Positions 1-64,000 of a stretch of DNA of 64,000 bases are shown in pieces (positions within the stretch are counted from its first letter, which is position 1; the number at the start of each line of letters is the position of its first letter). The stretch spans positions 19,966 through 83,965 of the forward strand of contig JABIDS010000009.1 in NCBI GenBank assembly GCA_018651605.1. Direction: 5' to 3'. The notes under the pieces were generated by a model that did not search any database, was not told the DNA's origin, and worked only from the letters and a program-made list of their open reading frames with translations. The translations under genes were made by a program, and so were the position numbers. This DNA comes from an archaeon (lineage in GTDB: Archaea; Nanobdellota; Nanobdellia; Pacearchaeales; GW2011-AR1).

Positions 1-99
1 ATTTAAGAATTTATATGAAAATCCTTTGCCTGTTTGGGATAAAGGTCCTGTTTGGGCTTGATGTGAGTTATTTTTGTAGGGGTAATTTGTTTGTTATTA

Positions 100-142
100 T
101 ATACAATATGTTTTTATATGTGTTTTTTCTAATATTGTAAAG
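100..142 (+). promoter_or_regulatory. putative archaeal promoter (TATA-like tttttatat ~30 bp upstream of the giant ORF start)
   Basis: AT-rich TTTATA-like box at ~104-112, about 30 nt upstream of ATG at 143. No SD, consistent with leaderless/short-leader archaeal transcripts. Confidence 0.3.
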
Positions 143-3100
143 ATGGTGTTGGAAAAAAAAGATGTGATTGGACATATAGAATTGACTTATATTTTGTTTG
201 TTCTTTTGTTTGTTTTGGTAGGGTTTTTGTTTAGTTTTGATTATGTTGTTGAGGAGTTTGTTAAGGAAGGTGTTGAGAGTGAGGGGGTTGGGGTTTTGGA
301 GGGTGGAGTGGAGGTTGGTGTTGGTTCTGAGGGTAGTGGTTTAGGGAGAGATGGTTTTGATGGTGATGAAAAGAAGAGTGGTTTTTTTAAGAGGATTTTT
401 GAGGGGTTGTTTGGTAAGGAGGAGGTTTTGTTTAGTCCTCCATCTATTGACTCTGTTTCTCCATTGAATGGATTATCAAAAACTGGTGAGGAACAAATAT
501 TTACTATAGAATATTCTGATCCTGAGGGATGGGAAGATTTAATCTATGGTTATGTTATTTTTGGAGCAGATTCATCTGATAGTAGGATTTTTTTAGAGTA
601 TAGGCATACTACAAAATTCGGATTAGTTAATGATAAAGGGATTATGACTTATCATTGTGATCCAGAATCAGATAATTTTTTATCTAATTCTTATGTAAAA
701 TTAGATTGTTCTAAATCTTTTGTTTCTGGTTCTGGAGATACTATGACTTTAACTTTAGCTTTAACATTTAAAGAGCCTTTTATTGGAAATTGGAAAATAC
801 TTTTAAGGACAAAAGATATTTCAGATAAAGATAAGGGTAAATGGGTGCCAATGGGGGATTGGGATGTTGAGGAAGGGGAGGTAATTATTGTTCCTGTTAA
901 ACCTCTTCCTCAAATGCGGGCACTTTATGGAGGGATTAATGAATTAAGAATTGGAGAGGGTGGGATAGATGCATACACTGATATGTTTAGGAGTTATGGA
1001 ATTAATACATTTATAACTAAACATTCTGGATTAAGAAATAATTTTATTTATGCTGATAGGTATCCAAATTCTCCTGAAAATTTTTATGAATCAATTTTAG
1101 ACCAGGCTGAGTGGGCTGAACAAAAAGGATTTGTTTTCTTTCCAATTATTGATTTTGTTCATAGGGTTAATGATCCTGATGATTTGGATGGGGATGAGAT
1201 TACAGTTTCTTCCATTACAGATAACTATGTTGTTTTTAGTGATGGTAGTGCGGGTTCACAAGTAACTCCTTTTGATGAGACTTATTGGGATTATTTAACT
1301 GATATTGCAGTGAGATTAGCAAGACTTTCAGAAAATTATGGCAAATATCGGGTTGATGGTTTAATGTTTGATTTTGAATTGTATAAAAGTGTAGAATTTG
1401 GAGAACCAAGAAAATTTGATAGGACTTTTGGTTTTGAAGATTCTACTTTTAATAATTATTTGGTTGATAGAGGTTTAGTTGAGTTGAATAGTCCTCCTAA
1501 GGAGTCTAATCAGAGGGCTGAAAGATATGATTGGTTAATAGATAATGGGAGATGGACTGATTATTATTCTTATCTTGAAGATACAATAGAAAAACTTGCA
1601 GAAAATATGAAGAGTGAGGTAAGAAAGGTTAATCCTGATTTCGTGTTAGGATTTTATCCTACGCCAGAGCCGCTTTATTTAATAGATATCCTTGATGGTT
1701 TTGGAAGTGAGGATGATCCTGCGGTTTTATTGGATACTTTTACTTATGCAATATCTTATATGGGATATTCTTATGGGGGAGAAGTAGTTCCAACAGGGAT
1801 TAGTCGTAATAGATTGCCTTCTGGTTATTTTGATGTAACTAAAAGATATCATCCTGAAAGAAATAAACCTGCGTATGCTTATTATCTTGGAGGAACAATA
1901 GCTGCTGCTTATGATCCTTTGGATTATGAAAATAAATTATATAATATTGGAAATGATGGAAATGGTTATTGGATTTATCAGGCTACTTTTTTTCTAAATG
2001 GTTTTAGGCCGGATTTACCGGGATGGGGATTACCTTGTAATAATGGGATTCGTTCTTTTAATTGTCCGAATGCTGATGCACATCAAGGTGCTGTTGACCA
2101 TTATTTGAATGAGATAAAAAATGCTAATTTAAGGTTGGGATGGGAGCCGTGTGTTCTTTCAAATGGAGGTGATGAAATATGTGATAATAAAGATAATGAT
2201 TGTAATGGAAAGGTTGATGATGGTGATTTGTGTGATAATGGAAATTATTGTGATGGTGTTGAAACTTGTTCTTCAGGAAGTTGTGTTGATGGTAGTGCTG
2301 TTGTATGTAATGATGGAATTGATTGTACTGATGATTTTTGTGATGAAGTAAATGATAAATGTGATGTAGATGAGTCTTCTTCTAGTTGTGGATGCCCTAA
2401 TGGTTTGGATTCAGAGTGTAGTAATGATGATGTTTGTGATGGTATTGAGAGTTGTAATACTGAAACTTTGGTTTGTATTGATGATGTGGATTTGGATTGT
2501 GATGGGAGTGATGTTTGTATTGATTATTCTTGTGACGCTGTTTTAGGTTGTCAAGAGAGTTTTAATAGTGCTGATTGTAATGATGGGGTTGATTGTACTT
2601 TGGGAGATAAATGTAATTTGGGTGATTGTTCTGGAACTCCTTATGATAGTGAGTGTGAATTTTTTTGGCAGTCTTGTAATCCTGTTTCTGGTTGTGAGCA
2701 GGCGAGTTGTAAGGATTGTAAGGATTGTGATACCTGGCTTGGTAGTTGTAGTTATAATGAATGTCATAATGAATGTGATTGGGGAGATGGTTGTTATTTT
2801 GAGAAGGATCCTTTGGGTGATGATTGTGTTCCATTAAGTGAAGGTTGTTCTTCTGTTGGTAGTTGTGGAGATTATTCTGTTGAGGAGTGTGTTAGTGATT
2901 TATGTGATAAGGCTCCTGTTGGTGGGAATGGTTGTGAGTTAGGTGAAAATAGGTTTGTAATTATGTCTTTTAGTCAGTATTTAGATGATTTTGCTGATGA
3001 ATGGCATCAATTAGTTCAACAGACATATATTCAAAATGAAAAAGTTATTAATAAGATATATATTGACGGTGTGTTAAGAAATACTGAAAAGTTTGAGGAT

Positions 3101-6100
3101 GCAGGAGGGTTGGTTAATAATTATGCTAATCTTAAGTTAGCTGTTGATTTGAATGGAGAAGTTGATGATGTTAAAATTTGGAATAGGGCTTTGAGTTCTA
3201 GTGAAGTTTTAGATGATAATAATGGTGTTTTGGTTTCTGATTCATTGATTGCACATTATAATTTTAATGAGGGTAGTGGGGTTGGAGTTGTGGATTCTGT
3301 AGGAGATAATGATGGTGTTCTTAATGGGGATGCAGTGAGAATTGATGGAGGAATTATTGATATTGGAACTTCAGGTTATATTGAAATTAAAGAAACTTCG
3401 GTGATGGATATTTCATTAACAGATGAGTATACTATTTCTGGTAGGTTTAAGTTATCTTCAGAAGAAACTGCAGGCAGTAGATATTTTTGGTCTGATTATT
3501 CTTGGATGAACTCAGGATTTATTGCTATAATTTTTCCTCGTGATCAGAAATTTTATTATTATAATACACATAAAGATTTGAGTGTTTGTGTTGATGCTAG
3601 TTATTGTGGGGATGGTGTTTGTGGTTTTGAGTCTGGAGAGAATTGTGGTGGTTGTGAGGAGGATTGTGGTTGTTCTGGTGAGACTCCTCATTGTTCTAGT
3701 GGGAATTGTGTTGAATGTGAGAGGCCTAGTGATTGTGATGATGGATTATATTGTAATGGTGTTGAAAGTTGTGTTGATGGAAGTTGTGTTGATGGAAGTG
3801 TTATTAATTTTGATGATAGAGTTGGTTGTACTATGGATAGTTGTGATGAAGTTAATGATGTGATTGTTAATGTTGTTGATGATGGTTTATGTCAGAATGG
3901 AGATTGGTGTGATGGTGTTGAGAGTTGTGACGCTGTTTTGGATTGTCAAGATGAGGTTGATCCTGATTGTAGTGATGTTTATAGTTGTAGTGTTGATAGT
4001 TGTAGTGAGGGGTCGGTAGTTGGGGATAATTTAGGTGTTTGTGATTATGATACTTCTGGTTGTGGATGTTTAGTTGATGGTGATTGTGATGATTCAAATG
4101 ATTGTACTGATGATTTTTGTAATGCTCAACGTGAATGTGATAAGACGAATAAGATTAATGGTTTTGTCTGTGATGATGGGAATTTATGTACTGAGGATGA
4201 TAAATGTTCTGTTGGGGTTTGTAGTGGTTCTGCTAGGGATTGTTCTTCTTTAAGTGATCAGTGTAATGATGGTGTTTGTGATTTAGATGATGGTTTGTGT
4301 AAGGCAGAGGTTAAGATTAATGGTTTGAGTTGTGATGATGGTTTGTTTTGTAGTGTTAGTGATGTTTGTGGGAATGGTGTTTGTGGTGGTTCTTCTAGAG
4401 ATTGTTCATCCTTTAATGATCAGTGTAATGATGGTGTTTGTGATGATGTTTTGAATTTGTGTAAGGCTGATGCTAAGGTTAATGGTTTGGATTGTGATGA
4501 TGAGGTTGATTGTACTGTTGAAGATAAATGTAGTTTTGGGGATTGTAAGGGTCGTGTTGATGATAATGAATGTGAAGATTGGGAATCTTGTAATCCTGTT
4601 TCTGATTGTGGGCAAGTAACTTGTTCAAGTTGTAAGGAATGTGATAGTTGGCTTAGTGGTTGTGATTATAATGAATGTCATAATGAATGTGATTGGGGGG
4701 ATGGATGTTATTTTGATTCTAAGTTTGGTGAGAATTGTGTTTCATTAGTTGATGGTTGTTCTTCTGTGGATAGTTGTGAGGATTATTCTAGTGAGGAATG
4801 TGTTAGTGATTTGTGTGGTAAGGCACCTTCTTCAAATGGGTGTGAACTTGATGGAGATGATTGTGTTGCTGTTAGTTATTGTGGGGATGGTGTTTGTGAT
4901 GTTGGTTCTGAAGATTGTAGTAGTTGTGTTGAAGATTGTAGTTGTTCTGGGAATGTTGATTTGAAGCAGTGTTCTAGTGGAAGTTGTGTTGAATGTTTGG
5001 AGGTTGATGATTGTGATGATGATAAGAGTTGTACTAATGATTTGTGTACAAATAATGTTTGTGTTTTTCCTGAGATTGATTCAGATGGAGATGGTTATGG
5101 TGCTTGTTTAGGTATAGGGTTTGATTGTGATGATGGGGACCGGGATGTTAATCCTGGGGTTGAAGAGAGTTGTAATAATGTTGATGATGATTGTGATGGT
5201 TTGACTGATGAGAGTTTGAGTCAGGCTACTAGTTGTGGTGTTGGTTTGTGTTTAGGTAATGTTGGTGTTGAAACTTGTTCTTTAGGTAGTTGGATTGGTG
5301 ATACATGTGATGAAGATGATGGTGCTGTTGATGAAGTTTGTAATAATGCCGACGATGATTGTGATGGTTCTACTGATGAGGGTTGTGCTTGTTCATTAGG
5401 TGATACTCAACCTTGTGGTAGTGATGTTGGAGAATGTGTTGCTGGTTCTCAAGTTTGTGATATTAATGGTATTTGGGGGGATTGTGTTGGTGGGCAAGGA
5501 CCTGTTGTTGAAATTTGTGATAATAAGGATAATGATTGTTCTAATGGGATTGATGATGGCTTGAGTAGGGGAACAAGTTGTGGGGTTGGGGCGTGTTCTG
5601 GGAATAGTGGGGTTGAAACTTGTTCTGCGGGTGTTTGGGGAAGTGATACATGTGATGATAAAGCTGGTGCTGTGAGTGATGCGAATTGTAATGGTGTTGA
5701 TGATGATTGTGATGGTTCTAAGGATGAAGATTATGTTTCGGTTGATACAAGTTGTGGGGTTGGGGAGTGTTTGGGGAATAGTGGTAGTTGGAGTTGTGTG
5801 AGTGGGAATGAGGTTGATAGTTGTGATGAATATGCTGGGAAGGTTGAAGAGAGTTGTGATGATGAAACTGGTTTTGATGGTTTGGATAATAATTGTGACG
5901 GTAATGTTGATTTAGATTGCGAATCTATTTGTGATAAAGATGGAGATGGTTATACAAATAATTTAATTTGTTTACCTGCTTGTTTAATTTATGGTTGGAA
6001 TTGTTTGAGTTTGGATTGTGATGATTCTAATGTAAATATAAATCCTAGAGAGGATGAATTATGTAATGGTATTGATGATGATTGTGATGGTGGAACAAGT

Positions 6101-7975
6101 GATGGAGTTGATGAGGATTGGTTTGGAGATGAGACAGGGTGTGGGGTTGGGGAGTGTGCTGCGGTTGGGGAACAATTATGTATAAATTCTCAAAAAACAA
6201 ATACATGTCAAGAAGGTGTTGCAGAGTTAGATGATAAGAGTTGTGATGGGAAGGATAATGATTGTAGTGGTGATGCTGATGAAGATTATATTTCTTTAGT
6301 TACTGATTGTGGTATTAATGAATGTTTGAGAATCGGGATAACATCATGTTCTAATGGAGAGGTTTTGGATTCTTGTGTTGTTGGAACTTCTGAACTAGAG
6401 ATTTGTGATGGTAAGGATAATGATTGTGATGGGAAATTTGATGAGGGTTGTGATTGTTTATTAGGTGATAGTCAACCTTGTGGGAGTGATGTTGGTGAAT
6501 GTGTTGTAGGTTTGCAGACTTGTAATATTAATGGTAATTGGGGAGATTGTGTTGGTGGTCAGGGTCCTGTAGAGGAGATTTGTGATGGTTTGGATAATAA
6601 TTGTGTTGGAGGGGTTGATGAAGGTGGAAATAGTTTATGTGATGATTCTATTGATTGTACTGATGATGTATGTAATGGTGTGAGTGAATGTTCTTATACT
6701 GAGAATCATGGTCTTTGTGAGAATAATTTATTTTGTGATGGAGAGGAAAGATGTAGTATTGATGAAGAGAAATGTATTTCTATAAAGACTCCTAATTGTG
6801 AGGATGTTTTTTCATGTACTGATGATTCTTGTGATGAGGGTTTGGATAAGTGTGTTAGTGATGAAAATTCTGGGAATTGTTTGACTGGGCAGATTTGCGA
6901 TGTTCTTAATTTTGTTGCTCCAACTGGTTGCGGTTATGTTGAGAATTGTGTTGATAAAGATGGTGATGGGTTGTATGATTATGATGAGAATTTTTGTTCG
7001 GAGGGTGTTGATGAGTGTTCTGGAACAAATAAGGGTTATTTTGTTAGGAATCCTTTTAAGTTGAATGATTATTTGCCTAAGGTTGGAAAGTTTAATATTC
7101 CTTCGGTGAATGCAGGAAATATTTTGAATTTTGAGAATTTTAGTGTTGAGTATAATGGGACTAAAATTAATTTTGTTGATAATGTTAGTTTGGTTAAAGT
7201 GAATGCTAGCGGTTGTTTTGAGGTTATTAATTTAAGTGAGATTGTTTTGTTTGAGGATGGTAAGTTGAGTGTGAATACGAGTTTGATGGATGGATTTGAT
7301 AAGCCTGCACTGTTGAAGTTTAGTGGAATTAATTTTGAGAACCCTCAGATTTATAGGGATGATGTTAAGTGTGTTGATTGCGAGATTATTAATTATTCTA
7401 AGGGAGAATTTTTAGAGGTCATGATTACTGGTTTTGTTTCTTATGATGTTAAGGAAGGGGCTTATTGTGGGGATGGTGTTTGTAATGGTGGTGATAGTTG
7501 TTCTAATTGCGTTGTTGATTGTGGGGTTTGTTCTGCAGGTGAGGGAGGTATTCTTGGAGGAGGTTCTGGGAGTTCTGGTGGTGGTGGTGGTGGGAGTCCT
7601 AGTGGTCCTAGTGGTCCAAGTGGAGGAAATCCTAGTGGTTTAAATATAAATCAAAGTAGTGTTGTAAATGTTTCTTATCCTAGTAGTTGTGTTGAAACTT
7701 GGTCTTGTAAGGATTGGAGTGAATGTAATGAGAGTGTTCAGAGAAGGGAGTGTTCGGATGTTAATGATTGTGGGAGTGAGGAGTATAAGCCTATTTTGGA
7801 GAAGGAATGTGTTGAGAAGAATAATGTTATAAAACTTGCTGTTGCATTTTTTATATCTTTTTTTGTTTCAGGAATAGTTGCTGTTTTGATTGTTGTTTAT
7901 TTTAAGATTAGGGATAGAAGGAAGAGTGTTATTAGAGATTTGCATAAGAATGGTTATCATGGGTTTAAGTGGTGA
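143..7975 (+). CDS. giant cysteine-rich cell-surface protein (2610 aa) with MopE-like CDxxDNDCDG metal-binding-type repeats, LamG/ConA-like blocks and C-terminal TM anchor
   Basis: Uninterrupted 7.8 kb ORF. N-terminal hydrophobic segment LTYILFVLLFVLVGFLFSF. Hundreds of Cys in repeated CxxxC and CDNKDNDCDG..DE units. Two blocks with a LamG-like signature (IYIDGVL...VDDVKIWNRALSSSEV). Gly/Ser/Pro linker GGGSGSSGGGGGGSPSGPSGPSGG. C-terminal TM LAVAFFISFFVSGIVAVLIVVYF followed by basic KIRDRRK. Confidence 0.85.
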   Translation: MVLEKKDVIGHIELTYILFVLLFVLVGFLFSFDYVVEEFVKEGVESEGVGVLEGGVEVGVGSEGSGLGRDGFDGDEKKSGFFKRIFEGLFGKEEVLFSPPSIDSVSPLNGLSKTGEEQIFTIEYSDPEGWEDLIYGYVIFGADSSDSRIFLEYRHTTKFGLVNDKGIMTYHCDPESDNFLSNSYVKLDCSKSFVSGSGDTMTLTLALTFKEPFIGNWKILLRTKDISDKDKGKWVPMGDWDVEEGEVIIVPVKPLPQMRALYGGINELRIGEGGIDAYTDMFRSYGINTFITKHSGLRNNFIYADRYPNSPENFYESILDQAEWAEQKGFVFFPIIDFVHRVNDPDDLDGDEITVSSITDNYVVFSDGSAGSQVTPFDETYWDYLTDIAVRLARLSENYGKYRVDGLMFDFELYKSVEFGEPRKFDRTFGFEDSTFNNYLVDRGLVELNSPPKESNQRAERYDWLIDNGRWTDYYSYLEDTIEKLAENMKSEVRKVNPDFVLGFYPTPEPLYLIDILDGFGSEDDPAVLLDTFTYAISYMGYSYGGEVVPTGISRNRLPSGYFDVTKRYHPERNKPAYAYYLGGTIAAAYDPLDYENKLYNIGNDGNGYWIYQATFFLNGFRPDLPGWGLPCNNGIRSFNCPNADAHQGAVDHYLNEIKNANLRLGWEPCVLSNGGDEICDNKDNDCNGKVDDGDLCDNGNYCDGVETCSSGSCVDGSAVVCNDGIDCTDDFCDEVNDKCDVDESSSSCGCPNGLDSECSNDDVCDGIESCNTETLVCIDDVDLDCDGSDVCIDYSCDAVLGCQESFNSADCNDGVDCTLGDKCNLGDCSGTPYDSECEFFWQSCNPVSGCEQASCKDCKDCDTWLGSCSYNECHNECDWGDGCYFEKDPLGDDCVPLSEGCSSVGSCGDYSVEECVSDLCDKAPVGGNGCELGENRFVIMSFSQYLDDFADEWHQLVQQTYIQNEKVINKIYIDGVLRNTEKFEDAGGLVNNYANLKLAVDLNGEVDDVKIWNRALSSSEVLDDNNGVLVSDSLIAHYNFNEGSGVGVVDSVGDNDGVLNGDAVRIDGGIIDIGTSGYIEIKETSVMDISLTDEYTISGRFKLSSEETAGSRYFWSDYSWMNSGFIAIIFPRDQKFYYYNTHKDLSVCVDASYCGDGVCGFESGENCGGCEEDCGCSGETPHCSSGNCVECERPSDCDDGLYCNGVESCVDGSCVDGSVINFDDRVGCTMDSCDEVNDVIVNVVDDGLCQNGDWCDGVESCDAVLDCQDEVDPDCSDVYSCSVDSCSEGSVVGDNLGVCDYDTSGCGCLVDGDCDDSNDCTDDFCNAQRECDKTNKINGFVCDDGNLCTEDDKCSVGVCSGSARDCSSLSDQCNDGVCDLDDGLCKAEVKINGLSCDDGLFCSVSDVCGNGVCGGSSRDCSSFNDQCNDGVCDDVLNLCKADAKVNGLDCDDEVDCTVEDKCSFGDCKGRVDDNECEDWESCNPVSDCGQVTCSSCKECDSWLSGCDYNECHNECDWGDGCYFDSKFGENCVSLVDGCSSVDSCEDYSSEECVSDLCGKAPSSNGCELDGDDCVAVSYCGDGVCDVGSEDCSSCVEDCSCSGNVDLKQCSSGSCVECLEVDDCDDDKSCTNDLCTNNVCVFPEIDSDGDGYGACLGIGFDCDDGDRDVNPGVEESCNNVDDDCDGLTDESLSQATSCGVGLCLGNVGVETCSLGSWIGDTCDEDDGAVDEVCNNADDDCDGSTDEGCACSLGDTQPCGSDVGECVAGSQVCDINGIWGDCVGGQGPVVEICDNKDNDCSNGIDDGLSRGTSCGVGACSGNSGVETCSAGVWGSDTCDDKAGAVSDANCNGVDDDCDGSKDEDYVSVDTSCGVGECLGNSGSWSCVSGNEVDSCDEYAGKVEESCDDETGFDGLDNNCDGNVDLDCESICDKDGDGYTNNLICLPACLIYGWNCLSLDCDDSNVNINPREDELCNGIDDDCDGGTSDGVDEDWFGDETGCGVGECAAVGEQLCINSQKTNTCQEGVAELDDKSCDGKDNDCSGDADEDYISLVTDCGINECLRIGITSCSNGEVLDSCVVGTSELEICDGKDNDCDGKFDEGCDCLLGDSQPCGSDVGECVVGLQTCNINGNWGDCVGGQGPVEEICDGLDNNCVGGVDEGGNSLCDDSIDCTDDVCNGVSECSYTENHGLCENNLFCDGEERCSIDEEKCISIKTPNCEDVFSCTDDSCDEGLDKCVSDENSGNCLTGQICDVLNFVAPTGCGYVENCVDKDGDGLYDYDENFCSEGVDECSGTNKGYFVRNPFKLNDYLPKVGKFNIPSVNAGNILNFENFSVEYNGTKINFVDNVSLVKVNASGCFEVINLSEIVLFEDGKLSVNTSLMDGFDKPALLKFSGINFENPQIYRDDVKCVDCEIINYSKGEFLEVMITGFVSYDVKEGAYCGDGVCNGGDSCSNCVVDCGVCSAGEGGILGGGSGSSGGGGGGSPSGPSGPSGGNPSGLNINQSSVVNVSYPSSCVETWSCKDWSECNESVQRRECSDVNDCGSEEYKPILEKECVEKNNVIKLAVAFFISFFVSGIVAVLIVVYFKIRDRRKSVIRDLHKNGYHGFKW

Positions 7976-7989
7976 TTTGGTTGGGTTGG

Positions 7990-8370
7990 ATTTTCCACCA
8001 CCCACGGAAAGCCGGTTTCACCTTTCCCTTTCCGTGCCGTTGCAGTCTTAAAAAGTTGTTAGAGGGTTTATTTATTCAGAGGAGTTTTCTTTGGTTGTTG
8101 TTAAGAGATTGGTTTGGTTATAGATGGGAAAGGTGTTTTGTAGAGAGTTTAAGATTTAGGAGATTCAGAGAATTAAAAATTCTCTGACTTAGAAAAATAA
8201 GCTATAAGCCCTATTATTTTTCTAATTTCAGTATTTAGCGGAGCGCCCTGACTAAGTCGGGTGCGAGAGCGATATAAAATAAGTTATGAGCTGAAGGAGA
8301 ATGAATCATGGATGGAATAAATGAACCGAAAGAGAATGAATCTATGCGAGCGATAGTGAATGAATCTAAT
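7990..8370 (+). repeat. interspersed repeat family A, copy 1 (structured intergenic element, ~380 bp, contains 9-bp-arm palindrome and an inverted GAC-loop hairpin)
   Basis: Shares blocks (cGGAAAgccg; caCTTTCCCTTTCC; ttgttagaGGGTTTATTTATTCAGAGgag; ATAAGCCC; aaaTAAGTTATGAGC; GAATGAATCTAtGCGAGCG) with copies at 11735-11885 and 56345-56630. Palindrome cagagaatt/aattctctg at 8166-8188. Segment gcggagcgccctgactaagtcgggtgcgagagcg resembles the reverse complement of the hairpins at 45560 and 46799. Confidence 0.7.
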
Positions 8371-8377
8371 CTTTTAA

Positions 8378-10426
8378 TCACTCAATCCTACTAATCCCGT
8401 TATCTTTTTGTATTCTTATTATGTTATCTACAAAACCTTCAATTTTTTGTTCATGAGATACTAGGATGAGTTGTTCTGTGTTTAGTTGATGAAGGACATC
8501 TCGCATTTTATCTAATTGTTGGTCTGAGAATCCATCTGTTGGTTCGTCTAGGATGACTAGGTTTGATGTTTTAATGTTGCTTAATAGGGAATTGATGACT
8601 TGGTTTAAAGAGAGACGGTATGCAAGGGCTATTGCTGTTCTTTCTCCTCCGCTTAAGAATGAATAATCTAATTCGTAATCTTGTTGAGTGATTACTGGTG
8701 AAAAGTCGTCATCTAGCGAGGCTGTTAAGGAATCCGAGACAAGTGTTGAGAACCAATCTGAGAATAATGTTGAGAATTCTTGTTTTAAACTTAACATTAC
8801 TTGTTTTTCTGTGAAAAGGATGAGGTCTAGGAATTTGTTTGAAATCCAAGATTCAATGTGTTTGATTTTTTCTGCCTTGGTTTTTATTTCTTGTTTCTTT
8901 TGTATTTTTTCCTTGACTTCATTAATCTGTATTCCTAATAGTTGAATTTCTTTATTTGTTTCTGCTTTTTTTATTGCTAATTTTTCTTGATTTGTTTTTG
9001 TTTGATTTAGTTCTTCTTTTTTTGTTTTGTAAATTGTTTCATATTTGTCGTATTCTTTTATTGATTTTTCTATTGTTTCTATGTGTTTTTTTAATGTCTC
9101 TGTATCTTCATTTGTTGCTTGCATTTGTTTTTCTAAGTCTTGTATTCTTTGTTGTTTTTCTTTGATTGTTTCTAATTTTACTTTTCTAATTTCTAAGTCT
9201 GATTTTCTTTTTTTGTATTCTTCTATTGAATTTTTTATTGATTCTAATTGTTTTTCTAAATATGTTCTTTGTTTTGTTAATTGATTTATTGATTCTTGTA
9301 ATTGTTTTATTTCTTGGCTTGTTTTTTGAGATATATTTTGTTTGTAATTTTCTGAAACTTCTTGAAGGCAGGTTGGACAATTTTCTAAGTGAGATATTTT
9401 GTTTTGTAGGCTTTCTGTTTCTTGTTTTTTTGAATCTTGTGAATTTATTTTACTAACTATTTGTATGAATTCTTTTTCTAATTCTTGATGTTTGGATTCT
9501 TGGAATTTTACTCTTTGGTCTAATGCTGTGTATTCTCCTTCGTCGAATTTTAATTCTTGAGTTTCTTTTAATTGATATTGAATATTGCTAATGTTATTTT
9601 TTGTTGAAGTTATTTGTTGAGATTTTTCTCTTATTAAAAGTTCTGATTTTGATTTTTCGTTTTCTAATGTTTGTTTTTGGTTTATTTTTTCTTGAACTTC
9701 TTCAAGTGCTTTTTCTTTTTCTTTTGATTTTTCTAATGCTTGTTCGTGTTGCTGTGTTAATTGTGTTTTTAATTTTTTTAAGTCTTCTAAGTTTTGTTTT
9801 TTGTTTTCTAGGTTTTGTTTTTCTTCATCAATGTCTTGAGTAATTAATTCAAAAAGTCTTGCTTTTTCTCTTAATTTTGAAGTTAATATTGATAAATTTT
9901 CTTCTATTCTCTTATATTTGTCGATTCCAAAAACATGTCTTAATGTGTTTAGTCTTATGTCTCCTGGTTCTAGGATTATTTGTTTCATTTCTTCCTGGGG
10001 AGTGTAGACTGTGAATTTGTATAGAAGGTTTGTTTTTTTTGCGAATTCTGGAGGGTAGTTTAGTAATTTTAGAATTTTTGATTTTATTTCTGTTACAGAG
10101 CCTTCGAATTTTTCTTGGTTTATTGTTATTGATGAATAATCTTGTGTTACTGATTTTTTTGTTTTTTTAAGGGACCTTTCTATTATTATCTCTTTATTGT
10201 CTATTTCTAAATGTAGTTCTACTTTTGCTTGTTCTTGATTGGTTTTGAGAAGTGATGTTCCTTTTTGTGAGGGCTGTAGGCCGAAGAGTGCGAATTCTAT
10301 TGCAAGGAGTATTGTTGTTTTTCCTGCTCCTATGTCTCCTGATAAAAGTGTTGAACCTTGTGGGAATGTTATTGTTTGGTCTTCGTAGCTTCTTATGTTT
10401 TGGATTTGGAGGGATTTTAGTTGCAT
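8378..10426 (-). CDS. rad50: DNA double-strand break repair ATPase Rad50 (compact, 682 aa)
   Basis: Walker A GDIGAGKTTILLAIEFALFG. Long coiled coil with zinc hook CPTC. ABC signature SGGERTAIALAYRLSL. Walker B LVILDEPTDGFSD. Start overlaps the mre11 stop. Confidence 0.9.
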   Translation of the reverse strand: MQLKSLQIQNIRSYEDQTITFPQGSTLLSGDIGAGKTTILLAIEFALFGLQPSQKGTSLLKTNQEQAKVELHLEIDNKEIIIERSLKKTKKSVTQDYSSITINQEKFEGSVTEIKSKILKLLNYPPEFAKKTNLLYKFTVYTPQEEMKQIILEPGDIRLNTLRHVFGIDKYKRIEENLSILTSKLREKARLFELITQDIDEEKQNLENKKQNLEDLKKLKTQLTQQHEQALEKSKEKEKALEEVQEKINQKQTLENEKSKSELLIREKSQQITSTKNNISNIQYQLKETQELKFDEGEYTALDQRVKFQESKHQELEKEFIQIVSKINSQDSKKQETESLQNKISHLENCPTCLQEVSENYKQNISQKTSQEIKQLQESINQLTKQRTYLEKQLESIKNSIEEYKKRKSDLEIRKVKLETIKEKQQRIQDLEKQMQATNEDTETLKKHIETIEKSIKEYDKYETIYKTKKEELNQTKTNQEKLAIKKAETNKEIQLLGIQINEVKEKIQKKQEIKTKAEKIKHIESWISNKFLDLILFTEKQVMLSLKQEFSTLFSDWFSTLVSDSLTASLDDDFSPVITQQDYELDYSFLSGGERTAIALAYRLSLNQVINSLLSNIKTSNLVILDEPTDGFSDQQLDKMRDVLHQLNTEQLILVSHEQKIEGFVDNIIRIQKDNGISRIE

Positions 10427-11631
10427 TATATTTCCTCACTAAAATTTATATCCAATACCTTACCTAATCCTAAAAGCAATCTTGATTCAAAAGTTGCTGA
10501 TTTTTCGTCTTCTTGTTTTTCTAGGGTGAGGGCTTCCATGAGGGGGGAGATAAGTTTGTTGTTGTTTGAGGGGTTTTCTTTTTCATAGGTTTTAATTAAG
10601 GTTTCTTCTATTTTTTCTTTGTTGTGGTTTGGGTCGCTGAATTCTATTTGTAGGTCTTGTCTTTCTACTTCAAGTTTTGAGGTGTTTTTTAGAAATGAAT
10701 ATGCATTTTGTTTTTCTATGAAGTCTTGTATTTCTTGAAATTTTATGTCTGTGTATTTTCCTTGTTTTAATATTCCGAAAAGTTTTAAGAGGATTATTTT
10801 ATCTTTGAGTTCTCTTTTTTCTAGTTCTTTGATTATTTTTTCTGTTGCTTTAATTGCATTGTCAATTTCTATTTTGATTAGTTCTACTGGTTTTATTTTT
10901 ATTTCTTTTTTTGTTACTTTTGTGTAACCTGCGACTTCTATTATGTAAAATGCTCCTTGTTTTAGTTCTTCTAGTTCTTTGAAGTTGTTTGGGAATGTTG
11001 GTCCTCCGTAAACTGCAGGTTTGTTGTTTACTTCTTGGTTGAAGTCTATGTGGATGTGTCCTAAAGCGTAGTAGTCTGCTTGAGGGAGTTGGTCTAAGGG
11101 AATTGAGTCAATTGGTAGATTTTGTGCAGCTTCTTTGACTGTTGTGTGGAGCATCAGTATTCTGAAGTTTTCTGAATATGGCTGATTTATTTTTATTTTT
11201 CTTAATGATTCTACTTCGAGTCCTGATTTTTTTCCAGGGTATCCATAGATGTAACATTCCTTGTCTCTTATTGGTTCTAGTGTTATTTCTTGAGTTTCTT
11301 GGTTTTCTTGATATTTGCAGATTTGACAGAATCCTGCTTTTTCTAGGACGTCTAGGAATGTTTTTCCTGAGACAGAATAATCATGTGAGCCTGCGATGAT
11401 GTAGGATTTTATGTTTGCGTCTTTTAGTTTTTTGAATTCGCTGAAAGCGAATTTTAGGGTTTCTATTGATGGGAATGCTGAATCAAATAAGTCTCCTGCG
11501 AATAATATGAAATCTACTTGTTCTTCTATTGATGTATTAATTGCATAGGTGAATGATTGTCTGTTTAGTTCTTGTAGTTCTGGTTGGCGCCATCCTCCTA
11601 AGTGTGAGTCTGCTATGTGTGAGAATTTCAT
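10426..11631 (-). CDS. mre11: DNA repair nuclease Mre11 (calcineurin-like phosphoesterase)
   Basis: Motifs MKFSHIADSHLG, GDLFD and AGSHDY are typical of Mre11/SbcD. Operonic with rad50. Confidence 0.9.
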   Translation of the reverse strand: MKFSHIADSHLGGWRQPELQELNRQSFTYAINTSIEEQVDFILFAGDLFDSAFPSIETLKFAFSEFKKLKDANIKSYIIAGSHDYSVSGKTFLDVLEKAGFCQICKYQENQETQEITLEPIRDKECYIYGYPGKKSGLEVESLRKIKINQPYSENFRILMLHTTVKEAAQNLPIDSIPLDQLPQADYYALGHIHIDFNQEVNNKPAVYGGPTFPNNFKELEELKQGAFYIIEVAGYTKVTKKEIKIKPVELIKIEIDNAIKATEKIIKELEKRELKDKIILLKLFGILKQGKYTDIKFQEIQDFIEKQNAYSFLKNTSKLEVERQDLQIEFSDPNHNKEKIEETLIKTYEKENPSNNNKLISPLMEALTLEKQEDEKSATFESRLLLGLGKVLDINFSEEI

Positions 11632-11734
11632 TTTAAGGTATTTAATCGCTTTGCGATTAAGGTGTTATTTACTTTAATCATTTGGATTAAAGTTATTTTA
11701 AATTTTTAAGGATTGTTGTTGTGTGGTTTGTTTT

Positions 11735-11885
11735 GGGATCAATTCCCCTGGCGGAAAGCCGTGCTTCGCACTTTCCCTTTCCTCCCTTTTGTCTTGGTAA
11801 ATTGTTAAAGGGTTATTTTATTCAGAGAATCTATAGATTCTCTGACTCGTAAAAACGAGCCATAAGCCCCATCGTTTTTCCGATG
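11735..11885 (+). repeat. interspersed repeat family A, copy 2 (short version, with perfect 10-bp-arm palindrome)
   Basis: Blocks gcGGAAAGCCG, CACTTTCCCTTTCC, ttggtaaattgttaaaGGGTTATTTTATTCAGAG, palindrome cagagaatct/agattctctg (11823-11844), then gactcgtaaaaacgagccATAAGCCCC. Same order as in copy 1. Confidence 0.7.
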
Positions 11886-12069
11886 AAGATGAGTTTTCCT
11901 TGGTTTTTAAGGATTAATAGGTATTAGAAGGTTTATTTCATATCGATTTACCCTTTGAAAGGTGATTTAGTATATAAGTGTTGCGTTACTATTTTATAAT
12001 TAGTATATATTTGTGTTTGTGGAAGATTTGATATGTTTGGATAATCTTTTTATAATAGGTTTTCTTTAG

Positions 12070-12399
12070 ATGTTAATGGAAAAAGAAGTGAAACATTTCT
12101 TAATGATAATTGTGATTGTAATTTTGTTAGGAGTTTTTGTTTTTAATTATTTTAGTATTGGTTTTTTTAAAAGTGCTGAATATTTTTTGAATGAATGTGC
12201 TGTGGATTCGGATTGTGTGATTAGTGAGACTCGTTGTTGTCCTTGTAGTTCTAGTGGGAAGGATGTTTGTGTTTCTTTGGAAGAAGGTGAGATGTATGCT
12301 GAGGAATTGAAGGATTGTTCTAAGAATTTGCTTTGTGCTGAGGTTTTTTCCTGTGTTGTTGAAAGTTGCGGTTGTGTAAATGGGAGGTGTGTGGGATGA
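12070..12399 (+). CDS. small secreted/membrane-anchored cysteine-rich protein (109 aa), translationally coupled to downstream subtilase
   Basis: N-terminal hydrophobic stretch MIIVIVILLGVFVFNYF. 13 Cys in the C-terminal 70 aa. Its stop TGA overlaps an ATG of the subtilase ORF (ATGA at 12396-12399). Confidence 0.5.
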   Translation: MLMEKEVKHFLMIIVIVILLGVFVFNYFSIGFFKSAEYFLNECAVDSDCVISETRCCPCSSSGKDVCVSLEEGEMYAEELKDCSKNLLCAEVFSCVVESCGCVNGRCVG

Positions 12400-15140
12400 G
12401 ATTTGGTGAGAAATGTTTTGTTGTTGTTTTTATTTTTGTTAGTTTGATTTTTATTATACCTTTTTTGGTTTCAGAATCTGTGGATGAAAAAATAAGTATT
12501 GAGGTTTTGAAAGAATTTTCTGAGTTGGGTGAGAAGAATTATGGTAATGTGGGTGAGGATGATGAAAAGGTTAAAGTTGTTATCAAATTGAAAGATGTTT
12601 CTGAAGATGAATTGGAGGAGATTCTTGAGGAAGAGGTTTTAGAAGATGTTGAGGAAGATGAAGTGTATAAGAATTATATTTCTACTGAAGTTTCTTTTGA
12701 AGAGTTGGAGGTTTTGGAGGAGAATAAAGATGTGGAAATGGTTTCTGAGAATCATGTTCTGAGTGCTTTTTTGCAGGATGTTGGAGGTATTGTTAATTTT
12801 ACCATTGTTAATCCTTTGAAAGTTTCTGGTTTGAATCTAACAGGGGTTTCTAAAACTGTTTGTGTTATTGATAGTGGTGTTGATTTTACTCATCCTGATT
12901 TGGCTGGTAAGAATGATAGTTGTGTTATAGATTGTTTTAATAATAAGGCATGTGTTGAGAATTGTTCTGCGGGTGATGAGAATGGGCATGGGACGCATGT
13001 TGCAGGGATTGTTGGGGCTTCTGGGGGGATTTTTGGTGTTGCGAGCAATGTTAGTTTAATTGGTGTGAAAATATTGGATGAAAATGGTGATGGTAGTGGT
13101 TGGGATGTTGATTTAACTAGGGCTATTGATTATTGTGTTGCTCAAAATGTTGAGGTGATTACAATGAGTTTGGGAACTGCTACGTTGTATGATTCTGATT
13201 GTGCTGGTTCTATGGGTGGTTGGACAGATTCTGTTGATGCTGCTTTTGCAAATAATATTTCAATTATTGCTTCTAGTGGTAATGCTGGAAACTGGACACA
13301 TATTGCAAGTCCTGCTTGTATTGGGAATGTGACTCCTGTTGGAGGGACTAATAAAAATGATGCTATTTTTTATAATAGGAACAGCTTAGTGGATTTGGTT
13401 GCTCCAGGAGTAAGTATAAATTCTACTTATAATAATGGGGCTTATCTTGTTCAGGGTGGAACTTCTATGGCTACGCCTGTTGTTGCAGGAGCGTATGCAA
13501 TTATTTATCAGTTGTTGGATTTAACTGGAAGAATTATGAATAATTTTGAAATTGAAGAAGTGTTGAATAATACTGGGAAGACGATTAATGATGCTTCTTC
13601 TGGTTTGAGTTTTACTAGGATTGATATTTATGAGGCTGTTTTGTCGTTGGATAATATTTCTCCAAATGTTACATTAAATAGTCCTGTTGATGGGAATGTT
13701 AGTTTAATTGGTGATTTTAATTTTAGTTGTAATTATAGTGACTGGCAGTTATCTAATGTTAGTTTTTATTTATGGAATTCTAGTGGGTTGTTTTATAATG
13801 AGAGTAAGGATGTTTCTGGAATTAGTAATTCTTCTGTTTTTAATTATAGTTTTTCTGTTGAGGATGATTATTCTTGGAATTGTTTTGTGTATGATGATAA
13901 ATCTAATTTGGGTTTTGCTGATTCTAATTTTTCTTTTAGTATTGCTAATGTTGTGACGATTCTTGATTCTCCTGAGAATAATAGTTATGTTAATCAGGCT
14001 GTAAATTTTTCTTGTAATTTGACTTCTGCAGGAAGTTATATTTTGTCCAATGCTAGTTTTTATTTATGGAATTCTAGTGGGTTGTATTATAATGAGAGTA
14101 AGGATGTTTCTGGAATTAGTAATTCTTCTGTTTTTAATTATAGTTTTTCTGTGGAGGATGATTACTCTTGGAATTGTTTAGGTTTTAATAATAATTCTGA
14201 ATCTGATTGGGGAAATAATAATTTTAGTGTTGGTTATGATGTTAGTGATGTTAATGTTAGTTTGAATGGTCCTAGCGATGGTGTTTCTTATAGTTCAAAT
14301 AGTCAGAGTGTTGTTTTTTATTATAATGTTTCTGATAATAATGAAGTTGCTAATTGTAGTTTGGTTGTTGGAGGAGTTGTTAGTTCTAGTAATTTGACTA
14401 TTGATAAAAGTTCTAGTAATTTGACGTTTGTTCAGAGCTTTGTTCCTGGAACTTATAATTGGAATATTAATTGCTCTGATGATGCAGGGAATGTTGGGAA
14501 TTCTAGTTCTAGAAGTTTTACAGTTATTGCGGTTGCTTCTCCAAGTGTTTCTTCAAGTGGTGGTGGAGGGGGAGGAGGAGGAAGTTCTACTAAAACCTAT
14601 GTTCTTACTTCTGTTGAATCTTCTGAAGTTAATATTAAAAAATTAAATAAAAATGATAAGATAAAGTTTGCATTTTTTGATGAGGTTGCTGGAGAACATA
14701 TTTTAACTGTTACTAAAATTAATTCTGATTCTGTTGAGTTGGTAGTTCGTAGTGATGTGATAAATTTGAAATTAGGAATTGGACAGAGTATAAAATTAAA
14801 TTTAACTTCTCCTGATTATTATGATTTGTATTTGAAACTGAATTCTATTGTTGATGGAAAAGTGGAGTTAGTTATTCAGACAATTAATGAGAAGATTCTT
14901 AGTCATGATATTAGTATTGGTGGTAAAAGTGTGGATGATAGTGTATTAGAGGAGGATGTTAGTGATGGTGCTGATTCATTAGTTTATGAAATAGGTAAGT
15001 TAAGGTATGTTATTTTTATTTTGATTGTTATTATTGTTGTCTTTATTGTTTCTTTATTGTTTCCTAAAAAAGAAGTTACTAAACATAAATTTGGATCTAA
15101 TAAACGAGAAAGTTTTTTGAAACACTTATTAGAAATTTAA
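12396..15140 (+). CDS. subtilisin-like serine protease (peptidase S8) with repeated glycosylation-rich domains, poly-Gly linker and C-terminal TM anchor
   Basis: Catalytic triad contexts VIDSGVDFTHPD (Asp), GHGTHVAGIV (His), GGTSMATPVVAG (Ser). Signal peptide MRFGEKCFVVVFIFVSLIFIIPFL from the ATG at 12396 (the ORF track starts 30 nt earlier). Duplicated ~95-aa module (…FYLWNSSGL(F/Y)YNESKDVSGISNSSVFNYSFSVEDDYSWNC…) rich in N-x-S/T sequons. Poly-Gly tract SSGGGGGGGGSS. C-terminal TM YVIFILIVIIVVFIVSLLF. Confidence 0.85.
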   Translation: MRFGEKCFVVVFIFVSLIFIIPFLVSESVDEKISIEVLKEFSELGEKNYGNVGEDDEKVKVVIKLKDVSEDELEEILEEEVLEDVEEDEVYKNYISTEVSFEELEVLEENKDVEMVSENHVLSAFLQDVGGIVNFTIVNPLKVSGLNLTGVSKTVCVIDSGVDFTHPDLAGKNDSCVIDCFNNKACVENCSAGDENGHGTHVAGIVGASGGIFGVASNVSLIGVKILDENGDGSGWDVDLTRAIDYCVAQNVEVITMSLGTATLYDSDCAGSMGGWTDSVDAAFANNISIIASSGNAGNWTHIASPACIGNVTPVGGTNKNDAIFYNRNSLVDLVAPGVSINSTYNNGAYLVQGGTSMATPVVAGAYAIIYQLLDLTGRIMNNFEIEEVLNNTGKTINDASSGLSFTRIDIYEAVLSLDNISPNVTLNSPVDGNVSLIGDFNFSCNYSDWQLSNVSFYLWNSSGLFYNESKDVSGISNSSVFNYSFSVEDDYSWNCFVYDDKSNLGFADSNFSFSIANVVTILDSPENNSYVNQAVNFSCNLTSAGSYILSNASFYLWNSSGLYYNESKDVSGISNSSVFNYSFSVEDDYSWNCLGFNNNSESDWGNNNFSVGYDVSDVNVSLNGPSDGVSYSSNSQSVVFYYNVSDNNEVANCSLVVGGVVSSSNLTIDKSSSNLTFVQSFVPGTYNWNINCSDDAGNVGNSSSRSFTVIAVASPSVSSSGGGGGGGGSSTKTYVLTSVESSEVNIKKLNKNDKIKFAFFDEVAGEHILTVTKINSDSVELVVRSDVINLKLGIGQSIKLNLTSPDYYDLYLKLNSIVDGKVELVIQTINEKILSHDISIGGKSVDDSVLEEDVSDGADSLVYEIGKLRYVIFILIVIIVVFIVSLLFPKKEVTKHKFGSNKRESFLKHLLEI

Positions 15141-15206
15141 TTATTCAATATCTTCGGATTCGGCTTCTTCGGCCTCATTAATTTGTTGAAGTTCTGTTTC
15201 TTCCAT
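15141..15206 (-). CDS. possible micro-ORF (21 aa, acidic: MEETELQQINEAEEAESEDIE) with strong SD
   Basis: ATG at 15206 (minus) preceded by GGAGGTGAT with ~5-nt spacing. Highly acidic product, no homology inferable. Convergent with the subtilase 3' end. Confidence 0.2.
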   Translation of the reverse strand: MEETELQQINEAEEAESEDIE

Positions 15207-15356
15207 TTTATATCACCTCCTAATTTGTGAATATGATAAACTATCTTATACTTTAGGTTTTTAAAGGATTACTAAAACTTTATAAAAGAAATGTTTGAGT
15301 TTTGTTTTATAAAGGTTGCGAATGGTTTAAATAGAAGTTTTTATTGTGTGTAGGAA

Positions 15357-15902
15357 TTAATTTTTTGTTTTAATCTGATATACAAAAAGTTTTTCAAAAA
15401 ATAAAGATTGTTCTGCGAGTTTTGTTAAGGAGTAATTTAGTTCTTTGGCTTTTTGTTTTATTATCTTTGGTTGGCTTAATGAGGAGAATAGGAGGAGGAT
15501 GGTTGCATCTTTGTTAAGATAGGGTTTTGATTGTTTGAGGAATTTTAAGATTATTTCATAGCCTTGTTTTCCAGCAGTAGTGTTTAGTTGAGAGTCTTTT
15601 GGTTCTCTTTTATCTAATGGAAGATAAGGAGGGTTGAAGATTATTAGGTCAAATTTTTGTTTTGGTATTTTTGAGAAAAGGTTTGATTGGATTGTTTTGA
15701 TTTTTTTTAAATTTTTTATTGCATCCGGGTTTATGTCTGCTGCTGTTGTGTTTTTGAATCCTTGTTTGATGCAAGTTTTGGCTTGGATGCCCGAACCAGT
15801 TCCCATATCTAATATTTTTATTGTTTTAGGTTTGTTTTTTAGAAAGGTGATTAATTCTTTTTGAAGAAGGTAAGAATCTTCTGCAGGTTGGTAGATTGAC
15901 AT
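15357..15902 (-). CDS. SAM-dependent methyltransferase, HemK/Mtq2-like (NPPY-motif N5-glutamine/N6-adenine MTase family)
   Basis: Motif I ILDMGTGSGIQA. Motif IV DLIIFNPPY. Size (181 aa) and motifs fit archaeal Mtq2/HemK-like release-factor glutamine methyltransferases. Confidence 0.7.
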   Translation of the reverse strand: MSIYQPAEDSYLLQKELITFLKNKPKTIKILDMGTGSGIQAKTCIKQGFKNTTAADINPDAIKNLKKIKTIQSNLFSKIPKQKFDLIIFNPPYLPLDKREPKDSQLNTTAGKQGYEIILKFLKQSKPYLNKDATILLLFSSLSQPKIIKQKAKELNYSLTKLAEQSLFFEKLFVYQIKTKN

Positions 15903-15915
15903 GTTATGAATTGTT

Positions 15916-16152
15916 TTAATAATTATTGGAATTTTTTGAGGCCATATGTGTGTATCCTATAGCTGTAAGTGCAGATATTCCAAAGATTGCTGTTCCTGCA
16001 GGACCTCCATTTTCTTGTGCAATCATTCCCCCTCCTAGAACTCCTGCTGAAATTATTAAAATTGGTAAGGACTTATCTATTATTGATTTTAATTTAGATG
16101 TTTCTTGGGTTCTTGAATTCATAGAAGTTTCTAAATTGTTATATGATTTCAT
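15916..16152 (-). CDS. hypothetical small membrane protein (78 aa)
   Basis: ORF with a Gly/Ala-rich hydrophobic segment (LPILIISAGVLGGGMIAQ…). Weak support. Confidence 0.25.
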   Translation of the reverse strand: MKSYNNLETSMNSRTQETSKLKSIIDKSLPILIISAGVLGGGMIAQENGGPAGTAIFGISALTAIGYTHMASKNSNNY

Positions 16153-16204
16153 TGTTTTAAGAAGGATATAAAGTATTTAAATTTTGTTGAAATTTTTTAG
16201 AAGC

Positions 16205-16681
16205 TTAACCAAATATGCCTATTAGTTTATCCTTAAATAAAATACTTGCACCTAGAACTCCTAAGAGAGTTACTAAAATTATCATGAGGAGAATTTCTTT
16301 TATCCAATAACTTTTTTTTGTTTTCTTTTTTGGATGAATTATCGGAGGTAGTTGACGAATTTCTGGTTTCTGTATGGGTTCTGGTTTTTGTGCTATTTCG
16401 TTTTTAATACTTTGTATTTCTTGTTTAGTTTGTGCTATTGAATTTGTTTGAGGTGTTGTTGGTGGGGCTTGGGTATTGAATATTCTTTTTTTCTCAGGCA
16501 TGAGTAAGTGTTCTCCTGGTTTTGTTTCTAATGATGAGATAACTCCTGAGCTTACGTATCTTGATGCATCTTTGACTTCCCTAGGATTATAACCTGAATT
16601 TATTAATACTTGGATAGAAGTTTCTAAATGCTCTCCTCTATTTATTCCATTTCTTAACGCAGTTATTATGTCTTCGTTCAT
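16205..16681 (-). CDS. hypothetical protein with C-terminal TM anchor and Pro/Gln-rich linker
   Basis: 158-aa ORF. C-terminal hydrophobic helix ILLMIILVTLLGVLGASILF. No recognisable catalytic motif. Confidence 0.45.
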   Translation of the reverse strand: MNEDIITALRNGINRGEHLETSIQVLINSGYNPREVKDASRYVSSGVISSLETKPGEHLLMPEKKRIFNTQAPPTTPQTNSIAQTKQEIQSIKNEIAQKPEPIQKPEIRQLPPIIHPKKKTKKSYWIKEILLMIILVTLLGVLGASILFKDKLIGIFG

Positions 16682-16689
16682 GTTTGTGT

Positions 16690-18021
16690 TTAAAAATTTA
16701 ATTTTTGTTGATTGTCTATTAGGTGTATATTTTTTGGCTTGTATCCTAATTCTTTTGCTAAATCTACCATTGGGCCTATTTTATCGTGGCTGCCGTGAGA
16801 TGGAATTATATTTTCTGGGTTTAGTAAATTTAGGAAGTCTCTTAAGTCTTCTCTACCTGCATGTCCTGAAACATGGATGTTATTGAATAATCTTGTTCCT
16901 CTTTTTCTTAATCTCATGTCGAGTTTTTCACGATTTTCAATGTTTGATGGTGCTGGAATAACTGATGAGGAAAAGATAATATGATCTGCTTTATTAAATT
17001 GAAAAGGTAATTTATTTCTTGAGAGTCTGTCTAAAATACTTCCTGGTTCGCCTTGATGTCCTGTGCAAACAACTAAGTATTCTTCTCTTTTTTTATTTAT
17101 TTGTTTTAGTTTGCTTTCTAATTGTTTTCTGTATGTTGCTATTTCTATATCTTTCCTGAATGGACACATATCTACCCTTGTTGCAGCTCCTACATATTTA
17201 TTTAAACTTCTTCCTAAGAAGACTATTTTTCTGTTTAGTTTTTTACCGAATTCAACAATTGATTTTAATCTTGCAATATGTGAGGAGAAAGTTGTGATTA
17301 TTAGTCCTGCATTTTCATTGTTGGTTGTTAATAAGACTTCTTCAAGTAATGTTTTTGCTATTTTTTCGCTTGCTGTTTTTCTTTGATCTCCTGAATAAAG
17401 TGAATCTACAATTAAAACTTTTACTCCTTCTTTTCCTATTTCTTTTAATTTTTCATAGTTTGGTTTTTTTCCCATTGTTGGATTATTGTCTAGTTTGAAA
17501 TCGTTTGCATAAAGAATTATTCCTTCAGGTGTATGTAATGCAATTAATGAGCAATGTATTGTTGAGTGGGTTATGTTTATGAAATCAACTTTGTATCTTT
17601 TATTTTTTCCTTGAACATAGCAGAATGAGTTTGGTTGGACTACTCTTAGTTTATTTTTTAGGTGGATGTTTTCGTCTTTTAGTAGGGTTTTAAGAACTTC
17701 AATTGTGAATGGTGTTCCAATTACTTCTGCGTTGTATCTGTGTCCTAAAAATGGTATTGCTCCGATGTGGTCTAGATGTGCATGACTTGGAATTATTGCC
17801 CTTACTTTTTCTCTTAGGTTTAATTTATCTAGTAGCATATCTGAAGGTACTGCACCTATTGCTCTTAATTTCTTTTCAGTATAAGCTCTTTCAGAATTTT
17901 CTAATTCTACAATTGGTGGTAGGAAGAAACCACAGTCGAACAGGATTACGTCTTCTCCTAGATCAATTGCAGTCATGTTCTTACCAACTTCGTTATAACC
18001 GCCTATTGAATATATTTTCAT
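16690..18021 (-). CDS. rnj: RNase J-like beta-CASP/metallo-beta-lactamase ribonuclease
   Basis: N-terminal MKIYSIGGYNEVGKNMTAIDLGEDVILFDCG plus HAHLDHIGAIP (HxHxDH) motif. ~443 aa, typical of archaeal RNase J. Confidence 0.8.
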   Translation of the reverse strand: MKIYSIGGYNEVGKNMTAIDLGEDVILFDCGFFLPPIVELENSERAYTEKKLRAIGAVPSDMLLDKLNLREKVRAIIPSHAHLDHIGAIPFLGHRYNAEVIGTPFTIEVLKTLLKDENIHLKNKLRVVQPNSFCYVQGKNKRYKVDFINITHSTIHCSLIALHTPEGIILYANDFKLDNNPTMGKKPNYEKLKEIGKEGVKVLIVDSLYSGDQRKTASEKIAKTLLEEVLLTTNNENAGLIITTFSSHIARLKSIVEFGKKLNRKIVFLGRSLNKYVGAATRVDMCPFRKDIEIATYRKQLESKLKQINKKREEYLVVCTGHQGEPGSILDRLSRNKLPFQFNKADHIIFSSSVIPAPSNIENREKLDMRLRKRGTRLFNNIHVSGHAGREDLRDFLNLLNPENIIPSHGSHDKIGPMVDLAKELGYKPKNIHLIDNQQKLNF

Positions 18022-18234
18022 TTTTAGTTTCTCTTTTTTATTATTAGTAAGAATGGGTTTATATAAGTTTGGTGTGGGTTGGATTTGTGAGGATTGTTTC
18101 TTCTGGTTTTTTTGGTTTTTTGTGTTTTTTGTAACTTTTTTGTAGAAAAGGTTTTAATTAGGGGATTGCAGGGAGTTTTTACAAAAAATTAAAACACATT
18201 TCTTTAATAGTATTTTTACCTTGTTAAATTAGTT

Positions 18235-18783
18235 TTGGAATGTACTGTTGTTATTCTAGAATTAAAAAAGAAGTTGGTGAAGATTCATTTAGGCGAATTA
18301 AATTTAAAAAAGAAAATGATAGTTAAATATGGAGATGAAAGTGAAATGATAGAAAAAGCTAAACCTAGTGCAGTTTATCTGAATAATGATTTTGATAGTG
18401 AAGACTATGGAAAAGTTGCAATTGATTTGCGTGATCCTAGTGCATTGTTTTTTTCTTCTAAATATGCTAATGGAATTAATATTCTTTTTTATGTTCCTGA
18501 GGGCGATTTGAACCCTGAAAATCCTCTTGTAAGGTTGGCTGGTGAACTTTCACGTTACTCGGATATTAATGTTGGTATTTCAGAATCTGAAGATTATGAT
18601 CATGCTCATGAGGCGAATGTAATTGTAAATTATAATCCTGATTTTAATGGCCTTAGGAAAGAACTTGGAGAGTATGATGAAGGAAAGAGGGTTATTTTAG
18701 ATGGAAATCAATTTGGTGGTAAAAGATTAGATAATATTGTTAAGAGTTTGTATTCTCAACTTGTTGAAAAGAATGCTGCTTAA
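18235..18783 (+). CDS. hypothetical acidic protein
   Basis: 182-aa ORF with coding-strand composition typical of native genes. True start probably an internal Met (MIVKYGDE…). Confidence 0.45.
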   Translation: MECTVVILELKKKLVKIHLGELNLKKKMIVKYGDESEMIEKAKPSAVYLNNDFDSEDYGKVAIDLRDPSALFFSSKYANGINILFYVPEGDLNPENPLVRLAGELSRYSDINVGISESEDYDHAHEANVIVNYNPDFNGLRKELGEYDEGKRVILDGNQFGGKRLDNIVKSLYSQLVEKNAA

Positions 18784-18821
18784 TTCGAAATGTATTTATA
18801 ATTCTTTAATTTTAGTTTTCT

Positions 18822-19025
18822 ATGAATAAAGTTATGGAAACTGCAACGAGTATGATTGCGTTTAGTACTTTTTTAGTTGGATTAATTGCTACTATTTATT
18901 ATGCTAATCAAATGAAGAAATTGGAGATTATGGAAATTTTATTGGTTTCAGTAATATATATAAATGCTAATCTGTTGTTTTTGTATATTATAAAGAGGAG
19001 GGTAAATGAAAATTTTAAAAGATAA
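18822..19025 (+). CDS. hypothetical small membrane protein (67 aa)
   Basis: Two hydrophobic segments. No other support. Confidence 0.3.
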   Translation: MNKVMETATSMIAFSTFLVGLIATIYYANQMKKLEIMEILLVSVIYINANLLFLYIIKRRVNENFKR

Positions 19026-19082
19026 TTGGGCGATTGTATTATTGGTTATATTGATATTTTTATTTATTTATTTATTAATAAG

Positions 19083-19361
19083 ATGAAAGCTTTGAAGCCG
19101 TCGCATAGAGAAAGGAAGAGATATTTGTTGATTAAAGGTAATGATGCTAGTTGGTCTAAGATTGAGAAGGTGATTTTGGAGTTTGTTGGTGTTTTGGGTT
19201 TTGCTGAGGCAAGTCCTAGTGTTGTTAAGTCTTTGAAGGGGAGAGTTGTTTTGGCTATTAATCGTGGGGCGTTAGATAAAGTTCGTGCTGCGTTTTTAAT
19301 GAGTGGGAAGAATTTGGAGATTGTTAAGGTTAGTGGTAGTTTGAAGGGGTTGGGGAAGTGA
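19083..19361 (+). CDS. rnp2: RNase P protein subunit Pop5 (Rnp2)
   Basis: MKALKPSHRERKRYLLIKG… matches the archaeal Pop5 N-terminal LPP(S/T)LR(E/D)KKRY(I/L) signature and C-terminal …LxIVKVSGSLKGL. Start taken at the ATG at 19083 inside the longer track ORF. Confidence 0.7.
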   Translation: MKALKPSHRERKRYLLIKGNDASWSKIEKVILEFVGVLGFAEASPSVVKSLKGRVVLAINRGALDKVRAAFLMSGKNLEIVKVSGSLKGLGK

Positions 19362-19470
19362 GGGGTGTTGGGAAGGTTAAGTAACTTGGTTCGCTTTTGC
19401 TCACAACTTATTTTATGGTTCAACTGCCGGCTTTCGCCTGGCAGTTTCTCTAATTTTTCTTAATATTGTG
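19362..19470 (+). ncRNA. candidate structured ncRNA / repeat (family B, copy 1): GGGGTGTT…TTGGTTCGC…hairpin aactgcc[GGCTTTCGCC]tggcagtt + T-tract
   Basis: ~85% similar to 27330-27470. Hairpin 19422-19446 has fully compensatory stem changes relative to the second copy, with a conserved loop GGCTTyCGCC. Followed by taattttt. Confidence 0.5.
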
Positions 19471-19563
19471 TAAATTTTAGAAATTAGGAGGATGAGTTTT
19501 ATCCTTAAGTTAAGATTCTATTTTAGCAATCAGATTTAAAAACCTCTTTATCTAATTAATAGT

Positions 19564-20301
19564 ATGGATATTAATGATATAGAGAATTTTGAAAAAGAAA
19601 AATCAAAATACTCTAAGAAGGACTTTAATGAAATAAAGTCCTCCATTAAAAAAGCATGGAAATGGATTTGGAATTCTGATTCTATTTTGAGTTGGATTGT
19701 GGCTCTTGGTTTTATATTTGTTGTTGTAAAGTTTGTTTTCTTTCCTGGGCTTTCTTTAATTATGGGGACATCGTTGCCTTTGGCTGGTGTGGAGTCGTCT
19801 TCAATGGATCATCAAATTGTTAAGGATGATTTGGGGCGTTTGAATTTATGTGGGAATAGTTATTCTAGTTCTGAAAAAGAGTGGATTAATTTTAATGAGT
19901 ATTGGGATGCTTGTGGTGATTGGTATGATGATGTTGATATTAGTAAGAATGAGTTTTCAGATTTTTCATTGAAGAATGGATTTAGAAAAGGAGATATTAT
20001 AATTGTCTGGGGACGTTTTAGTCCGAAGGTTGGAGATGTTGTTATTTTTCAACCTAATTCTGGTTCTTTGGCTCCTCGTCCTATAATTCATAGGATTGTT
20101 TCTATTGATGGTGATGGAGTTATTGCTACGAAAGGTGATCATAATGCTGGGCAGTTAAATGGAAATAATAATTATTATAAAACTGATGAGACAAATATTG
20201 GGGAGTCGCAGTTGATTGGTAAGGCTGTTTTGAAGGTTCCTTATTTGGGGTGGGTTAAGATTTGGTTTGTAGATTTGGTGAAGATGGTTATGGGAAGATA
20301 G
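19564..20301 (+). CDS. signal peptidase I (S26/Sec11-type)
   Basis: N-terminal TM. Catalytic-Ser box GVESSSMDH. GDIIIV and IHRIV boxes typical of archaeal type I signal peptidase. Confidence 0.75.
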   Translation: MDINDIENFEKEKSKYSKKDFNEIKSSIKKAWKWIWNSDSILSWIVALGFIFVVVKFVFFPGLSLIMGTSLPLAGVESSSMDHQIVKDDLGRLNLCGNSYSSSEKEWINFNEYWDACGDWYDDVDISKNEFSDFSLKNGFRKGDIIIVWGRFSPKVGDVVIFQPNSGSLAPRPIIHRIVSIDGDGVIATKGDHNAGQLNGNNNYYKTDETNIGESQLIGKAVLKVPYLGWVKIWFVDLVKMVMGR

Positions 20302-20434
20302 TTGGGTTCCTTGAGAATAGAGTTAGGGGGTGGTTTGTTATGACTGTGGAATTGTAAAGTTTTATAGAAACCTTTTTAAAGAATTTTTATTAAGATAAGG
20401 AGTTATAAAAAGTTAAATTAACATTAAAAATAAA

Positions 20435-20746
20435 ATGGAATTTTGTCCGAAATGTGGTTGTGTATTGGTTGAGAAAAAGAATAAGACTTTTGGTTGTCCT
20501 AGGTGTAGTTATAAGTCTAAGGATAAGGTGAAGTTGGAGACTTCTGAGAATATTGAAACAAAGAAAGAGATAACTGTTATAACTGATAATAGTGTTGATG
20601 TTTTTCCTGTGATAAATGCGACGTGTCCTAAGTGTGATAATAAAGAGGCTTATTTTTGGACGAGTCAGACTCGGGCTGGAGATGAAGCTGAGACGCGGTT
20701 TTTTAGGTGTACTAAGTGTCGGCATACATGGCGAGAGTATCACTAA
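20435..20746 (+). CDS. tfs: transcription factor S / RNA polymerase subunit M (TFS, zinc ribbon)
   Basis: N-terminal CPKC…CPRC and C-terminal CPKCDNKEAYFWTSQTRAGDEAETRFFRCTKCRHTW (TFIIS-type Zn ribbon with acidic hairpin). Confidence 0.85.
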   Translation: MEFCPKCGCVLVEKKNKTFGCPRCSYKSKDKVKLETSENIETKKEITVITDNSVDVFPVINATCPKCDNKEAYFWTSQTRAGDEAETRFFRCTKCRHTWREYH

Positions 20747-20784
20747 GGTGATAGTTTTATAAAATATGTTGAATAATAATTCTT

Positions 20785-21471
20785 ATGAATAAGTTTAAAA
20801 CCAAAAATTATGAAATAATAAGTAAAGGAAAAATTACTGAAAAAATTATAAAAATATGTAAGGATTATTATAAAACAAATAAATTATTTTTTAATAAAGA
20901 TGGACCTTATTTAAAAATTATAATAACAAATACTGAGGAGGAATTTAAGAGATTGACTAAAAAATTTTACTCTCCTTGGGTAAAAGGAGTAAGTTTGAAA
21001 GGAAATAGGGTAATTTTAAGGGGTCCTGAATTGTATAAAAAAACTTATAAAAAATTTAAGGGTACTCAAAATCCTCAATTGTTGTTGACCCATGAAATTA
21101 ATCATATCTTTGCTTATCAAATTAATTTATATCGTGGACCTTATTGGTTTACTGAAGGATTAGCAACATATGTTGCAAAACAAATTCCTGGAAAGAGTTA
21201 TAAGAAAAGTTCAAAAATAACTAAGGAAGAAGCAAAAAGATTGATGTTTTATAGATTTATGCATAAAAATTTGAAACAAGATATGTATGTGGTTCATTAT
21301 AAGGCAATTGATTATCTTATAAAAAAATTTGGTAAAAAGAAATTATTAAAGTTAGTTAATTCTTATTCTAGAAATCTAAATAAAAAAAAGTATTTGAATT
21401 TGTTTAATAAGATATATGGAATTTCCTATGGGGATTTTATTAATGAATTTATAAAAGATACTAATTTTTAG
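20785..21471 (+). CDS. hypothetical Lys-rich protein with HExxH (HEINH) motif, possible metallopeptidase
   Basis: 228 aa, A-rich coding strand unlike native genes. LLLTHEINHIFAY. Confidence 0.45.
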   Translation: MNKFKTKNYEIISKGKITEKIIKICKDYYKTNKLFFNKDGPYLKIIITNTEEEFKRLTKKFYSPWVKGVSLKGNRVILRGPELYKKTYKKFKGTQNPQLLLTHEINHIFAYQINLYRGPYWFTEGLATYVAKQIPGKSYKKSSKITKEEAKRLMFYRFMHKNLKQDMYVVHYKAIDYLIKKFGKKKLLKLVNSYSRNLNKKKYLNLFNKIYGISYGDFINEFIKDTNF

Positions 21472-21656
21472 TTGTAGTATTTGGTGGGGGTATCACTTCG
21501 CCAATAACTTTAACAACTCTTTATCTTGAAGCATTACTATGGCTATTGCTAGTTTTCTTTGTTCATCTTTTTGTTTTTCGATTTTTGAATCGTTTCTTGC
21601 TCTGGTTTTTAATACTTTTTGGTATTTTATTTTTTTCATTTTATTTTTTGTTGTTT

Positions 21657-22205
21657 TTATTTATTTAATATTATATCAATAATGTAATCTTTAAGATTTT
21701 TTGAGTTTTTATTAATATATTTTTTTATCCATGTTTTTGCGCTTTTGAATGATATTTTGCTATTGTGGGATACTAGTTCTCTGATAAATATATCTGTAGG
21801 GTTTATCTTGGGGATTTCTAATTTATATCCTTTTGTTAGTAAGTGCGCCTTTGCTGTAATAAATGCGGCTCTTTTATTTCCATCTATAAAAAAATGTCCT
21901 TTTTTTGCAATTTCGTTAATGATAATTATTGTTATCCCTGATATGTCATTTGGAAAGTTTGATTCATAACTAATTATGTTATATGAGGCATTGTAGATTC
22001 CTCCTTCATCTCTTATTCCTTTATCTTCTTTTATCTCCATTGCGCCCTCATGACTTTGTTTTATTAATCTAATCATACTTTCTATTTCCTGTTTTGAAGG
22101 CTTTTTTCTTTCTTTATTCCAATAAGGGCTATTACAATTAGGACAAAATCTAGGACTTTCTTTTCTTGTTTTCCATTCATGATTGCATCTTAGACATTTA
22201 CTCAT
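21657..22205 (-). CDS. Fic/Doc-family protein (Doc-type toxin) fused to N-terminal zinc ribbon
   Basis: N-terminal CLRCNHEW…CPNCNSPYW. Doc-type motif GHFFIDGNKRAAF (HxFxDGNKR). No Phd-like partner ORF upstream. Confidence 0.65.
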   Translation of the reverse strand: MSKCLRCNHEWKTRKESPRFCPNCNSPYWNKERKKPSKQEIESMIRLIKQSHEGAMEIKEDKGIRDEGGIYNASYNIISYESNFPNDISGITIIIINEIAKKGHFFIDGNKRAAFITAKAHLLTKGYKLEIPKINPTDIFIRELVSHNSKISFKSAKTWIKKYINKNSKNLKDYIIDIILNK

Positions 22206-22359
22206 TTTATTCTATATAGTTTAATTAAGCTATATAGGTATATCTAACTATATAAATGTATTGATTGTTGATCTAGGGGTTATTAGTTTTATATTAACTA
22301 CTCTATTACAATAAAAATTTTCCTACTAAATTTAAATAATATTAATTCTTGTATATTGT

Positions 22360-22800
22360 ATGGGAATTTTGGGTAGGATTCGGGAATTGGAAAAAGGTTT
22401 GGGTGCAATTGTTGTTGTTCAGGAAGTGGAGTATCATAAGGAAAAAGTAGGTGTGTTGAATTTTGAAGATGAATGGTGTTCGGATTTTAGGAGAGTTGTT
22501 GATAAGCCAAGGATTACTCTGCCGGATGTTTTGAGAAGAAAAGTGGCAAAAGATGAATTAAGGAAAATCTATAATGATTCTAAATGTTATCAACTTATTA
22601 GAAAGTATTTGTGTGAAAAGGTTGTGTGGCGAGTTGGGTTAAGGGATGTGGAAAGGAGGAGAGAAGAGTTAGATATGAAGAAGCAGGCAGATGAATATTC
22701 TGGGTTGTTGGAAGAGGAAAGAAGGTTGAAGAAGATTCCTAAAAAGATAGTTGTTAATCTTGAGGGTAGGTCTTATGAATTTAATGATTTTGATTTTTAG
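22360..22800 (+). CDS. hypothetical protein
   Basis: 146-aa charged ORF with native-like composition. Confidence 0.4.
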   Translation: MGILGRIRELEKGLGAIVVVQEVEYHKEKVGVLNFEDEWCSDFRRVVDKPRITLPDVLRRKVAKDELRKIYNDSKCYQLIRKYLCEKVVWRVGLRDVERRREELDMKKQADEYSGLLEEERRLKKIPKKIVVNLEGRSYEFNDFDF

Positions 22801-22847
22801 AGTTGTTACTAGTTGAATATATTGTATAAATTAAAAATTAATTAATA

Positions 22848-23027
22848 TTATCTTTTCTTAGAAGTTTTCTTAGCTTTCTTTTTCTTGACAGGTTTTTTCT
22901 TTGATTCAGTTATAGCTGATTCAAGTTTTTCCTGTTGTTCTGCTAATCTTAGAATTTGATCTTTTATCTCTAAAATATCTTTTCTAACTTCGCTGAATGA
23001 TTTTTTTAGGTTTGTTTCGATACTCAT
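22848..23027 (-). CDS. possible small basic coiled-coil protein (~59 aa; below ORF-track cutoff)
   Basis: Manual translation MSIETNLKKSFSEVRKDILEIKDQILRLAEQQEKLESAITESKKKPVKKKKAKKTSKKR. Coordinates approximate. Confidence 0.2.
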   Translation of the reverse strand: MSIETNLKKSFSEVRKDILEIKDQILRLAEQQEKLESAITESKKKPVKKKKAKKTSKKR

Positions 23028-23146
23028 TTTATTATGTTGTTTTTAGTTATTGGTAGTATATAAAGGTTTTGATTAGTGTCATTTTAAAGTGGTATGTTTG
23101 AATGAAATATAGAAACCTTTAAAAATAACTATTATGGAGTTAAATT

Positions 23147-23773
23147 ATGAATAATGATACAAACTATTGGATAGAAATGAGTAATTTCCCTGAATCATAT
23201 TCTCTTTTGTTCAGAGAAGAAGAAAGATTATTAGATAAATATATCGGAGATCATGCAAATGTATTAGATCTGGGGTGCGGAGATGGTAGATCCTTAAAAC
23301 AATTATCACAAAAAACAAAAAATTTAGTTGGAGTTGATCATGATAAAAAAATAGTAAAAAAAGCTAATAGGGATTTACCTAATATAAAGATAATTTATAG
23401 CGAAGGGACAAGCCTTCCATTTGATGATGGATATTTTGATAATGTTTTATGTTTAGGAACTTTTACTAATTTGGGTGATGAAAGGATTAAAGTTTTGAGT
23501 GAAATGAAAAGAGTTTTAGATAGAAATGGTTCAATAATTATAACTGCTTATTCTGAGGATGCATTAGAAGACAGGTTAAAATTGTATGGAAGTAGCAATG
23601 TTGAAATAGAAGAAATAAAACCAAATGGAACTGTTTTGTTTAGAGATTCTGTAGATTCAATTTCAGAACAGTTTTCAAGAAGTGAATTAGAAACTATAAT
23701 TAGTAAGGCAGGTCTTAAGATAATGGAACTTAATAAAGCTGGAATTGTATATTCTGGTGTTCTTGGAAAATAA
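23147..23773 (+). CDS. class I SAM-dependent methyltransferase
   Basis: Motif I VLDLGCGDGRS, post-I acidic residue, motif II/III region. A-rich, foreign-like composition. Confidence 0.7.
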   Translation: MNNDTNYWIEMSNFPESYSLLFREEERLLDKYIGDHANVLDLGCGDGRSLKQLSQKTKNLVGVDHDKKIVKKANRDLPNIKIIYSEGTSLPFDDGYFDNVLCLGTFTNLGDERIKVLSEMKRVLDRNGSIIITAYSEDALEDRLKLYGSSNVEIEEIKPNGTVLFRDSVDSISEQFSRSELETIISKAGLKIMELNKAGIVYSGVLGK

Positions 23774-23829
23774 AGATTAATTTATTTGAAACCAAAGATT
23801 AAAAAAGGCTTTTTTTCTTATTAATTTAT

Positions 23830-23904
23830 GGCTTGTTAGCTCAGTCTGGTTAGAGCACTAGACTCTTAATCTAGGTGTCGGGAGTTCAAATCTCCCACAG
23901 GCCA
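23830..23904 (+). tRNA. tRNA-Lys (anticodon CTT), 75 nt, no encoded CCA
   Basis: Manual cloverleaf: acceptor GGCTTGT/ACAGGCC; D arm GCTC-AGTCTGGTTA-GAGC; anticodon arm CTAGA-CTCTTAA-TCTAG; T arm GGGAG-TTCAAAT-CTCCC; discriminator A. Confidence 0.85.
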
Positions 23905-23975
23905 TTTATATCTTAACACTAAATCTAAGATGTAGAAAATTATGAAGGATTAAATACATTTAGATATTTTGTAGC

Positions 23976-24719
23976 CTACTTGATCTTCTCACCTGACTCC
24001 CAAAGCATATAAAAATATTTTTTTAAACTATCAGCTAAAGAATCATTTTTAATCCATAGTGATAAATATTTATCTCCTTCAACAATCCTTATAGTAACAT
24101 CACTATCATCAATAATAGTAAATTTTGTAGTAATAAGAGGAATTTTTCTAATTTCAGCATTAATTTTCTTCCAGACTTTTAATTTATCGCTAGTTGCCTC
24201 CTCATCACTTGTTAAAATCTTAATCTTGACATTATCTTTAGCATTTTTTTCATAAGAATCGATATGAGGTTTATATGTTGAAAGTTCAGAAATTGTCAAC
24301 CATTCCCTTCTAACATTCTTATGAAGACTCACAGAAAGATTAAGATAATTCTTATAACCTTCAACAATTTTTATTTTATCAATCACTTCATCCTTGTTAA
24401 TCATAGCAAGTTCCCCTAATTCATTCATAATCCTGTCAGAATTATTAATAAAATTATCTAGTTCTTTTTCTTTTTTTTCTTTTAAGTAATTAAAGATTAT
24501 CTTAGGTGCAACTGAAACGAACTTTTTCGGACTACCGTCATACTTTTTTACAAATCCTTTGGCAGTTAAAGACTCTAATACTGAATATATCTTACTATTT
24601 GGAATTAAAGATTCCTTTGATATCTTATATGCAGTTGATATCCCATTTTTTATTAAATATATGTATGCCTTTGATTCATTAGTTGTCAAACCAAATTGCT
24701 TTAATTTCTCCATAATCAT
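23976..24719 (-). CDS. TrmB-family transcriptional regulator
   Basis: N-terminal wHTH LKQFGLTTNESKAYIYLIKNGISTAYKISKESLIPNSKIYSVLESLTAKGFV matches the TrmB signature. 247 aa. Confidence 0.7.
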   Translation of the reverse strand: MIMEKLKQFGLTTNESKAYIYLIKNGISTAYKISKESLIPNSKIYSVLESLTAKGFVKKYDGSPKKFVSVAPKIIFNYLKEKKEKELDNFINNSDRIMNELGELAMINKDEVIDKIKIVEGYKNYLNLSVSLHKNVRREWLTISELSTYKPHIDSYEKNAKDNVKIKILTSDEEATSDKLKVWKKINAEIRKIPLITTKFTIIDDSDVTIRIVEGDKYLSLWIKNDSLADSLKKYFYMLWESGEKIK

Positions 24720-24772
24720 AACTACCCAAGGGGGTTACTATTATATAAATATTTCTATTTATTATTTTTTTC

Positions 24773-25462
24773 ATGTCAAAAAAACTTATAAACCAACATG
24801 AAGAATTAAAAGAACAAAATATACGTAAACCACTTTATCCTTGGGCTCCAGAAATATATAATAATATGATGAACCCAATTTCACTTGAACCAATTAAAGA
24901 AAGAGCATGGAATCACTTTCTTTGGAACCTTGGTTTAACAATTACCTGGCCTATTACTGCACCCGGTTCATTTATTTGGGCCATGCAAAGAAATCTAAGA
25001 GGTAAGGGGCATTTTTCTGATGGATATATTGTTCTAGGATGTTTAACAGCACCCTACATCTTAGCTACAGAATCTAAAAGTTTCTTAACCAAAAGAACTG
25101 TAGCATTAAAATTTTCAAATATTGATGAATTATTAGAAGAAGAAACTATTTTAACAAAACCTGATGGAATAAATCCGGGGATTCGTTTTAGTACAAGAGA
25201 TAGAGGTAAAGACAGCCCTTATAGATTTGGAGACTCTTCTTCGAATACTGATAGATATGGATTTCTAGATTTAATTTTCCCAGATAACTTAGCTTTAGAT
25301 GATTTTTCAGCAATGTATTATGCAACTGCTAATAGAGAAAATCCTGGAAATCTGTATTTAGATTGTGAATATTTTCTAAAAGTAAATCCAGATGATACAA
25401 GAAGACTTTATGAAGAATTTGAAAAAGTGAGAAAACCTGGAGCAAATGATTTAAGAAAATAA
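24773..25462 (+). CDS. hypothetical protein
   Basis: 229-aa ORF between the two tRNA-Lys copies. No recognisable motif. Confidence 0.45.
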   Translation: MSKKLINQHEELKEQNIRKPLYPWAPEIYNNMMNPISLEPIKERAWNHFLWNLGLTITWPITAPGSFIWAMQRNLRGKGHFSDGYIVLGCLTAPYILATESKSFLTKRTVALKFSNIDELLEEETILTKPDGINPGIRFSTRDRGKDSPYRFGDSSSNTDRYGFLDLIFPDNLALDDFSAMYYATANRENPGNLYLDCEYFLKVNPDDTRRLYEEFEKVRKPGANDLRK

Positions 25463-25603
25463 GTAAAGTTAGTACTATCAACTGTTTAAGATAATTTTTT
25501 CTAAAATAGACACTGTGTCATATATAATCCAAAACTCTTAATCCAACACATATATCAATAAGAAAATTAAAAAACCATAAATACCTCATAAATTCATACT
25601 CAT

Positions 25604-25678
25604 GGCTTGTTAGCTCAGTCTGGTTAGAGCACTAGACTCTTAATCTAGGTGTCGGGAGTTCAAATCTCCCACAGGCCA
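25604..25678 (+). tRNA. tRNA-Lys (anticodon CTT), second identical copy
   Basis: 75/75 identical to 23830-23904. Confidence 0.85.
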
Positions 25679-25782
25679 TTTATGGCAGAGATTTTCACTC
25701 CAAGGAGTTTCCATAAAGGATGACTCAAAGGTTATTTGAGCCGCAAATCTCATCAGGCCATTTAAATTAATGTTAATAATTA

Positions 25783-26229
25783 TTAATCTCTTGAAATTAT
25801 TGAATTGAAGTCTAAATCATATGTTTTTCTTTGAATAACCTCAGAAGTAGTATCCGGATGTTTCTCCCTTGCATCTGAATAAATTACAGATAATTGATTC
25901 ACAAATTCATCATAATTTAATACTATTTCAGAACCTATTATATTTGGTACTCCAGATACAAAAGATAAGAATTGAAAATGATTTCTATAATTATCATTTC
26001 CTCTCATAGCTTCTTCAAACTCATTAGGAGAATTTCCGATAGTATCAACTGATTGAAGGACTTTATGAGCAAATTGTCCCACTACGGTTTCAATAGATTC
26101 ATTAATCCTTCTAATCTCTGATTCTTGTTTTTGAGTTACCATACGGATAATCTTCAGATATTTACTATATAAATCCTTCGATTTTAACAAATATACTAAA
26201 AAATAATCACTGTGCCATATATAATCCAA
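25783..26229 (-). CDS. hypothetical protein
   Basis: 148-aa ORF immediately followed by a tRNA-Lys 3' fragment. Confidence 0.4.
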   Translation of the reverse strand: MDYIWHSDYFLVYLLKSKDLYSKYLKIIRMVTQKQESEIRRINESIETVVGQFAHKVLQSVDTIGNSPNEFEEAMRGNDNYRNHFQFLSFVSGVPNIIGSEIVLNYDEFVNQLSVIYSDAREKHPDTTSEVIQRKTYDLDFNSIISRD

Positions 26230-26231
26230 TA

Positions 26232-26273
26232 CTCTTAATCTAAGTGTCGGGAGTTCAAATCTCCCACGGGCTA
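26232..26273 (+). other. tRNA-Lys 3'-half fragment (anticodon loop to acceptor 3' strand; att-like remnant)
   Basis: ctcttaatctaagtgtcgggagttcaaatctcccacgggcta vs tRNA ctcttaatctaggtgtcgggagttcaaatctcccacaggcca. Preceded by a ~40-bp direct repeat (cactgtgYcatatataatccaaWactcttaatc) also present at 25507-25548. Confidence 0.75.
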
Positions 26274-26294
26274 TTTTTATTTTTAGAAATATTA

Positions 26295-26483
26295 TTAACC
26301 TAAATCTTCTAAGGACTTCATAGCTTCATCAAATCTTTTTTCTGCCCTTACTGCAAAGAAATTTAAATCATGAATCCATTCTTGAGTTCTTGAATTATAA
26401 ATTGGAACTGCTAATCTTACTTCTTCACCAGCTCTTAATCTTCTTAATACCGGTTCTATGTAACAACAATCATAATCTGTCAT
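26295..26483 (-). CDS. hypothetical small protein (62 aa)
   Basis: ORF in a compositionally distinct (more C on plus strand) stretch after the tRNA fragment. Confidence 0.3.
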   Translation of the reverse strand: MTDYDCCYIEPVLRRLRAGEEVRLAVPIYNSRTQEWIHDLNFFAVRAEKRFDEAMKSLEDLG

Positions 26484-26522
26484 GAAATATTAGGGGGTTT
26501 GTAATTTATTAATATTTGGATA

Positions 26523-26819
26523 CTAAGATAGTCTATCTCCTTTTGCCCAATAATAAACTCTTCGAACATATTCATGCCAAGGAGTTCTTAATGAGTATTT
26601 ATTACATTCTTTATGGGAAGGACCTATAGACATTTGAGAACATGTCGTGGGTCTTCCGTAAGCTATTTCTCTATTCCTACGTAGTTCACATTCAGGAGTA
26701 GCTAATAATTCTTCGCCACTTTCTGGCAAGTTCTTAGGTGTATGTGCAGGAGCATCCCTTATAATAGTTTTTCTAATCCTCTTGGCAGATATATCTTCAA
26801 GACTTTCCTCTTTTGTCAT
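26523..26819 (-). CDS. hypothetical protein (98 aa)
   Basis: ORF with composition distinct from native genes. Confidence 0.35.
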   Translation of the reverse strand: MTKEESLEDISAKRIRKTIIRDAPAHTPKNLPESGEELLATPECELRRNREIAYGRPTTCSQMSIGPSHKECNKYSLRTPWHEYVRRVYYWAKGDRLS

Positions 26820-26928
26820 ATTGAATAATAGAAATAATATTATTTAAACATTTGTTATATAAAATAAGTAGTGAAAGCTAGAAATATTAATGAGATTAAA
26901 CTAAAAGAACAAAAAATAAAAATAAAAA

Positions 26929-27234
26929 TTAATGTACTGTTCTTTTTATAGCGTCGATATGTTCTGCGATTTCTTCGCCTTTTTTTGTCAACTCTATTAA
27001 TTTTATTCTACCTTTTTTTTCAAATTTCACTAGTCCTAATTCTTCTAGTGTTTGTAGTATCTTTACTGCATGTGAATACGTACAGTCTACTTCTTTCGCT
27101 AATACAGAACCGTATCTTGCCTTAGATAGTTTTCTTAAAGCTACCAACATTAGTGCTGGTTTCCTTCTGAAAAAAATGTCAAAATTATCTTTCATTTTAT
27201 TGTGTTTCAATGAGTGCTTTTTTATGGTACTCAT
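26929..27234 (-). CDS. small winged-helix DNA-binding protein (putative transcriptional regulator)
   Basis: LAKEVDCTYSHAVKILQTLEELGLVKFEKKGRIKLIELTKKGEE resembles the wHTH recognition helix plus wing of MarR/ArsR-like small regulators. Confidence 0.5.
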   Translation of the reverse strand: MSTIKKHSLKHNKMKDNFDIFFRRKPALMLVALRKLSKARYGSVLAKEVDCTYSHAVKILQTLEELGLVKFEKKGRIKLIELTKKGEEIAEHIDAIKRTVH

Positions 27235-27329
27235 TTGAATCTATATATTTAAGTCATATATTAGCTTATAAAGCTTTCGTAGTAAAAATTTAACCAAGCA
27301 GTAACAAATTATTTTTACTTAATTTTTGA

Positions 27330-27470
27330 GTAGCGGGGTGTTACTACTTGTTTTTTGTTGGATTTTGGGAGATTGGTTCGCCTTCGGCTCACGGCTTATT
27401 TTATGTCAGATTGGATGGCTTCGCCAACCCAATCTTCTAATTTTTTTGATAGTGTGAATATTTTATCTAG
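27330..27470 (+). ncRNA. candidate structured ncRNA / repeat (family B, copy 2): hairpin agattgg[ATGGCTTCGCCAAC]ccaatct + T-tract
   Basis: Collinear with 19362-19470: GGGGTGTT; TTGGTTCGCCTTCGGCTCAC; CTTATTTTATG; hairpin 27408-27435 with covarying stem; ctaattttttt. Confidence 0.5.
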
Positions 27471-27559
27471 ATATGAAAGGATGAGTAGATTGATTGTTAT
27501 AAGAATTTAGTTTTTTGTTGTTATGAGTGTTTGGTTTTTGAAATTTTATTAATAATAGT

Positions 27560-28174
27560 TTATTCATCAACACTTATTTCTTCGCCTGTGATTTCTTTAT
27601 ACATTGCTAGATAACCTTTGCTTGCGAGTTCGACTTTGTTTGCTACCATCTCAATTTCGGTGTTGTGGTTTGTTACAGATGTTTTCATGAATGTTTCAAT
27701 GTCTGGAGAAAGCAGGGCTTCGATAGCTTCTTGTTTTGAGATTGAGATTGTGAGGTCTTTATCTGTTGATGCTGCTTTTGTTGTTTGTAGATTGTTGTTT
27801 GTTATTTCAGAAGACCAGATTTCATTTTCTATTGCGAATTCAACGACAGGGTTTCCATAACCTATTAGAGATTTGTGTAAGTTGTTTACTCCTAATGCTA
27901 TTAAAAGATAATTTATGTATTCTTGATTGAATTCTATTGTTGCTTGTTCTATTACTTTTTGTTTGTCTACGAGTCCTTCTGCATTTGTGTTTGCAAAGAC
28001 AATATCTTTTAGAGGGTTTTCTATTGTTATTTGGTTTGTTGATTTTTTTGAGAAGAAACCGATTAGAAAGATTGCTATAATTATTATAGTTATTATTGTT
28101 AGTGTTAGTAGGACTTTTGAGATTTTTTTATGTTTTCTGAATTTATCTCTTATTAGAACTTTTTGATTCACCAT
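27560..28174 (-). CDS. hypothetical membrane-anchored protein
   Basis: N-terminal TM LLTLTIITIIIIAIFLIGFF after a basic stretch. 204 aa. Confidence 0.5.
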   Translation of the reverse strand: MVNQKVLIRDKFRKHKKISKVLLTLTIITIIIIAIFLIGFFSKKSTNQITIENPLKDIVFANTNAEGLVDKQKVIEQATIEFNQEYINYLLIALGVNNLHKSLIGYGNPVVEFAIENEIWSSEITNNNLQTTKAASTDKDLTISISKQEAIEALLSPDIETFMKTSVTNHNTEIEMVANKVELASKGYLAMYKEITGEEISVDE

Positions 28175-28239
28175 TTTATGGGTTAAAAAAAGAGAGGGGA
28201 ATATTTAAATGTTATCACAATAATGTTTAAAAGTATTGA

Positions 28240-29208
28240 TTGATTGATTTTTTTATGCAAACTGCTGAAGAAACAAGGGTTGTGAAATTATCAAATCATG
28301 CTCGTAATGGTGAGATTGGATTGATTGCAGAATTAAATAATTCACAGTTTGGTAGGCTTGAAAGAACTCGAATAGATAATGGTTTTGGTGGAAATTTTGA
28401 TAGTCGTGATTCTTACGACCCGTTTTTATCTGGTTATATTGACCCCAATAATGTAAGAGGTTATTATTTAGATGGTGAAAAAACTATTTTAGGAAGCCCT
28501 GAATTAAAAGTTTGGATTGGAATAAAAGAAAGGTGGGATGATGGGGTTTATCAAAGAAAGGCAGGATATTATGAGTTTAGTGTTGATGAGGGAGACTCTG
28601 AAAAAATTATTTTATATGGAGATGTTGGAAAAAAAGATGTTTTAGAGAAAAGAATTAGTGTTGAATATGTTGTGGAGGATTATTCTGGAATTATTCTCCC
28701 AATTACTAGAGACAAGGTTGTTGATAATTTTAATGATGCTAGAGCTAGATATGATGATGGGAGTAATGTTGATTTTAAACAGCTTGAAGGTTTAGTAAGA
28801 GCTAGTGGATTTGATTTTGATAGTGAGCTTGCAAATTTAAAAGTATATGGTGAACAAAAAGCAATAGAAAGATATTCTTGTGTTGAAAATCTTGAAAAAG
28901 TTTTATATAGGTTAGAAGAGAGGGGATTTTATTTTGAAGATGGGCAGATTGATGATGAGACTTATGGGAAATTTATTGATATGGTTGGAAAAATAAATTT
29001 TCCTAATGATTGTTTGAAGGATCGGGCGATTAAACTATTAAATAAATTTTCTGAGTGTTATGCTTTGCATGCCTATGTTAAGGAGAAAGATCTTGAAGAG
29101 GATATTGAAAACCGTAGGAAGGAAATTGATAAAATGAGTAATGAAGCTACTCTGCTTAGTTGGAGAAGAAGAAAGTTGCAAGGAGAAGATATTCCTTTTG
29201 ATTTGTGA
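28240..29208 (+). CDS. hypothetical protein
   Basis: 322-aa ORF with native composition. Likely start at the internal MQTAEE. Confidence 0.5.
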   Translation: MIDFFMQTAEETRVVKLSNHARNGEIGLIAELNNSQFGRLERTRIDNGFGGNFDSRDSYDPFLSGYIDPNNVRGYYLDGEKTILGSPELKVWIGIKERWDDGVYQRKAGYYEFSVDEGDSEKIILYGDVGKKDVLEKRISVEYVVEDYSGIILPITRDKVVDNFNDARARYDDGSNVDFKQLEGLVRASGFDFDSELANLKVYGEQKAIERYSCVENLEKVLYRLEERGFYFEDGQIDDETYGKFIDMVGKINFPNDCLKDRAIKLLNKFSECYALHAYVKEKDLEEDIENRRKEIDKMSNEATLLSWRRRKLQGEDIPFDL

Positions 29209-29257
29209 TAAAATAAATTTACAAAACCCTTAAATAATCTTAATTTCTAAGTTAGTT

Positions 29258-30544
29258 ATGATAGATATAAAATTAATTAGAGAAAATCCTGAAGTTGTTA
29301 AAGAGAATATTAAGAAGAAGTCTCAGGATGATAAGTTGGGGTTTGTTGATGATGTTGTTAAGTTGGATGCTGATTGGCGGAAGTTGAAGTATCGGGTTGA
29401 TGGTTTGAGGAGTGAGAGAAATAAGATTTCTATTGAGGTTGGTAAGGCTAAAAAGGTTAAGGATGAGAAGTTGGCTAAGGAGTTGATTAAGCAAGCGGGG
29501 AAAATTCCTGAGGAGATTAAAAAGATTGAGATTAAGGCAGATAAGTTGGCTGTTAAGGTTAAAGAGATTATGATGCAGATTCCGAATATTATTCATTCTT
29601 CTGTTCCTATTGGAAAGAATGATAAGGAAAATGTTGAGGTTAAGAAGTATGGGCGGATTCCGAAATTTAGTTTTGATGTTAAGAGCCATGTTGAGATTGG
29701 AGAGAGTTTGGGTTTGTTGGATTTTGATACGTCTGCAGATGTTTCTGGTAATGGTTTTTATTTTATGAAAGGTAAGTTGGCTTTGTTGAATATGGCTTTG
29801 ATTAATTTTGCGCGGGATTTTATGATTAAGAAAAAGTTTGAATATGTTGAGCCACCTTTGATGATTAAGAAAGAAGTTTTGGATGGAGTTTATTCTAGTG
29901 CTGAGATTGATGCGATGGCGTATAAGGTTGATGGTGAGGATTTGTATTTGATTGCGACTTCTGAGCATCCTTTGATTGGGCAATTTATTAGTAAGACTTT
30001 GCAGAAAAAGGATTTGCCTGTTTTGCAGACTGGTTATTCAATGTGTTTTAGAAAGGAAATTGGAAGTCATGGGATTGATGAGAAGGGAATTTATCGGACG
30101 CATCAATTTAATAAACAGGAGATGATTGTGATTTGTGAACCTGAGGATTCTTATAAATGGTATGATGAGATGTTAGGTTTTAGTGTTGATTTGTTTAAAG
30201 AGTTGGAGATTCCTTTTCGAATTTTGGAATGTTGTTCTGGTGATTTAGCTGATTTGAAAGCTAAAAGTTGTGATTTGGAAGCTTGGTCTCCGAGAAGGGG
30301 AGAGTATTTTGAAATTACATCTCTGACGAATATGGAAGCTGCTCAGGCTAGAAGGTTGGGAATTCGTGTGAGTGATGGTAAGAAGAATTATTTTGCTCAT
30401 ACCTTGAATAATACTGTTATTGCAACTTCTAGGGTTTTGGTTGCTATTTTGGAAAATAATCAGCAGAAAGATGGGTCGGTTAAGGTGCCGAAGGTTTTGT
30501 GGAAGTATTGTGGGTTTAAGGTTATTGGTGGGGAGAAGGGTTAA
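29258..30544 (+). CDS. serS: seryl-tRNA synthetase
   Basis: N-terminal coiled-coil arm (MIDIKLIRENPEVVKENIKKK…). Class II core with GNGFYFMKG and TSEHPL motifs. 428 aa. Confidence 0.9.
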   Translation: MIDIKLIRENPEVVKENIKKKSQDDKLGFVDDVVKLDADWRKLKYRVDGLRSERNKISIEVGKAKKVKDEKLAKELIKQAGKIPEEIKKIEIKADKLAVKVKEIMMQIPNIIHSSVPIGKNDKENVEVKKYGRIPKFSFDVKSHVEIGESLGLLDFDTSADVSGNGFYFMKGKLALLNMALINFARDFMIKKKFEYVEPPLMIKKEVLDGVYSSAEIDAMAYKVDGEDLYLIATSEHPLIGQFISKTLQKKDLPVLQTGYSMCFRKEIGSHGIDEKGIYRTHQFNKQEMIVICEPEDSYKWYDEMLGFSVDLFKELEIPFRILECCSGDLADLKAKSCDLEAWSPRRGEYFEITSLTNMEAAQARRLGIRVSDGKKNYFAHTLNNTVIATSRVLVAILENNQQKDGSVKVPKVLWKYCGFKVIGGEKG

Positions 30545-30591
30545 TGTTTGGGTTTTTATTGAATAGAAAGTTTTTTAAATGGAGTTTTTAA

Positions 30592-30966
30592 TTGATTATG
30601 ATGGAATTATCAGTATATACACCTGAAATTGATTTGGAAGATACTATTTGTGAATTTGATGCTGCGACATCTGAATTAAATTCAGATAGGAGTATTGAAA
30701 ATGTTCATAATGTTGTTGTCCTTAATCGTAGATGGTTGGAAGCTCTTGAAGATAAATATAGGCAACATGATTGGATTGATAGAAATTTGATTAGTAGAGA
30801 TTTGATTAATAGATATCAAGAGGATTCTGGTCGGTGTATTAAAATTTTGAATGAGATGCATAAAAATGATAATGGGGTAGACTATTCTATGTGGTTAAGT
30901 ATTATGGAGTTAAGTGTTGATAAAAGTCGTGATTTGATTCAGAAAATGGATGGCTATGATGCGTAG
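30592..30966 (+). CDS. hypothetical protein
   Basis: 124-aa ORF. Confidence 0.4.
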   Translation: MIMMELSVYTPEIDLEDTICEFDAATSELNSDRSIENVHNVVVLNRRWLEALEDKYRQHDWIDRNLISRDLINRYQEDSGRCIKILNEMHKNDNGVDYSMWLSIMELSVDKSRDLIQKMDGYDA

Positions 30967-31012
30967 TTGTCATTCTTTAGTAGTTATAAAAACAAAGGTT
31001 TAAATAGTAGTT

Positions 31013-31309
31013 ATGCCTCTGTATAATATGAAAAAAGAACAACTTGAGGCGAGATTAAAAGAGAAAGTTTTGATTGCTAATGGCGAACAAATAAGATTAG
31101 ATGATTCTTTAGTTTATGCTAAACCTTCTCCAGTTTTAAATAGGGTGGATGAAATTGAGATAGAATTAGGATATCAAAGAAATGATGATGATTTTATAGA
31201 GGGTGAAGCATTGAAAATACATGAATTTTTAGAACATGTAGGATTATATGATGATGTTCAAGCTAACCCTCATCAAAAGGAGGAATATTCAGCTATTACT
31301 TTAGTTTGA
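31013..31309 (+). CDS. hypothetical protein
   Basis: 98-aa ORF. Confidence 0.4.
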   Translation: MPLYNMKKEQLEARLKEKVLIANGEQIRLDDSLVYAKPSPVLNRVDEIEIELGYQRNDDDFIEGEALKIHEFLEHVGLYDDVQANPHQKEEYSAITLV

Positions 31310-31322
31310 AATTATAATTAAA

Positions 31323-31664
31323 ATGGGACGAGCTTATGCGTTTTTTGATTGTGGAGCTTCGAAAGAAGAAATAAATGAAGAATTGCCTTTTATTCGAAAA
31401 GCTGTTAAAACTCCTGAGAAGTTAGAGCTTTCTTTGAGTGAAGGTATTGATGAATTGGGTTTGGATGGTAAATTGAAAGATATTGCAGAAAATGAAGATA
31501 GACAATATACTTTGTGTGCAAATTATCTTTCAACAAATGAAAAAACTGCAGATGAATTAGCAGGTATTTTGAATCAAGTGTATCAATCTCCTTTAAATGA
31601 GGATGGACAATTTAAAGGAGCAATTGTTCAGGGAGATTGGGGAATGTATCATTCTAGATTTTAA
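31323..31664 (+). CDS. hypothetical protein
   Basis: 113-aa ORF. Confidence 0.4.
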   Translation: MGRAYAFFDCGASKEEINEELPFIRKAVKTPEKLELSLSEGIDELGLDGKLKDIAENEDRQYTLCANYLSTNEKTADELAGILNQVYQSPLNEDGQFKGAIVQGDWGMYHSRF

Positions 31665-31711
31665 ATTTTTTAATACTTAAACCTTAAAAAGGATTTTCTT
31701 TTTATTTTGTT

Positions 31712-32398
31712 ATGTTAGAAAAAAGTATGGTTCCTCGACATGTTGCTATAATTTTGGATGGTAATAGGAGGTTTGCTAAGAAGTTGGTTTTAGAGCCTTG
31801 GAAGGGGCATAGTTATGGTAAGAAAAGGGTTGAGGAATTGTTGGATTATGCTAAGGAATTTGGAGTGAGGGAGATAACATTTTATTGTTTGTCTTCTGAG
31901 AATTTGAATAGGCCTGTTAAGGAGTTGGATTATCTGTATGATTTATTTAGAGAGACTTTTAGAGGTATGGATAGAAGTCGTTTGAATGAAGAAGGAGTTT
32001 GTTTGAAGTTTATTGGAGATTTGGATTTGTTGCCTAGTGATTTGAAAGATATTTGTGTTGAATTAGAGAACTGCAGTTCTGAAGGTAATAGGTTTATTGT
32101 TAATTTTTGTATTGCTTATGGTGGTCGTGCTGAGATTGTTAGGGCTGTTCGTAGAATTGTTGAGTCTGGTGTTAGGGATGTTGATTCTGAAGTTGTTGAG
32201 AAGAATTTGTTGTTGAGTAGTGAACCTGATTTGATTATTAGGACTGGAGGGCAGAAAAGGATTTCTAATTTTTTGCTTTGGCAAGGGGCTTATTCTGAAT
32301 GGATTTTTTTAGATAAAATGTGGCCAGAGGTTTGTAGGGATGATTTTGTTGAATGTGTTGAGGAGTTTGGAAAGAGGAAGAGGAATTTTGGGAAGTGA
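31712..32398 (+). CDS. uppS: cis-prenyltransferase (undecaprenyl/dehydrodolichyl diphosphate synthase)
   Basis: PRHVAIILDGNRRFAKK and RTGGQKRISNFLLWQ are hallmark UppS motifs. Confidence 0.85.
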   Translation: MLEKSMVPRHVAIILDGNRRFAKKLVLEPWKGHSYGKKRVEELLDYAKEFGVREITFYCLSSENLNRPVKELDYLYDLFRETFRGMDRSRLNEEGVCLKFIGDLDLLPSDLKDICVELENCSSEGNRFIVNFCIAYGGRAEIVRAVRRIVESGVRDVDSEVVEKNLLLSSEPDLIIRTGGQKRISNFLLWQGAYSEWIFLDKMWPEVCRDDFVECVEEFGKRKRNFGK

Positions 32399-32430
32399 AA
32401 GTTTAAATATCCTTTTTAATTCTTGAGATT

Positions 32431-33036
32431 ATGGGTAAAAAGAAATTTAAAATTCTAGCTGCATCTGATTTTCATGGTGATAGTGCTGTTACTCGGAGGT
32501 TGGCTAAGAAGGCTGAGAAAGAGGGAGTTGATTTGGTTGTTTTGGCCGGGGATTTGACAGGAGTTGTTGAGAGTGATGATATTATTAAACCGTTTGTTGA
32601 TAGGGGAAAGAAGGTTGTCTTTGTTCCTGGGAATTGGGAGTCTTCTGAAACTGCAGCTTTTTTGTCGAAGTTGTATGGTGTGAAGAATGTTGGAGAGCAT
32701 TATGTTAAGTATGGTGATGTAGGGGTTTTTGGAATTGGTAGTCCTAATTGGACTTTTGATATTGATGATAAAAAGACTTTTAAGAAATTGAAAAAGGATT
32801 TTGAAATGATAAAGGATTTGGAGAAGAAAATTATGGTTAGTCATATTAATGCTGCTGGGACAAAGTCTGAGTTTTCAGGTGTTGCTGGGAGTGAGGAAGT
32901 TCGTAAGGCGATTGATGAGTTTCAGCCGGATTTGTTTATTTCTGGGCATATTCACGAGGCTGAGGGGTTGCAGGAGAAGATTGGAAAGACAAAGGTGGTG
33001 AGTGTGGGTAAGAAGGGGAAGATTATAGAGTTGTAA
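32431..33036 (+). CDS. calcineurin-like metallophosphoesterase
   Basis: Metal-binding motifs ASDFHGD, LAGDLTG, GNWE, SGHIHE. Confidence 0.7.
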   Translation: MGKKKFKILAASDFHGDSAVTRRLAKKAEKEGVDLVVLAGDLTGVVESDDIIKPFVDRGKKVVFVPGNWESSETAAFLSKLYGVKNVGEHYVKYGDVGVFGIGSPNWTFDIDDKKTFKKLKKDFEMIKDLEKKIMVSHINAAGTKSEFSGVAGSEEVRKAIDEFQPDLFISGHIHEAEGLQEKIGKTKVVSVGKKGKIIEL

Positions 33037-33049
33037 TGTTTTTAAGAAA

Positions 33050-33382
33050 TTAAATGGTTCTTCTATGTATAAAATAGTAATCTTGACTAGGCAATTCTGT
33101 TGTTCCCATTAGGTCTGTGCCTTTAATTTCTCCTATTGGTCCCTGATATTGCATTGTTTCTTTATTTGCCTTTTCTGCAATATTAACTGGTGAATATCCT
33201 GCATCTAAAATATCTGTTAAAACTAATGCTTTTCTAAATTCTGCTATTCTGCAAGATGTTCCTCTTTGCAGGGTTTTATTAAGAGGATTTTTTCTGAGCA
33301 TTTCTTCTGTCATTGGTTTCATTGTAACTTGCATTTTTTTAAGAGCTAATCTTAAATTATCATTGTGTAATCCTAAATTCAT
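33050..33382 (-). CDS. hypothetical protein
   Basis: 110-aa ORF downstream of and co-directional with the radical SAM gene. Confidence 0.4.
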   Translation of the reverse strand: MNLGLHNDNLRLALKKMQVTMKPMTEEMLRKNPLNKTLQRGTSCRIAEFRKALVLTDILDAGYSPVNIAEKANKETMQYQGPIGEIKGTDLMGTTELPSQDYYFIHRRTI

Positions 33383-33482
33383 GTTGAGAAATATCTAATT
33401 GTGTTTAAAAGTATTTATGTGATTTGTTGATTAATTGCACCAAGAACTAGAGAGAGTTCCTTCTGGGAATAATACTAATTTT

Positions 33483-34349
33483 TTACTTCATACATAATGC
33501 TCCTTCTCTTATCCATGAATAAGCTACTGTGTTGTCTTGGAAGACAACTAGTTGTCTTACGAAATCTTTTTTTGGATTGTGTTTTGTGACATAGTCTGTG
33601 ATTCTTAGAATGTTTCCCTTGTAATCATAGACTCCTCCTCCCCAAGAATGTCCATGACAAAATTTTGCGTTTTTTTGTAACCATCTTTTAATTTTTAGAA
33701 TGCCTAATCTTGATGGGGTGAATTCATTTCTTGTGCTGTCTGGATTTCCTACTGGCCAACTTGTTAAATTATCATAACCTTTTTCTATAAGTGTATGGAC
33801 TGCTTGTTGGTAGGTTTTTGCATTATCTACTCCTCCTTTTCTTAATAATAATGTCCCTCTAACTCCTACTCCTTGTTCTTCGATGTTGTTGGCTATTTGT
33901 TCTAGGTTTGGGTAAGTCTTTAGGTTGTAGGTTTTTGCTTGTTCTTTTTCGTCTGGATGGTGAATTGATATTGCTATATTTGTTAATCCTAATTCTTTCC
34001 ATTGTGGAAGATGGGTCTTAGTGAATTCTTTATCTCCAAATAAAATTCCATTTGTAAATAAGTTTACATTTGGAAAATATGCTCCTTGGTTTGCACATTT
34101 TTGGTAAATTTCTAGTGCTCTTGTTAAGGAATCTGGGTCGCAAGTTGGTTCTCCGCTACTTGTTAATGATAATGACCAACCTCCGTAACGGGCTGAGAGT
34201 TTTATTGCTGATTCTAAGTTTTTTTCATAAAGCAAGTTTGGTTTTGCTTCAGGTCTTAAATATTTTCCTGCACAGAATTCGCAGTTTGCATTGCAGTTTC
34301 CATCTCCTATTAATGCTGATACGCTGTAGATTTTTTCAATGCATGTCAT
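33483..34349 (-). CDS. radical SAM domain protein
   Basis: CNANCEFC (CxxxCxxC) cluster near the N-terminus. SSGEPT glycine-rich SAM motif. 288 aa. No C-terminal SPASM Cys cluster evident. Confidence 0.7.
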   Translation of the reverse strand: MTCIEKIYSVSALIGDGNCNANCEFCAGKYLRPEAKPNLLYEKNLESAIKLSARYGGWSLSLTSSGEPTCDPDSLTRALEIYQKCANQGAYFPNVNLFTNGILFGDKEFTKTHLPQWKELGLTNIAISIHHPDEKEQAKTYNLKTYPNLEQIANNIEEQGVGVRGTLLLRKGGVDNAKTYQQAVHTLIEKGYDNLTSWPVGNPDSTRNEFTPSRLGILKIKRWLQKNAKFCHGHSWGGGVYDYKGNILRITDYVTKHNPKKDFVRQLVVFQDNTVAYSWIREGALCMK

Positions 34350-34612
34350 CTTTTTCTCCTTCTTGTTTCATTAAGTTCAATTACTCCTATTTGTATTAAG
34401 TTTTCAAGAAAAACTTTGAAAATTTTATTGCAGCCTTCCATTTGAGAGTCATCAATCCCACACCTTGAACCATCGTAAATATTTGCTAATTGGTGGTAAT
34501 AATGTTTGACTCTTGGGTTAGCAGATAAAATTCCTTTTAAATCGCTTTCTTCAGTGATTTTTCCTTTTTTTAGGTGAAAATAATTTTCTTTGATTCTGTA
34601 TTTTGTTTCCAT
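34346..34612 (-). CDS. hypothetical small protein, translationally coupled to radical SAM gene
   Basis: 88-aa ORF whose stop overlaps the radical SAM start by 4 nt. Confidence 0.4.
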   Translation of the reverse strand: METKYRIKENYFHLKKGKITEESDLKGILSANPRVKHYYHQLANIYDGSRCGIDDSQMEGCNKIFKVFLENLIQIGVIELNETRRRKR

Positions 34613-34715
34613 ACTATAACATAGAGTTGTAAAATAGATAGTGTTTACTTACAATTTTTTTGTAGTAGTGTTGTAGTGAGATAATTTTTAAATAATCTTT
34701 ATTGTTTGTCTTAGT

Positions 34716-35558
34716 ATGAATAGTAAAGAGATTGTTCGGAAAATTGAGGATTTTGTTTGTTTGAAGCCTCGTTCGATTCAGGAAATTTCAGAGCATATTG
34801 GGAAAAATTGGAGGACTGCAGATAGATATGTTAATGAGATTAGTGAGAATTATGGGACGATTTCTATGAGGGTTTTTAGGGGAGGGACGCGGGGTGCTTT
34901 GAAGATTGTTTATTGGTGTGGAATTGATAGGGCGAAGGGAGGAGTTTTTCAAGAGCAGTTGGAAAGAGAGATTATGAATGGTAGAACTAAATATGATTTT
35001 TCTGTGTTTGATATTTTTCAGCATGTTGATTCTTCTTCTAAGGAGGCGTGGATTAAGGAAGGTGCTGATGAAAGTGATGCGGGGCGTTTGGTAGAATTTA
35101 AGGATTTGTTGCTTCAGGCAGAGAAACAGGTTTTATTTTTTTCTGGTAATTTGTCGTTTATTAATTTAGATGATGATGTTACAAATGTTTTTTCTGTTTT
35201 AGAGGATTTGGTTCGGGAAGGTGTGAGTATTAAGGTTGTTTGTAGAGTTGATATTGCAGGTAAGAGAAATGTTGAAAAGTTGTTAAGTTTGAATCATAAA
35301 TATGGTAAAGAATTGATTGAGATTCATCATCGGGAGCAACCTTTGAGAGTTATGATTGTTGATGATAAGTTTTTTAATATGAAAGAGATTAAAGAACCTA
35401 CTTTGCGTTTAGGAGAGTTGGATATTAAGACGTTTATTTTTTATACTATTTGTGAAAGAGATTGGGTTGAATGGATTAGTCGGATTTTTTGGAAAATGTT
35501 TAATGGGAGTGTTGATGTGGGGGTGAGGGTGAGGGAGATGGAGAGGATACGGGTTTGA
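34716..35558 (+). CDS. hypothetical protein with possible N-terminal HTH
   Basis: 280-aa ORF. N-terminal segment (RSIQEISEHIGKNWRTADRYVNEI) resembles an HTH. Confidence 0.45.
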   Translation: MNSKEIVRKIEDFVCLKPRSIQEISEHIGKNWRTADRYVNEISENYGTISMRVFRGGTRGALKIVYWCGIDRAKGGVFQEQLEREIMNGRTKYDFSVFDIFQHVDSSSKEAWIKEGADESDAGRLVEFKDLLLQAEKQVLFFSGNLSFINLDDDVTNVFSVLEDLVREGVSIKVVCRVDIAGKRNVEKLLSLNHKYGKELIEIHHREQPLRVMIVDDKFFNMKEIKEPTLRLGELDIKTFIFYTICERDWVEWISRIFWKMFNGSVDVGVRVREMERIRV

Positions 35559-35601
35559 ATCTTCCTAAAACTTTTTATACCTTTAATTCCCAGAGATTAT
35601 T

Positions 35602-38112
35602 ATGCCTCCTAAGAAAAAAGTAAACCCTGAAGCTGTTGAGCAGAAAGAATTTCGGGTTTTTGATCCTGCGAATGTGAAGAAGAGTGTTGAAGTTGCTGCT
35701 AAGCCTAAGCCATCTGTTGAGGATTTGCAAACTGTTGAAAAAGTTGGAGATGCTGAAAAGATAGAGAAGGAATTGAAGAAACGATCATCTACTGGAAAGA
35801 AGAAGGTTAGTAAAAGAAAGAAAAAACCTGCTACGAAGAAGGCTGTGAAGAAACCTGCGGTGTTTAAGGAAAAGGCTTTGAAGAAAGATGGTTATGTTTT
35901 TGTTGTGACTGAAAAGCCTCAGGCGGCTGATAAGATTGCTGCGGCGCTTTCTGAAGGTAAGGCGCGGAAGGTTGCGAATCGGGCAAAGGTTTCATATTAT
36001 GAATTTGAGAGGGGGGGTAAGAGGGTTGTTGTTGGATGTGCTGTTGGACATTTGTTTACTATTTCACAGAATGTTAAGGGGGCAGATTATCCTATTTTTG
36101 ATATTGGGTGGTATCCTAATTCTGCTGTTAAGAGGGGTGTTGATTTTACTCGGAAGTATTTTGATGTTATTAAGAAATTAGTTACTGGGGCGAGTGAGAT
36201 TGTTATTGCTACGGATTTTGATGTTGAGGGAGAGGTTATTGGTTATACTGTTATGAAATATATTGCGAATCAGAAGGATGCTTCGCGGATGAAGTTTAGT
36301 TCTTTGACTGCTGGTGAGTTGCAGGATTCTTTTGATAATCGGGCGAATCATATTGAATGGGGGCAGGCGATTGCTGGGGAGACTCGGCATTTTTTGGATT
36401 GGTTGTATGGTATTAATTTGAGTCGGGCTTTGATGAATTCTATTAAGACTACTGGTAAATTTGCTGTGATGAGTATTGGGCGTGTTCAAGGTCCTGCGTT
36501 GCATATGATTGTTGAGAAGGAGAAACAGATTCAAGCGTTTAAGCCAACTCCTTATTGGCAAATTTTTTTAGAAGTGAATGATGGTAAGAATAAATTAGAA
36601 GTTAAACATAATCGAGATATTACTAAGAAGGAAGAGTTGGGGAAGTTTGAGAAATTGAAGGGTGGGAAAGGTGTTGCGAAGACTACGAAGAAGAGTCAAG
36701 TGATTACTCCGCCTGCTCCGTTTGATTTGACTTCGTTGCAGACTGAGGCGTATAAGTTTCATGGGATTACTCCTGTTAATGCTTTGTCTGTTGCGCAAAA
36801 ATTGTATTTAGCTGGTTTGATTTCTTATCCTAGAACTTCTTCACAGAAAATTGGAGATTTGAAAAGTGCTGAAAAAGTTTTGAAGCTTCTTGAGAAAAAT
36901 CATAGTTCTCTTGTGAAGGAAGTTAGCCGTAAAGTTCCTGTTGAGGGAAATAAGTCTGACCCTGCGCATCCTGCGATTATTCCGACTGGGACTCATAGTA
37001 ATAGGTTGAGTGATTATGATGAGAAGATTTATAATTTGATTGTTAAGAGATTTATTTCTTGTTATTGTGCAGATGCTGAGTTGGAGAATAAGAGAGTTAA
37101 TGTTGATGTTTCAAGTGGTTTGAAGTTTGCTGCTCGTGGAATGGAGGTTAAGAAAAGTGGTTGGATGAAGGTTTATCCTACTAAGATGGAGGCAAAGGAG
37201 TTGAAGGATATGGATGGAGAGGTTAATATTGATGAAGTTAAGATTGAGGAGAAGGAGACTAAGCCTCCGAATCGGTTTTCTCCTGCGTCTATTGTGACTG
37301 CTCTTGAGAAAAAGAATTTAGGGACAAAGGCTACTCGTGCGAATATTATTGAGACACTTTATGATAGGAATTATGTTAAGGGGAAATCTATTACTGCTAC
37401 TGAGTTGGGGATTCGATTGATTGATTCTTTGAAAAAATATTCTCCTGTGATTATTGAAGAGGAATTGACTCGTGAGATTGAAAAAGATATGGATAATATT
37501 CGGAGTTCTAAGCATGATTTGGATGTTAAAAAGGGGAAGGTTATTGGTAAGGCTGAAGATGCTTTGACTAAAATTTCTAAGGATTTTAAAAAGAATGAGG
37601 TTGTGATTGGGAAGGAGTTGCGAGGGGCGAATGAGGCGGCGTGGGCGCAGGAAAAAGAAGATAATAAATTATTGAAGTGTACTGGTTGTGGTAAAGGTTT
37701 TTTGTCTCTTAGATATACGCCAAGATTTAAGAGTTATTTTGTTGGATGTGAAACTTATCCTGATTGTACTCAGACTTATCCTTTGCCTTCTGGATGTGTT
37801 GTTAAAAAAGTTGAAGGTAAGATGTGTGAGGAATGTGGTTGGCCAATGTTAATTAGGTATAAGCCAAGTAAGAGGCCATGGGTTTTTTGTTTTAATCCTA
37901 AATGTCCAACGAGGTTGGAGTTGGATTTGAGTGGGAAGGCGAAGAAGAAGGGGGCGAGGTATGTTGGTGGGAAAACGAAAACTGCGGAGAGTAAGGGTGT
38001 GGCTGATATAGGTGTTAAAGAAAAAGGGGAGGATGTTGGGGTTGAGAAGGGTGATGGTGTTGGGGTTGGGAGGGGTGGAGATGTTGAGGTTAAAAAGGTT
38101 AAGGAGAAGTGA
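35602..38112 (+). CDS. topA: DNA topoisomerase IA with Lys-rich N-terminal extension and C-terminal zinc ribbons
   Basis: Toprim block VIATDFDVEGEVIGY. Type IA core. C-terminal CTGCGKG…CETYPDC…CEECGW…CFNPKCP zinc ribbons. Gly/Val-rich tail. Confidence 0.85.
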   Translation: MPPKKKVNPEAVEQKEFRVFDPANVKKSVEVAAKPKPSVEDLQTVEKVGDAEKIEKELKKRSSTGKKKVSKRKKKPATKKAVKKPAVFKEKALKKDGYVFVVTEKPQAADKIAAALSEGKARKVANRAKVSYYEFERGGKRVVVGCAVGHLFTISQNVKGADYPIFDIGWYPNSAVKRGVDFTRKYFDVIKKLVTGASEIVIATDFDVEGEVIGYTVMKYIANQKDASRMKFSSLTAGELQDSFDNRANHIEWGQAIAGETRHFLDWLYGINLSRALMNSIKTTGKFAVMSIGRVQGPALHMIVEKEKQIQAFKPTPYWQIFLEVNDGKNKLEVKHNRDITKKEELGKFEKLKGGKGVAKTTKKSQVITPPAPFDLTSLQTEAYKFHGITPVNALSVAQKLYLAGLISYPRTSSQKIGDLKSAEKVLKLLEKNHSSLVKEVSRKVPVEGNKSDPAHPAIIPTGTHSNRLSDYDEKIYNLIVKRFISCYCADAELENKRVNVDVSSGLKFAARGMEVKKSGWMKVYPTKMEAKELKDMDGEVNIDEVKIEEKETKPPNRFSPASIVTALEKKNLGTKATRANIIETLYDRNYVKGKSITATELGIRLIDSLKKYSPVIIEEELTREIEKDMDNIRSSKHDLDVKKGKVIGKAEDALTKISKDFKKNEVVIGKELRGANEAAWAQEKEDNKLLKCTGCGKGFLSLRYTPRFKSYFVGCETYPDCTQTYPLPSGCVVKKVEGKMCEECGWPMLIRYKPSKRPWVFCFNPKCPTRLELDLSGKAKKKGARYVGGKTKTAESKGVADIGVKEKGEDVGVEKGDGVGVGRGGDVEVKKVKEK

Positions 38113-38120
38113 ACGGTTGT

Positions 38121-38228
38121 TGCGGTGAAGATTTAATTGGTTGCGGTCTCCCAAGCCTGACTTTGTCAAGGCTCTCCGACTTGCAGTTTTGATAATGTTG
38201 AATATTTTATCATGAGGTTATGAGTGGT
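38121..38228 (+). repeat. hairpin repeat family C, copy (stem agcc-TGAC-UUU-GUCA-aggct) followed by conserved aatattttatcatgaggttatgagtggtt box
   Basis: ~80% similar over ~90 bp to 41040-41140, with compensatory stem substitutions. The TTTTATC box could be a TATA element. Confidence 0.65.
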
Positions 38229-38272
38229 TTAGTAAATAAATATTTATATATGTAATTAGGATGATTATTTAA

Positions 38273-38773
38273 ATGGAATCTAATCTTGCAACCATTTATG
38301 TATGGGAAAAAAGAAATTTGGATGTAGATAATTTATTATTTGTTCTTGGAGGTAAAAAGGCTCCAACATATACTGAACTTAAATCACAATTTGATCGTAA
38401 TCATAGAAAACCTATTTCACTTAGGCATTATTCAAATGAATTTGAAATTTATCAAAGTATAGCAGGAACCGAACCTCTTGTTAAAGATCCTCATTATACT
38501 GGAGATGTCTCTCCTTTTTTAACTTTTGATTTAGAAAAAAGATTGAAAAAATTAGAGTTGTCATTACCTGAACATGAACTTCAATTTAATCCTCGTGAAA
38601 GCAATGATTATAAAAGTGTAGATTTAGCTAGGGTTGGAGGATTAGCATTATATTTGGTTGAAAGTTTGAGTGCTAAGGATGTTTTAGCAGTTAATGGGAC
38701 AGATATTGAAAATGGGGTAATCTATGCTTCTCCTGGAATTGAAAGAAAAGTTTCTGATTCTATTCTTATTTGA
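38273..38773 (+). CDS. hypothetical protein (166 aa)
   Basis: A-rich coding strand (foreign-like). Flanked on both sides by copies of the attttatcRtgagRttatgagtggtt box. Confidence 0.45.
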   Translation: MESNLATIYVWEKRNLDVDNLLFVLGGKKAPTYTELKSQFDRNHRKPISLRHYSNEFEIYQSIAGTEPLVKDPHYTGDVSPFLTFDLEKRLKKLELSLPEHELQFNPRESNDYKSVDLARVGGLALYLVESLSAKDVLAVNGTDIENGVIYASPGIERKVSDSILI

Positions 38774-38803
38774 TTGAAATTTTATCGTGAGATTATGAGT
38801 GGT
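38766..38803 (+). repeat. partial copy of family C promoter-like box (gaaattttatcgtgagattatgagtggtt)
   Basis: 27/30 identical to 38198-38227 and 41118-41145. Confidence 0.6.
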
Positions 38804-38849
38804 TCTTTAATATAATTAAATTTATAAGCCTAGAAAATGCACATAGGTT

Positions 38850-39350
38850 ATGTATAATAATGAAGAACTAGGGATTATTGGAAGAGCTAGAGTGCATGGA
38901 TTTGCATCTTATCTATGTAATGAATATGGTTCTAAGGGTATGTTGGATAGGTCTTTTAATTCTGAACAATTGCCTGACAAAGATTTTTTTGAGAAAAGGT
39001 ATAATCATATGAAGAATAAAAAAAGTGATTTTGATATTACTTATTTAATAGAACTTCCTGAAGAATCTGTAAATCCTCTTAAGGATGAACAAGAGAAGTG
39101 GAAAAATTTGTCTCCTAGGGTTGGTTGTTTTTTAGATACATTAGATTATTTGATTGAAGAATATGATTCTGTAAAAGAGGATTGTGAAGGTGATAGGAAA
39201 ATGGTTAGTAGGGTTATGAATGAATGGTGGGAATTGTTGCAAGAATGGAATGCTCTTTCAAATTCTTATAAGGTTAAAGTAGAGATGGTTTATGATGCTT
39301 TAAATGAGCGAGGGATTCATAATCTTAATTTTGAAGTGTTTGATAAATAA
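38850..39350 (+). CDS. hypothetical protein (166 aa)
   Basis: ORF with A-rich composition. Confidence 0.45.
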   Translation: MYNNEELGIIGRARVHGFASYLCNEYGSKGMLDRSFNSEQLPDKDFFEKRYNHMKNKKSDFDITYLIELPEESVNPLKDEQEKWKNLSPRVGCFLDTLDYLIEEYDSVKEDCEGDRKMVSRVMNEWWELLQEWNALSNSYKVKVEMVYDALNERGIHNLNFEVFDK

Positions 39351-39395
39351 CCCAAACTTTATAATCTTCTTTTCCTTGTTATTTTTAGGTGATTC

Positions 39396-40217
39396 ATGAC
39401 ATATGTAATAAAATCTACAGGTGAGAAAGAGAGGTTTGATAGGAATAAAGTTCGGAAGAGTATTCTTCATGCTGGGGCATCTCCGGAGTTGGTTGATAAG
39501 GTTTTGGGTGTGATTGATAAGAAGAGATATGATGAGATTCCGACTGAAAAGATTTTGGATATTGTTTTGAAGTCTTTGGCACGGAATAAGGGGATTGCAG
39601 ATAGATATGATTTGAAGAGGGCGATTATGCAGTTGGGGCCTTCAGGTTTTCCGTTTGAGAGATTTTTTGCAATGGTTTTAAAGAATTATGGATATGATGT
39701 GAAGGTTGGGAGTGTGTTGAAGGGGAAAAATATAACTCATGAGATTGATGTTTTTGCTAAAGGTAAGAATGGTTCTTTTATGGTTGAATGTAAATATCAT
39801 AATAAATGGGGGATTCATACTAAGGTTAAGATTCCGCTTTATGTTTATGCTCGGTTTCTTGATTTGAAGAAATATTTTGATGAGCCTTGGATTGTTACTA
39901 ATACTAAATGTACCCCTGATGCTTTGAATTATGCTAGAGGTGTTAAGATGAAAGTTACTTCTTGGAATTATCCTAAGGGAAGTAGTTTGAGGGATTTAAT
40001 TGAAGGTAAGAAACTTTATCCTATTAGTGTTCTTCGTGGGGTTAGTGTTAGGACTAAAGAAAAGTTATTTGAGTCTGATATTTTTTTAGTTAAGACTTTG
40101 GTTGATTTAGATATTTATGAGTTGAAGAAGAAGACTAAATTTAGTAAGAGATATTTGAGAAGGATTATTGGGGAGGCTAAGGATGTGTTGGGTGTTGGGG
40201 TTGTGAAGGTTGGTTAG
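39396..40217 (+). CDS. ATP-cone domain protein fused to Mrr-like (PD-(D/E)xK) restriction-endonuclease domain
   Basis: N-terminal ATP-cone (MTYVIKSTGEKERFDRNKVRKSI…). Central FERFFAMVLKNYGYDV…EIDVFAKGKNGSFMVECKY resembles the Mrr catalytic core (FE…Y.V…D.GIDV…QCK). Confidence 0.55.
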   Translation: MTYVIKSTGEKERFDRNKVRKSILHAGASPELVDKVLGVIDKKRYDEIPTEKILDIVLKSLARNKGIADRYDLKRAIMQLGPSGFPFERFFAMVLKNYGYDVKVGSVLKGKNITHEIDVFAKGKNGSFMVECKYHNKWGIHTKVKIPLYVYARFLDLKKYFDEPWIVTNTKCTPDALNYARGVKMKVTSWNYPKGSSLRDLIEGKKLYPISVLRGVSVRTKEKLFESDIFLVKTLVDLDIYELKKKTKFSKRYLRRIIGEAKDVLGVGVVKVG

Positions 40218-40273
40218 TAGTGTAGTTATATCATTACAATAATCCTTAAAACCTATTATAACTTTTTTAAAGT

Positions 40274-41032
40274 ATGGATAATATAGAATCTCAAACTAAG
40301 GCTGTTACAAATAAAATTACAACTGGAAGTCAGGATTTAAACATTTTTCTTCAAGGAGGTTATGAGAAAGGAATAATAACTTTACTTTATGGTCCTGCGG
40401 CCTCTGGAAAATCAAACATTGTAACATTGGCTGCATGTAATCAAGCTAAAAAAGATAAAAAGATAATCTTCATAGACACAGAAGGAAGTTTTTCAGTTGA
40501 TAGAGTTAATCAGATGTCAAATAATTTGCCAGAACAAATTTTAAAAAATATTATAATTCTTAAGCCAACTAATTTTAAGGAGCAACAAAATTCTTTTATA
40601 ACTTTAGCAAATGAATTAAAAAAATCAGAAAATATTGGGTTGATAATTGTGGATAGTATAACTATGCTTTATAGATTGGAATTTGCAGAAGCAAGAAAAA
40701 AGGGTTTGGAAGAAATACAAAATATAAATAGTGATTTGGCTAGGCAGATGAAGGCACTTTATGAAGTTGCGAGAAAACGAGATATTGCAGTTTTAGTAAC
40801 CTCTCAGATATATTCAGGATATCTTAGTGAAGAAGATTGGCCTGCAGGAAAGCAGGCTAAAACAAATGTTGTTGGCGGGGATATATTGAAGTATTGGAGT
40901 AAATGTATAATTGAATTGGAAAATAAAAATGGGCGGAAAAAAGCGATTATTCAGAAACATCGTTCATTGCCTGAGAAAACTTTGAACTTTGAGATTGTTA
41001 ATGAGGGTGTGCAGAAAAGGGGTTGGTTGTGA
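40274..41032 (+). CDS. RadB/KaiC-like RecA-superfamily ATPase
   Basis: Walker A LLYGPAASGKSNIVTLAA. Walker B LIIVDSITMLY. ~250 aa with RadB-like organisation. A-rich (foreign-like) composition. Confidence 0.65.
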   Translation: MDNIESQTKAVTNKITTGSQDLNIFLQGGYEKGIITLLYGPAASGKSNIVTLAACNQAKKDKKIIFIDTEGSFSVDRVNQMSNNLPEQILKNIIILKPTNFKEQQNSFITLANELKKSENIGLIIVDSITMLYRLEFAEARKKGLEEIQNINSDLARQMKALYEVARKRDIAVLVTSQIYSGYLSEEDWPAGKQAKTNVVGGDILKYWSKCIIELENKNGRKKAIIQKHRSLPEKTLNFEIVNEGVQKRGWL

Positions 41033-41039
41033 ATTGTTA

Positions 41040-41140
41040 CATGGGCTGGAGGGTTATTGCTGGCTCCCGAGTCCGACTTCGTCAGGACTCTCCACCTTGC
41101 ATATTGAAATTGTGAATATTTTATCGTGAGGTTATGATAG
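41040..41140 (+). repeat. hairpin repeat family C, copy (stem gagtcc-GAC-UUC-GUCA-ggactc) + gaatattttatcgtgaggttatga box
   Basis: Pairs with 38121-38228 to bracket the four-gene cassette. Hairpin 41069-41090. Confidence 0.65.
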
Positions 41141-41351
41141 ATTGATTTTTTAGAAAGAACTTTTAGGAAATGATTTATTTAGACTATTCACTATTTTTTC
41201 TGCACTTTGCTGTGAAAGATTTGTTTTTAGAATTTTAATATGATTCATAAGATCTCTAGAACCATCATAAAAACTCTTCTTAGCATATCCATATTCTCCT
41301 TTTTCATCGGCATAGATTAAGTAATCATTAGTTGTAATTTTATTTTTAGAA

Positions 41352-41753
41352 TTATTTTTTATCTAATGTATTTTCTAAAACATCATTTAATGGAGCTGTT
41401 TGAATTTCAGTTATTTTTTCTAAATAAGAATCAAATTTTAGTTGTGCTTTTTCTAAAATTTCTTTGCAAACTGGATTTGAAGAATCTGCACTGTATCTTG
41501 TTGTATTTTCTTCAACAGTTATTTCTATATACTCTAACGTTAAATCTTTTCCAGAACGATAGGAAATTATATTTCCATCTTCTTTAGTAGTTTTTAAGAA
41601 AGTATATCCAGAATCGGTACTAGAACAATTAATCTCTTCTCCTTCAATTTCTCCCTTAAAATGATATTCTAGATGATTTGAACTACATCCTGTTATACCT
41701 AAAACTAATGCTCCTGTTAATGCGAGTTTTCTTAAATTTCTTTTAAATTTCAT
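41352..41753 (-). CDS. putative secreted lipoprotein (lipobox-like LGITGCSS)
   Basis: N-terminal MKFKRNLRKLALTGALVLGITGC signal with a lipobox-like Cys. 133 aa. Confidence 0.5.
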   Translation of the reverse strand: MKFKRNLRKLALTGALVLGITGCSSNHLEYHFKGEIEGEEINCSSTDSGYTFLKTTKEDGNIISYRSGKDLTLEYIEITVEENTTRYSADSSNPVCKEILEKAQLKFDSYLEKITEIQTAPLNDVLENTLDKK

Positions 41754-41816
41754 ATAATTAGTTATTGAGATTGGCTTTATAAGTTTTTATATAATTATTT
41801 ATCTATTAGAATTTTA

Positions 41817-42080
41817 TTATTTAGCTTTCTTAAATTCGTCTGAATATTTCTTTAAGTCTTTTTGTGCCTTAGCAATCGCGTCTTGTAGGGCTTTTTTTGC
41901 AGATTTTCCATCTGTTGTTATCTTTAGTGTTAGTGGTTTACTATAGTGTTCTTTTTTCCAGACACCTAATTTTACTGCGCTGTCTTGATTTAAGTAAACT
42001 CTAACTATCTCTGCGATTGTTTGATTATCTATCAAAACTTCTAATTCATTTTTTGTGTCTTTTGTTATTGTTACTTCCAT
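41817..42080 (-). CDS. rpo11: DNA-directed RNA polymerase subunit Rpo11 (RpoL)
   Basis: 87 aa. …ELEVLIDNQTIAEIVRVYLNQDSAVKLGVWKKEHYSKPLTLKITTDG…ALQDAI matches the RpoL/Rpb11 fold signature (…EDHTLGN…AGY..PHPL…I.I.T…P..AL.DA). Confidence 0.65.
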   Translation of the reverse strand: MEVTITKDTKNELEVLIDNQTIAEIVRVYLNQDSAVKLGVWKKEHYSKPLTLKITTDGKSAKKALQDAIAKAQKDLKKYSDEFKKAK

Positions 42081-42142
42081 TTGTTGTTCCTAGAATTTAG
42101 AGAAAATGAGGGTTTAAAAGAGTTTGGGTTTGAGAAATAGGA

Positions 42143-43408
42143 TTATATCAACTCTCTATCAAACTCATCGATTGATTCTGAATCTTCTATTCTTTTATTG
42201 TTATTTTTGCCTAGAAGTTCGCTTCCGCCTAAAAATTGATCTATGTCTTGAGATTCTTTCTTTTTTCTTGATTCAAGTTCTTGTTTTCTTTGTTGGGCTA
42301 ATTGTTGGTTTTGTTGTTCTTGTCTTTGTTTTTCTTGAAGTTCTTGTTGTTGCTGTTGTTCTTGTTTTATTCTGTCTTGTTCTCTTAATGCTTCCATGAT
42401 TCTTTGTCGCTCTTCTATCTTTTGTTGTTCTTCTATTCTTTCTTGTCTTGTGACTTCGACTTTTTTTCTGTGCATGTCTTTTAATTGGTTTATTGTTACC
42501 TTGTCTCTGTTAATTTTTCGTAAGTCTAGGTCTTGTGTTTGTTGTTGTGGTTGTGGGGTTTGTTGTTGATTTTGGATATCTGTTTGAGGTTCAACTTTAC
42601 ATTCTACAACTGCTTGATTATCTATTAGCGGTGTTTCTGAATTTTCTTTGAGTTCTACTTTGCAATGAACTTCGGGTTTTTTAACAATTGGATAATATTT
42701 TTGTTGGAATGGATCATTTGTTTCATCATGGTGTTCAGGGTAATTTTGTTTTATTCTTTCTAGTTCTTTGCTTTCTGAGAATGAATTTATTTGGTTGGTT
42801 GGTTGTGACTCTTCATTTTCTTCTGGTTCTATGAAAACTTGTTCTGGTTCTGGTATTGTTTCTATTGGTTGTCCATTTTCGTTTAGAAGTAGGGGTTGTT
42901 TTTGTTTTTCTTGCATGTATTTTTCCATTTCAGTTATCTTTCTTAATTTCATTTGGAAAAATTGTTCTAATTTTTTTATTAATCTTTCGGTGTTCTCTGG
43001 GGGTTTATTTTTTTCAATCATTTGGATTGCGATTTCTGATTCTCCTAATGCTTTTGCTAGTTGTTGTTGAGTTAATCCTTTTCTTCTTCTGTTTTTCATT
43101 ATCATCCAATGGTAATGTTCGATTAGATTTAATTGTTCTTCTTCTGGTTGTTCTCTTTCGGGATTTTGTTCTAATTCTTCTAACTCGTTATTTATGAAGA
43201 AGGTGTTTTCTTGATCTGTTGGAGTGGTTTTTCTTATTGTAGGGTTGTTTTCTGATTCTTTTAGTTGACTTGTGTTGGGTTTTTTGATTATTGGGATATT
43301 TTCTATAATTGCGCAACGCTCACATAATGAATCCATTCTTCCTTCATAAATAGCGTCGAAAAGTCTTATCTCGTTTTCATTTACATCACATCTTACACAT
43401 CTTTCCAT
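42143..43408 (-). CDS. archaeal MBF1-like protein (N-terminal Zn ribbon + Cro/C1 HTH) with long Gln/Glu-rich C-terminal extension
   Basis: CVRCDVNE…CERC zinc ribbon. HTH NRRRKGLTQQQLAKALGESEIAIQMIEK. Then ~250 aa of QQQ/EEQ low complexity. Confidence 0.6.
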   Translation of the reverse strand: MERCVRCDVNENEIRLFDAIYEGRMDSLCERCAIIENIPIIKKPNTSQLKESENNPTIRKTTPTDQENTFFINNELEELEQNPEREQPEEEQLNLIEHYHWMIMKNRRRKGLTQQQLAKALGESEIAIQMIEKNKPPENTERLIKKLEQFFQMKLRKITEMEKYMQEKQKQPLLLNENGQPIETIPEPEQVFIEPEENEESQPTNQINSFSESKELERIKQNYPEHHDETNDPFQQKYYPIVKKPEVHCKVELKENSETPLIDNQAVVECKVEPQTDIQNQQQTPQPQQQTQDLDLRKINRDKVTINQLKDMHRKKVEVTRQERIEEQQKIEERQRIMEALREQDRIKQEQQQQQELQEKQRQEQQNQQLAQQRKQELESRKKKESQDIDQFLGGSELLGKNNNKRIEDSESIDEFDRELI

Positions 43409-43475
43409 TGTTATGGGTGGTAGGGGTGGTTTTTATTGTTAGTGGTTGTTGGATGTATATAAAAAAATTGATGGA

Positions 43476-44186
43476 TTACAACCTAATAACATTATCATCA
43501 TAATCTTTGTTAGATTCCTTGTTTTCTAAATATTTTTCAATTTGGTTGATGTTTTCTGGGTTTTCTAGTTTATCTTTATTATTTATGATTATTGTTGGTG
43601 AGGTTTTTATGTTGTATTTATCTGTTAGTTGTTGGATTATGTTTGTATCTAAGTTTATATCAAATGAATATATGATAAGGTTTTTGTTTCTTTGGCTTAG
43701 GGTTCCTAATAATCTTCCCGTATCTTCGCTTTTTCCTAAATCTGTTTTTTTGTTTGAATAAAAGAAAAGGATTGTTTGTATGTTGTTGTTTTGGTTATTG
43801 TTGCATTCTTTGTTTATCTGATTGATGAATTCAAAATGTTCTAATTCTACAAGATTATAGAAGTCTTTTCTGAATAGGACATCTTTGTTGTCTTTGCCGA
43901 ATTTTCTTTCTAAGTCATCGATGATTCTTCCTTGAAATCCTAGATCTTCTGAGATTTCTCTGAATGTGCTTTGTGCGCAGATGTCTTTATTGAAGAGGGT
44001 GTGTTCAAGTTTGTCATAGAAAATGCTGTAACTTGTTATATCTTGGAAGTTTGAGATTCTCTGGAATTCTATGTAGGAGATAGAATAGGTTATGCTGAAT
44101 CCGAGGATGAATATTAATGTGCCTATTATGAATGCGAAGAGGTATCTTTTTTTGCTTTGAATCGGTCTTTTAGTTTCTTTTTTCAT
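43476..44186 (-). CDS. hypothetical membrane-anchored protein
   Basis: N-terminal TM YLFAFIIGTLIFILGFSITYSISYI. 236 aa. Confidence 0.45.
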   Translation of the reverse strand: MKKETKRPIQSKKRYLFAFIIGTLIFILGFSITYSISYIEFQRISNFQDITSYSIFYDKLEHTLFNKDICAQSTFREISEDLGFQGRIIDDLERKFGKDNKDVLFRKDFYNLVELEHFEFINQINKECNNNQNNNIQTILFFYSNKKTDLGKSEDTGRLLGTLSQRNKNLIIYSFDINLDTNIIQQLTDKYNIKTSPTIIINNKDKLENPENINQIEKYLENKESNKDYDDNVIRL

Positions 44187-44241
44187 TTGTTATCTTTGTT
44201 GTTTTTCTTTATATAAATTATTGTGCTGTGGTTGAGTTGGG

Positions 44242-45501
44242 TTATTTCCAGCTAACTTTTCCTCCATTGAAAATCATATAAAATAGTGAGACTATCCACC
44301 AGAATCCGAATAATACTGCGAAGAATATAAAGAATAATGGAAGGTTGATTGCTAATCCTGAGACTTTTCCTAATTTTTTTGATGCATAGAAAAGATAGGC
44401 TAGAATTATTAAAATGAAGATTATGATGAATATGAAAATTGTGTTTGTGAATAGTAGGAATGCGAGTCTTTCCCAGAAGTAGTAATTTATGTTCAGAAGG
44501 TTTCCTAAGTCGAAGTTAATGCTCTTTAGGAAGTTTATTTCTTTTCCAATGTCTAGGATTGTTTTTATGAAGAAAAATAATGTGATGAATACTGCGAAGA
44601 ATATGCTTATCCATGCGATTGGTAGAACGAAGATTCCCATGTCTCCGTAATCTTTGCTGAATAGTTTTTTGTATTTCCGCATGTTTTTCATTAGTCCGAT
44701 GTACCATCTTCTCCTTTGTTTTAGTAGGTGGGAGAATTTGTTGGGGGCTATTGTGTAGGCAGGGGATTCTGGAGAGTTTTCAATTTTGTATTGATAATAT
44801 TGGATTCTCATTGCTAATTCTAAATCTTCTGTTATGTTTTCTGTTTCATATCCTCCATGTTCTTTAAAGAAACTTGCTCGATATGCTGAAAATGCTCCAG
44901 GAGTTATGTGAATTGCGTTTAGGATTGCAAAAGTTTTTCTTAAGAACAAACCTATTACATATTCAATGTATTGAACTCTTTGAAGGATGTTTTTTGGTTT
45001 GTGTATAACAATTGCTGGAGAGACGCTCATTATTTGAGGGTCTTTGAAATATTTTACCATGTTTTTTAAACTGTATGGTTCAACAAAAGTATCTGCATCC
45101 ATGCTTACTATTATTTCACCTTTGGCTTGAGAGATTCCTAGATTTAGTGCGTATCCTTTTCCTTGTTGTTTTTCTGTGAAAATTTTTATTTTATTTTTTC
45201 CTTTAAAATCTTTTTTGAATTCTTTTGCTAACTTTAATGTTTGGTCTGTGCTTGAATTATCTATTACAATTATTTCTAGTTTTTCTTCTGGGTAATCTGA
45301 TTCTAGAATTGATTGCATGGTTGCCTTTATGCTTTTTTCTTCGTTGTATGCAGGGATTAGTATGGTTACTGTTGGGGATTGTTTGTTTGTGTATGGTTTT
45401 TGTTTTAGATTTATTGCTGAAATGTAAGTGAGGACATAGAATGAGGTTGCTATGAGTCCTAGGTAAATCGAGGTGTATATTATTAGGGTTATGAATGTCA
45501 T
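44242..45501 (-). CDS. family 2 glycosyltransferase, membrane-integrated processive type (cellulose/chitin-synthase-like)
   Basis: N-terminal TM. DxD-type VIDNSSTD and MDADT. Q(R/Q)xRW motif LKQRRRWYIG. C-terminal multi-TM region. Confidence 0.8.
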   Translation of the reverse strand: MTFITLIIYTSIYLGLIATSFYVLTYISAINLKQKPYTNKQSPTVTILIPAYNEEKSIKATMQSILESDYPEEKLEIIVIDNSSTDQTLKLAKEFKKDFKGKNKIKIFTEKQQGKGYALNLGISQAKGEIIVSMDADTFVEPYSLKNMVKYFKDPQIMSVSPAIVIHKPKNILQRVQYIEYVIGLFLRKTFAILNAIHITPGAFSAYRASFFKEHGGYETENITEDLELAMRIQYYQYKIENSPESPAYTIAPNKFSHLLKQRRRWYIGLMKNMRKYKKLFSKDYGDMGIFVLPIAWISIFFAVFITLFFFIKTILDIGKEINFLKSINFDLGNLLNINYYFWERLAFLLFTNTIFIFIIIFILIILAYLFYASKKLGKVSGLAINLPLFFIFFAVLFGFWWIVSLFYMIFNGGKVSWK

Positions 45502-45534
45502 TATTTAATCTAGGTGGTTGTGTTTTAAAGGATT

Positions 45535-45640
45535 GTGGGGGTGGGGTTGTGTCGCTCTCGCGCCTGGACAAGTCCAAGGCGCTCCGCTATTGTATACTGA
45601 AATCTTGTTAAAGTGTATCTTTATGGAGATGAGTTTTCTT
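45535..45640 (+). repeat. hairpin repeat family C-related element (gtggggttgtGTCGCTCTCGCgcctggacaagtccaaggcgCTCCGCTattg)
   Basis: Prefix and suffix shared with 46780-46830. Imperfect GC-rich hairpin 45560-45582. Sits in the intergenic region downstream of the GT2 gene. Confidence 0.55.
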
Positions 45641-45705
45641 TTGTTGATTATATGTTTGTTATACAAATATTTTTAAAGTGATTGTATTAGGGAATTACAT
45701 ATACT

Positions 45706-46098
45706 ATGGAAAATTTATCTCCTGAACAAATTCAATATATTAGAAGTAAGGGTTTTATGATGAAAAAATGTTCTTCTGTTAAAAATCGTTTGTCCTATTT
45801 AGCTTTGGGTGGGAAATTGGAGGAAGTTGGTGAAATGGGAATTGTTTATCAGCCTTTTGGAAGTTTTGTATGTTATGGTACAATGTATATTCATGGGGAG
45901 AAACCAATGACTTCTATAGATGAACTTGTAAACTTAATTGAAACTACTGTAACTAATCCTGTTGCTGTTCAGAGTGAATTCCTTCGTGCAGTTCAGTTTG
46001 AATCAGTGAAAAAAGCTATGGAGAGTCCTATTAAAATAAATGTAAATCATGGGTCTTGGAGAGAAGTTGCAGAAGCACTTATGGATAAATATAGTTAA
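45706..46098 (+). CDS. hypothetical protein
   Basis: 130-aa ORF. Confidence 0.45.
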   Translation: MENLSPEQIQYIRSKGFMMKKCSSVKNRLSYLALGGKLEEVGEMGIVYQPFGSFVCYGTMYIHGEKPMTSIDELVNLIETTVTNPVAVQSEFLRAVQFESVKKAMESPIKINVNHGSWREVAEALMDKYS

Positions 46099-46114
46099 TT
46101 ATTGGTTTTGGTTT

Positions 46115-46933
46115 TTATTCATCTTCGTTTTCATCATCATCCTCAGGAACTATTTCGCTTGTTCCATCTGCTTTTTTTTGTAAGTGGAAATAGTCGAAGA
46201 AGTTGTCGCTTAATTTTAGTTCTTTGGTGTGTCCGATTCTTTTTGCTATTACTAATCCTGTTTCTATGAAATGTTTGATGTGTTCGTATGCTTTGTTTCC
46301 TCTGATGTTTATTATTACTGATTGTTTTACTGGTTGTTTGTATGCAAGGACTGCGAGTGTTTCTTGTTCGGCTTTTGTGAATTCTACGTTTCCTGTTGCG
46401 AGTTTGTTGATTAGTCCGATATATTCTTCTTTGACATCCATTTTGTATTTGTTTTTTTTGTTTACAATTTGGATTGAAGAGGTGTTTTGTGAGTATTGGT
46501 TTGTGAGTTTTTCTAGAAGTTCTCTTAGCATTAATGGATTAATGTCTGTTAGCATGATTAGTTCTTGTATTGTAAGGTAACGAGCTGAGAGAAAAAGTGC
46601 GGCTTCTATTTTCTTTAGGTTTTCTGTTTGGTCGAGTTGGTCGAGTTCTTGAGCTGTGGTGGAGGTGAGATGTTCTGAAGTTGTTGGTGAAGGGGTTATG
46701 GGGGTTGATGGTAAAGGGGTTATGTGGGTTTTTGAGGTTGATGGTGAAGGGGTTATGGGGGTTGATGGTAAAGGGGTTATGTGGGTTGCGTCGCTCTCGC
46801 CGATGACTTCGTCAATCGGCTCCGCTGTTGCAGTCTTAGTATCTGTTAGATTTTTATCGTTTTGTTGGTGGGTTTCTTTTGTTTGTTGATTTAGGGGATT
46901 TTCTTTTGGGGGGTTATTCTCTTCTTTTTCCAT
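46115..46933 (-). CDS. scpB: ScpB-like segregation/condensation protein (tandem wHTH); N-terminal ~100 codons overlap a GC-rich repeat element and may not be coding
   Basis: IEAALFLSARYLTIQELIMLT…EQETLAVLAYKQPVKQSVIINIRG fits the ScpB double wHTH. The N-terminal region is Thr/Pro/Ser low complexity, encoded by a 2x57-bp tandem repeat plus the hairpin at 46799-46820. Confidence 0.6.
   Translation of the reverse strand: MEKEENNPPKENPLNQQTKETHQQNDKNLTDTKTATAEPIDEVIGESDATHITPLPSTPITPSPSTSKTHITPLPSTPITPSPTTSEHLTSTTAQELDQLDQTENLKKIEAALFLSARYLTIQELIMLTDINPLMLRELLEKLTNQYSQNTSSIQIVNKKNKYKMDVKEEYIGLINKLATGNVEFTKAEQETLAVLAYKQPVKQSVIINIRGNKAYEHIKHFIETGLVIAKRIGHTKELKLSDNFFDYFHLQKKADGTSEIVPEDDDENEDE
46650..46850. 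repeat. GC-rich tandem repeat (2 x ~57 bp: ggtgaaggggttatgggggttgatggtaaaggggttatgtgggtt) followed by family C hairpin gccgat-GAC-UUC-GUCA-atcggc
   Basis: Direct visual repeat. GC content well above local background. Hairpin prefix gtgggttgcGTCGCTCTCGC shared with 45540-45560. Confidence 0.65.
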
Positions 46934-47012
46934 GATAGAATTAGTGAGATGGAAGTTTTAAAGGTTTTGTAATTCAGAGAAAAAGTAAACTTCTGCTTTC
47001 TAATCAAAGGAC

Positions 47013-47198
47013 TCATTTTGCTCGCCGTTTTTCTGATATTGCTCTGTCTGTCAATACTTGATAGTGTGGACATTTTTGGCCATTTTTATGACAGATATTT
47101 TCTAAATATGCTGGGGTTAATGCTTGTTGTTGTTTGTATCTTTCTAAATTGTAGTATAGTCCGCATGTTTTATCTCTAATGTAAGGGCATTTAGTCAT
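47013..47198 (-). CDS. hypothetical small Cys-containing protein (61 aa)
   Basis: 4 Cys, 2 His. Overlaps an alternative 60-aa ORF (46891..47073). Weak. Confidence 0.25.
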   Translation of the reverse strand: MTKCPYIRDKTCGLYYNLERYKQQQALTPAYLENICHKNGQKCPHYQVLTDRAISEKRRAK

Positions 47199-47381
47199 TG
47201 ATTTGTTTTGAGAATTAGTTATTTAAAGATTTGTGTGATTATTTTATTTTAGAGTCTAAAGTTATCTATCAAATTACTTCCTAAATTGGATAGCAAAATG
47301 TGTCATATAGTTTATATCAAATTTTGATACAACATTAATAATTAATTAATATAGATAATAGATAACAATAATATTTTTAAA

Positions 47382-47990
47382 TTGTATATATTAAAAAAAA
47401 TGATGGGCCTTCAAGATATATTTGATACAGGAAGGGATGCAAAATTACAAGCTTATTCTAGAGTTCCAATTGAAATTGACAATAGTTGGTATTTGGGAGA
47501 TCATGTAATAATTAATGGGGATGATAGAGGATTTAGAATTGCACTATATCCTAAAGGAGAATTAAGGACTGATGAAAGACCTCTTTTTTTAGGAAGAGAA
47601 CATAATGTAAGCAATCCAGAATTTTTTCTTCTAACAACATTTTCGACTGCTGATCCTGATGATGGATATACTCACAAGGAATATAATGTTTATACTGGAA
47701 GTGCCCCAATTTTAAAAAGAGGTAGTCATGTTAATTCAGGATTTGTTGAAGAAGAAATTCCTGAATTGAAAAATTTAAATACTATGGGCAAGGTAATTCC
47801 AGGTTATCAAACAGGAGTGGCAAAGATGTTTAAAATTAGTTTTTTCCCTTTTGAAAATGATGTGAGAAATTACGAAAAACAATCGGATATTTATATTCTG
47901 GGGTCAGAAGAAGAGCCATCTAGAGTTCTTGATGGAGATCCTAGTAGGTTCACAAAAATTCTAGATAATTTATTTTTTGAATTGGATTAA
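47382..47990 (+). CDS. hypothetical protein
   Basis: 202-aa ORF with A-rich composition. Confidence 0.45.
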   Translation: MYILKKMMGLQDIFDTGRDAKLQAYSRVPIEIDNSWYLGDHVIINGDDRGFRIALYPKGELRTDERPLFLGREHNVSNPEFFLLTTFSTADPDDGYTHKEYNVYTGSAPILKRGSHVNSGFVEEEIPELKNLNTMGKVIPGYQTGVAKMFKISFFPFENDVRNYEKQSDIYILGSEEEPSRVLDGDPSRFTKILDNLFFELD

Positions 47991-48035
47991 TGCCAGCATT
48001 TTATTAACTATTAAGTATAATTATATCTAGAATGA

Positions 48036-49133
48036 TTATCCAACCTTAAATCTTAATATTGCGCCTATCCCACTTAAATTCCAGAATTGTTCACCTTCTT
48101 CGGTTTCTATGGAAACCATTTCAATCTCTACTCCTGTTTCACTTGCTTTTTTTTCAAATGCTTTTATTTCTGATTTTTTTAGTTTTTTACTTAAGAAGAG
48201 TTTGTCAACTGCCCCTAAGGTTAGGGCTTTTTCTACTGGTTCTTTGCCGTAGGCTGTTTTATCTTTTTCTTTTCCTAGCATGTTGAAGAATTTTTCCATT
48301 AGTTTTTTTTCTCTTATTATTTCTTGTTCTGCTAATAGGTCTCCTGATGTTTCTACTAGGAGTTCTAGTCCGTGTTCGTCTGCATATCCTATATCTTTTA
48401 CCCCTAAGACTAAATCTTGTAGGGCAGTTATCATGTTTCCTTGTTTTAGGAAATCTTCTTTTGTTGGACCTGGGCCTCCGACTAATATTCCTTTTAGGTT
48501 TTTTAAACCATAGAATTCTAATTTTACAGCTTCTGCGACTTTTCTGAAGAATTCTTTTGCTAGTCCTTCCCTTATTCTTCCATAACGTGCTGAGGACTGT
48601 CCACCTTTTGTTGTTTTTCCTGGAACGAATGAGTCGAAGTGTTGTAGCATTTTTATTTTTTTACCTATTAATAATCCAAATGCTGCTTCTTTTCTGTCAA
48701 TTACAATTAATCCGTAGATTTCTTTTACTTCTAGCATTTCTTCTAATGGTTCAATTACAAAAGTTTGATCACATCGGTATAAACGTGCATTTAATTCTTC
48801 TGGGGGTTCGAATACTTCTACTATGAATTCATCTTCTCCTTTTTCTTGTGGGACTTTTCCTGCAAATAATCCTAGTCCGTTTGGTGGTGCTTGTCTCATT
48901 TGTTTACAGATTCTTACTAATGATTCTAATGCGTCTTGAACGTTTTTTCTTGTTGCTGTTGATTTAATGTTTGATGCTGTTGAACGTTCTGCTTCTAATT
49001 GTTTTGTTATGAGATTTATATCAAATCCTGCTGGAACTAAGACTGTGATTAGTTCTGTATGTCTTGCTTTTAGAGGTTTCATTTTTTCAATGAATTCTTC
49101 TAAATTGTCTCGTTGTTTTGCGTCCATTGCCAT
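48036..49133 (-). CDS. prf1: peptide chain release factor aRF1
   Basis: NIKS motif (TASNIKS) and GGQ motif (KGGQSSARYGR). 365 aa. Confidence 0.85.
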   Translation of the reverse strand: MAMDAKQRDNLEEFIEKMKPLKARHTELITVLVPAGFDINLITKQLEAERSTASNIKSTATRKNVQDALESLVRICKQMRQAPPNGLGLFAGKVPQEKGEDEFIVEVFEPPEELNARLYRCDQTFVIEPLEEMLEVKEIYGLIVIDRKEAAFGLLIGKKIKMLQHFDSFVPGKTTKGGQSSARYGRIREGLAKEFFRKVAEAVKLEFYGLKNLKGILVGGPGPTKEDFLKQGNMITALQDLVLGVKDIGYADEHGLELLVETSGDLLAEQEIIREKKLMEKFFNMLGKEKDKTAYGKEPVEKALTLGAVDKLFLSKKLKKSEIKAFEKKASETGVEIEMVSIETEEGEQFWNLSGIGAILRFKVG

Positions 49134-49208
49134 GTTAAGAAGTAGGTTGGTGTGTTTTTAATTGTTTTGATTAATTGAATCCTTTTTGTCTATTAATCAT
49201 AATATATC

Positions 49209-49526
49209 TTACATAAGATTTTCTGCTAATTCTGTGATTTGATCTTGAGTCAGGGTTGCAGTTATATTTCCTATTGTTGAGTTAGGGGAATAATCTTTAC
49301 CTTTTTCTAAGCTATAGAAATCTAAATCTTTAGAAATTTCGAAAAGTAAGTTTTCCATTTCTTGAGAAGTGTTGTTTTGTCTTTTATCAGATATTTTGTC
49401 GTATCTGTTTTGTGTTTTTAATGTTATTAATTTTGGAGGATCTTGGGGCCATATAGATATCCTAAATGGGCCTGGTTCTTTTTGATGAAATTTATCTGTA
49501 AGCTCTCGAGATATTTTCTTAACCAT
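49209..49526 (-). CDS. hypothetical protein
   Basis: 105-aa ORF. Confidence 0.4.
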   Translation of the reverse strand: MVKKISRELTDKFHQKEPGPFRISIWPQDPPKLITLKTQNRYDKISDKRQNNTSQEMENLLFEISKDLDFYSLEKGKDYSPNSTIGNITATLTQDQITELAENLM

Positions 49527-49574
49527 AATTATTATGAGAATAAGGTATTATAAGGTTTATTGAGGTGAGATATA

Positions 49575-49650
49575 TTGTTTGTTGAAGAGGTTTTGTAGCT
49601 GACTTCATCAGGCTACTTCATAAAATTCTGATAATACTAATTTTCTGATA
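49575..49650 (+). repeat. hairpin repeat family C variant (gtagc-TGAC-UUCA-UCAggctac)
   Basis: Same GAC-UUC-(G/A)UC core as the hairpins at 38144, 41069 and 46799. Intergenic between convergent/tandem minus-strand genes. Confidence 0.45.
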
Positions 49651-49675
49651 TTCTAGAAATAGTTAAAAATTAATT

Positions 49676-49996
49676 TCATTGTATTGCATCTAATTTAAAA
49701 TCCTCTATAACCTCATAAGATTTTTCTCTTAATTCTTCTGCTTGTTGGAGAGTTAAGGTAGCAGTAATCATTCCTAGATTTTTTAAAACACTATATTGTT
49801 GTTTGCTTACTCCTAATTCTTCTAAATCTTTAATAACAGGTTCTAAGGATTTTCCTATTCTATCCGATATCGAAACTCTTTCTTCAGGACTTTTTCTAAA
49901 ATAACCTTTGGGAGAATCAGTATTACCTTGGAGAGGTTCATGTTTCATCCAAATGGCATAATTCCTCTTTACATTTTGATCTAATGATTCTGGCAT
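49676..49996 (-). CDS. hypothetical protein
   Basis: 106-aa ORF. Confidence 0.4.
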   Translation of the reverse strand: MPESLDQNVKRNYAIWMKHEPLQGNTDSPKGYFRKSPEERVSISDRIGKSLEPVIKDLEELGVSKQQYSVLKNLGMITATLTLQQAEELREKSYEVIEDFKLDAIQ

Positions 49997-50027
49997 CTAA
50001 ATATTAGTTTTGAATATTATATAAAGA

Positions 50028-52385
50028 TTATTCTTCTACAAATTCTACTTTGAAATTTCCTTTTTTAATTTCTTTTGCGTTTGTAACGTCTTGTATGTCT
50101 TGTAAGAGGTCTTTGATTTTTTCGTATTGTTTTTCAGGCATTGTTAGAATAATTTCTGATTTCATTGATTTTTGTTTTTTTGTTTTAGCTTGTCTAACTT
50201 TACTTAAAACATCTATGAATGCATCTAGTGTTGTGTCATATTTTTCATTTTCTAAGTTTTCTGATTCTGGCCATTCGCTAATGTGGATTGAATCTTGTTT
50301 TTCTGTTTTTTTGAAATAAGTTTGATAGATTTCTTCTGTTATGAAAGGCATGATTGGTGCGATTAATTTTAAGATTGTTAAAAGTGATTTGTATAAGGTG
50401 TATTGGGCTGAGATTTTTTTAGGGCCTGTTTGGTTGTAAATTCTTTTTTTTACAATTTCCATGTAATTATCTGCAAACATGTTCCAAAAGAATTTTTCTG
50501 TTTCTGCTTTTGCTTTTGAGTATTCGTAGGTTTCAAATCTATAGGTTGCGCTTTTTACTAAGATATCTAATTTTTGTAAAAAGAGTTTATCTATTTTTTC
50601 TAGTTGTTTTGGTTTTTGGTTTTTGTAATCTTCTAAATTCATGAATACGAATTTTGAAGCGTTTGATAGTTTGTTTAGGAATTTTTTTCCTGTGATTAAA
50701 TCTTTTTCTTGATAGTCTAAGTCGTTACCTAGTTTTGAACCTGCTGCCCAAAATCTTAAGGCGTCTGCTCCGTAATCTTCTAAGAGTTTTTTTGGTTGGA
50801 TTCCTGTTCCTTTACTTTTGCTCATTTTTTCTCCACTTAGTGTAACATATCCTGAAATCATTATATCTTCCCAAGGAATTTCTTTTTCATGCATAAATGA
50901 TTTAGCAATTGTGTAAAACGCCCATGTCCGGATTATGTCGTGTGCTTGGGGCCTTAATGAAAATGGAATTTTTATTTTGAGATTTTTGTCTTTTGATAAA
51001 CTTATTGCTGATGCTATTTGAGGAGTCATTGATGAAGTTGCCCAAGTGTCTAAGACTTTTTCTTCCCCTTTAGCTTCTTTATTACATTTTGGACATTGTT
51101 TTTTTGTTTGTAATGGATCTACTGGAAGTTCCTCATTGTTTGGTAAAATTATTTCATTGCATTCTTTGCATTCCCATACAGGTATTGGAACTCCGAAATG
51201 TCTTTCTCTTGAAATTGACCAATCCCATTCTAAGCCATTGACCCAATTTTCATATCTCTTAAACATGTATTTTGGATACCAGTTTACTTTCTTACCTTGT
51301 TTGATTAGTTTAGATTTTTTGTCTAAAAGTTTGATGAACCATTGTTCTGTTGTTATGAATTCTATGGGGGTTCCACATTTGTCGTGGGTATTTATTGCAT
51401 GAGTTATTTGTTTTTGTTCTTCTATTAGATTGTTTTCTTTTAAATCTTCTAGGATTTTTTTTCTTGCTTGTTTGACTCTTAGTCCCTTATATTCTGTTTG
51501 TTTTAATGTTCCATCTGGATTTAAAATTAATTTTGGTTCTAGTTTATGTCTATTTATAGATTTCACATCGTATTTATCTCCATAAGAGCAAATCATTAAG
51601 ACTCCTGTTCCTTTATCTATCTCTGCTGATTCATCTTCTAAAATTGGAACTTCAAAATTGAAAAGAGGGACTGTTGCTTTTTTGTTAATTAAATTTTTGT
51701 ATCTTTTGTCTTTGGGATTTACGAAAACTGCAACGCATGCTGGAAGTAATTCTGGCCTTGTTGTTGCAATTAATAAATCTTTATTATCTGCTTTGAATCT
51801 TAATGTGGTGAATAAACTTTCTTCTTCTTTGTCTTCTAGTTCTGCCTGTGCTATTGTTGTTTGACATTCTGGGCACCAAAGTGTTGGGAATTCTTTTTTG
51901 TATATTTCCTTTTTTTTGTATAAATCTATAAAAGATTGTTGTGAAACTCTTTGTGAATTTTTGTCTATTGTTGAATAGTAGATATTGTAATCGCAACTTA
52001 TTCCTAAATCTTTGTAATCTTGGATAAAGTCAGGAGTCATTTTTTTGAGAGTTTTTAGGCAGAGGTTTATGAAATCTGCTCTTGACATGCTCTTGCTTCT
52101 TATCTTGTTTTCTTTTTCGACATATCTTTCTGTTGGGAGTCCGTTATCATCTGTTCCAAAAGGATAGAAAACATTATTTTTCATTCTTTGGAATCTTGCA
52201 ATGAAATCTTGTTGTGAATAAGAGAATGCGTGTCCTATATGCATTTTTCCAGAAAGGTATGGTGGAGGTGTGTCTATGCTGAATGTTTGTTTTTTAGATT
52301 TTGAGTTGAATTTATAGGTTTTGTTTTTTTCCCAGAACTTTCTGATTTTGTCTTCTGTTTCTTGTGCATTGTATTGTTTTCCCAT
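50028..52385 (-). CDS. valS: class I aminoacyl-tRNA synthetase, most likely valyl-tRNA synthetase (compact, 785 aa)
   Basis: TPPPYLSGKMHIGHAFSYSQQDFIARFQRM…FGTDDNGLPTE resembles the archaeal ValRS HIGH region (G.D.NGLP rather than LeuRS TG.PI). KMSKS present (EKMSKSKGTG). Confidence 0.65.
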   Translation of the reverse strand: MGKQYNAQETEDKIRKFWEKNKTYKFNSKSKKQTFSIDTPPPYLSGKMHIGHAFSYSQQDFIARFQRMKNNVFYPFGTDDNGLPTERYVEKENKIRSKSMSRADFINLCLKTLKKMTPDFIQDYKDLGISCDYNIYYSTIDKNSQRVSQQSFIDLYKKKEIYKKEFPTLWCPECQTTIAQAELEDKEEESLFTTLRFKADNKDLLIATTRPELLPACVAVFVNPKDKRYKNLINKKATVPLFNFEVPILEDESAEIDKGTGVLMICSYGDKYDVKSINRHKLEPKLILNPDGTLKQTEYKGLRVKQARKKILEDLKENNLIEEQKQITHAINTHDKCGTPIEFITTEQWFIKLLDKKSKLIKQGKKVNWYPKYMFKRYENWVNGLEWDWSISRERHFGVPIPVWECKECNEIILPNNEELPVDPLQTKKQCPKCNKEAKGEEKVLDTWATSSMTPQIASAISLSKDKNLKIKIPFSLRPQAHDIIRTWAFYTIAKSFMHEKEIPWEDIMISGYVTLSGEKMSKSKGTGIQPKKLLEDYGADALRFWAAGSKLGNDLDYQEKDLITGKKFLNKLSNASKFVFMNLEDYKNQKPKQLEKIDKLFLQKLDILVKSATYRFETYEYSKAKAETEKFFWNMFADNYMEIVKKRIYNQTGPKKISAQYTLYKSLLTILKLIAPIMPFITEEIYQTYFKKTEKQDSIHISEWPESENLENEKYDTTLDAFIDVLSKVRQAKTKKQKSMKSEIILTMPEKQYEKIKDLLQDIQDVTNAKEIKKGNFKVEFVEE

Positions 52386-52521
52386 ATCTTTTTGAGGTTA
52401 TTTGAGGTTTTAAAAGTTATGTTTAAGGGAAAGTCTTAAAAAGTGATTATTTCTATTTATATTAAGATGGCACATCAAGAATTAAAAATTCTTGTGGTAC
52501 CATTTTTACAAACGAATAAAA

Positions 52522-52686
52522 ATGGCAGAACAAGGAATGCAGATGCCTGGCGCTTTTGGCGGGTTGATGCGATACAATGAAGAATATAAAAGTAAATTTA
52601 TGCTTAAACCTTCGCATATAGTTGGGTTTATAATTTTTATTTTGGTTTTTGTTGCAGTGCTGAAAATATTTTTTCCGATAGCTTAA
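52522..52686 (+). CDS. secG: preprotein translocase subunit Sec61beta (SecG)
   Basis: MAEQGMQMPGAFGGLMRYNEEY… then a single C-terminal TM: archaeal Sec-beta pattern (…GL.RY.EE…TM). Start taken at the internal ATG. Confidence 0.55.
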   Translation: MAEQGMQMPGAFGGLMRYNEEYKSKFMLKPSHIVGFIIFILVFVAVLKIFFPIA

Positions 52687-52687
52687 A

Positions 52688-53092
52688 ATGATACCTGGAA
52701 TAAATCCTAAAAAAATGCAAGCAATGATGAAGCAGATGGGAATGTCGCAGGATGAAATTGATGCTGTTCGTGTTGTTATTGAGTGTGAGGATAGGAAGAT
52801 AATTATTGATGAGCCGAGTGTTGTTAAGATTAATATGCAGGGGCAGGAGAATTTTCAGATTTCAGGAGATGTTAGTGAAGTTTCTAATGGAGAGGGAGAT
52901 ATTTCTGGGGCTGTTGCACCTGAAGGCGTACCCTCTGAGGGCAGGGCTGTTGAAGAAGAGGAAGAAGAAGATAAAAGTGAGGAAGATGTTGCAGTTATTG
53001 TTGAGAGAACTGGAGTGAGTGAGGAAGAGGCTAAGAAGGCTCTTGAAGAGGCTGAGGGTGATTTAACTGAGGCTTTAATGGCTTTGGGTTAA
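52688..53092 (+). CDS. nac: nascent polypeptide-associated complex alpha subunit (NAC domain + UBA)
   Basis: MIPGINPKKMQAMMKQMGM… NAC domain. C-terminal VSEEEAKKALEEAEGDLTEALMAL UBA-like tail. Confidence 0.8.
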   Translation: MIPGINPKKMQAMMKQMGMSQDEIDAVRVVIECEDRKIIIDEPSVVKINMQGQENFQISGDVSEVSNGEGDISGAVAPEGVPSEGRAVEEEEEEDKSEEDVAVIVERTGVSEEEAKKALEEAEGDLTEALMALG

Positions 53093-53131
53093 AACCTAAA
53101 TTTTTATTAAATCTGATTACTTAGTTATTTT

Positions 53132-53569
53132 ATGGTTGAATCTAGGGAATATCTGGACCTTGCTATCAGAAGTTTGCAGATTGCAGACCATCTGACTTAT
53201 GTGACATATCCGTTGATTAAGGATAATAAATTGTTGTTAAAGGTTCTTCTTGAGATGAATAAATGTATTGTTAATTATATTAGTTTTGTTATTGAAGGAG
53301 GGGATTGGAATGAGAAGTTTAGGGGTTTTTTGAAGAATAATGATGTGGATGGTTTTTTGAATAATGAAGAGATTAAGAAAGTGAAGGAGATTTTGGATTT
53401 GGGTAAGGGGTATGGAAGGAGTGCTATTGAGTTTTCTAGGGGTGATAAGGTTGTTATGATGTCTGATGATTTGAATGTGCAGGTTTTGGATGTTGAGAGG
53501 ATTAAGGATTATTTGAGAGTTGTTAAGAAGTTGATTCAGGAAAAAATGGAACTTTCTTATAAAAAGTAG
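53132..53569 (+). CDS. hypothetical protein (paralog of downstream ORF)
   Basis: 145 aa. Shares the ADHLxYV…LI N-terminal pattern and overall layout with 53703-54167. Confidence 0.45.
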   Translation: MVESREYLDLAIRSLQIADHLTYVTYPLIKDNKLLLKVLLEMNKCIVNYISFVIEGGDWNEKFRGFLKNNDVDGFLNNEEIKKVKEILDLGKGYGRSAIEFSRGDKVVMMSDDLNVQVLDVERIKDYLRVVKKLIQEKMELSYKK

Positions 53570-53702
53570 GAAGAAGTAAGAGGATTTGGAATTCTTATTA
53601 TTTGTTAATTTTCAACAAAACCTTTATATAGAAGTGACACCTCTATAATTTTACCTCTTTTGTAATCTTTTAGGATTTAAAATAGAGAGGGAACTATCAA
53701 AT

Positions 53703-54167
53703 ATGTCGGAAGCTTTGGAAAAAATAATTAAGGAAAAGATTAGTGCGGACCACTTACTCTATGTTAGTATGAAATATACTAAAACATGTGATGTTATGAT
53801 TAATTTGATTCAGAGATGGAAGATTATGATGGATTATTCTTTTGATGGATTGCTTGAGAAAGCTAAGAAAAATAAGACTATTAAGAAGATTCCGACTGCT
53901 CCTAAGTTAAAGGTTGATTTGATAAAGGAGATTTTTGCTGATGAGCCTGATGTTATGGATGCTGTTGATGAGTATTTGATGTTTAAGTTGATAAAAATTC
54001 TTAAAAACACTAAGGAAGGAGAGTTTAGGAAGGGTGTTTGTTTGAGAGTTACATTTAAAGGAAAAGAAGTGGCTGTAAACTTGGATAAGTTGAAGGAATA
54101 TTCTGAAATTCTAGAAAGGTTTATAAATTACACGAAGCTTTTTCTTTCAACACCTAAGAAAAAATAA
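53703..54167 (+). CDS. hypothetical protein (paralog of upstream ORF)
   Basis: 154 aa. See the ORF at 53132-53569. Confidence 0.45.
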   Translation: MSEALEKIIKEKISADHLLYVSMKYTKTCDVMINLIQRWKIMMDYSFDGLLEKAKKNKTIKKIPTAPKLKVDLIKEIFADEPDVMDAVDEYLMFKLIKILKNTKEGEFRKGVCLRVTFKGKEVAVNLDKLKEYSEILERFINYTKLFLSTPKKK

Positions 54168-54174
54168 TTTTAGG

Positions 54175-54310
54175 TTTTTTAACATGGCAAAAAATTTAAG
54201 AAAAAACAAATTTTTTGAAATCTTAAAATTTCAAAAAGAAAAATTTTAACATGGAAAAAATTAAAATTTTTAGTATATTAAAATTCCAAGAGGAAGAATT
54301 TTAACATGGC
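54175..54310 (+). repeat. tandem triplication (~60-bp period) of the minD start region ttttaacATGGCAAAAA, creating two micro-ORFs (MAKNLRKNKFFEILKFQKEKF; MEKIKIFSILKFQEEEF)
   Basis: aattttaacatggcaaaaa at 54178, aattttaacatggaaaaaa at ~54243 and aattttaacatggcaaaaa at ~54297. Each micro-ORF stop TAA overlaps the next ATG context (ttTAAcATGg). Confidence 0.6.
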
Positions 54311-55082
54311 AAAAACATATGCAATTATATCTGGAAAAGGAGGAGTCGGAAAGACGACGACAACTGTGAACTTAGGTCATGCTTTGAATGAGCTTGGTGA
54401 AGATGTTGTTATTGTGGATGCTAATTTGACTACTCCTAATGTTGGGATTCATCTTGGGGCGCCGATTGTTCCTATAAATTTGAATCATGTTTTGGATGGA
54501 CAGGCAAAATTAGAGGATGCGATTTATGAGCATGAGTCTGGGACTAAAATAATTCCTGCGTCGCTTTCTTTGAATGAAACTGAAAAAATTGATTATCAAA
54601 GATTAATAGATATTTCTAAGGGATTAAAGAAGATTACTAATCATGTTTTGATTGATTCTGCTGCAGGTCTTGGTGAGGAAGCTAAGGCTTCTATTTATGC
54701 TTGTGATGAAATTATTCTTGTTACTAATCCTGAGATGTCTGCTGTTACTGATGCTTTGAAGACGATTAAATTAGCAGAGGAGATTGATAAGCCTGTTCTG
54801 GGAGTTATAATCACGAGGTATAGAGGTAATAGAGTTGATATGTCTATTCCTAATATTAAAGAGATGTTAGAGGTTCCTATTTTGGGGATTATTCCTGAAA
54901 CTGATGATGTTAAGGAGTCTCATGTTATGAAGAATGCTGTGATTCATACGCATCCTAGAAGTGAAGCTGCTCGAACTTATGTTAATAGTGCTAGAAAGAT
55001 TTTGGGTGAGGATATTAGGGTTGAGACTCCTTTGAAGTTGGGTGTTTTTGGAAAGATGATGAGAGGAATGGGGTTGAGATGA
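54306..55082 (+). CDS. minD: MinD/ParA-family P-loop ATPase
   Basis: Deviant Walker A IISGKGGVGKTTTTVNLG. 258 aa. Confidence 0.85.
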   Translation: MAKTYAIISGKGGVGKTTTTVNLGHALNELGEDVVIVDANLTTPNVGIHLGAPIVPINLNHVLDGQAKLEDAIYEHESGTKIIPASLSLNETEKIDYQRLIDISKGLKKITNHVLIDSAAGLGEEAKASIYACDEIILVTNPEMSAVTDALKTIKLAEEIDKPVLGVIITRYRGNRVDMSIPNIKEMLEVPILGIIPETDDVKESHVMKNAVIHTHPRSEAARTYVNSARKILGEDIRVETPLKLGVFGKMMRGMGLR

Positions 55083-55108
55083 GGGGATGGGGGTTGGGTT
55101 GAGATAAA

Positions 55109-55363
55109 ATGTTGAGAAAGTATAGGGCACAAATAGATAAGATTGATTCTAAAATTGTTAAATTATTGAGTCAGCGTGTGAAAGTTAGTTTAGAGGTTGG
55201 TAAATTGAAGAAGGATAAAGGTGTTAAGGTTGTTGATATGGCTCGTGAGAGAGAGGTTTTTGATAAAGTTGTTAAAGAAGGGATTAAGATGGGGTTGGGG
55301 GAAAATTATATAAAGAAAGTTTTTAAGATGATAATAAGAGATTCTCGGAGGAATCAGAAATAA
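55109..55363 (+). CDS. chorismate mutase (AroQ-type), 84 aa
   Basis: LRKYRAQIDKIDSKIVKLLSQRVKVSLEVGKLKKDKG…DMAREREVF matches the AroQ pattern (LR..ID.ID..I..LL..R…..IG..K…….D..RE..V). Confidence 0.55.
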   Translation: MLRKYRAQIDKIDSKIVKLLSQRVKVSLEVGKLKKDKGVKVVDMAREREVFDKVVKEGIKMGLGENYIKKVFKMIIRDSRRNQK

Positions 55364-55695
55364 TGGATAATGTAAAATTTGAAGATTGGATGAAGCTTGA
55401 TTTGAGGGTAGCGGAGATTTTGGAGGCTGATGAAGTTGAGGGTGCTGATAAGTTGGTTAAATTAAAAGTTGATATGGGGACTGAAAGTCGTGTTTTGATG
55501 GCTGGTTTGAAGAAACATTATAGTAAAGATGATTTGATTGGAAAGAGAGTTATTGTTTTTGCTAATTTGGAGCCGAGGGTGATTAGAGGTGTTGAGTCGA
55601 AAGGAATGGTTTTGGCTGCTGTTAATGATGATGGTAGTGAGGTTAAGTTGTTGAGTCCTAGTGGGGCGGTGGATTTGGGAAGTAGAGTTAGTTAG
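55363..55695 (+). CDS. standalone tRNA-binding protein (Trbp111/CsaA/EMAPII-like OB fold)
   Basis: DLRVAEILEADEVEGADKLVKLKVDMGTESRVLMAGL…GKRVIVFANLEPRVIRGVESKGMVLAA matches the MetRS C-terminal / Trbp111 domain. Confidence 0.75.
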   Translation: MDNVKFEDWMKLDLRVAEILEADEVEGADKLVKLKVDMGTESRVLMAGLKKHYSKDDLIGKRVIVFANLEPRVIRGVESKGMVLAAVNDDGSEVKLLSPSGAVDLGSRVS

Positions 55696-55714
55696 AAAGA
55701 TTTAATAATGCTTT

Positions 55715-56332
55715 TTGTTTGTATTTGTTAAGATGAATATTAAAAAAGGTGAGTGGTTATTGATTTTATTTAATTTTATTTATGTAATTAGTTTTTTGAT
55801 TTATTATATTAAGATTGAGAATTATGAGTTTCTCTCCTATATTTTTATTATGTTGGTTTTGTTTTCTGTTATTGCTTTGACATTAAAAAAGACTGGTTTT
55901 AATTATTTTGTTTTGTGGGGTCTGTCTATTTGGGGTTTGTTGCATATGGCAGGAGGAAGTTTAAAAGTAGGTAATGAGGTTTTGTATGCATTTAGAATTA
56001 TTCCTATTTGGGTTACTGAGAATTTTTATGTTTTAAGATTTGATCAGTTTGTGCATTTTTATTTGTATTTTGTGATGGTTTTTGTAATTTGGGGATTGTT
56101 GAAGAAAGAGTTGAAAGTTGAAGGGTGGAATAAGTTTGTTGTTTATGCTTTGATTTGTTTAGGTAGTATTGGTATTGGTGGTTTGAATGAAGTTATAGAA
56201 TTTATTATGGTTTTGGTTTTGGCTGAGACAGGTGTTGGAGGATATTATAATACTGCGTGGGATATTGTGTTTAATACTTTGGGGGCTTTATTGGGTGTTT
56301 TGGTTTTGATGTTTGTGAATAGGAAGCGATGA
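55715..56332 (+). CDS. hypothetical polytopic membrane protein
   Basis: 205 aa with ≥5 hydrophobic helices. Confidence 0.5.
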   Translation: MFVFVKMNIKKGEWLLILFNFIYVISFLIYYIKIENYEFLSYIFIMLVLFSVIALTLKKTGFNYFVLWGLSIWGLLHMAGGSLKVGNEVLYAFRIIPIWVTENFYVLRFDQFVHFYLYFVMVFVIWGLLKKELKVEGWNKFVVYALICLGSIGIGGLNEVIEFIMVLVLAETGVGGYYNTAWDIVFNTLGALLGVLVLMFVNRKR

Positions 56333-56344
56333 TTTTCTGTATTT

Positions 56345-56630
56345 CCCTCCCCACGAAAATCCGTTCCTTGCGTCACTTTCCCATTTTCTTCCTTTTGTTT
56401 TGGTAAGTTGTTAGAAGGTTTATTTTTTCAGAGGAGTTTTTCTTTTTGGTTTCGTTTGAGTGCTAAGTTGGTTTTGTGTAGATTTTAAAAGTTGGGAGAT
56501 TTTAAGAAAATTGGGTTAACGAAGTTTCCTAATTTGACATAAAATAAGTTATGAGCGGAGCGAATGAAACTATGGGAGAAGGATAAGTGAGTGAAGCGAA
56601 TGAATCTAAGCGAGCGGAGCGAGCGTTGAA
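56345..56630 (+). repeat. interspersed repeat family A, copy 3
   Basis: Shares cacGAAAAtccg; CACTTTCCCaTTttcttCC; ttggtaagTTGTTAGAAGGTTTATTTTTTCAGAGGAGTTTTTC; gttttgtgtagatttt…gggagatt; ATAAAATAAGTTATGAGCGGAGCG; GAATGAATCTAAGCGAGCG with copy 1, in the same order. Confidence 0.7.
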
Positions 56631-56644
56631 CTATTAATTTTTAT

Positions 56645-56690
56645 TGATTCCCCCTCATCCCCCCAATCTAAATCGGGGTTTGTTAATATT
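56645..56690 (+). repeat. diverged duplicate of the dGTPase gene 3' end (direct repeat with 57346-57395)
   Basis: ttgattccccctcatccccccaatctaaatcggggtttgt vs ttgattccctttcatcagcccaatctaaatcaggatttgt. On the minus strand it encodes …NPDLDWGDEGES vs genuine …NPDLDWADERES. Confidence 0.65.
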
Positions 56691-56749
56691 ATCATTACTA
56701 AGTAGTAACTTATAGATAAATTTATAAAGCCTATAATTGTCATAATTTT

Positions 56750-57298
56750 ATGACAAAGAATTATTTTGATAGGTCTCAAGAAGTAAGAAGAGAGATAGAA
56801 TCTTCTCCAAGGATAATGGAAATTTTGAAAAATCATCTTACAGGTATAAAAAAATCTAAATTTATTAGTGGGGGTATGCATCATAGGATTTATCGTATAG
56901 GATGTTTAGAGAGTGGTTTAGGAATAGCAATGAGACATAATCTTTCTGCAGGAAGTAGAGGGATAATTACTAAAGGTATTTTAAGTGGATATGAATCTTA
57001 TGCGATAGATGCAGAAAATTATGAGTTTGAAGGTAAAAGAGTCTCACAATTTTGTGTTGGTGTTGCAAATATTAAAAATGAAATAAGAAATCCTAGTGGA
57101 TTTCAGGGATATATTGGAAATGCAGGCTTATTAGTAGAAGATTTTACAAATGGTGGAACAAGAGAATTAGAAATTAGTACTGCTGATGAATTATGGGCAA
57201 GTAATCCTAGGGAATTAATTCATGTAGACTTAGGTAGTGATTTTGCAGACTTGGATGATTTTCAATATATGGCAGATTCTAATATGATTTTATTATAA
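56750..57298 (+). CDS. hypothetical protein (182 aa) on a putative small insertion flanked by dGTPase 3'-end direct repeats
   Basis: ORF with composition unlike native genes. Bracketed by the ~45-bp direct repeats at 56645 and 57346. Confidence 0.45.
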   Translation: MTKNYFDRSQEVRREIESSPRIMEILKNHLTGIKKSKFISGGMHHRIYRIGCLESGLGIAMRHNLSAGSRGIITKGILSGYESYAIDAENYEFEGKRVSQFCVGVANIKNEIRNPSGFQGYIGNAGLLVEDFTNGGTRELEISTADELWASNPRELIHVDLGSDFADLDDFQYMADSNMILL

Positions 57299-57332
57299 TT
57301 GTGAATGAAAGATATTTAATAATTCATTTAAC

Positions 57333-58373
57333 TTATTTTATCTCTTTTGATTCCCTTTCATCAGCCCAATCTAAATCAGGATTTGTGATATCTATATTTT
57401 TGTTTTTTAGAATGGCTATTGAATCTGAGAAACCAAATCCTTTTATGTCCTGCATTGTGCATTTTCCTTTTTCGTTTATTGCTCTTCCTAATATGTCGAC
57501 TTGTTTGTCGGTTAGCATGAGGAATGCGGCTTCAGGTGTGGCGTGTTTGAATTTTGGTTCTGTTGAAAGGAATTCGTAAGCTTTTTCTAGGATTACTTTT
57601 TTTATGCTGTGGTCAATTGCTTTGTAGACTTTTTTGTAGAGGAATGTTCTTGTTTTTTTGAAATTTTGATATATTGGACTATCTTTGAATTCTACTCTTT
57701 GTTTTAATTTGCTTTCTTGGATTAAGGCTTGTAGAACTTTGTAGGTTCTTTGGTCTTGGTTTTGTCCTAGTGATGTTATGAAGTCTGGGAGGTCTTGAGG
57801 GTTAAGAAATTTGTATCTCATTGCATCGTTGAGGTCTGAAAATGTGTATGCTATTTTGTCTGCAAACATTACTGCAGAGTATTCGTTTGGTAAGTTTGGG
57901 TCTGTATGTAAGTCTATTGAGTTTGTTCTTGAATGGTGGAGAATTCCTTGAAGTGTTTCAAAAGTTAAGTTTAATCCTTTTCCATGGTCTTTTTCTAAAT
58001 GTTGTGCAACTACTACGCTTCCTATTGGGTGATTGAAAGGTTTGTTTAGGATTTTTGTTAGCATTTCTTCTCCTAAGTGTCCGTAAGGTGTGTGTCCTAT
58101 GTCATGGGCTGCTGATATTGCTTGGCATAGAGAGGTGTTGAGGTTTAAGTGTTCTGAGATAGTTGTTGCAATTGCCAGTACTTCTCCTGTGTGGGTTAAT
58201 CTTGTTCTTGTGTAGACGTTTCTTGGGAGGCTGATGACTTGTGTTTTATCTGCTAAACGTCGGTATGATTTACAATGTAAGATTCTTGTGAAGTCTTCTA
58301 AGAAGGGGTCTTTGATTTTTATTGGGTAGGATTCGGGGTGGCGTCGGCCTTTTGTGTGAGTGAGTTTTTTCAT
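57333..58373 (-). CDS. HD-domain dGTP triphosphohydrolase-like protein
   Basis: HD motif AAHDIGHTPYGHLGEE typical of the dGTPase (Dgt) family. 346 aa. Confidence 0.75.
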   Translation of the reverse strand: MKKLTHTKGRRHPESYPIKIKDPFLEDFTRILHCKSYRRLADKTQVISLPRNVYTRTRLTHTGEVLAIATTISEHLNLNTSLCQAISAAHDIGHTPYGHLGEEMLTKILNKPFNHPIGSVVVAQHLEKDHGKGLNLTFETLQGILHHSRTNSIDLHTDPNLPNEYSAVMFADKIAYTFSDLNDAMRYKFLNPQDLPDFITSLGQNQDQRTYKVLQALIQESKLKQRVEFKDSPIYQNFKKTRTFLYKKVYKAIDHSIKKVILEKAYEFLSTEPKFKHATPEAAFLMLTDKQVDILGRAINEKGKCTMQDIKGFGFSDSIAILKNKNIDITNPDLDWADERESKEIK

Positions 58374-58439
58374 GAAGGTTAGAAGTTGGATTATTTTTTA
58401 AAGAAATGTGTGATGAGGTTATAACTTATGTTTAAGATT

Positions 58440-59852
58440 TTATATTTTCTTAAACAAAATCTCGGATTTCTTAATTGATTTTATTTTAATTGGTTTTTCT
58501 ATTTGGTCTAAGCTTAGTTTAAAGTTTAGTTGTTTTGCTATTTTTTCTGACGTTTCTGGAATGAATGGGTAAAGTATGATTGTTATTGCTTTTATTGAGT
58601 CTATTAGTTCATAGAGAATTTTTTGGTCTTTTGTTTCCCATGGTTTCTTTTTTTGGATGTATTCATTGCAGATGTCTATGAAAGTGAAGATTTCATTTAG
58701 GGCTTTGTCTAATTCGTAGTTATCTATTAGTTTTATTATATTTTTTAGTTTTAGTTTTTTTAGGAGTGTGTTTTCAGTTTGTGTTGGTTTGTATTTTTCT
58801 GCTAATGCTGTTGTTCTGCTTATTAGGTTTCCTAATTTGTTTGCAAGTTCGTTGTTATGTCTGTCTATTAAGATCTCTTCTGAATAGTCTGAGTCTTCGA
58901 ATATTGAACATCTTAATAATGAGTATCGAACTGTGTCTGAGGAGTATTTCTCTGCGAGTTCTATTGGGTCAATTATATTTCCTAATGATTTAGACATTTT
59001 TTTTCCTTTGATGTTTAAGTATCCGTGGACTAAGAGTTTTTTTGGTAGAGGGTAGTTTAGGGAGAGTAGCATTCCAGGCCAGATTACTGAATGGAACCAG
59101 TTTATTCCTTTCCCGATTACATGAATGTCTGCAGGCCAGTTGCTTTCTGCTCCAGAGATATAATTAATTAGTGCGTCGAACCAAACATATATTTTGAATT
59201 CTTTGTCTATTGGATTGTCTATTCCCCAAGTGAGGTTTGTTCGTGAGACACATAAGTCTCTTAATTCTTCGTTTTCTAATCTTGATAGGATTTCGTTTTT
59301 TCTTTTTTCTGGGACTATGTATGTTTTTATGAATTTTATTATCTGTTTTTGGTATTTGCTTAGTTTGAAGAAATATGCGTCTTCTGAAATGTGTTCTGGA
59401 GCTTTATTGTGTTCTGGGCATTTTCCATCTACTAGTTCTTTTTCTGTTATGAAAGATTCGCAACCTAAGCAGTAGTTTCCTTCGTATTTTCCTTTATAGA
59501 TTTCTCCTTTGTCGTAAACTGCTTTAAAGATTTCTTGCGATTTGTTTTTGTGTTCTTTTTCTGTTGTTCTTATGAATCTTGAGTAATTTATGTTTAGTTT
59601 TTTGCAAAGTTCTATGAAAACTTTTGAGTTTTTGTCTACGAATTTTTGTGTTTCTATGTTTGCTTCTTTTGCAGCTTCTGCGTTTTTTTGTGCGTTTTCG
59701 TCTGTTCCTGTTAAGAAAAATGATGGGTTTGAGTTTAGTTGTTGGTATCTGTTTAGGGCGTCTGCTATAACTTTTTCAAAGGCGTGTCCGATATGTGGTT
59801 TGCCGTTGACATAATCTATTGCAGTTGTAATGTAAAATTTTTTGGGTTTCAT
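58440..59852 (-). CDS. metG: methionyl-tRNA synthetase (core only, no C-terminal tRNA-binding domain)
   Basis: FYITTAIDYVNGKPHIGHA. Zinc knuckle CLGCE…CPEHN. KMSKS as GKKMSKSLGN. 470 aa. Confidence 0.9.
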   Translation of the reverse strand: MKPKKFYITTAIDYVNGKPHIGHAFEKVIADALNRYQQLNSNPSFFLTGTDENAQKNAEAAKEANIETQKFVDKNSKVFIELCKKLNINYSRFIRTTEKEHKNKSQEIFKAVYDKGEIYKGKYEGNYCLGCESFITEKELVDGKCPEHNKAPEHISEDAYFFKLSKYQKQIIKFIKTYIVPEKRKNEILSRLENEELRDLCVSRTNLTWGIDNPIDKEFKIYVWFDALINYISGAESNWPADIHVIGKGINWFHSVIWPGMLLSLNYPLPKKLLVHGYLNIKGKKMSKSLGNIIDPIELAEKYSSDTVRYSLLRCSIFEDSDYSEEILIDRHNNELANKLGNLISRTTALAEKYKPTQTENTLLKKLKLKNIIKLIDNYELDKALNEIFTFIDICNEYIQKKKPWETKDQKILYELIDSIKAITIILYPFIPETSEKIAKQLNFKLSLDQIEKPIKIKSIKKSEILFKKI

Positions 59853-59899
59853 GTATGGGGGAGAAGTTAGAAGTATAAAAATTTAATTGTTTGTGGAAG

Positions 59900-60271
59900 T
59901 TATTTATTTTCTTCATACATTCTTGCAACGTAATCTTCAATATATCCTCTTTCTCTTTCATAAAGTTTTTTATCTCTAATAATTAGTTTTCCTAATTTTT
60001 CTAATTCTAACATGCTTGGTTTTATTTGAGTTTCATATGTTTCAAATAAATATCTAAATTTTGTTCCTTGGACTGTTCCTTTTTGGGTTCTAGTCTGAGT
60101 TAATGGTCCAAATTCTCCTAAGGGTTCTAAAATCCTGTCTATGATTCCTCTTCTGCATCTATCATCAACTGCAATAATATGATACTTTAACTTGGGGTTA
60201 TCACTCATATCTTCTGTTTCTGGAGATTTTTCCCAATTCCAACGAACATGTCTTTGGTCTCTATAACCCAT
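59900..60271 (-). CDS. hypothetical protein
   Basis: 123-aa ORF with native composition. Confidence 0.45.
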   Translation of the reverse strand: MGYRDQRHVRWNWEKSPETEDMSDNPKLKYHIIAVDDRCRRGIIDRILEPLGEFGPLTQTRTQKGTVQGTKFRYLFETYETQIKPSMLELEKLGKLIIRDKKLYERERGYIEDYVARMYEENK

Positions 60272-60317
60272 AGGGATTTTAGAATTATTGGGTATATAAG
60301 GTTAACTCTTTTAGGTT

Positions 60318-60905
60318 TTATTTCTTATTTATCGCTTTAATCCCAAATAGAAAATAAATAAAGGAGCCGATCATACCTAAAGTTAAATCTATCATTGTGT
60401 CGTCAATTGGTGAGAGTAAAACCTGTCCTCCGAGTTTTCCTCCGGTTCCTCTTACATAATTTCCTTGAAGTCCCCATTTGAATATTAGATCTCCAAAATA
60501 TTCTATTATTTCAAATATTGCGAATGATGCTAAGACTATAAAGAATGTTAGGTACAGGGCATGTAGTTTTTTTATTTTTAATTTTGATACTATAAAGAAA
60601 ACTATAGAAGATAGAAGAATTGGGTGGAAGAAGTGAAGGATTTTGTCGTAGTGCATTGCCGCACTTATTATTGGAACTACTATTGTTGGGCCTGTTAATA
60701 CAATTGTTATCATAATTATGTATTGTTTTTTCTTGAATTTTATATTGAAGAGATTGTCGAAGACGTAGAAACCGTAGAGGAGGATTACAGAGTAATAGAG
60801 GCTTAGGGCGAATGGAGATGGGTTGATTATTTTTGAAAGAAGTCCTGCTAGAATTAAAATTGTTATTAGTGTTAGGTGGAGGTATTTGTTGAATTGTTGT
60901 TTCAT
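60318..60905 (-). CDS. hypothetical polytopic membrane protein
   Basis: 195 aa, ≥5 hydrophobic helices. Confidence 0.5.
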   Translation of the reverse strand: MKQQFNKYLHLTLITILILAGLLSKIINPSPFALSLYYSVILLYGFYVFDNLFNIKFKKKQYIIMITIVLTGPTIVVPIISAAMHYDKILHFFHPILLSSIVFFIVSKLKIKKLHALYLTFFIVLASFAIFEIIEYFGDLIFKWGLQGNYVRGTGGKLGGQVLLSPIDDTMIDLTLGMIGSFIYFLFGIKAINKK

Positions 60906-60963
60906 GGTTGTTATAAGTTGAGTGAGTTAATAAATTTAACTTTTAAGAAATATTTATATAATA

Positions 60964-61425
60964 TTGTTTGTTGATTATTTTATGGTGAATAAAAAGATTA
61001 TTGGAGGGATTTTTATTTTTGTAGGGTTGTTGGTGATTATTTTGCAACCACTGGTTGGAATAACTGGAGCAGTTGTTGGTTCGGCTGTTAGTATTGAGAT
61101 AAATTTTATGATTGGTTTGGTTGTATTGGTTTTAGGAATTGTTTTGTATGCTACGGGATTGCAAGAGTTAATTAAATCGGATTCTGATATTAAGGATTTT
61201 GGAGTGACAAGAGAATTTAAGAGGGCTACAAAGGGAATGGATAAGAAAATTATTAGAAGAGCTGTTAAAAAAATAGGGACTGGGTTGGGACATGAAAAAC
61301 ATCGAATGTATGGAGATGAAAATTTTTCTGTAAGGGTGGATAAGGGTGGAAGAATTTTTTATCAAATTATGCCAAATGGTTCTATTCTTTTAAATGAGTA
61401 TGTTCCTCCTTCAAGGCATCACTAA
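60964..61425 (+). CDS. hypothetical membrane protein (2 N-terminal TM helices)
   Basis: 153-aa ORF. Confidence 0.45.
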   Translation: MFVDYFMVNKKIIGGIFIFVGLLVIILQPLVGITGAVVGSAVSIEINFMIGLVVLVLGIVLYATGLQELIKSDSDIKDFGVTREFKRATKGMDKKIIRRAVKKIGTGLGHEKHRMYGDENFSVRVDKGGRIFYQIMPNGSILLNEYVPPSRHH

Positions 61426-61465
61426 TAGATTAAAAATAAAAAAATAAAAAAATAAAAATTGGGGA

Positions 61466-61606
61466 TTACATTAACCAAAAGTAAAGTCCTGCTAATACTG
61501 CGATAACTACTATTGCAATAATTATCCATTTCATTTTAGAACTTTTTTGTGGAACTTCTTTACCTTTTCCAACTGCTGGTTTATTCATTTCTGCTTGTTG
61601 TGCCAT
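61466..61606 (-). CDS. possible small single-TM protein (46 aa; MAQQAEMNKPAVGKGKEVPQKSSKMKWIIIAIVVIAVLAGLYFWLM)
   Basis: ATG preceded by GGAGGT with a 5-nt spacer. C-terminal TM helix. Below the ORF-track cutoff. Confidence 0.35.
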   Translation of the reverse strand: MAQQAEMNKPAVGKGKEVPQKSSKMKWIIIAIVVIAVLAGLYFWLM

Positions 61607-61636
61607 TTTAACCTCCTTTTTTTGTTTATTGTTAAT

Positions 61637-62296
61637 TTAATTTATTGCAAGTTCTTTTTTAACTTTCTTAGCATATTTAGATGCGAGGTGGATTGGTTCT
61701 GGGCGTTTGTGAGGTAACTTAATAGTTTCCTTGGATAATTTATATGCATTTGATATGCTGATTAAATTTCCTGGGCTGACAAACATTGGATTGCTTTCTT
61801 TTTTACTTTTTAAAATTTTTCCTACTTTTTTATTTTCTTTAATTATATCTTTTCCTTTTATTTCTGTGTCAAATATAGAATTACTTACCCCTATTGTTGG
61901 GATTCCAGTAGATAAACCAAAGTGGCTTGCTAATCCTAATCTTGGATGTGCGATTCCGTGTCCTTGTATGAAAACAACATCTGGTTTTTCATTTAATTTG
62001 TTAAATGCAGTTATCATAGGTTCTAATTCTCTGTAATTTCTGAAACCTGCGAGGTAGGGGAATCTTATTTTTTCTAAAACATAGGCTCTATCAATTATTT
62101 CAAATTCTTTGTCACAAACAATTGCACAAGAAAGTATTTTTTTCCCTATGAAAATGTTGTCTATTGCTCCGTAAGACTCAACTAATGAGAAATCTATTTT
62201 ATTTTTTAGTTCTATACCTTTTGCTAGTTTTAGTTGTTCGGATTTTAGGACTTCTAAATCTATGCCGTACCGATTTAATAATTCTTCTTGCTCCAT
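61637..62296 (-). CDS. nfi: endonuclease V (deoxyinosine 3'-endonuclease)
   Basis: FPYLAGFRNYRE…PDVVFIQGHGIAHPRLGLASHFGLSTGIPTIGVSNS matches the EndoV catalytic core. Confidence 0.8.
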   Translation of the reverse strand: MEQEELLNRYGIDLEVLKSEQLKLAKGIELKNKIDFSLVESYGAIDNIFIGKKILSCAIVCDKEFEIIDRAYVLEKIRFPYLAGFRNYRELEPMITAFNKLNEKPDVVFIQGHGIAHPRLGLASHFGLSTGIPTIGVSNSIFDTEIKGKDIIKENKKVGKILKSKKESNPMFVSPGNLISISNAYKLSKETIKLPHKRPEPIHLASKYAKKVKKELAIN

Positions 62297-62371
62297 TCTC
62301 TTTTTATTTAATAAGAATTTGTTTATTAAAAAGGTTTTGTTTTAAATACAAACATTTAAATCCCTAAAAAA

Positions 62372-63031
62372 TTGTTTATAATTATGTTTGATAAGAAATG
62401 TTCTAAATGTGATAGTAAGATTAAGGGCGATTATGATTTTTGTCCTTTTTGTGGTTGTAATTTGAAATCTGAGTTTCATAAGGATGATTATGGGTTGTTG
62501 GGGCGGAGTGATGTTGTTGAGCCAAAACCGGAGGATTTGTTGAGTGGTTTGGGTAATTTGTCTATTGGGAAGATTTTGAAGGGTGCGATGAAAGAGTTGC
62601 CTTCTATGATGAAAATGCTTGAAAAGCAGATGGGTGATATGAATAATAATTCTAAGGGTAAGGGGAATGGTTTGAATGTTCAGTTTTTTGTTGATGGTAA
62701 GAAAGTTAATCCTATGAAGAATCAGAAACTTAAGAGTGTGAAGAGATTGCCTCAGGAGTTGTCGAAGGAAAAATTGAAGATGTTGTCTGAATTTCCAAAG
62801 GTTGAGCCAAAGTCTGAGGTTCGGAGATTGTCTGGGAGAATTATTTATAATATTTCTGTTCCAGGAGTTAGGGATATTAATGATATTTTTATAAACCAAT
62901 TGGAGAATTCTGTTGAGGTGAAAGCTCTTGGAGAGGATAAGGTTTATTCGAAGATTTTGAAATTGAATTTGCCTGTTAAGGGATATGATTTGATTAATGG
63001 GAATTTGGTTTTGGAATTTGGAGAGAGGTAA
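62372..63031 (+). CDS. zinc-ribbon protein with possible C-terminal Hsp20/alpha-crystallin-like domain
   Basis: N-terminal CSKCDSK…CPFCGC. C-terminal region (…IIYNISVPGVRDINDIFINQLENSVEVKAL…KLNLPVKGYDLINGNLVLEF) resembles an ACD beta-sandwich. Weak. Confidence 0.45.
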   Translation: MFIIMFDKKCSKCDSKIKGDYDFCPFCGCNLKSEFHKDDYGLLGRSDVVEPKPEDLLSGLGNLSIGKILKGAMKELPSMMKMLEKQMGDMNNNSKGKGNGLNVQFFVDGKKVNPMKNQKLKSVKRLPQELSKEKLKMLSEFPKVEPKSEVRRLSGRIIYNISVPGVRDINDIFINQLENSVEVKALGEDKVYSKILKLNLPVKGYDLINGNLVLEFGER

Positions 63032-63071
63032 AATACAAAGACTTATAAATTGAATTAGATAATAATTTTTA

Positions 63072-63146
63072 TGAGCCTGTAGCTCAGCCAGGTTAGAGCA
63101 CTACTCTGATAAGGTAGGGGTCCCAAGTTCAAATCTTGGCAGGCTC
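63072..63146 (+). tRNA. tRNA-Ile (anticodon GAT), 75 nt
   Basis: Acceptor GAGCCTG/CAGGCTC; D arm GCTC-AGCCAGGTTA-GAGC; anticodon arm CTACT-CTGATAA-GGTAG; T arm CCAAG-TTCAAAT-CTTGG; discriminator A. Confidence 0.85.
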
Positions 63147-63305
63147 ATAAACTAAACCAAGATTTGAAAATCCAGAAAATTTTTAATTTTCTGGTCCATT
63201 CAAAAACCTATGGGTTTTTTGAAGGTCTTGACAGGATCATAAACTAAACCAAGATTTGAAAATCCAGAAAATTTTTTGAAGGTCTTGACAGGATCATAAA
63301 ATGCT
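63135..63305 (+). repeat. direct repeats of the tRNA-Ile 3' end plus downstream ~40 bp (cttgRcaggMtcataaactaaaccaagatttgaaaatccagaaaatttt x2, third truncated copy)
   Basis: aatcttggcaggctcataaactaaaccaagatttgaaaatccagaaaatttt (63132-63183) vs ggtcttgacaggatcataaactaaaccaagatttgaaaatccagaaaatttt (63225-63276), and again ggtcttgacaggatcataaa (63283-63302). Confidence 0.7.
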
Positions 63306-63338
63306 AAGGTTTTTAAACGAACTTTAGCACAATAAAAT

Positions 63339-63911
63339 ATGGTAAAAGGATTATATCACGCAATTCGGAAGGCTTGGAAAAAGCCAGACGTTGATACTCT
63401 TAGAGCTCGAATGGTTGAATGGAGAAAGGAGAATGTTGTTACTAAAATTGAGAGGCCGACTCGTTTAGATAGGGCTCGTGCTTTGGGTTATAAGGCGAAG
63501 AAAGGTGTTGTTGTTGCTAGGGTGCGTGTTCTTCGTGGTGGAAGAAAAAGGGCAAGGACAAATAAAGGTAGGAAGAGTAAAAGGCATACTATTAAGAAAA
63601 CTGTTAAGATGAATTATAAATGGATTGCTGAGCAGAGAGCTGGAAAGAAGTTTCCTAATTTGGAAGTTTTGAATAGTTATAATTTAGGAAAAGATGGTAA
63701 ACATTATTTTTATGAAGTTATTTTAGTTGATGCTTCGAAGCCTGAGATTAAGAATGATAGAGTTTTGGGTTGGGTTGCCGATAAGAGTCATAGAAAAAGA
63801 GTTAGTCGTGGATTGACAAGTGCTGGTTTGAAGTCTAGAGGGATGCGTTCTAAGAGTCCGATGAATAAGAATAGGCCGAGTGTTAGGGCTGGTTTGAGGC
63901 GTGGGAAATAA
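63339..63911 (+). CDS. rpl15e: 50S ribosomal protein L15e
   Basis: MVKGLYHAIRKAWKKP…WRKE…RPTRLDRARALGYKAKKGVVVARVRVLRGGRKR… is the canonical L15e sequence pattern. Confidence 0.9.
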   Translation: MVKGLYHAIRKAWKKPDVDTLRARMVEWRKENVVTKIERPTRLDRARALGYKAKKGVVVARVRVLRGGRKRARTNKGRKSKRHTIKKTVKMNYKWIAEQRAGKKFPNLEVLNSYNLGKDGKHYFYEVILVDASKPEIKNDRVLGWVADKSHRKRVSRGLTSAGLKSRGMRSKSPMNKNRPSVRAGLRRGK

Positions 63912-64000
63912 GGGCTGGGTTGAGAAGAGGGAAGTAGTTGGTTCTGAATTAGCTGAGTTTTATAGAAAAAATTATTATTATATTCTACCAATAGCTTCTG

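Follow-up and report, generated by a model that had tools for sequence, protein, structure and literature searches.

The tRNA-Lys region of a tiny DPANN (Woesearchaeota-like) archaeon is a patch of about 6 kb in which tRNA-Lys is present as two identical genes and two partial copies, amid genes that are for the most part species-specific, and it looks like an old, now immobile scar of recombination or integration, an ordinary kind of feature. We read it as a fixed, decayed, multi-step recombination hotspot at tRNA-Lys(CTT), probably derived from an integrase, and give this reading about an even chance, with duplication and deletion as its main rival. The window, i.e., the whole stretch of archaeal DNA that was analysed, comprises 64,000 nt (GCA_018651605.1 JABIDS010000009.1:19966-83965), and positions are counted from its start. 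The features of the interval and its two anchors are the following:

20435..20746, + strand: TFS (transcription factor S), conserved left anchor; Zn_ribbon_TFIIS, 46-85% aa identity in ~35 related loci, adjoins the signal peptidase
20785..21471, + strand: 228-aa HExxH protein, weakly Peptidase_MA-like (Pfam PF13485), accessory
21657..22205, - strand: 182-aa Zn-ribbon and Fic/Doc-like protein, accessory; PHROG 577 Doc-like toxin, E 2.8e-8
22360..22800, + strand: 146-aa orphan; composition native-like, z = -0.2
22848..23027, - strand: syntenic small basic protein of 59 aa, encoded directly upstream of tRNA-Lys in relatives
23147..23773, + strand: 208-aa class I SAM methyltransferase, flanked by the 59-aa ORF and tRNA-Lys copy 1; Pfam Methyltransf_11, E 1.7e-18
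23830..23904, + strand: tRNA-Lys(CTT) copy 1 (ARAGORN, Rfam); its place between the 59-aa ORF and the 229-aa gene is the ancestral one by synteny with L178
23976..24719, - strand: 247-aa TrmB-family regulator (TrmB HTH and DUF7436; Pfam), between tRNA copy 1 and the 229-aa gene
24773..25462, + strand: 229-aa protein of unknown function, syntenic with relatives; 65-67% identity to L178 10001-10621 and L184
25503..25546, + strand: repeat D4 copy 1 (alignment, pattern count): 30-nt non-tRNA arm, ACTCTTAATCcAA (copy of the anticodon-loop region), unrelated DNA, promoter of tRNA copy 2
25604..25678, + strand: tRNA-Lys(CTT) copy 2, identical to copy 1 (ARAGORN, Rfam); spanned with both flanks by contig L096
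25679..25764, + strand: hairpin-rich spacer of ~65 nt, then a 21-nt tRNA copy (T-loop to 3' end plus trailer, 25744-25764; local alignment)
25783..26142, - strand: 119-aa orphan ORF (ORF119; 148 aa from a TTG at 26229); GT3 0.47, z = -3.0
26200..26243, + strand: repeat D4 copy 2 (alignment, pattern count), joined directly to the tRNA 3' fragment
26231..26276, + strand: pseudo-tRNA, from the anticodon loop of tRNA-Lys to its 3' end, 43/46 identical
26295..26819, - strand: two small orphan ORFs, 62 aa (26295-26483) and 98 aa (26523-26819); GT3 0.56 and 0.48
26929..27234, - strand: 101-aa winged-helix (wHTH) protein, conserved right anchor; 73-93% identity in 80 metagenome loci, adjoins SerRS and a 204-aa gene

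The two intact tRNA-Lys genes, on which ARAGORN and Rfam agree (69.6 bits each with Rfam), are 100% identical over 82 nt (23828-23909 and 25602-25683). Beyond this stretch the alignment shows a weak, gapped likeness upstream and none downstream, and the flank homology expected of a tandem segmental duplication is thus confined to the 82 nt. Both copies are presumably expressed, and the 82-bp perfect direct repeats could still permit homologous loss of the intervening 1.77-kb segment. The pseudo-tRNA matches 25636-25681 at 93.5% of its positions (E 2e-11 and 1.7e-14 in two comparisons). It starts at tRNA position 31, its first base being the one that ends the 5' strand of the anticodon stem (ACTCTTAATC...), extends 3 nt beyond the tRNA end, carries substitutions in the anticodon and acceptor stems, and in the comparison with relatives is nearest to the tRNA-Lys of this species itself; neither Rfam nor ARAGORN calls a tRNA there, and no 5'-half copy of tRNA-Lys was found anywhere in the 64-kb window. 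The short copy at 25744-25764 reads CAAATCTC-AT-CAGGCCATTTA, its tRNA counterpart being CAAATCTC-CCA-CAGGCCATTTA, and its local alignment score of 13 against a null mean of 6.8 corresponds to an empirical p of ~0.01, a conservative value because the null windows include real tRNAs. The duplicated gene, the 3'-half fragment and the additional 3' terminus had all been described in an earlier note on this DNA and are borne out here, as is its direct repeat (D4), of which a 33-mer occurs exactly twice (25511-25543 and 26208-26240; 0 expected from 100 shuffles).

The D4 repeat lengthens to 62 nt at 81% identity (25485-25546 vs. 26183-26243) and, taken with the tRNA fragment, behaves like one duplicated segment (81% over the 62 nt, 93% over the 46 nt of the fragment). 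There are two copies of its non-tRNA arm with a 10-13-nt anticodon-loop core, one leading into the tRNA 3' half and the other into unrelated DNA, and, judged from the sequence, arm and core in two contexts are what a conserved recombination site would leave. No ORF crosses D4 copy 1, and ORF119/148, which abuts D4 copy 2, has no similarity to integrases, so that nothing resembles a split integrase of the SSV type, with Int(N)/Int(C) fragments abutting the att sites.

The repeat also lends itself to a purely endogenous explanation without a mobile element. The 10-mer ACTCTTAATC is present at 25534-25543 (D4 copy 1) and at 25636-25645 (inside tRNA copy 2), 102 nt apart, and removal of the 102 nt between the two recreates the junction of D4 copy 2 and the fragment, as expected of a deletion between short direct repeats. 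Unequal or illegitimate recombination might have produced a second copy of a segment comprising the D4 arm, promoter and tRNA-Lys, after which one of the two lost the 102 nt, and the gene turnover around the tRNA might be the ordinary indel flux of a reduced genome; we regard this explanation as possible but rather unlikely. Besides the exact geometry, the divergences are mutually consistent (11-19% in D4, 6.5% in the fragment vs. its constrained partner), the native 229-aa gene lies between the tRNA copies, a decayed second tRNA-Lys is known from L135 and a 5'-end copy from L169, and no integrase was found among the island ORFs, 10 window ORFs and 112 ORFs of relatives. The explanation requires, however, a chance copy of 10-13 nt of the anticodon loop 92 nt upstream of the tRNA (rough estimate 1e-4 to 5e-3), no trace of a duplicated 229-aa gene is seen, and the homology flanking tRNA copies 1 and 2 stops at 82 nt; nor does it account for the loop starts of both partial copies and their ends just beyond the tRNA 3' end, or for the anomalous composition of six genes.

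A TATA-like CATATATAAT lies in the D4 arm ~25 nt upstream of the pseudo-tRNA, which is followed by a T-run, as might suit a functional partial copy, either the 3' half of a split tRNA of the Nanoarchaeum kind or a small RNA, regulatory or tRNA-like, under the control of this box. The DPANN relatives L158 and L169 have unusual tRNA-Lys genes with long introns, which would be in keeping with such a function. It is nevertheless very improbable: two intact tRNA-Lys(CTT) genes exist, the window contains neither a 5' half nor a complementary leader/trailer, the fragment begins at position 31 and not at 38, both substituted stems speak against it, and no Rfam family matches. The two halves, complementary leader/trailer and lack of an intact gene that characterise the Nanoarchaeum type were thus not found at this locus.

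The two-tRNA arrangement is real and fixed in the population. It is matched collinearly, at 99.5-100% identity, by 17 contigs that stem from at least 10 other samples, every island junction is spanned by independent assemblies of other samples (L002 covers 20983-25644 and L096 covers 24551-26347), and among the 17 contigs only the integrated arrangement was seen, with no empty site in the same species. That an assembly artefact or strain chimera created a false duplication has a negligible probability. Some short contigs (L003, L005, L006, L008, L097) do break off within the tRNA repeat or at its border, as is expected at any repeat, but SPAdes and MEGAHIT assemblies of other samples include, at 99.9-100% identity, tRNA copy 1 with both flanks (L001, L002, L004, L007) and tRNA copy 2 with the fragment (L096), and these independent spanning contigs refute the artefact.

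The block signal peptidase–TFS–tRNA-Lys–wHTH–SerRS is conserved in ~36 related DPANN loci. The gap between TFS and wHTH measures 232-5029 nt in 35 related loci, none of which has more than one intact tRNA-Lys, and it is largest in the window, where it spans 6182 nt with two copies. Only two of the 12 interval genes, the 59-aa ORF (67% identity to L178 9589-9696, 51% to L144; also in L013, 5582-5785) and the 229-aa gene, are shared with related loci among ~90 compared. In the nearest relative, L178, the gene order is tRNA-Lys, a 206-aa homologue of the 229-aa gene, and EndoIII; EndoIII likewise follows the 229-aa homologue in L184 and lies in the interval of ~15-30 relatives, and other accessory cargo (Fic/DOC, AbiEii, Bro-N, and AAA_14 among them) is present in relatives' intervals. 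No EndoIII was found anywhere in the 64-kb window, and the 62-aa and 98-aa ORFs occupy the place where relatives have EndoIII and other small ORFs. The empty site with a single tRNA-Lys that the earlier note had proposed to look for is seen in relatives (L154, L165, L135, L142, L178, all of them different species) with compact or different intervals, the compact example being L154 with 232 nt from TFS to wHTH.

Copies of the locus's own tRNA-Lys 3' end (16-28 nt) occur in at least 6 of 32 related loci, short ones like that at 25744-25764 being found in L173, L134, L112, L013 and L133, and the orientation of tRNA-Lys is flipped in 8 related loci. These recurrent 3'-end copies and flipped orientations mark the tRNA-Lys gene, as far as sequence comparison can tell, as a recurrent recombination site in the lineage. 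No kb-scale attL/attR pair at tRNA-Lys was present in the 32 relatives.

The place of EndoIII raises the alternative that the stretch from D4 copy 1 to ~26.85 kb (tRNA copy 2, ORF119, the fragment, and the 62-aa and 98-aa ORFs) was imported in one piece from a closely related genome, or from a small replicon, in which a tRNA-Lys gene and an old att scar were already present. The cassette would have replaced EndoIII downstream of the 229-aa gene, with gene conversion keeping the tRNAs identical. In keeping with this, EndoIII is missing from the window but follows the 229-aa homologue in L178 and L184 and recurs in the intervals of ~15-30 relatives, the block consists wholly of orphans without strand bias, and identical tRNA copies stand in unrelated flanks. 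Yet neither a donor nor a related cassette was found (ORF119 has one distant homologue, and no viral sequence matches the patterns of D4 and the tRNA fragment), the fragment is nearest to the species' own tRNA, and the methyltransferase and TrmB insertions flanking tRNA copy 1 stay unexplained; we consider such an import improbable.

The genes themselves are a mixture. The gene calls of the earlier note hold for the SAM methyltransferase, TrmB and wHTH proteins; the HExxH protein is a sub-threshold Peptidase_MA match (PF13485, 24.8 bits, under the 32.4 cut-off; GT3 z = -1.6) with no homologue in ~90 related loci, and the Doc-like call comes from PHROGs, with no Pfam match at 0.01 and no homologue at the relatives' locus. 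Neither Pfam nor PHROGs gave a family match for the 229-aa protein, for the 146-aa orphan, which has no homologue in related loci, or for the 62-aa and 98-aa ORFs, which have none at the locus. Besides the gene of this species itself, ORF119 has a single homologue (37% identity) among 1.84 billion representatives. The methyltransferase (GT3 0.52, z = -2.4) is absent from the corresponding position in L178 and L013. TrmB is a chromosomal DPANN family, its homologues (45-51% identity) being located elsewhere in Nanoarchaeota/Woesearchaeota, between Tyr/TrpRS and M16/M24 peptidases.

The genome has an extreme G+T strand bias, in which G+T richness follows the DNA strand, the + strand being G+T-rich in genes of both orientations. 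The bias is missing from six consecutive genes (23147-26819), whose +strand GT3 of 0.39-0.56, against 0.742 +/- 0.091 in the 58 other genes, gives the six lowest values of the window. The view of the earlier note that an A-rich coding strand marks foreign genes does not hold, because native minus-strand genes are A-rich too, but a deviating composition does stand for the six genes at 23.1-26.85 kb. It does not extend to 20.8-23.0 kb, which is inside the native range, so that composition places the start of the island at ~23.1 kb instead of 20.8 kb. The 206-aa ortholog of the 229-aa gene in L178 has a low strand bias too, and low bias is therefore no proof of foreign origin. The TrmB gene has the lowest +strand GT3 of the window (0.39), and because its own coding strand bears the G+T-rich strand signature, this suggests that the gene was inverted or relocated.

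No integrase or recombinase domain was detected by profile searches (Pfam, PHROGs) in the ORFs of at least 59 aa at 20.7-27.3 kb or in 10 other window ORFs, in agreement with the earlier note, nor among 112 ORFs of the relatives' equivalent intervals; the 20.7-27.3 kb region has no free intergenic space for an integrase remnant. Viral contigs were scanned for the patterns of the tRNA fragment and the repeat and for the 229-aa, TrmB, 98-aa ORF and methyltransferase proteins, with no match. To our knowledge, no autonomous partner element is known in DPANN. Two complete tRNA genes are not the outcome of canonical integration, which leaves a partial copy beside a single intact one. A simple element between attL and attR fails because the tRNA copies enclose the 229-aa gene, whose synteny is shared by L178 and L184, i.e., the DNA there is not exclusively foreign; the ordinary chromosomal homologues of TrmB and a core identity of merely 10-13 nt in D4 copy 1 also argue against integration. 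Of the remodelled integration hotspot proposed earlier, a lineage-specific variable region centred on tRNA-Lys is supported, and the syntenic gene, the chromosomal TrmB family, the second complete tRNA and the lack of an integrase in the relatives speak against simple integration.

The geometry nevertheless agrees with that of an island made by an integrase, with an intact tRNA gene at one end (23830-23904, 25604-25678) and displaced partial tRNAs in direct orientation from a loop crossover site to the 3' end (anticodon loop at 26231-26276; T-loop at 25744-25764). Canonical att sublocations in tRNA genes have been reviewed (PMC8371274), and loop-to-3'-end geometry in bacterial and archaeal integrases, tandem integration and integrase loss after integration are all documented (PMC8371274, PMC9897764, PMC4383910), as is accretion of CIMEs (PMC5704250). 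Past site-specific recombination of a tyrosine-integrase-like kind is the most likely source of the partial tRNA copies, which would be its att-type scars, and we infer both an integrase as maker of the junctions and the following order of events. The ancestral locus would have been compact (signal peptidase, TFS, (59-aa ORF), tRNA-Lys, (229-aa gene, EndoIII), wHTH, SerRS); recent or relocated genes (methyltransferase, TrmB, ORF119, and the 62-aa and 98-aa ORFs) may have entered on both sides of the tRNA, EndoIII would have been lost from the locus in this species, and the tRNA-Lys gene would have given rise to two intact and two dead partial copies. One crossover may have taken place at the anticodon loop, where D4 arm, core ACTCTTAATC and tRNA 3' half resemble an attR and D4 copy 1 an attP or a hybrid site from tandem accretion, and a second at the T-loop, yielding the copy at 25744-25764. 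A CIME-like decay would later have removed the recombinase genes along with most of the element bodies.

As a tentative and rather doubtful suggestion, tRNA-Lys(CTT) in this lineage may be the target of an unrecognised process without an element-borne integrase that would plant small structured modules, 95-136 nt long and terminated by 12-17 nt copied from the 3' end of the genome's own tRNA. The modules, whose hairpin stems co-vary, follow the tRNA directly in 0, 1 or 2 tandem copies. If so, they could be mobile elements of a new, miniature kind that target the tRNA, or else structured RNAs linked to it, and the module process, not classical island integration, would have left as its by-products the copy from T-loop to 3' end, the second tRNA gene and the junction at the anticodon loop.

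Among known systems, the split tRNA genes of Nanoarchaeum equitans consist of two halves with complementary joining sequences. They share with our locus the DPANN lineage and a stand-alone 3' portion of tRNA-Lys after a promoter-like box, whereas the locus differs in its intact tRNA-Lys genes, the lack of a 5' half and joining sequences, and the wrong break point. The integrase-less integrated plasmids and tandem elements of Methanococcales and Thaumarchaeota (PMC8371274) offer an archaeal precedent for integrase loss and tandem integration at one tRNA; these remnants keep recognisable plasmid or virus genes, in contrast to the cargo described here, whose one viral or plasmid signature is a weak Doc-like match outside the compositional island. 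Islander-type islands of tyrosine integrases at tRNA genes (e.g., PYG1 of Pyrococcus yayanosii with 44-bp repeats; PMC4383910, PMC9897764, PMC8371274) resemble the locus in the intact tRNA with a displaced, direct ~46-nt 3' fragment starting at the anticodon loop, in accessory or orphan cargo, atypical composition and absence from relatives, but the locus lacks an integrase, has a second complete tRNA, a native syntenic gene inside and genes also upstream of the tRNA, and measures only ~3.7-6 kb. CIMEs and tandem accretion (Streptococcus ICESt1 family; IME_Sag2603_tRNAlys; PMC5704250) are bacterial, with demonstrated integrases and excision, whereas the att-like sites of the present locus are putative; alike are the loss of integration genes with retention of att sites and the serial insertion at the same tRNA, even tRNA-Lys, that produces att arrays with decayed cargo between them.

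Two tRNA-Lys(CTT) genes were identified in the window, at 23830-23904 and 25604-25678, with ARAGORN and Rfam in agreement, and the identity between the copies extends over 82 nt (23828-23909 and 25602-25683). Two partial copies accompany them: the segment 26231-26276 matches tRNA-Lys at 43 of 46 positions, beginning with the final base of the 5' strand of the anticodon stem and reaching 3 nt beyond the 3' end, and 25744-25764 (CAAATCTC-AT-CAGGCCATTTA) repeats the stretch that runs from the T-loop through the tRNA 3' end into the trailer (local alignment score 13, null mean 6.8). A 33-nt repeat occurs exactly twice (0 occurrences expected) and extends to 62 nt at 81% identity; it lies in the direct repeat D4 (25503-25546 and 26200-26243), the second copy of which is joined to the tRNA 3' fragment. 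In D4 copy 1 the tRNA part consists only of ACTCTTAATCcAA, after which come DNA of unrelated sequence and the promoter of tRNA copy 2, and the 10-mer ACTCTTAATC is found at 25534 and, within tRNA copy 2, at 25636. The two tRNA genes, the 3' fragment, the extra 3'-end copy and the repeat, all described in an earlier note from the sequence alone, were each confirmed by ARAGORN, Rfam or alignments. The regions upstream of the two tRNA copies share only the TATA-like 9-mer ATTAAAAAA, which is not conclusive for homology. Rfam searches with the fragment, the D4 repeat and the spacer returned no family, only chance-level matches. The spacer that follows tRNA copy 2 was considered as a place for a C/D-box or conserved sRNA on account of an 11-mer common to the related locus L011, but this is absent from every other locus and was attributed to chance; a split tRNA and an SSV-type split integrase were also rejected by membership tests.

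The arrangement recurs in 17 contigs from at least 10 other samples, independently assembled, 99.5-100% identical and collinear with the window (L002 spans tRNA copy 1, 20983-25644; L096 spans tRNA copy 2 and the fragment, 24551-26347), and no alternative junction was seen among them. These independent contigs are collinear and span the junctions, and they show that the duplication exists and is fixed among the populations sampled; we give little credence to a functional half-tRNA or to an artefact. Archaeal tRNA sets are usually single-copy (PMC9897764).

The wHTH gene (26929-27234) has counterparts of 73-93% identity in 80 metagenome loci, and a block of signal peptidase, TFS, tRNA-Lys(CTT), wHTH, a 204-aa protein and SerRS recurs in these loci and in the genome loci L011, L013 and L178. 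The distance from TFS to wHTH ranges from 232 nt (L154, in which TFS, tRNA-Lys and wHTH follow each other without anything between) to 5029 nt in the 35 loci with both anchors, and is 6182 nt in the window. None of the relatives' loci has two intact tRNA-Lys genes. In the closest syntenic relative, L178 (SerRS 86%, wHTH 90%), the order is TFS, 101 aa, 71 aa, 57 aa, tRNA-Lys (a single copy without fragments), 206 aa, EndoIII, three small ORFs and wHTH; its 57-aa gene is the ortholog of the 59-aa ORF of the window, and its 206-aa gene that of the 229-aa gene (24773-25462, plus strand). In another related locus, L184, the homolog of the 229-aa gene is likewise followed by EndoIII. The other ten genes of the interval have no homolog at the same locus in about 90 related loci. 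EndoIII is found in the interval of many relatives and is absent from the whole window (a weak tblastn match of EndoIII within the 98-aa ORF, E 1.1, was not significant); that an imported cassette bearing a tRNA replaced it is, in our judgement, improbable. The accessory genes of the relatives' intervals include Fic/DOC, AbiEii, Bro-N, AAA_14/DUF4143, methyltransferases, MFS and Toprim, and no integrase was found there (112 ORFs scanned together, 20 of the largest also singly).

Rearrangement around tRNA-Lys is not confined to the window. The orientation of the tRNA relative to wHTH is inverted in eight loci; in L135 the intact tRNA-Lys is immediately preceded by another, decayed copy, which two insertions of about 50-65 nt break up (2297-2515, minus strand); and in L169 a piece of 14 nt from the tRNA 5' end is repeated 50 nt ahead of the tRNA (about 2130-2145, minus strand). 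A long intron follows the anticodon of tRNA-Lys(CTT) in L158 (about 100 nt; 11318-11498, minus strand) and L169 (about 63 nt; about 1950-2080, minus strand); ARAGORN missed these two genes or labelled similar ones 'tRNA-Stop' or 'tRNA-???' in L111, L115 and L151. In at least nine related loci, modules of 95-136 nt, single or two in tandem, directly follow tRNA-Lys:

Modules directly following tRNA-Lys in related loci (positions within each locus)
L158, 11063-11317, minus strand: two copies
L099, 2992-3245, minus strand: two copies
L013, 6032-6165, plus strand: one copy
L134, 8361-8485, minus strand: one copy
L112, 598-726, minus strand: one copy
L143, about 10843-10971, plus strand: one copy
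L169, about 1847-1940, minus strand: one copy

The full-length alignment of the modules has a mean column identity of 65% (nhmmer E-values 1e-25 to 5e-4). Each module contains three or four hairpins, the stems of which vary in sequence while complementarity is kept by compensatory changes, and ends in a 12-17-nt copy of the tRNA-Lys 3' end of the same genome. The modules are absent from the compact loci and match no Rfam family. Miniature elements that target the tRNA, remnants of att arms and an RNA linked to the tRNA are all conceivable identities for them; on a more novel reading, the tRNA end would be the target of small structured elements or RNAs. The spacer and T-loop copy of the window (25679-25764) have an analogous layout, yet are unrecognised by the module profile. 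The module family is among the more unusual things met in this analysis. The modules with copies of their own tRNA 3' end, the decayed copy in L135 and the 5'-end copy in L169 show that partial self-duplication has recurred at tRNA-Lys in the lineage.

The plus strand of the window is 61.6% G+T with a mean GC skew of about 0.33, and the asymmetry does not switch across the 64 kb (1-64000); the bias is weaker in relatives (G+T 0.54-0.57), and a strand bias this extreme is also among the more unusual things met. Third codon positions of plus-strand genes have T at about 0.5, G at about 0.3 and C at about 0.01, and those of minus-strand genes have A at about 0.55, C at about 0.2 and G at about 0.04; because these are mirror images, the bias is a property of the DNA strand and not of the coding strand. 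The earlier note had taken an A-rich coding strand as a mark of foreign genes, a mistaken criterion, since native minus-strand genes are normally A-rich, and treating the bias in this way led to wrong island boundaries. Measured as G+T at third positions on the plus strand (GT3), genes outside the interval average 0.742 +/- 0.091 (58 genes). Those at 20785-23027 fall within the native range (z = -0.2 to -1.6), and six consecutive genes from 23147 to 26819 (0.52, 0.39, 0.48, 0.47, 0.56 and 0.48) are the six lowest of the window. TrmB has a G+T-rich signature on its own coding strand although the gene now lies on the other strand, the pattern that an inverted or relocated gene of resident type would show. 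Low strand bias suggests recent arrival or rearrangement and is not proof, because the L178 ortholog of the 229-aa gene is also weakly biased, being the least biased gene in L178. A replication-strand bias of this extremity serves as a built-in clock, which flags recently arrived or inverted genes whatever their GC content. Elsewhere in the window, the strongest native bias is that of a single 2610-aa ORF (143-7975, plus strand), and a RadA/Rad51-like ATPase (40274-41032), adjoined by an ATP-cone and Mrr-like restriction-endonuclease-fold protein (39396-40217), is possibly another recent arrival because its strand bias is low (z = -1.7).

Among the genes of the interval, the methyltransferase is a class I SAM enzyme of generic type. 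TrmB (HTH and DUF7436) is a chromosomal-type gene and not typical mobile cargo: in two other DPANN genomes its homologs (45-51%) lie among housekeeping genes in a conserved setting, with Tyr/Trp-tRNA synthetase on one side and M16/M24 peptidases on the other. Judged by homology searches, ORF119 (25783-26142, minus strand; one distant homolog among 1.84 billion representatives) and the 229-aa gene (protein homologs in only two other clusters) are near-orphans; the AF2 model of the 229-aa protein (pLDDT 33 on a 3-sequence alignment) was unusable. NCBI lists the island proteins under HOE04_01535 and HOE04_01545. The four island proteins tried against a viral contig collection (229-aa, TrmB, 98-aa and methyltransferase) had no match, nor did the D4 pattern or the species-specific tRNA 3' half. 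A recombinase domain was found in no island ORF and in none of ten further window ORFs, which bears out the earlier statement that no integrase is present. The promoters of TFS (20363-20398) and the methyltransferase (23108-23143) have in common TATAGAAACCTTT... over 36 nt at 78% identity (repeat family D7), which reflects either a strong consensus promoter or a copied one. The source of the window is a DPANN archaeon (about 32% G+C), because the best matches of SerRS (29258-30544; 77-55%) are MAGs labelled Woesearchaeota, Pacearchaeota, Nanoarchaeota and Nanobdellota; the next best (53-58%) are Clostridia, Bacilli and other bacteria, and this bacterial type suggests that SerRS may be an old bacterial acquisition common to this DPANN group.

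One partial tRNA copy starts at the anticodon loop, the other in the T-loop, and each reaches through the 3' end. Bacterial and archaeal tyrosine integrases that target tRNA genes use these sublocations, integration of this kind leaves one regenerated tRNA and one displaced fragment, and both tandem integration and subsequent loss of the integrase are documented in archaea (PMC8371274; PMC9897764; PMC4383910). D4 copy 2 with the 3' half resembles attR, and D4 copy 1, which shares its arm and 10-13-nt core with copy 2 but continues differently, resembles attP or a hybrid site of a tandem array. We consider the chances about even that the junctions were integrase-derived and later decayed. Evidence against a simple integration comes from the syntenic native 229-aa gene between both intact tRNA copies, from a gene insertion also upstream of copy 1 (the methyltransferase), from the second complete tRNA gene, which is not a product of canonical integration, and from the finding of neither an integrase nor an intact element at tRNA-Lys in any relative. 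The interpretation proposed earlier is partly supported: it stands as a decayed variable region at tRNA-Lys with loop-to-3'-end copies, and falls as a simple integration, given the native gene between the copies. A possible though less probable origin is duplication and deletion without mobile elements: a duplicated unit of D4, promoter and tRNA minus the 102 nt between the 10-mers yields exactly the junction of D4 copy 2 and the fragment, and the divergences (D4 11-19%, fragment 6.5% against its constrained partner) fit one duplication event. However, a 10-13-nt anticodon-loop copy must then have pre-existed upstream by chance, and both the loop-to-3'-end geometry and the compositional anomaly are left unexplained. 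Tandem accretion, unequal crossing-over and an element-borne tRNA were each tried as a unique order for the several recombination events that the locus records, and all of these models call for one or more additional deletions or insertions that have no support.

The direct importance of a decayed scar without an evident active mechanism is modest. To our knowledge, the mobile elements and genome dynamics of DPANN archaea have barely been described, and if our reading is right, the locus offers a worked example, from a DPANN archaeon, of a recombination hotspot anchored at a tRNA, and a rare case of a tRNA gene duplicated in a minimal-genome archaeon. It is a decayed, fixed variable region at tRNA-Lys with a multi-step history, and as such belongs to a known kind, here in a lineage that has been little studied; in bacteria, CIMEs, which are decayed elements with their att sites kept, accrete in tandem at tRNA genes (PMC5704250).

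Follow-up and report, generated by a model that had tools for sequence, protein, structure and literature searches.

Genes and features of the locus

The window, by which we mean the whole 64,000-nucleotide stretch of archaeal DNA analysed here, contains a compact module in which a gene for a zinc-ribbon Doc protein is followed by a much smaller gene on the same strand and preceded by a promoter with regularly spaced palindromic sites. The features of the module and the next gene upstream are as follows.

21492..22268, minus strand: conserved cassette (operator/promoter, zinc-ribbon Doc gene and partner gene), delimited as a block of DNA homology
21657..22205, minus strand: zinc-ribbon Doc gene, an ORF of 182 aa
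22116..22196, minus strand: zinc ribbon, residues 4-30 of Doc, C-x-R-C-x-H-x-W ... C-P-x-C-x-S-P-Y-W-N
21870..21896, minus strand: Doc active-site motif H104-F-F-I-D-G-N-K-R112, read from the sequence
21493..21639, minus strand: partner gene of 48 aa (candidate antitoxin), beginning 17 nt past the Doc stop codon
22212..22255, minus strand: putative promoter/operator with three TATATAG palindromic sites at an exact 18-nt period, read from the sequence
22255-22248, 22237-22230 and 22219-22212, minus strand: the TATATAG sites, 8 bp each
22360-22800, opposite strand to Doc: divergent ORF of 146 aa, the next gene upstream

The zinc-ribbon Doc protein

The product of the larger gene begins MSKCLRCNHEW...RFCPNCNSPYWN and comprises, in order, an N-terminal zinc ribbon, a basic linker, a six-helix Doc domain and an extra C-terminal helix. 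The original prediction described it as a Doc-type Fic protein with the motif HxFxDGNKR fused to an N-terminal CxxC...CxxC zinc ribbon, and both elements are borne out. The motif is intact within the stretch GHFFIDGNKRAAF, and H104, F106, D108, G109, N110, K111 and R112 are invariant in an alignment of 20 full-length homologues; the histidine and asparagine on whose conservation the prediction was to stand or fall are thus both retained. The same alignment shows the four ribbon cysteines (C4, C7, C21 and C24) to be invariant, along with R6, W11, P22 and the residues S26, P27, Y28, W29 and N30 that make up the SPYWN following the second ribbon knuckle. A database search returned 19 full-length relatives of 182-203 aa at 86-100% query coverage, labelled only as 'death-on-curing family protein'.

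The proposed check against the Pfam Fic family (PF02661) gives a divided answer, in that the window protein alone scores 16.1 bits (E=0.02) against a curated cut-off of 24, but the domain is annotated on relatives at 34-41% identity; the score for NCBIfam TIGR01550 (DOC_P1) is similarly below its curated cut-off of 38.65, at 29.4 bits (E=7e-7). These sub-threshold scores are offset because relatives carry PF02661, because the PDB matches of the family profile are Doc proteins only (9vzc, E=3e-7; P1 Doc 3k33, E=0.002), and because the structural model matches P1 Doc. In the profile alignment the HxFxDGNKR region pairs with HIFNDANKR of P1 Doc. The AlphaFold (AF2) model, with pLDDT 82 and pTM 0.72 overall and lower confidence (pLDDT 70-81) in residues 1-40, which are the ribbon and basic linker, predicts helices at 38-56, 67-83, 88-101, 110-124, 134-144 and 153-161, plus the extra one at 171-181. 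Its five best Foldseek matches in the PDB are all P1 Doc (TM 0.75-0.78 normalised to Doc, probability 1.00, rmsd 2.8-2.9), the best being 3dd7_A at TM 0.78. By these matches the modelled domain has the Doc fold, defined as a bundle of helices without the first helix and beta-hairpin of Fic, and the motif has the Doc form HxFx(D/N)(A/G)NKR, with lysine where Fic AMPylases have glycine. This substitution of lysine for the Fic glycine makes Doc a kinase of EF-Tu and not an AMPylase (PMC7180214). By motif, profile and fold the window protein is a member of the Doc subfamily, and it is likely that the gene encodes an active Doc-type enzyme.

A conserved partner gene downstream of Doc

The Doc gene was originally regarded as a solitary, and possibly orphan, toxin with no antitoxin gene upstream. 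The upstream part of this description holds, the 154 bp preceding Doc (22206-22359) containing no same-strand ORF, but the protein is not solitary, as the gene at 21493-21639 has a homologue wherever the downstream DNA can be read. HMMs for Doc and for the partner were run over 172 fetched loci and the window, and flagged 43 ORFs as full-length zinc-ribbon Docs; a small gene lies directly downstream on the same strand in 38 of these, and the remaining five consist of three cut off by the end of their contig and two that do not truly belong to the family. The partner is also present in four additional loci fetched afterwards, and in a fifth it is interrupted by runs of N. A partner homologue is therefore found in 42 of 42 zinc-ribbon Doc loci with readable downstream DNA. 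The interval between the two genes ranges from -53 to +18 nt across loci, with overlaps of 4-20 nt being usual and those of 8-20 nt the most frequent among the 38 loci scanned first, and the homologues are 33-71 aa long. Contigs with Doc homologues have a called gene of 45-62 aa at this position, often overlapping the Doc stop codon, and the products align with each other.

The window partner has the sequence MKKIKYQKVLKTRARNDSKIEKQKDEQRKLAIAIVMLQDKELLKLLAK, in which D39, L42, L46, A47 and K48 are invariant family positions giving a C-terminal D..L...LAK motif; the consensus, ...ISKNDKKLLELVKVAKEIVxKEDExLFKELAKH, runs to the C-terminus. Relative to L001, the closest contig (92% DNA identity), the partner has seven synonymous and one non-synonymous codon differences, and the distribution of nucleotide differences by codon position (2/0/7) shows that this is a coding gene under purifying selection. 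The Doc gene differs from that of L001 by 23 synonymous and four non-synonymous codons, and both genes are under purifying selection. That Doc and partner constitute a conserved two-gene operon can be regarded as virtually certain.

A profile search of 5.8 billion proteins with the partner yielded 260 clusters, and the 120 of these that were listed are all of 45-67 aa, 'hypothetical' or unnamed, and without a Pfam domain. The partner matches nothing in Pfam, NCBIfam, PADLOC or the PDB sequences, and has no detectable similarity to any other antitoxin family. An AF2 model of the partner alone is one continuous helix (residues 2-47, pLDDT 89.7), with no recognisable DNA-binding fold; this is how a peptide behaves that takes its fold on another protein or pairs into a coiled coil.

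Doc relatives that lack the zinc ribbon

An exhaustive search of 1.84 billion cluster representatives identified only about six clusters with the zinc ribbon-Doc fusion, the next-best matches being Docs of about 150 aa without a ribbon. Five loci encoding these zinc-less Docs could be read, and four of them have a small ORF ending ...ED..L.KELAK[HR]. In L168, L259 and L261 it is downstream and abuts or overlaps the Doc gene, and in L118 it is convergent; a partner ORF was not found in L044. Since the partner is kept in four of the five, it belongs with the Doc domain, as an antitoxin would, and the ribbon is an addition to Doc in one clade. We consider it reasonably likely that the partner is the neutraliser of Doc.

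These relatives also bear on the earlier proposal that the ribbon replaces Phd. Because the zinc-less sister Docs usually keep the same partner, the ribbon does not appear to stand in for the neutralising part of Phd, and this half of the proposal is lost. On that proposal the module would be self-contained, with the ribbon itself covering or controlling the Doc active site in cis and no need for a separate antitoxin. The strict conservation of the fusion and the absence of an upstream antitoxin would suit such an arrangement, and the basic linker, with its lower model confidence, could allow the ribbon to dock on the Doc domain. Against this, a conserved partner gene is always present, and its retention by the zinc-less Docs implies that neutralisation is independent of the ribbon; moreover, the ribbon is promiscuous, occurring by itself as well as attached to unrelated proteins. 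Neither the window protein nor any partner protein contains the Fic inhibitory motif [ST]xxxE[GN], which is not conserved: only six of 30 relatives have it, in the C-terminal tail. Regulation in cis thus seems very improbable, and neutralisation by the separate partner is the reading that we carry forward.

Distribution and genomic context

The only continuous DNA homology between the window and contigs carrying a 98%-identical Doc, one of which is 493 kb long and the others shorter, is the 777 bp segment from 21492 to 22268, at 92.4% identity. It ends one base beyond the partner stop codon on one side and 63 nt upstream of the Doc ATG on the other. The downstream contexts of the two copies are unrelated, placing the module at a synteny breakpoint, and upstream of the cassette the window has a 557-bp insertion (22269-22824), after which synteny with a close relative resumes. 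Two nearby genes were considered and set aside. The 146-aa ORF at 22360-22800 is in the insertion, is absent from the closest relative and has no family match, and was rejected as a part of the module; a 59-aa gene at 22848-23027 was rejected as an antitoxin, as its presence beside the module is confined to the closest contigs and the two are unlinked elsewhere.

The expectation that this is an archaeal Doc-ribbon fusion is confirmed more broadly than for the window alone, in that all of the genomes with the fusion are DPANN archaea, of the Pacearchaeota, Woesearchaeota, Nanoarchaeota and Aenigmatarchaeota. Neighbours of the module vary from genome to genome and include genes for an S-layer protein, a proteasome subunit, tRNA synthetases and TFE; two loci have transposase genes adjoining it, and at one locus a pair of ParE toxin genes is close by. 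Placement of the window module on a putative island is not upheld: its G+C content is 0.28-0.29 compared to about 0.32 for the window, with no clear compositional signal of an island at the module, and the neighbours (a methyltransferase, a TrmB-type regulator, TFS at a distance of 1 kb, and a putative peptidase) are ordinary chromosomal genes, although the module does sit at the breakpoint noted above. A viral origin of the zinc-ribbon Doc was also considered and rejected, as a search of IMG/VR viral contigs yielded the ribbon by itself and no zinc-ribbon Doc. The patchy, cassette-like distribution fits a toxin-antitoxin (TA) module.

Palindromes in the promoter

The three TATATAG sites of the window all lie inside the cassette block conserved with L001, and the middle one probably doubles as the TATA box. 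The sequence CTATATAG is unique to the putative operator within the 64 kb, and the periodic TATATAG pattern has three matches over the two strands where 0.01 are expected. The subfamily to which the window belongs, with its three 8-bp palindromes and a different operator layout, is represented by only three to four sequences.

Loci of the main subfamily share another arrangement. Their 120 nt upstream contain a TATA box (GGTTTAAATAT) ending about 22 nt before the ATG, followed by an ATAT-arm-N2-6-arm'-ATAT palindrome, about 22 nt long, which reaches to the ATG. In 25 of the 30 loci scored, this palindrome falls within the top 10% of same-locus background windows, and 11 loci reach the top 2%. 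The arms differ by locus (TTATCA/TTACTA, GGTAT, GGTTA, ACCTA, TAGGTA), and about half of them have their own palindrome a second time at -65 to -71, with self matches scoring higher than cross-locus matches (Wilcoxon p=0.005). If start sites are placed by the spacing of the TATA box, the mRNA would have no leader and the palindrome beside the ATG would not be transcribed; the sites would then be DNA elements and not RNA hairpins. Type II TA operons classically have paired palindromes across the core promoter for autoregulation, and at the sequence level the module has a palindromic putative operator in its promoter, as those systems do.

Which protein recognizes the operator?

In type II TA systems the DNA-binding domain is normally part of the antitoxin. 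To relate operators to proteins, 22 loci were sorted by eye into four operator classes and the columns of the Doc and partner alignments were then ranked for association with class. The residue before the third ribbon cysteine (Cys3) and the residue after the fourth (Cys4) rank first and second of about 250 columns, with the following correspondence; in the window protein these residues are F20 and N25.

Half-site TTATCA type: Y before Cys3 (Q in one locus), K after Cys4 (H in two loci)
Half-site GGTAT: T or N before Cys3, N after Cys4
Half-site GGTTA / TGTTA: S before Cys3, H or R after Cys4
Half-site ACCTA: V before Cys3, K after Cys4

Mantel tests over 30 loci give a similar picture. Operator distance correlates with distance in the ribbon segment (r=0.37, p=2e-4), and continues to do so with the Doc domain controlled (partial r=0.33, p=2e-4), whereas the Doc domain with the ribbon controlled does not correlate with the operator (r=0.04, p=0.32); for the partner with the ribbon controlled the correlation is marginal (partial r=0.18, p=0.07). 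Five operators were also predicted from the ribbon, with the predictions fixed before the loci were fetched. Three were correct (GGTTA for L177, a perfect TAGGTA palindrome for L178 and GGTAT for L173), one was partly so (L175), and one failed outright (L176). A note of caution is that the co-variation could arise from linkage and co-inheritance without physical contact, because the ribbon codons adjoin the operator.

The same ribbon occurs in other proteins, matched over profile positions 7-45 with E values of about 1e-11 to 1e-15. Many bacteria, archaea and viral contigs encode it in the form of stand-alone proteins of 42-60 aa or of tandem arrays, and it is fused to an N6/N4 DNA methylase at L077, to XRE-type HTH domains (for which the HTH Pfam matches are weak and sub-threshold), and, at L039 in the Planctomycetia, to an MNT nucleotidyltransferase encoded in overlap with a HEPN gene. 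The fusions to MNT, methylase and HTH are independent support for a role of the ribbon in reading operators. Genes next to the stand-alone ribbons are heterogeneous, including DUF488 and, by eye, apparent recombinases, methylases and HNH nucleases, and many of the candidate ORFs are spurious.

Taking the co-variation and the fusions together, we put the chance that the zinc ribbon is the operator reader at about even. Because the operator palindromes co-vary with ribbon residues, the ribbon may replace the DNA-binding half of Phd, which is the part of the earlier proposal that survives.

A TA module could also be arranged so that a coiled-coil dimer of the partner, or else some host regulator, binds the palindromes, leaving the ribbon otherwise employed, for example in protein-protein contact or stability. 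In canonical type II systems it is the antitoxin that binds DNA, and both the weak residual correlation between partner and operator and the failure of one ribbon-based prediction point in this direction. However, the partner is a single helix, near-identical partners occur with different operators (L024 versus L019, for example), and the zinc-less loci L259 and L261, the two whose upstream regions were read, keep the partner and lack the ATAT...ATAT palindrome beside the ATG. Binding by the partner or a host regulator is, we think, unlikely.

The ribbon need not act on DNA at all if the Doc protein is a domesticated regulatory kinase which, with a helical adaptor, tunes host translation or another process, its ribbon targeting RNA, the ribosome or aEF1A. 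DPANN genomes are small and yet keep the pair, selection on the two genes is purifying, zinc ribbons occur commonly among the proteins of archaeal translation and transcription (the TFS gene, 1 kb away, being an example), and the operator co-variation could be a linkage effect. Nonetheless, the distribution is patchy and context-independent, with a near-identical cassette in a different neighbourhood; the twin palindromes over the core promoter have the layout of type II TA autoregulation; and the ribbon is fused elsewhere to DNA-acting proteins (methyltransferase, HTH) and to the TA antitoxin MNT. A domesticated kinase fits this mobile, autoregulated layout poorly, and is unlikely.

A proposed mechanism

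On balance we lean slightly toward a two-gene TA module of the Doc family, characteristic of DPANN archaea and with the toxin gene first, in which the ribbon reads the operator and the helix neutralises the enzyme. By analogy with P1 Doc, the toxicity that we infer would arise from phosphorylation by the Doc kinase of the elongation factor, here aEF1A, halting translation. The partner would be co-transcribed with Doc, and its helix of about 48 aa would most likely neutralise Doc by binding it, in the manner of the C-terminal helix of Phd. Because the partner has no DNA-binding domain, we propose that the operator is recognized by the zinc ribbon of the toxin, which would repress the operon from palindromic sites lying on and near the TATA box and start site. 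The partner helix may also pair two toxin molecules, a stoichiometry that would fit a palindrome.

A broader version of this proposal is one that we advance only tentatively, and it may well prove wrong. The modules would constitute a DPANN-wide Doc TA family that divides the functions of Phd between two proteins: residues of the second knuckle of the toxin's ribbon would set half-site specificity through a simple readable code, and the downstream helix of about 48 aa would neutralise and possibly dimerise. The ribbon would then be a DNA-binding module, widespread and as yet without a name, that mobile elements and TA systems share across bacteria, archaea and viruses.

If these readings are correct, a toxin-borne operator reader and a minimal helical antitoxin would give a different wiring of autoregulation and conditional cooperativity, through a compact zinc ribbon of about 35 aa in which one or two residues seem to go with specificity. 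A name could also be given to about 260 clusters of unannotated 45-67-aa proteins, and to the ribbon domain in hundreds of bacterial, archaeal and viral contigs. Should they fail, the locus is still correctly re-annotated as a Doc module with a previously missed partner gene.

Relationship to other systems

In a literature search neither a zinc-ribbon Doc nor an antitoxin encoded downstream of Doc turned up, and to our knowledge the TA biology of DPANN archaea is essentially unexplored. The closest comparison is with P1 Phd-Doc, which the module would by analogy resemble in how it works, and from which it differs in gene order, minimal partner and toxin-borne ribbon. The two share the Doc fold and the HxFx(D/N)(A/G)NKR motif with its kinase-type lysine, a small operon of two genes whose promoter contains palindromes, and, as predicted here, a partner that is likely a helix completing or blocking Doc. 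The Phd helix inhibits Doc by fold complementation, completing the Doc fold (PMC2686095). The defining feature of Phd-Doc, an antitoxin gene of Phd/YefM type (or AbrB/RHH) directly upstream, is absent from this locus; the module has instead the type II feature of an adjacent, co-oriented small partner gene conserved with the toxin (42 of 42 loci), giving the reverse, toxin-first order. The partner, at about 48 aa, is without the YefM/Phd DNA-binding domain and has no profile similarity to P1 Phd (hhalign probability 0.05%), and the window toxin is extended by a zinc ribbon at the N-terminus and by a further helix at the C-terminus. Its host being a DPANN archaeon, the presumed target is aEF1A. 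A C-terminal KEL(V/A)x(R/H) is common to the partner and P1 Phd, an anecdotal likeness only, for which hhalign gave nothing.

Kinch et al. (2009, PMC2686095) described Fic proteins fused to HTH domains and compared the arrangement with the part of Phd that binds DNA. The window protein resembles these in being a Fido-fold enzyme with its own candidate nucleic-acid-binding domain, but this is a four-cysteine zinc ribbon, the enzyme is of Doc type (lysine) and not a Fic AMPylase, and there is a separate small partner gene.

Toxin genes precede antitoxin genes in MqsR-MqsA, HigBA and HicAB, and MqsA offers a precedent for a zinc-binding module on an operon-regulating protein, with its zinc domain and HTH both on the antitoxin. 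The window module is toxin-first like MqsRA, but has its zinc ribbon on the toxin and a bare helix as the antitoxin candidate; a weak match to NCBIfam TIGR03830 (E=0.14) is the sole computed trace of MqsA likeness. The HEPN-MNT pair of L039 is also comparable, being a two-gene TA operon of overlapping genes with an N-terminal ribbon of the same type (C.RC.H.W...CP.C.SPYWN), although the ribbon is there carried by MNT, the antitoxin-type protein, and in the window by the toxin.

Differences from a close relative upstream of the Doc gene

Comparison of the window with L001, a closely related contig whose Doc protein is 98% identical, shows that the window contains a 557-bp insertion (22269-22824) directly upstream of the Doc promoter. 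An ORF that lies divergently within this insertion has no match in searches of Pfam, NCBIfam and PADLOC.

22360-22800, divergent: 146-aa ORF inside the 557-bp insertion

There are also two tRNA-Lys(CTT) genes upstream of Doc, both identified with Rfam and with identical scores, and the approximately 1.7 kb between them is occupied by a TrmB-type regulator and a 229-aa gene.

23829-23905: tRNA-Lys(CTT), copy 1
23976-24719, minus strand: TrmB-type regulator
24773-25462: 229-aa gene, function unassigned
25603-25679: tRNA-Lys(CTT), copy 2

Because both copies match what is apparently a single tRNA-Lys region in L001, the alignment suggests that tRNA-Lys was the site of an insertion or duplication.

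The C-terminal helix and the wider distribution of the zinc ribbon

Relatives of the window protein contain an additional conserved amphipathic helix (..KDVENYLNKTALNLMLGD) following the Doc core. In the 200-aa forms it spans roughly residues 165-195, and it is common to the ribbon-bearing and the zinc-less members of the clade. The window protein is predicted to have a shorter version (KDYIIDIILNK), modeled with low confidence.

The ribbon itself, with the pattern C.RC.H.W...CP.C.SPYWN.PR, is without a specific Pfam family and is found on hundreds of contigs from bacteria, archaea and viruses. It occurs as stand-alone proteins of 42-60 aa, as two to five tandem repeats, and in fusions to a DNA methylase, to an HTH or to MNT, the last with a HEPN gene that overlaps it. 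Examples include P0059, P0081 and P0100, together with the following.

L039 (Planctomycetia), 93-551 and 517-960: ribbon on MNT, with the overlapping HEPN gene
L077, 3968-4969: ribbon on a DNA methylase

At L004, a locus with a homologous zinc-ribbon Doc module, two ParE-type toxin gene pairs (5165-6255) lie no more than 1.7 kb downstream of that module, and together these make up a small cluster of toxin-antitoxin modules.

Strand composition

The plus strand has a very strong and persistent excess of G over C throughout the window, with a skew of 0.2-0.7 in nearly all 2-kb bins (for example 1-8000 and 8001-12000) and slightly negative values in only two. Stretches whose long ORFs have minus-strand orientation (8378-11631) show the same skew, and the most G-skewed part of the window contains a giant ORF.

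143-7975, plus strand: giant ORF, 2610 aa

Follow-up and report, generated by a model that had tools for sequence, protein, structure and literature searches.

Genes between TopA and RpoL

The window analysed here is a 64-kb stretch of the genome of a DPANN archaeon (Woese-/Pacearchaeota-like), and our reading covers these 64 kb plus a few kb of two other element-bearing genomes. Downstream of the DNA topoisomerase I gene (TopA) lie four genes, ORF1 to ORF4, with a hairpin-bearing repeat on either side of them (Table 1). The protein calls of the first-pass annotation hold up: ORF3 contains ATP-cone, Mrr_cat and AF1548-like_C domains, ORF4 is RadB according to TIGR02237, and ORF1 and ORF2 are hypothetical. 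For the latter two, no family rises above noise in Pfam, PHROGs, NCBIfam or PADLOC, a profile of the ORF1 family has no Pfam or PDB relative, and the AlphaFold models reach pLDDT values of 32 and 38. That ORF1 and ORF2 are paralogues was considered and rejected, despite their equal length and duplicated upstream regions.

The four genes had been taken for a unit of partly foreign origin, and the gene neighbourhoods of relatives contradict this. RadB adjoins RpoL, near TopA, in every relative examined; in 7 loci its strand is opposite to that of TopA, and in 4 further genomes it runs in the same direction as RpoL. The ATP-cone/Mrr gene is found in the TopA-RpoL neighbourhood in three genomes, and its orthologues in L004 and the P0005 genome have the same neighbourhood and lie on the same strand as TopA. 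The four genes are not a unit: TopA, the nuclease and RadB are residents of the TopA-RpoL neighbourhood, and the slot between TopA and the nuclease gene is hypervariable, filled here by ORF1 and ORF2, which are confined to this species. The interval from TopA to RadB as a whole is variable among relatives. The composition that had been read as foreign-like is accounted for by strand skew and by the strand switch of RadB. In this genome the codon-3 GC skew is about +0.9 or -0.6 depending on the strand, and that of RadB is intermediate, half re-equilibrated. RadB has its odd composition because it alone is inverted here, in a genome with extreme strand skew. The gene was flipped by a local inversion, along with its promoter and its 3' element; no inverted-repeat partner for the copy behind RadB is present at the other inversion breakpoint. 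A suspected defence pairing of nuclease and ATPase also falls away. RadB is a housekeeping equivalog, and PADLOC gives weak partial matches only (mad8 25 bits, CARF_PDDEXK 19 bits, JetC 15 bits), which do not add up to any known system.

Table 1. Genes and repeat elements of the window, in order of position.
Feature	Position	Strand	Evidence
G-type element, 3' of 2610-aa gene	7990..8107	+	nhmmer tail E 1.6e-11; fold; 78% to 11752-11827
c8k, B-type, in rad50 3' flank; hairpin 8243-8264	8200..8309	-	CM R1 51.7 bits
G-type element, divergent spacer between mre11 and next + gene	11738..11908	+	tail profile; fold; 78% to the 8.0-kb G-type
c19k, full-length: 5' arm, hairpin 19423-19445, tail	19386..19500	+	CM R2 24 bits; strict structural scan; sequence
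c27k, full-length, between two - strand genes, antisense to both	27370..27500	+	CM R2 23 bits; sequence
TopA (DNA topoisomerase I), conserved anchor	35602..38112	+	Pfam Topoisom_bac 1.5e-108; orthologues in 10 loci
c38k, A-type, in TopA 3' flank	38134..38240	+	CM R1 49 bits; CM R2 27 bits; nhmmer full-length E 1.5e-22; fold
ORF1, 166 aa, rare uncharacterised family	38273..38773	+	2 matches in 5.8e9-protein search; 25 representatives in 1.84e9
Box-only (tail) copy without hairpin, between ORF1 and ORF2	38774..38826	+	exact box match
ORF2, 166 aa, confined to this species	38850..39350	+	only match is its own near-identical sequence
ORF3, ATP-cone + Mrr-type nuclease + AF1548-like C-terminal domain	39396..40217	+	Pfam
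ORF4, RadB, inverted relative to all relatives	40274..41032	+	TIGR02237 equivalog: 202 bits against cut-off 172
c41k, in RadB 3' flank; hairpin 41069-41090; box 41118-41137	41049..41154	+	CM R1 53.5 bits; nhmmer E 2e-21
c45k, between divergent promoters; hairpin 45560-45582, apex GGA-CAAG-TCC	45539..45654	+	CM R1 35 bits, E 7e-8; nhmmer E 5e-24
scpB, N-terminal extension with c46k + tandem repeats	46115..46933	-	TIGR00281 pass at residues 107-253
c46k, inside scpB CDS, antisense strand; hairpin 46799-46820	46776..46894	+	CM R1 52 bits
c49k, degenerate hairpin copy between two - strand genes	49589..49639	+	CM R2 25 bits; sequence
Composite spacer: G-type (+ strand, 56338-56445) and B-type (- strand)	56338..56620		tail profile; blastn; CM R2

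A dispersed family of hairpin repeats

The two repeats around the four genes are as similar as had been claimed, with 80.7% identity over 83 nt (38141-38223 against 41057-41137, E 2.9e-16 within the spacer set). Each contains a hairpin in which an A bulges out on the 3' side, AGCCT-GAC-TTT-GTC-a-AGGCT in c38k and GAGTCC-GAC-TTC-GTC-a-GGACTC in c41k. The stems differ at two positions, both compensated, which bears out the earlier observation that they covary and remain complementary. In c38k the hairpin spans 38153-38174 and is accompanied by the C/T-rich internal loops CTCCC and CTCC, and a conserved box at 38204-38223 lies in the tail; the same box stands 3' of the hairpin in c41k. This box, ATTTTATCRTGAGRTTATGA, has exactly 3 occurrences, starting at 38204, 38779 and 41118, where shuffles lead one to expect 0.10. 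The middle one confirms a third partial copy, a tail which is 81% identical to 38198-38248 and 92% to 41113-41137. The box had been taken for TATA-like; however, the genes have their own promoter-like YTTTAWAWA 24-33 nt before each ATG, and the repeat box is located 50-70 nt upstream.

Both repeats belong to a family that is scattered through the window, where CM R1 and CM R2 find nine hairpins of the main type. Beyond the pair at 38 and 41 kb these are located at 8.2, 19.4, 27.4, 45.6, 46.8, 49.6 and 56.5 kb, and three related G-type hairpins, which have the 3' tail in common with the main type, are found at 8.0, 11.8 and 56.3 kb. A strict structural pattern scan returns 4 matches against 0.26 in shuffles. 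All but one of the 12 window copies (nine main-type and three G-type) are in spacers, on both strands, and about 10 of the about 30 spacers of at least 100 nt are occupied by them. Elements are about 50-130 nt long and modular, with an optional 5' arm, the hairpin, and a T/G-rich 3' tail with the box. The hairpin consists of a variable outer stem of 5-8 bp, an inner stem of 3 bp with C-G as its closing pair, a TTN triloop (in three copies the loop has four nucleotides) and, on the 3' side, a bulge of 1-2 nt. The feet of the stem are flanked by CTCYC/CTCC or by TTATTTTATGTC/TCTCTAAT. The inner stem was at first described as an invariant GAC/GTC core. That description fits the closest copies only, as the wider family also has GGC/GCC, AAC/GTT or GGA/TCC. 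Across 13 hairpins 92.6% of the stem cells pair, and 9 of 11 pairs have changed on both sides, in 32 cells; none of 500 shuffles reached the observed values, and the signal collapses in slid registers.

Individual copies differ in detail. The 5' arm of c8k, GATTCATTC...TTATTTTATATCG, is partly duplicated, as far as about 8352, and in the B-type element at 56.5 kb (hairpin 56509-56534) 5' arm repeats continue to 56616. The c19k hairpin has a GGC/GCC inner stem and a bulged T. In c27k (hairpin 27409-27434) the box reads GTGAATATTTTATC, and blastn links this copy to those at 19.4, 56.5 and 41.1 kb. Of the G-type elements, the one at 8.0 kb has a stem of 9 bp that encloses a mini-hairpin (TTC triloop) and is followed by the family tail, and in the one at 11.8 kb the tail is split by a double-hairpin module (11820-11880). 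Small ORFs starting from the ATGAGT of the tail were rejected as coding, their length and sequence not being conserved.

With copies at seven more main-type sites and three related forms, the repeats are not confined to the ends of the four genes, and the cassette boundaries that the first-pass annotation had proposed are not supported. In that reading the boundaries are attC-like or other recombination sites, by which the four genes move as one module of defence or recombination. It has in its favour the direct repeats at both ends, the extrahelical base that each hairpin shares with attC sites, the lineage-specific ORF1 and ORF2, and the variable interval from TopA to RadB. We consider it very improbable, since the repeats are dispersed, relatives have RadB and the nuclease gene as residents of this neighbourhood, and the Pfam search of the neighbouring ORFs reveals no integrase or recombinase domain. 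The attC consensus R''/R' (RYYYAAC...GTTRRRY) is absent from the sequence, there are 2 hairpins for 4 genes where each cassette should have one, the PADLOC matches are as poor as stated above, and no contig was found that lacks or exchanges the segment. Synteny and composition (resident RadB and nuclease, strand skew) refute the cassette reading, and the two copies are simply 3'-flank elements of TopA and of RadB. It is possible that the hairpins are related to recombination or mobility in a general sense.

Copies within coding regions and in related genomes

One window copy is part of a gene. Read in frame, c46k encodes about residues 14-53 of ScpB, with the hairpin at residues 38-46. The gene has no alternative start codon before residue 127, and the intact ScpB domain begins at residue 87-107; the N-terminal extension is absent from orthologues such as that of L002. 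A second case is found in the relative L029, whose RadB is 78% identical to that of the window. Here the nuclease gene takes its last five codons (EVSRA) and its stop from an element at its 3' end, straight after the shared KDVLGV, and no element is present at this gene end in the window or in L004. The spacer between RpoL and RadB has an element only in L004.

Copies in L029 are closely similar to window copies at non-orthologous sites, with 87% (68/78) and 86% (62/72) identity, the former between c8k and the copy after RadB in L029. No copies of the element are present in L001, L002, L008 and L035-L040. Among the 6 matches from a pattern scan of metagenomes only L018 is clearly real, and L021 is a partial relative; four scans of viral contigs gave nothing real. 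Contigs of the same species are 99.9-100% identical, so that no insertion polymorphism is observable.

Readings as RNA

The placement of the copies relative to genes also fits a function at the 3' ends of transcripts. Six sense copies lie shortly after stop codons, at a distance of 37-114 nt or overlapping the stop (in the window those of the giant gene, rad50, TopA and RadB; in L029 those of RadB and the nuclease gene). Hairpin and T-rich tail could then be a host 3'-UTR module which defines or protects mRNA 3' ends by termination, processing or exonuclease block, and an RNA-binding protein would recognise it by its triloop, its bulge and its C/U-rich internal loops. The conservation of the loops and the strong covariation may reflect a functional RNA, most tails contain T-runs 40-70 nt downstream, and the window encodes an RNase J homologue. 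The RadB 3' end carries a copy in two genomes although the gene is inverted between them. We nevertheless regard this as a rather unlikely reading. As many copies are antisense, between divergent promoters or within a coding region (there is no fixed orientation relative to neighbouring genes, with 4 copies in sense behind a gene, at its 3' end, 4 in antisense and 1 between divergent promoters), and about 55 of 60 genes have no copy. Among 121 stem cells there is only 1 G-U pair, and 7 mismatches are A-C or C-A, an uncommon pattern if RNA is read from this strand. The stem is never immediately followed by a T-run, and no copy between 37.5 and 47.5 kb is flagged as an intrinsic terminator (G+C-rich stem, T-run within 0-2 nt), the T-runs being 10-70 nt away. 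Furthermore, UTRs inherited vertically would not be expected to give near-identical copies at non-orthologous sites in different species. Relative to the G-rich strand, copies are oriented 7:2 in the window and 8:6 across all loci, and the latter ratio leaves no usable strand bias. A "DNA-repair regulon", suggested by the elements after TopA, RadB and Rad50, was dropped, as copies also follow a surface protein gene and genes of unknown function.

Each copy might instead be a small RNA gene with its own transcription unit, whose CUCYC/CUCC loops pair with G-rich targets, e.g. Shine-Dalgarno-like GGAG. The orientation of copies is independent of neighbouring genes, B-type and full-length copies have a TATA-like TTATTTTAT 5' of the hairpin, T-runs follow downstream, and the conserved unpaired CUCC, as read from the sequence, equals the anti-Shine-Dalgarno core. 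But the TATA-like motif precedes the hairpin by no more than about 8-12 nt, so that transcription would start within the stem, and c41k and c46k lack the motif. Four copies (c19k, c27k, c49k and c56k) have no C/U loops, one copy is located within a coding region, and the element has no relative in Rfam, making such RNA genes improbable. With Rfam 15 at gathering score only three tRNAs are found in the whole window, and permissive scans of two copies gave chance-level matches only. An origin from tRNAs or split tRNAs was rejected, as ARAGORN finds just three normal tRNAs. C/D-box, H/ACA, K-turn, SECIS, a DGR TR/VR pair, a CRISPR solo repeat and attC were judged from the sequence and dropped because the defining motif is absent in each case.

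A lineage-restricted palindromic repeat family

Taken as DNA, the repeats are probably a lineage-restricted, dispersed and non-autonomous family similar to REP/BIME and to Rickettsia palindromic elements (RPEs). Such a family would be spread or copied as DNA, as REP/BIME, RPEs and hairpin-ended IS200/IS605 derivatives are. Copies settle mainly in spacers, often just past stop codons, and can also enter gene ends and become coding sequence. Stem complementarity may be maintained because the folded strand is recognised in single-stranded form by a trans-acting factor, or else because the host benefits from a hairpin, as RNA or DNA, where genes end. We infer that the family spreads by mobility and that this works through recognition of the hairpin in a single strand. 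Terminal inverted repeats and target-site duplications were absent from the ends of c19k, c27k and the A-type copies (including a check of the junctions), leaving classical MITE mobility without support, and among the window ORFs scanned with Pfam there is no transposase or HUH/Y1 gene (including RAYT). A Woesearchaeal genome with 105 MITEs per Mb is among the densest in archaea in a published census (PMC11602168), and palindromic elements lying in frame have been described in Rickettsia (PMC10969869).

Among the closest parallels are the REP/BIME elements of enterobacteria and pseudomonads, which are associated with RAYT transposases. These are likewise short palindromes, imperfect through a bulge or mismatch, that occur in many copies, in spacers, often at gene 3' ends and in either orientation. 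They too form mosaic spacers with other conserved motifs, have no terminal inverted repeats or target-site duplications, and keep their sequence across copies at non-orthologous sites. The window family differs in being archaeal (DPANN), in the absence of a GTAG or CGTC tag at the stem foot and of a RAYT among the window ORFs scanned, in stems that vary far more than the REPs of one genome, and in its longer elements, which share a tail of 60-70 nt. RPEs, too, are repeated palindromes of a reduced genome, about 100-150 nt long and found in spacers and in frame within genes, where they add peptide, as happens here at the ScpB N-terminus and the C-terminus of the L029 nuclease. They have no sequence relationship to the window family, which shows no evident conserved encoded peptide and offers one in-frame case plus one gene-end case in a relative. 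The ends of IS200/IS605 elements and PATEs resemble it in that an imperfect hairpin with an extrahelical base lies subterminally, and in lacking terminal inverted repeats and target-site duplications. TT(G) precedes 5 of 5 A-type copies and is a candidate target preference, although TT(G) is common anyway on this G/T-rich strand. In contrast to IS200/IS605, there is one hairpin per element and not two, and no TnpA or TnpB was found. Integron attC sites also have hairpins conserved in structure and variable in sequence, in which an extrahelical base marks the strand; the window has no integrase, array or R''/R' sites, and its copies are scattered and do not follow each cassette.

As a tentative suggestion, the family may be the first archaeal (DPANN) counterpart of REP/RAYT- or IS200/IS605-type systems, in which a trans-acting single-strand DNA enzyme reads the bulged triloop hairpin and copies the element beside TT(G), or alternatively an undescribed protein-binding RNA motif that marks mRNA 3' ends. 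If a REP/RAYT-type system were at work, it would be actively remodelling a reduced genome, creating a new N-terminus for ScpB and a new C-terminus for the nuclease, and would seed small inversions such as the flip of RadB. For annotation, the locus is a warning that direct repeats flanking genes are not necessarily cassette borders, and that strand-skew outliers are not necessarily foreign DNA where the replication-strand bias is extreme. DPANN archaea have tiny and tightly packed genomes, so structured, covarying spacer repeats are not expected there as neutral filler. If the family is mobile, it would show that selfish palindromes persist in reduced archaeal genomes and make protein termini as they do in Rickettsia; should it be a host RNA signal, the family would offer a handle on mRNA 3'-end biology in organisms not yet grown alone.

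Hairpin repeats around the topA-radB genes

The first-pass annotation described two similar elements around four genes downstream of topA (ORF1, ORF2, an ATP-cone/Mrr nuclease gene and radB) and read them as the brackets of a four-gene cassette. The resemblance is real, with 80.7% identity over 83 nt between 38141-38223 and 41057-41137. Each hairpin has a TTN triloop, a GAC/GTC inner stem, the bulged A that had been reported, and an outer stem; the outer stems do differ while staying complementary, at two pairs, both compensated. There are three occurrences of the conserved box ATTTTATCRTGAGRTTATGA, where 0.1 would be expected; the supposed third, partial copy is indeed among them, as a tail-only fragment at 38774-38826. 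The core GAC/GTC is invariant in this pair as claimed, but in more distant copies it covaries to GGC/GCC, AAC/GTT or GGA/TCC. A role for the box as TATA-like element of ORF1 and ORF2 does not fit, since it lies 50-70 nt upstream and these genes have their own promoter-like boxes (YTTTAWAWA) 24-33 nt before their start codons.

The repeats are real, and their hairpin structure is under constraint. In an alignment of 13 hairpins (nine from the window, four from other loci), 92.6% of stem cells are paired, and two-sided changes occur in 9 of 11 stem pairs (32 cells). None of 500 shuffles matched the observed pairing and covariation, and in shifted registers pairing falls to 13-40%. The 121 stem cells comprise 111 Watson-Crick pairs, one G-U, seven A-C or C-A and two A-A. 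An A-C cell is a G-U on the complementary strand, so the stem cells single out no strand, DNA or RNA, as the selected form. A host function of the RNA at gene 3' ends is an unlikely reading of these hairpins, although four copies lie there in sense, and that they are small RNA genes is quite improbable; Rfam contained no matching family. In a terminator scan, the copies at 37.5-47.5 kb were unlike a hairpin followed by a T-run.

A dispersed, mosaic family

Nine sites in the window carry this hairpin type according to a pattern search and two models, a covariance model of the core (R1) and a broader one of the hairpin (R2); four are in sense at the 3' end of a gene, four antisense and one between divergent promoters. 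With this distribution, and with the 38k and 41k copies each in the 3' flank of the upstream gene, it is very improbable that the hairpins are cassette boundaries. Related G-type copies came from profile searches, some with full-length elements and some with just the 3' tail. They have a longer stem around a mini-hairpin with the TTC triloop of the main type, followed by the family tail.

Hairpin elements in the window, named by position in kb
Element	Position	Strand	Context or evidence
Main-type 8k	8243-8264	-	sense, 3' end, after rad50
Main-type 19k	19423-19445	+	sense, at 3' end of gene
Main-type 27k	27409-27434	+	antisense, spacer
Main-type 38k	38153-38174	+	sense, 3' end, after topA
Main-type 41k	41069-41090	+	sense, 3' end, after radB
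Main-type 45k	45560-45582	+	between divergent promoters
Main-type 46k	46799-46820	+	antisense, inside scpB
Main-type 49k	49595-49616	+	antisense, spacer
Main-type 56k	56509-56534	-	antisense, spacer
G-type	about 7990-8107		tail profile; after 2610-residue protein gene
G-type	about 11738-11908		tail profile
G-type	56338-56445		tail profile

The elements are modular: a hairpin is followed by a G/T-rich tail (TTGCAGTCTTA ... GTGAATATTTTATC ... GGAGATGAGTTTTCTTT), to which the conserved box belongs, and a 5' arm (GATTCATTCGCTCCGCTCAT..TTATTTTATRT) is optional. About 10 of the roughly 30 spacers of at least 100 nt contain at least one module, and each of those at 7976-8377, 11632-12069 and 56333-56749 is a mosaic in which several modules lie in both orientations. 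TT(G), common on the + strand anyway, precedes all five copies of the A-type subtype. Short repeat units ending in GAATGAATC, the B-type 5' arm, are tandemly duplicated beside some copies (8271-8352, 56536-56616, 27371-27407). A separate conserved double-hairpin module occurs at 8163-8222 and 11820-11880; it consists of a perfect 9-10 bp palindrome, CAGAGAAT..ATTCTCTG, and a second hairpin with a conserved loop, GCYATAAGCCCYA, and a covarying stem, and at 11.8 kb it breaks into an element tail. The gene at 143-7975, which a G-type element follows, encodes a probable surface protein of 2610 residues, rich in Cys and built of numerous diverged internal repeats.

Copy 46k lies within scpB (46115-46933, - strand). 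As 46933 is the sole start codon upstream of the conserved ScpB domain, the copy is predicted to be translated in frame, within an N-terminal extension of about 100 residues that is missing from orthologues such as that of the relative L002. The extension (46580-46933, - strand) comprises the element copy and 24/48-nt tandem repeats encoding HITPLPSTPITPSPST-like units.

Copies in relatives

Public data very rarely contain the exact core pattern. There were six metagenome matches, among them L018, whose stem is perfectly paired, and L021, a partial relative; searches of viral contigs for the pattern gave no matches. Among relatives' loci fetched through TopA and RadB, element copies occur only in L004, with one in the radB-rpoL interval, and in L029-L031 (2.7 kb, from a genome with a 78%-identical RadB), with two of main type and one of G-type; L001, L002, L008 and L035-L040 lack the element. 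Window copies at different loci match those of L029 at 87% (68/78) and 86% (62/72) identity: the L029 copy after radB pairs with the window copy after rad50, and the one after the nuclease gene with that after topA. This second copy (1933-1965, - strand) begins right after the conserved KDVLGV of the ATP-cone/Mrr protein and contributes the gene's final five codons plus its stop, while the window and L004 orthologues have different C-terminal ends and no element at that site. Presence and absence at orthologous sites, intrusion into gene ends and conservation between copies at non-orthologous sites are together the trace expected of a family copied to new sites, and we lean towards selfish or duplicative palindromic elements. 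No terminal inverted repeats or target duplications were found at the elements, nor transposase genes among the window ORFs scanned, so the mode of spread is one that we infer.

The enclosed genes

The protein calls for the four genes were correct; their reading as a unit does not survive comparison with relatives. The window comes from a DPANN archaeon; TopA orthologues (50-79% identical) were found only in MAGs labelled Woesearchaeota, Pacearchaeota or Nanoarchaeota. In seven TopA loci radB is opposite in strand to topA. Another four genomes have rpoL and radB in one direction; radB and topA are convergent in three of them as well, and the locus from the fourth, L039, stops short of topA. 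In the window radB alone runs in the same direction as topA, and it has kept both its conserved promoter (ATCCTTAAA) and its 3' element.

The window has a G+C content of about 32%, strong G and T enrichment on its + strand, and an AT skew opposite in direction to the GC skew. Codon-3 GC skew is about +0.8 to +1.0 (~+0.9) in + strand genes and about -0.5 to -0.8 (~-0.6), on the coding strand, in - strand genes. In its codon-3 skews radB (+0.69, -0.03) is intermediate between long-resident + genes (+0.9, -0.5) and the L029 radB orthologue on the C-rich strand (-0.68, +0.62), as an inversion of intermediate age would give. The A-rich composition of radB, earlier taken as foreign-like, is explained by such an inversion within a strand-skewed genome. 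The strand asymmetry is extreme, with a cumulative skew monotonic across all 64 kb, and is common to L002, L004 and L029; in L004 and L002 its polarity is reversed at topA and radB, which implies that a larger segment is inverted in them or that replication runs in another direction.

L004 and the P0005 genome also have the ATP-cone/Mrr gene in this neighbourhood, on the strand of topA. The topA-radB interval itself is a slot of variable content. In L002 and the P0011 genome it is empty of genes, and the P0012 genome has only small ORFs there. In L004 the nuclease gene is accompanied by two small ORFs, and in the P0005 genome by two small ORFs, a PLD nuclease and a helicase. In the window the slot is filled by ORF1 and ORF2. 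The PLD-family nuclease and large AAA_11/AAA_12 helicase of the P0005 genome, between topA and the nuclease gene, are unrelated to ORF1 and ORF2 and possibly a defence pair. The family of ORF1 is rare and uncharacterised, with 25 representatives in 1.84 billion proteins. The one closer homologue of ORF1 (L027, 52% identical) has a conserved promoter region and adjoins genes for a tRNA, a NUDIX protein and a ParE-like toxin. The stretch upstream of that homologue (L027 95-160, GTTTAGTAAATAAATATTTATATA) is near-identical to that of ORF1, an unusually strong conservation for non-coding DNA. ORF2 was found in no other species, and same-species contigs from other samples have the identical gene arrangement. 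PADLOC gave nothing convincing on the four genes. With the hairpin type dispersed and the RadB and nuclease genes resident in relatives, the apparent cassette amounts to two resident genes and two slot genes that the repeats bracket by chance.

Other repeats in the window

tRNA-Lys(CTT) is present in two 100%-identical copies (23829-23905 and 25603-25679) and a 3'-half copy (26231-26283). The genes between these copies, one TrmB-like regulator among them, have near-zero skew, and the appearance of 23829-26283 suggests that one or two elements have integrated at the tRNA-Lys gene; no integrase domain was found. Just downstream of tRNA-Ile, within 63134-63300, stretches of 51 nt (96%) and 29 nt (100%) are duplicated in tandem almost exactly.

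Relation to known elements

A census has already reported very dense MITEs for a Woesearchaeal genome (PMC11602168), and in-frame palindromic elements are known from Rickettsia (PMC10969869), so the kind of element is not new; to our knowledge the hairpin family itself has no earlier description. By analogy with bacterial REPs, spread as a palindromic element and a host function of the RNA 3' end would not be mutually exclusive. The 38k and 41k repeats are members of a dispersed, mosaic REP/BIME/RPE-like family of this lineage.
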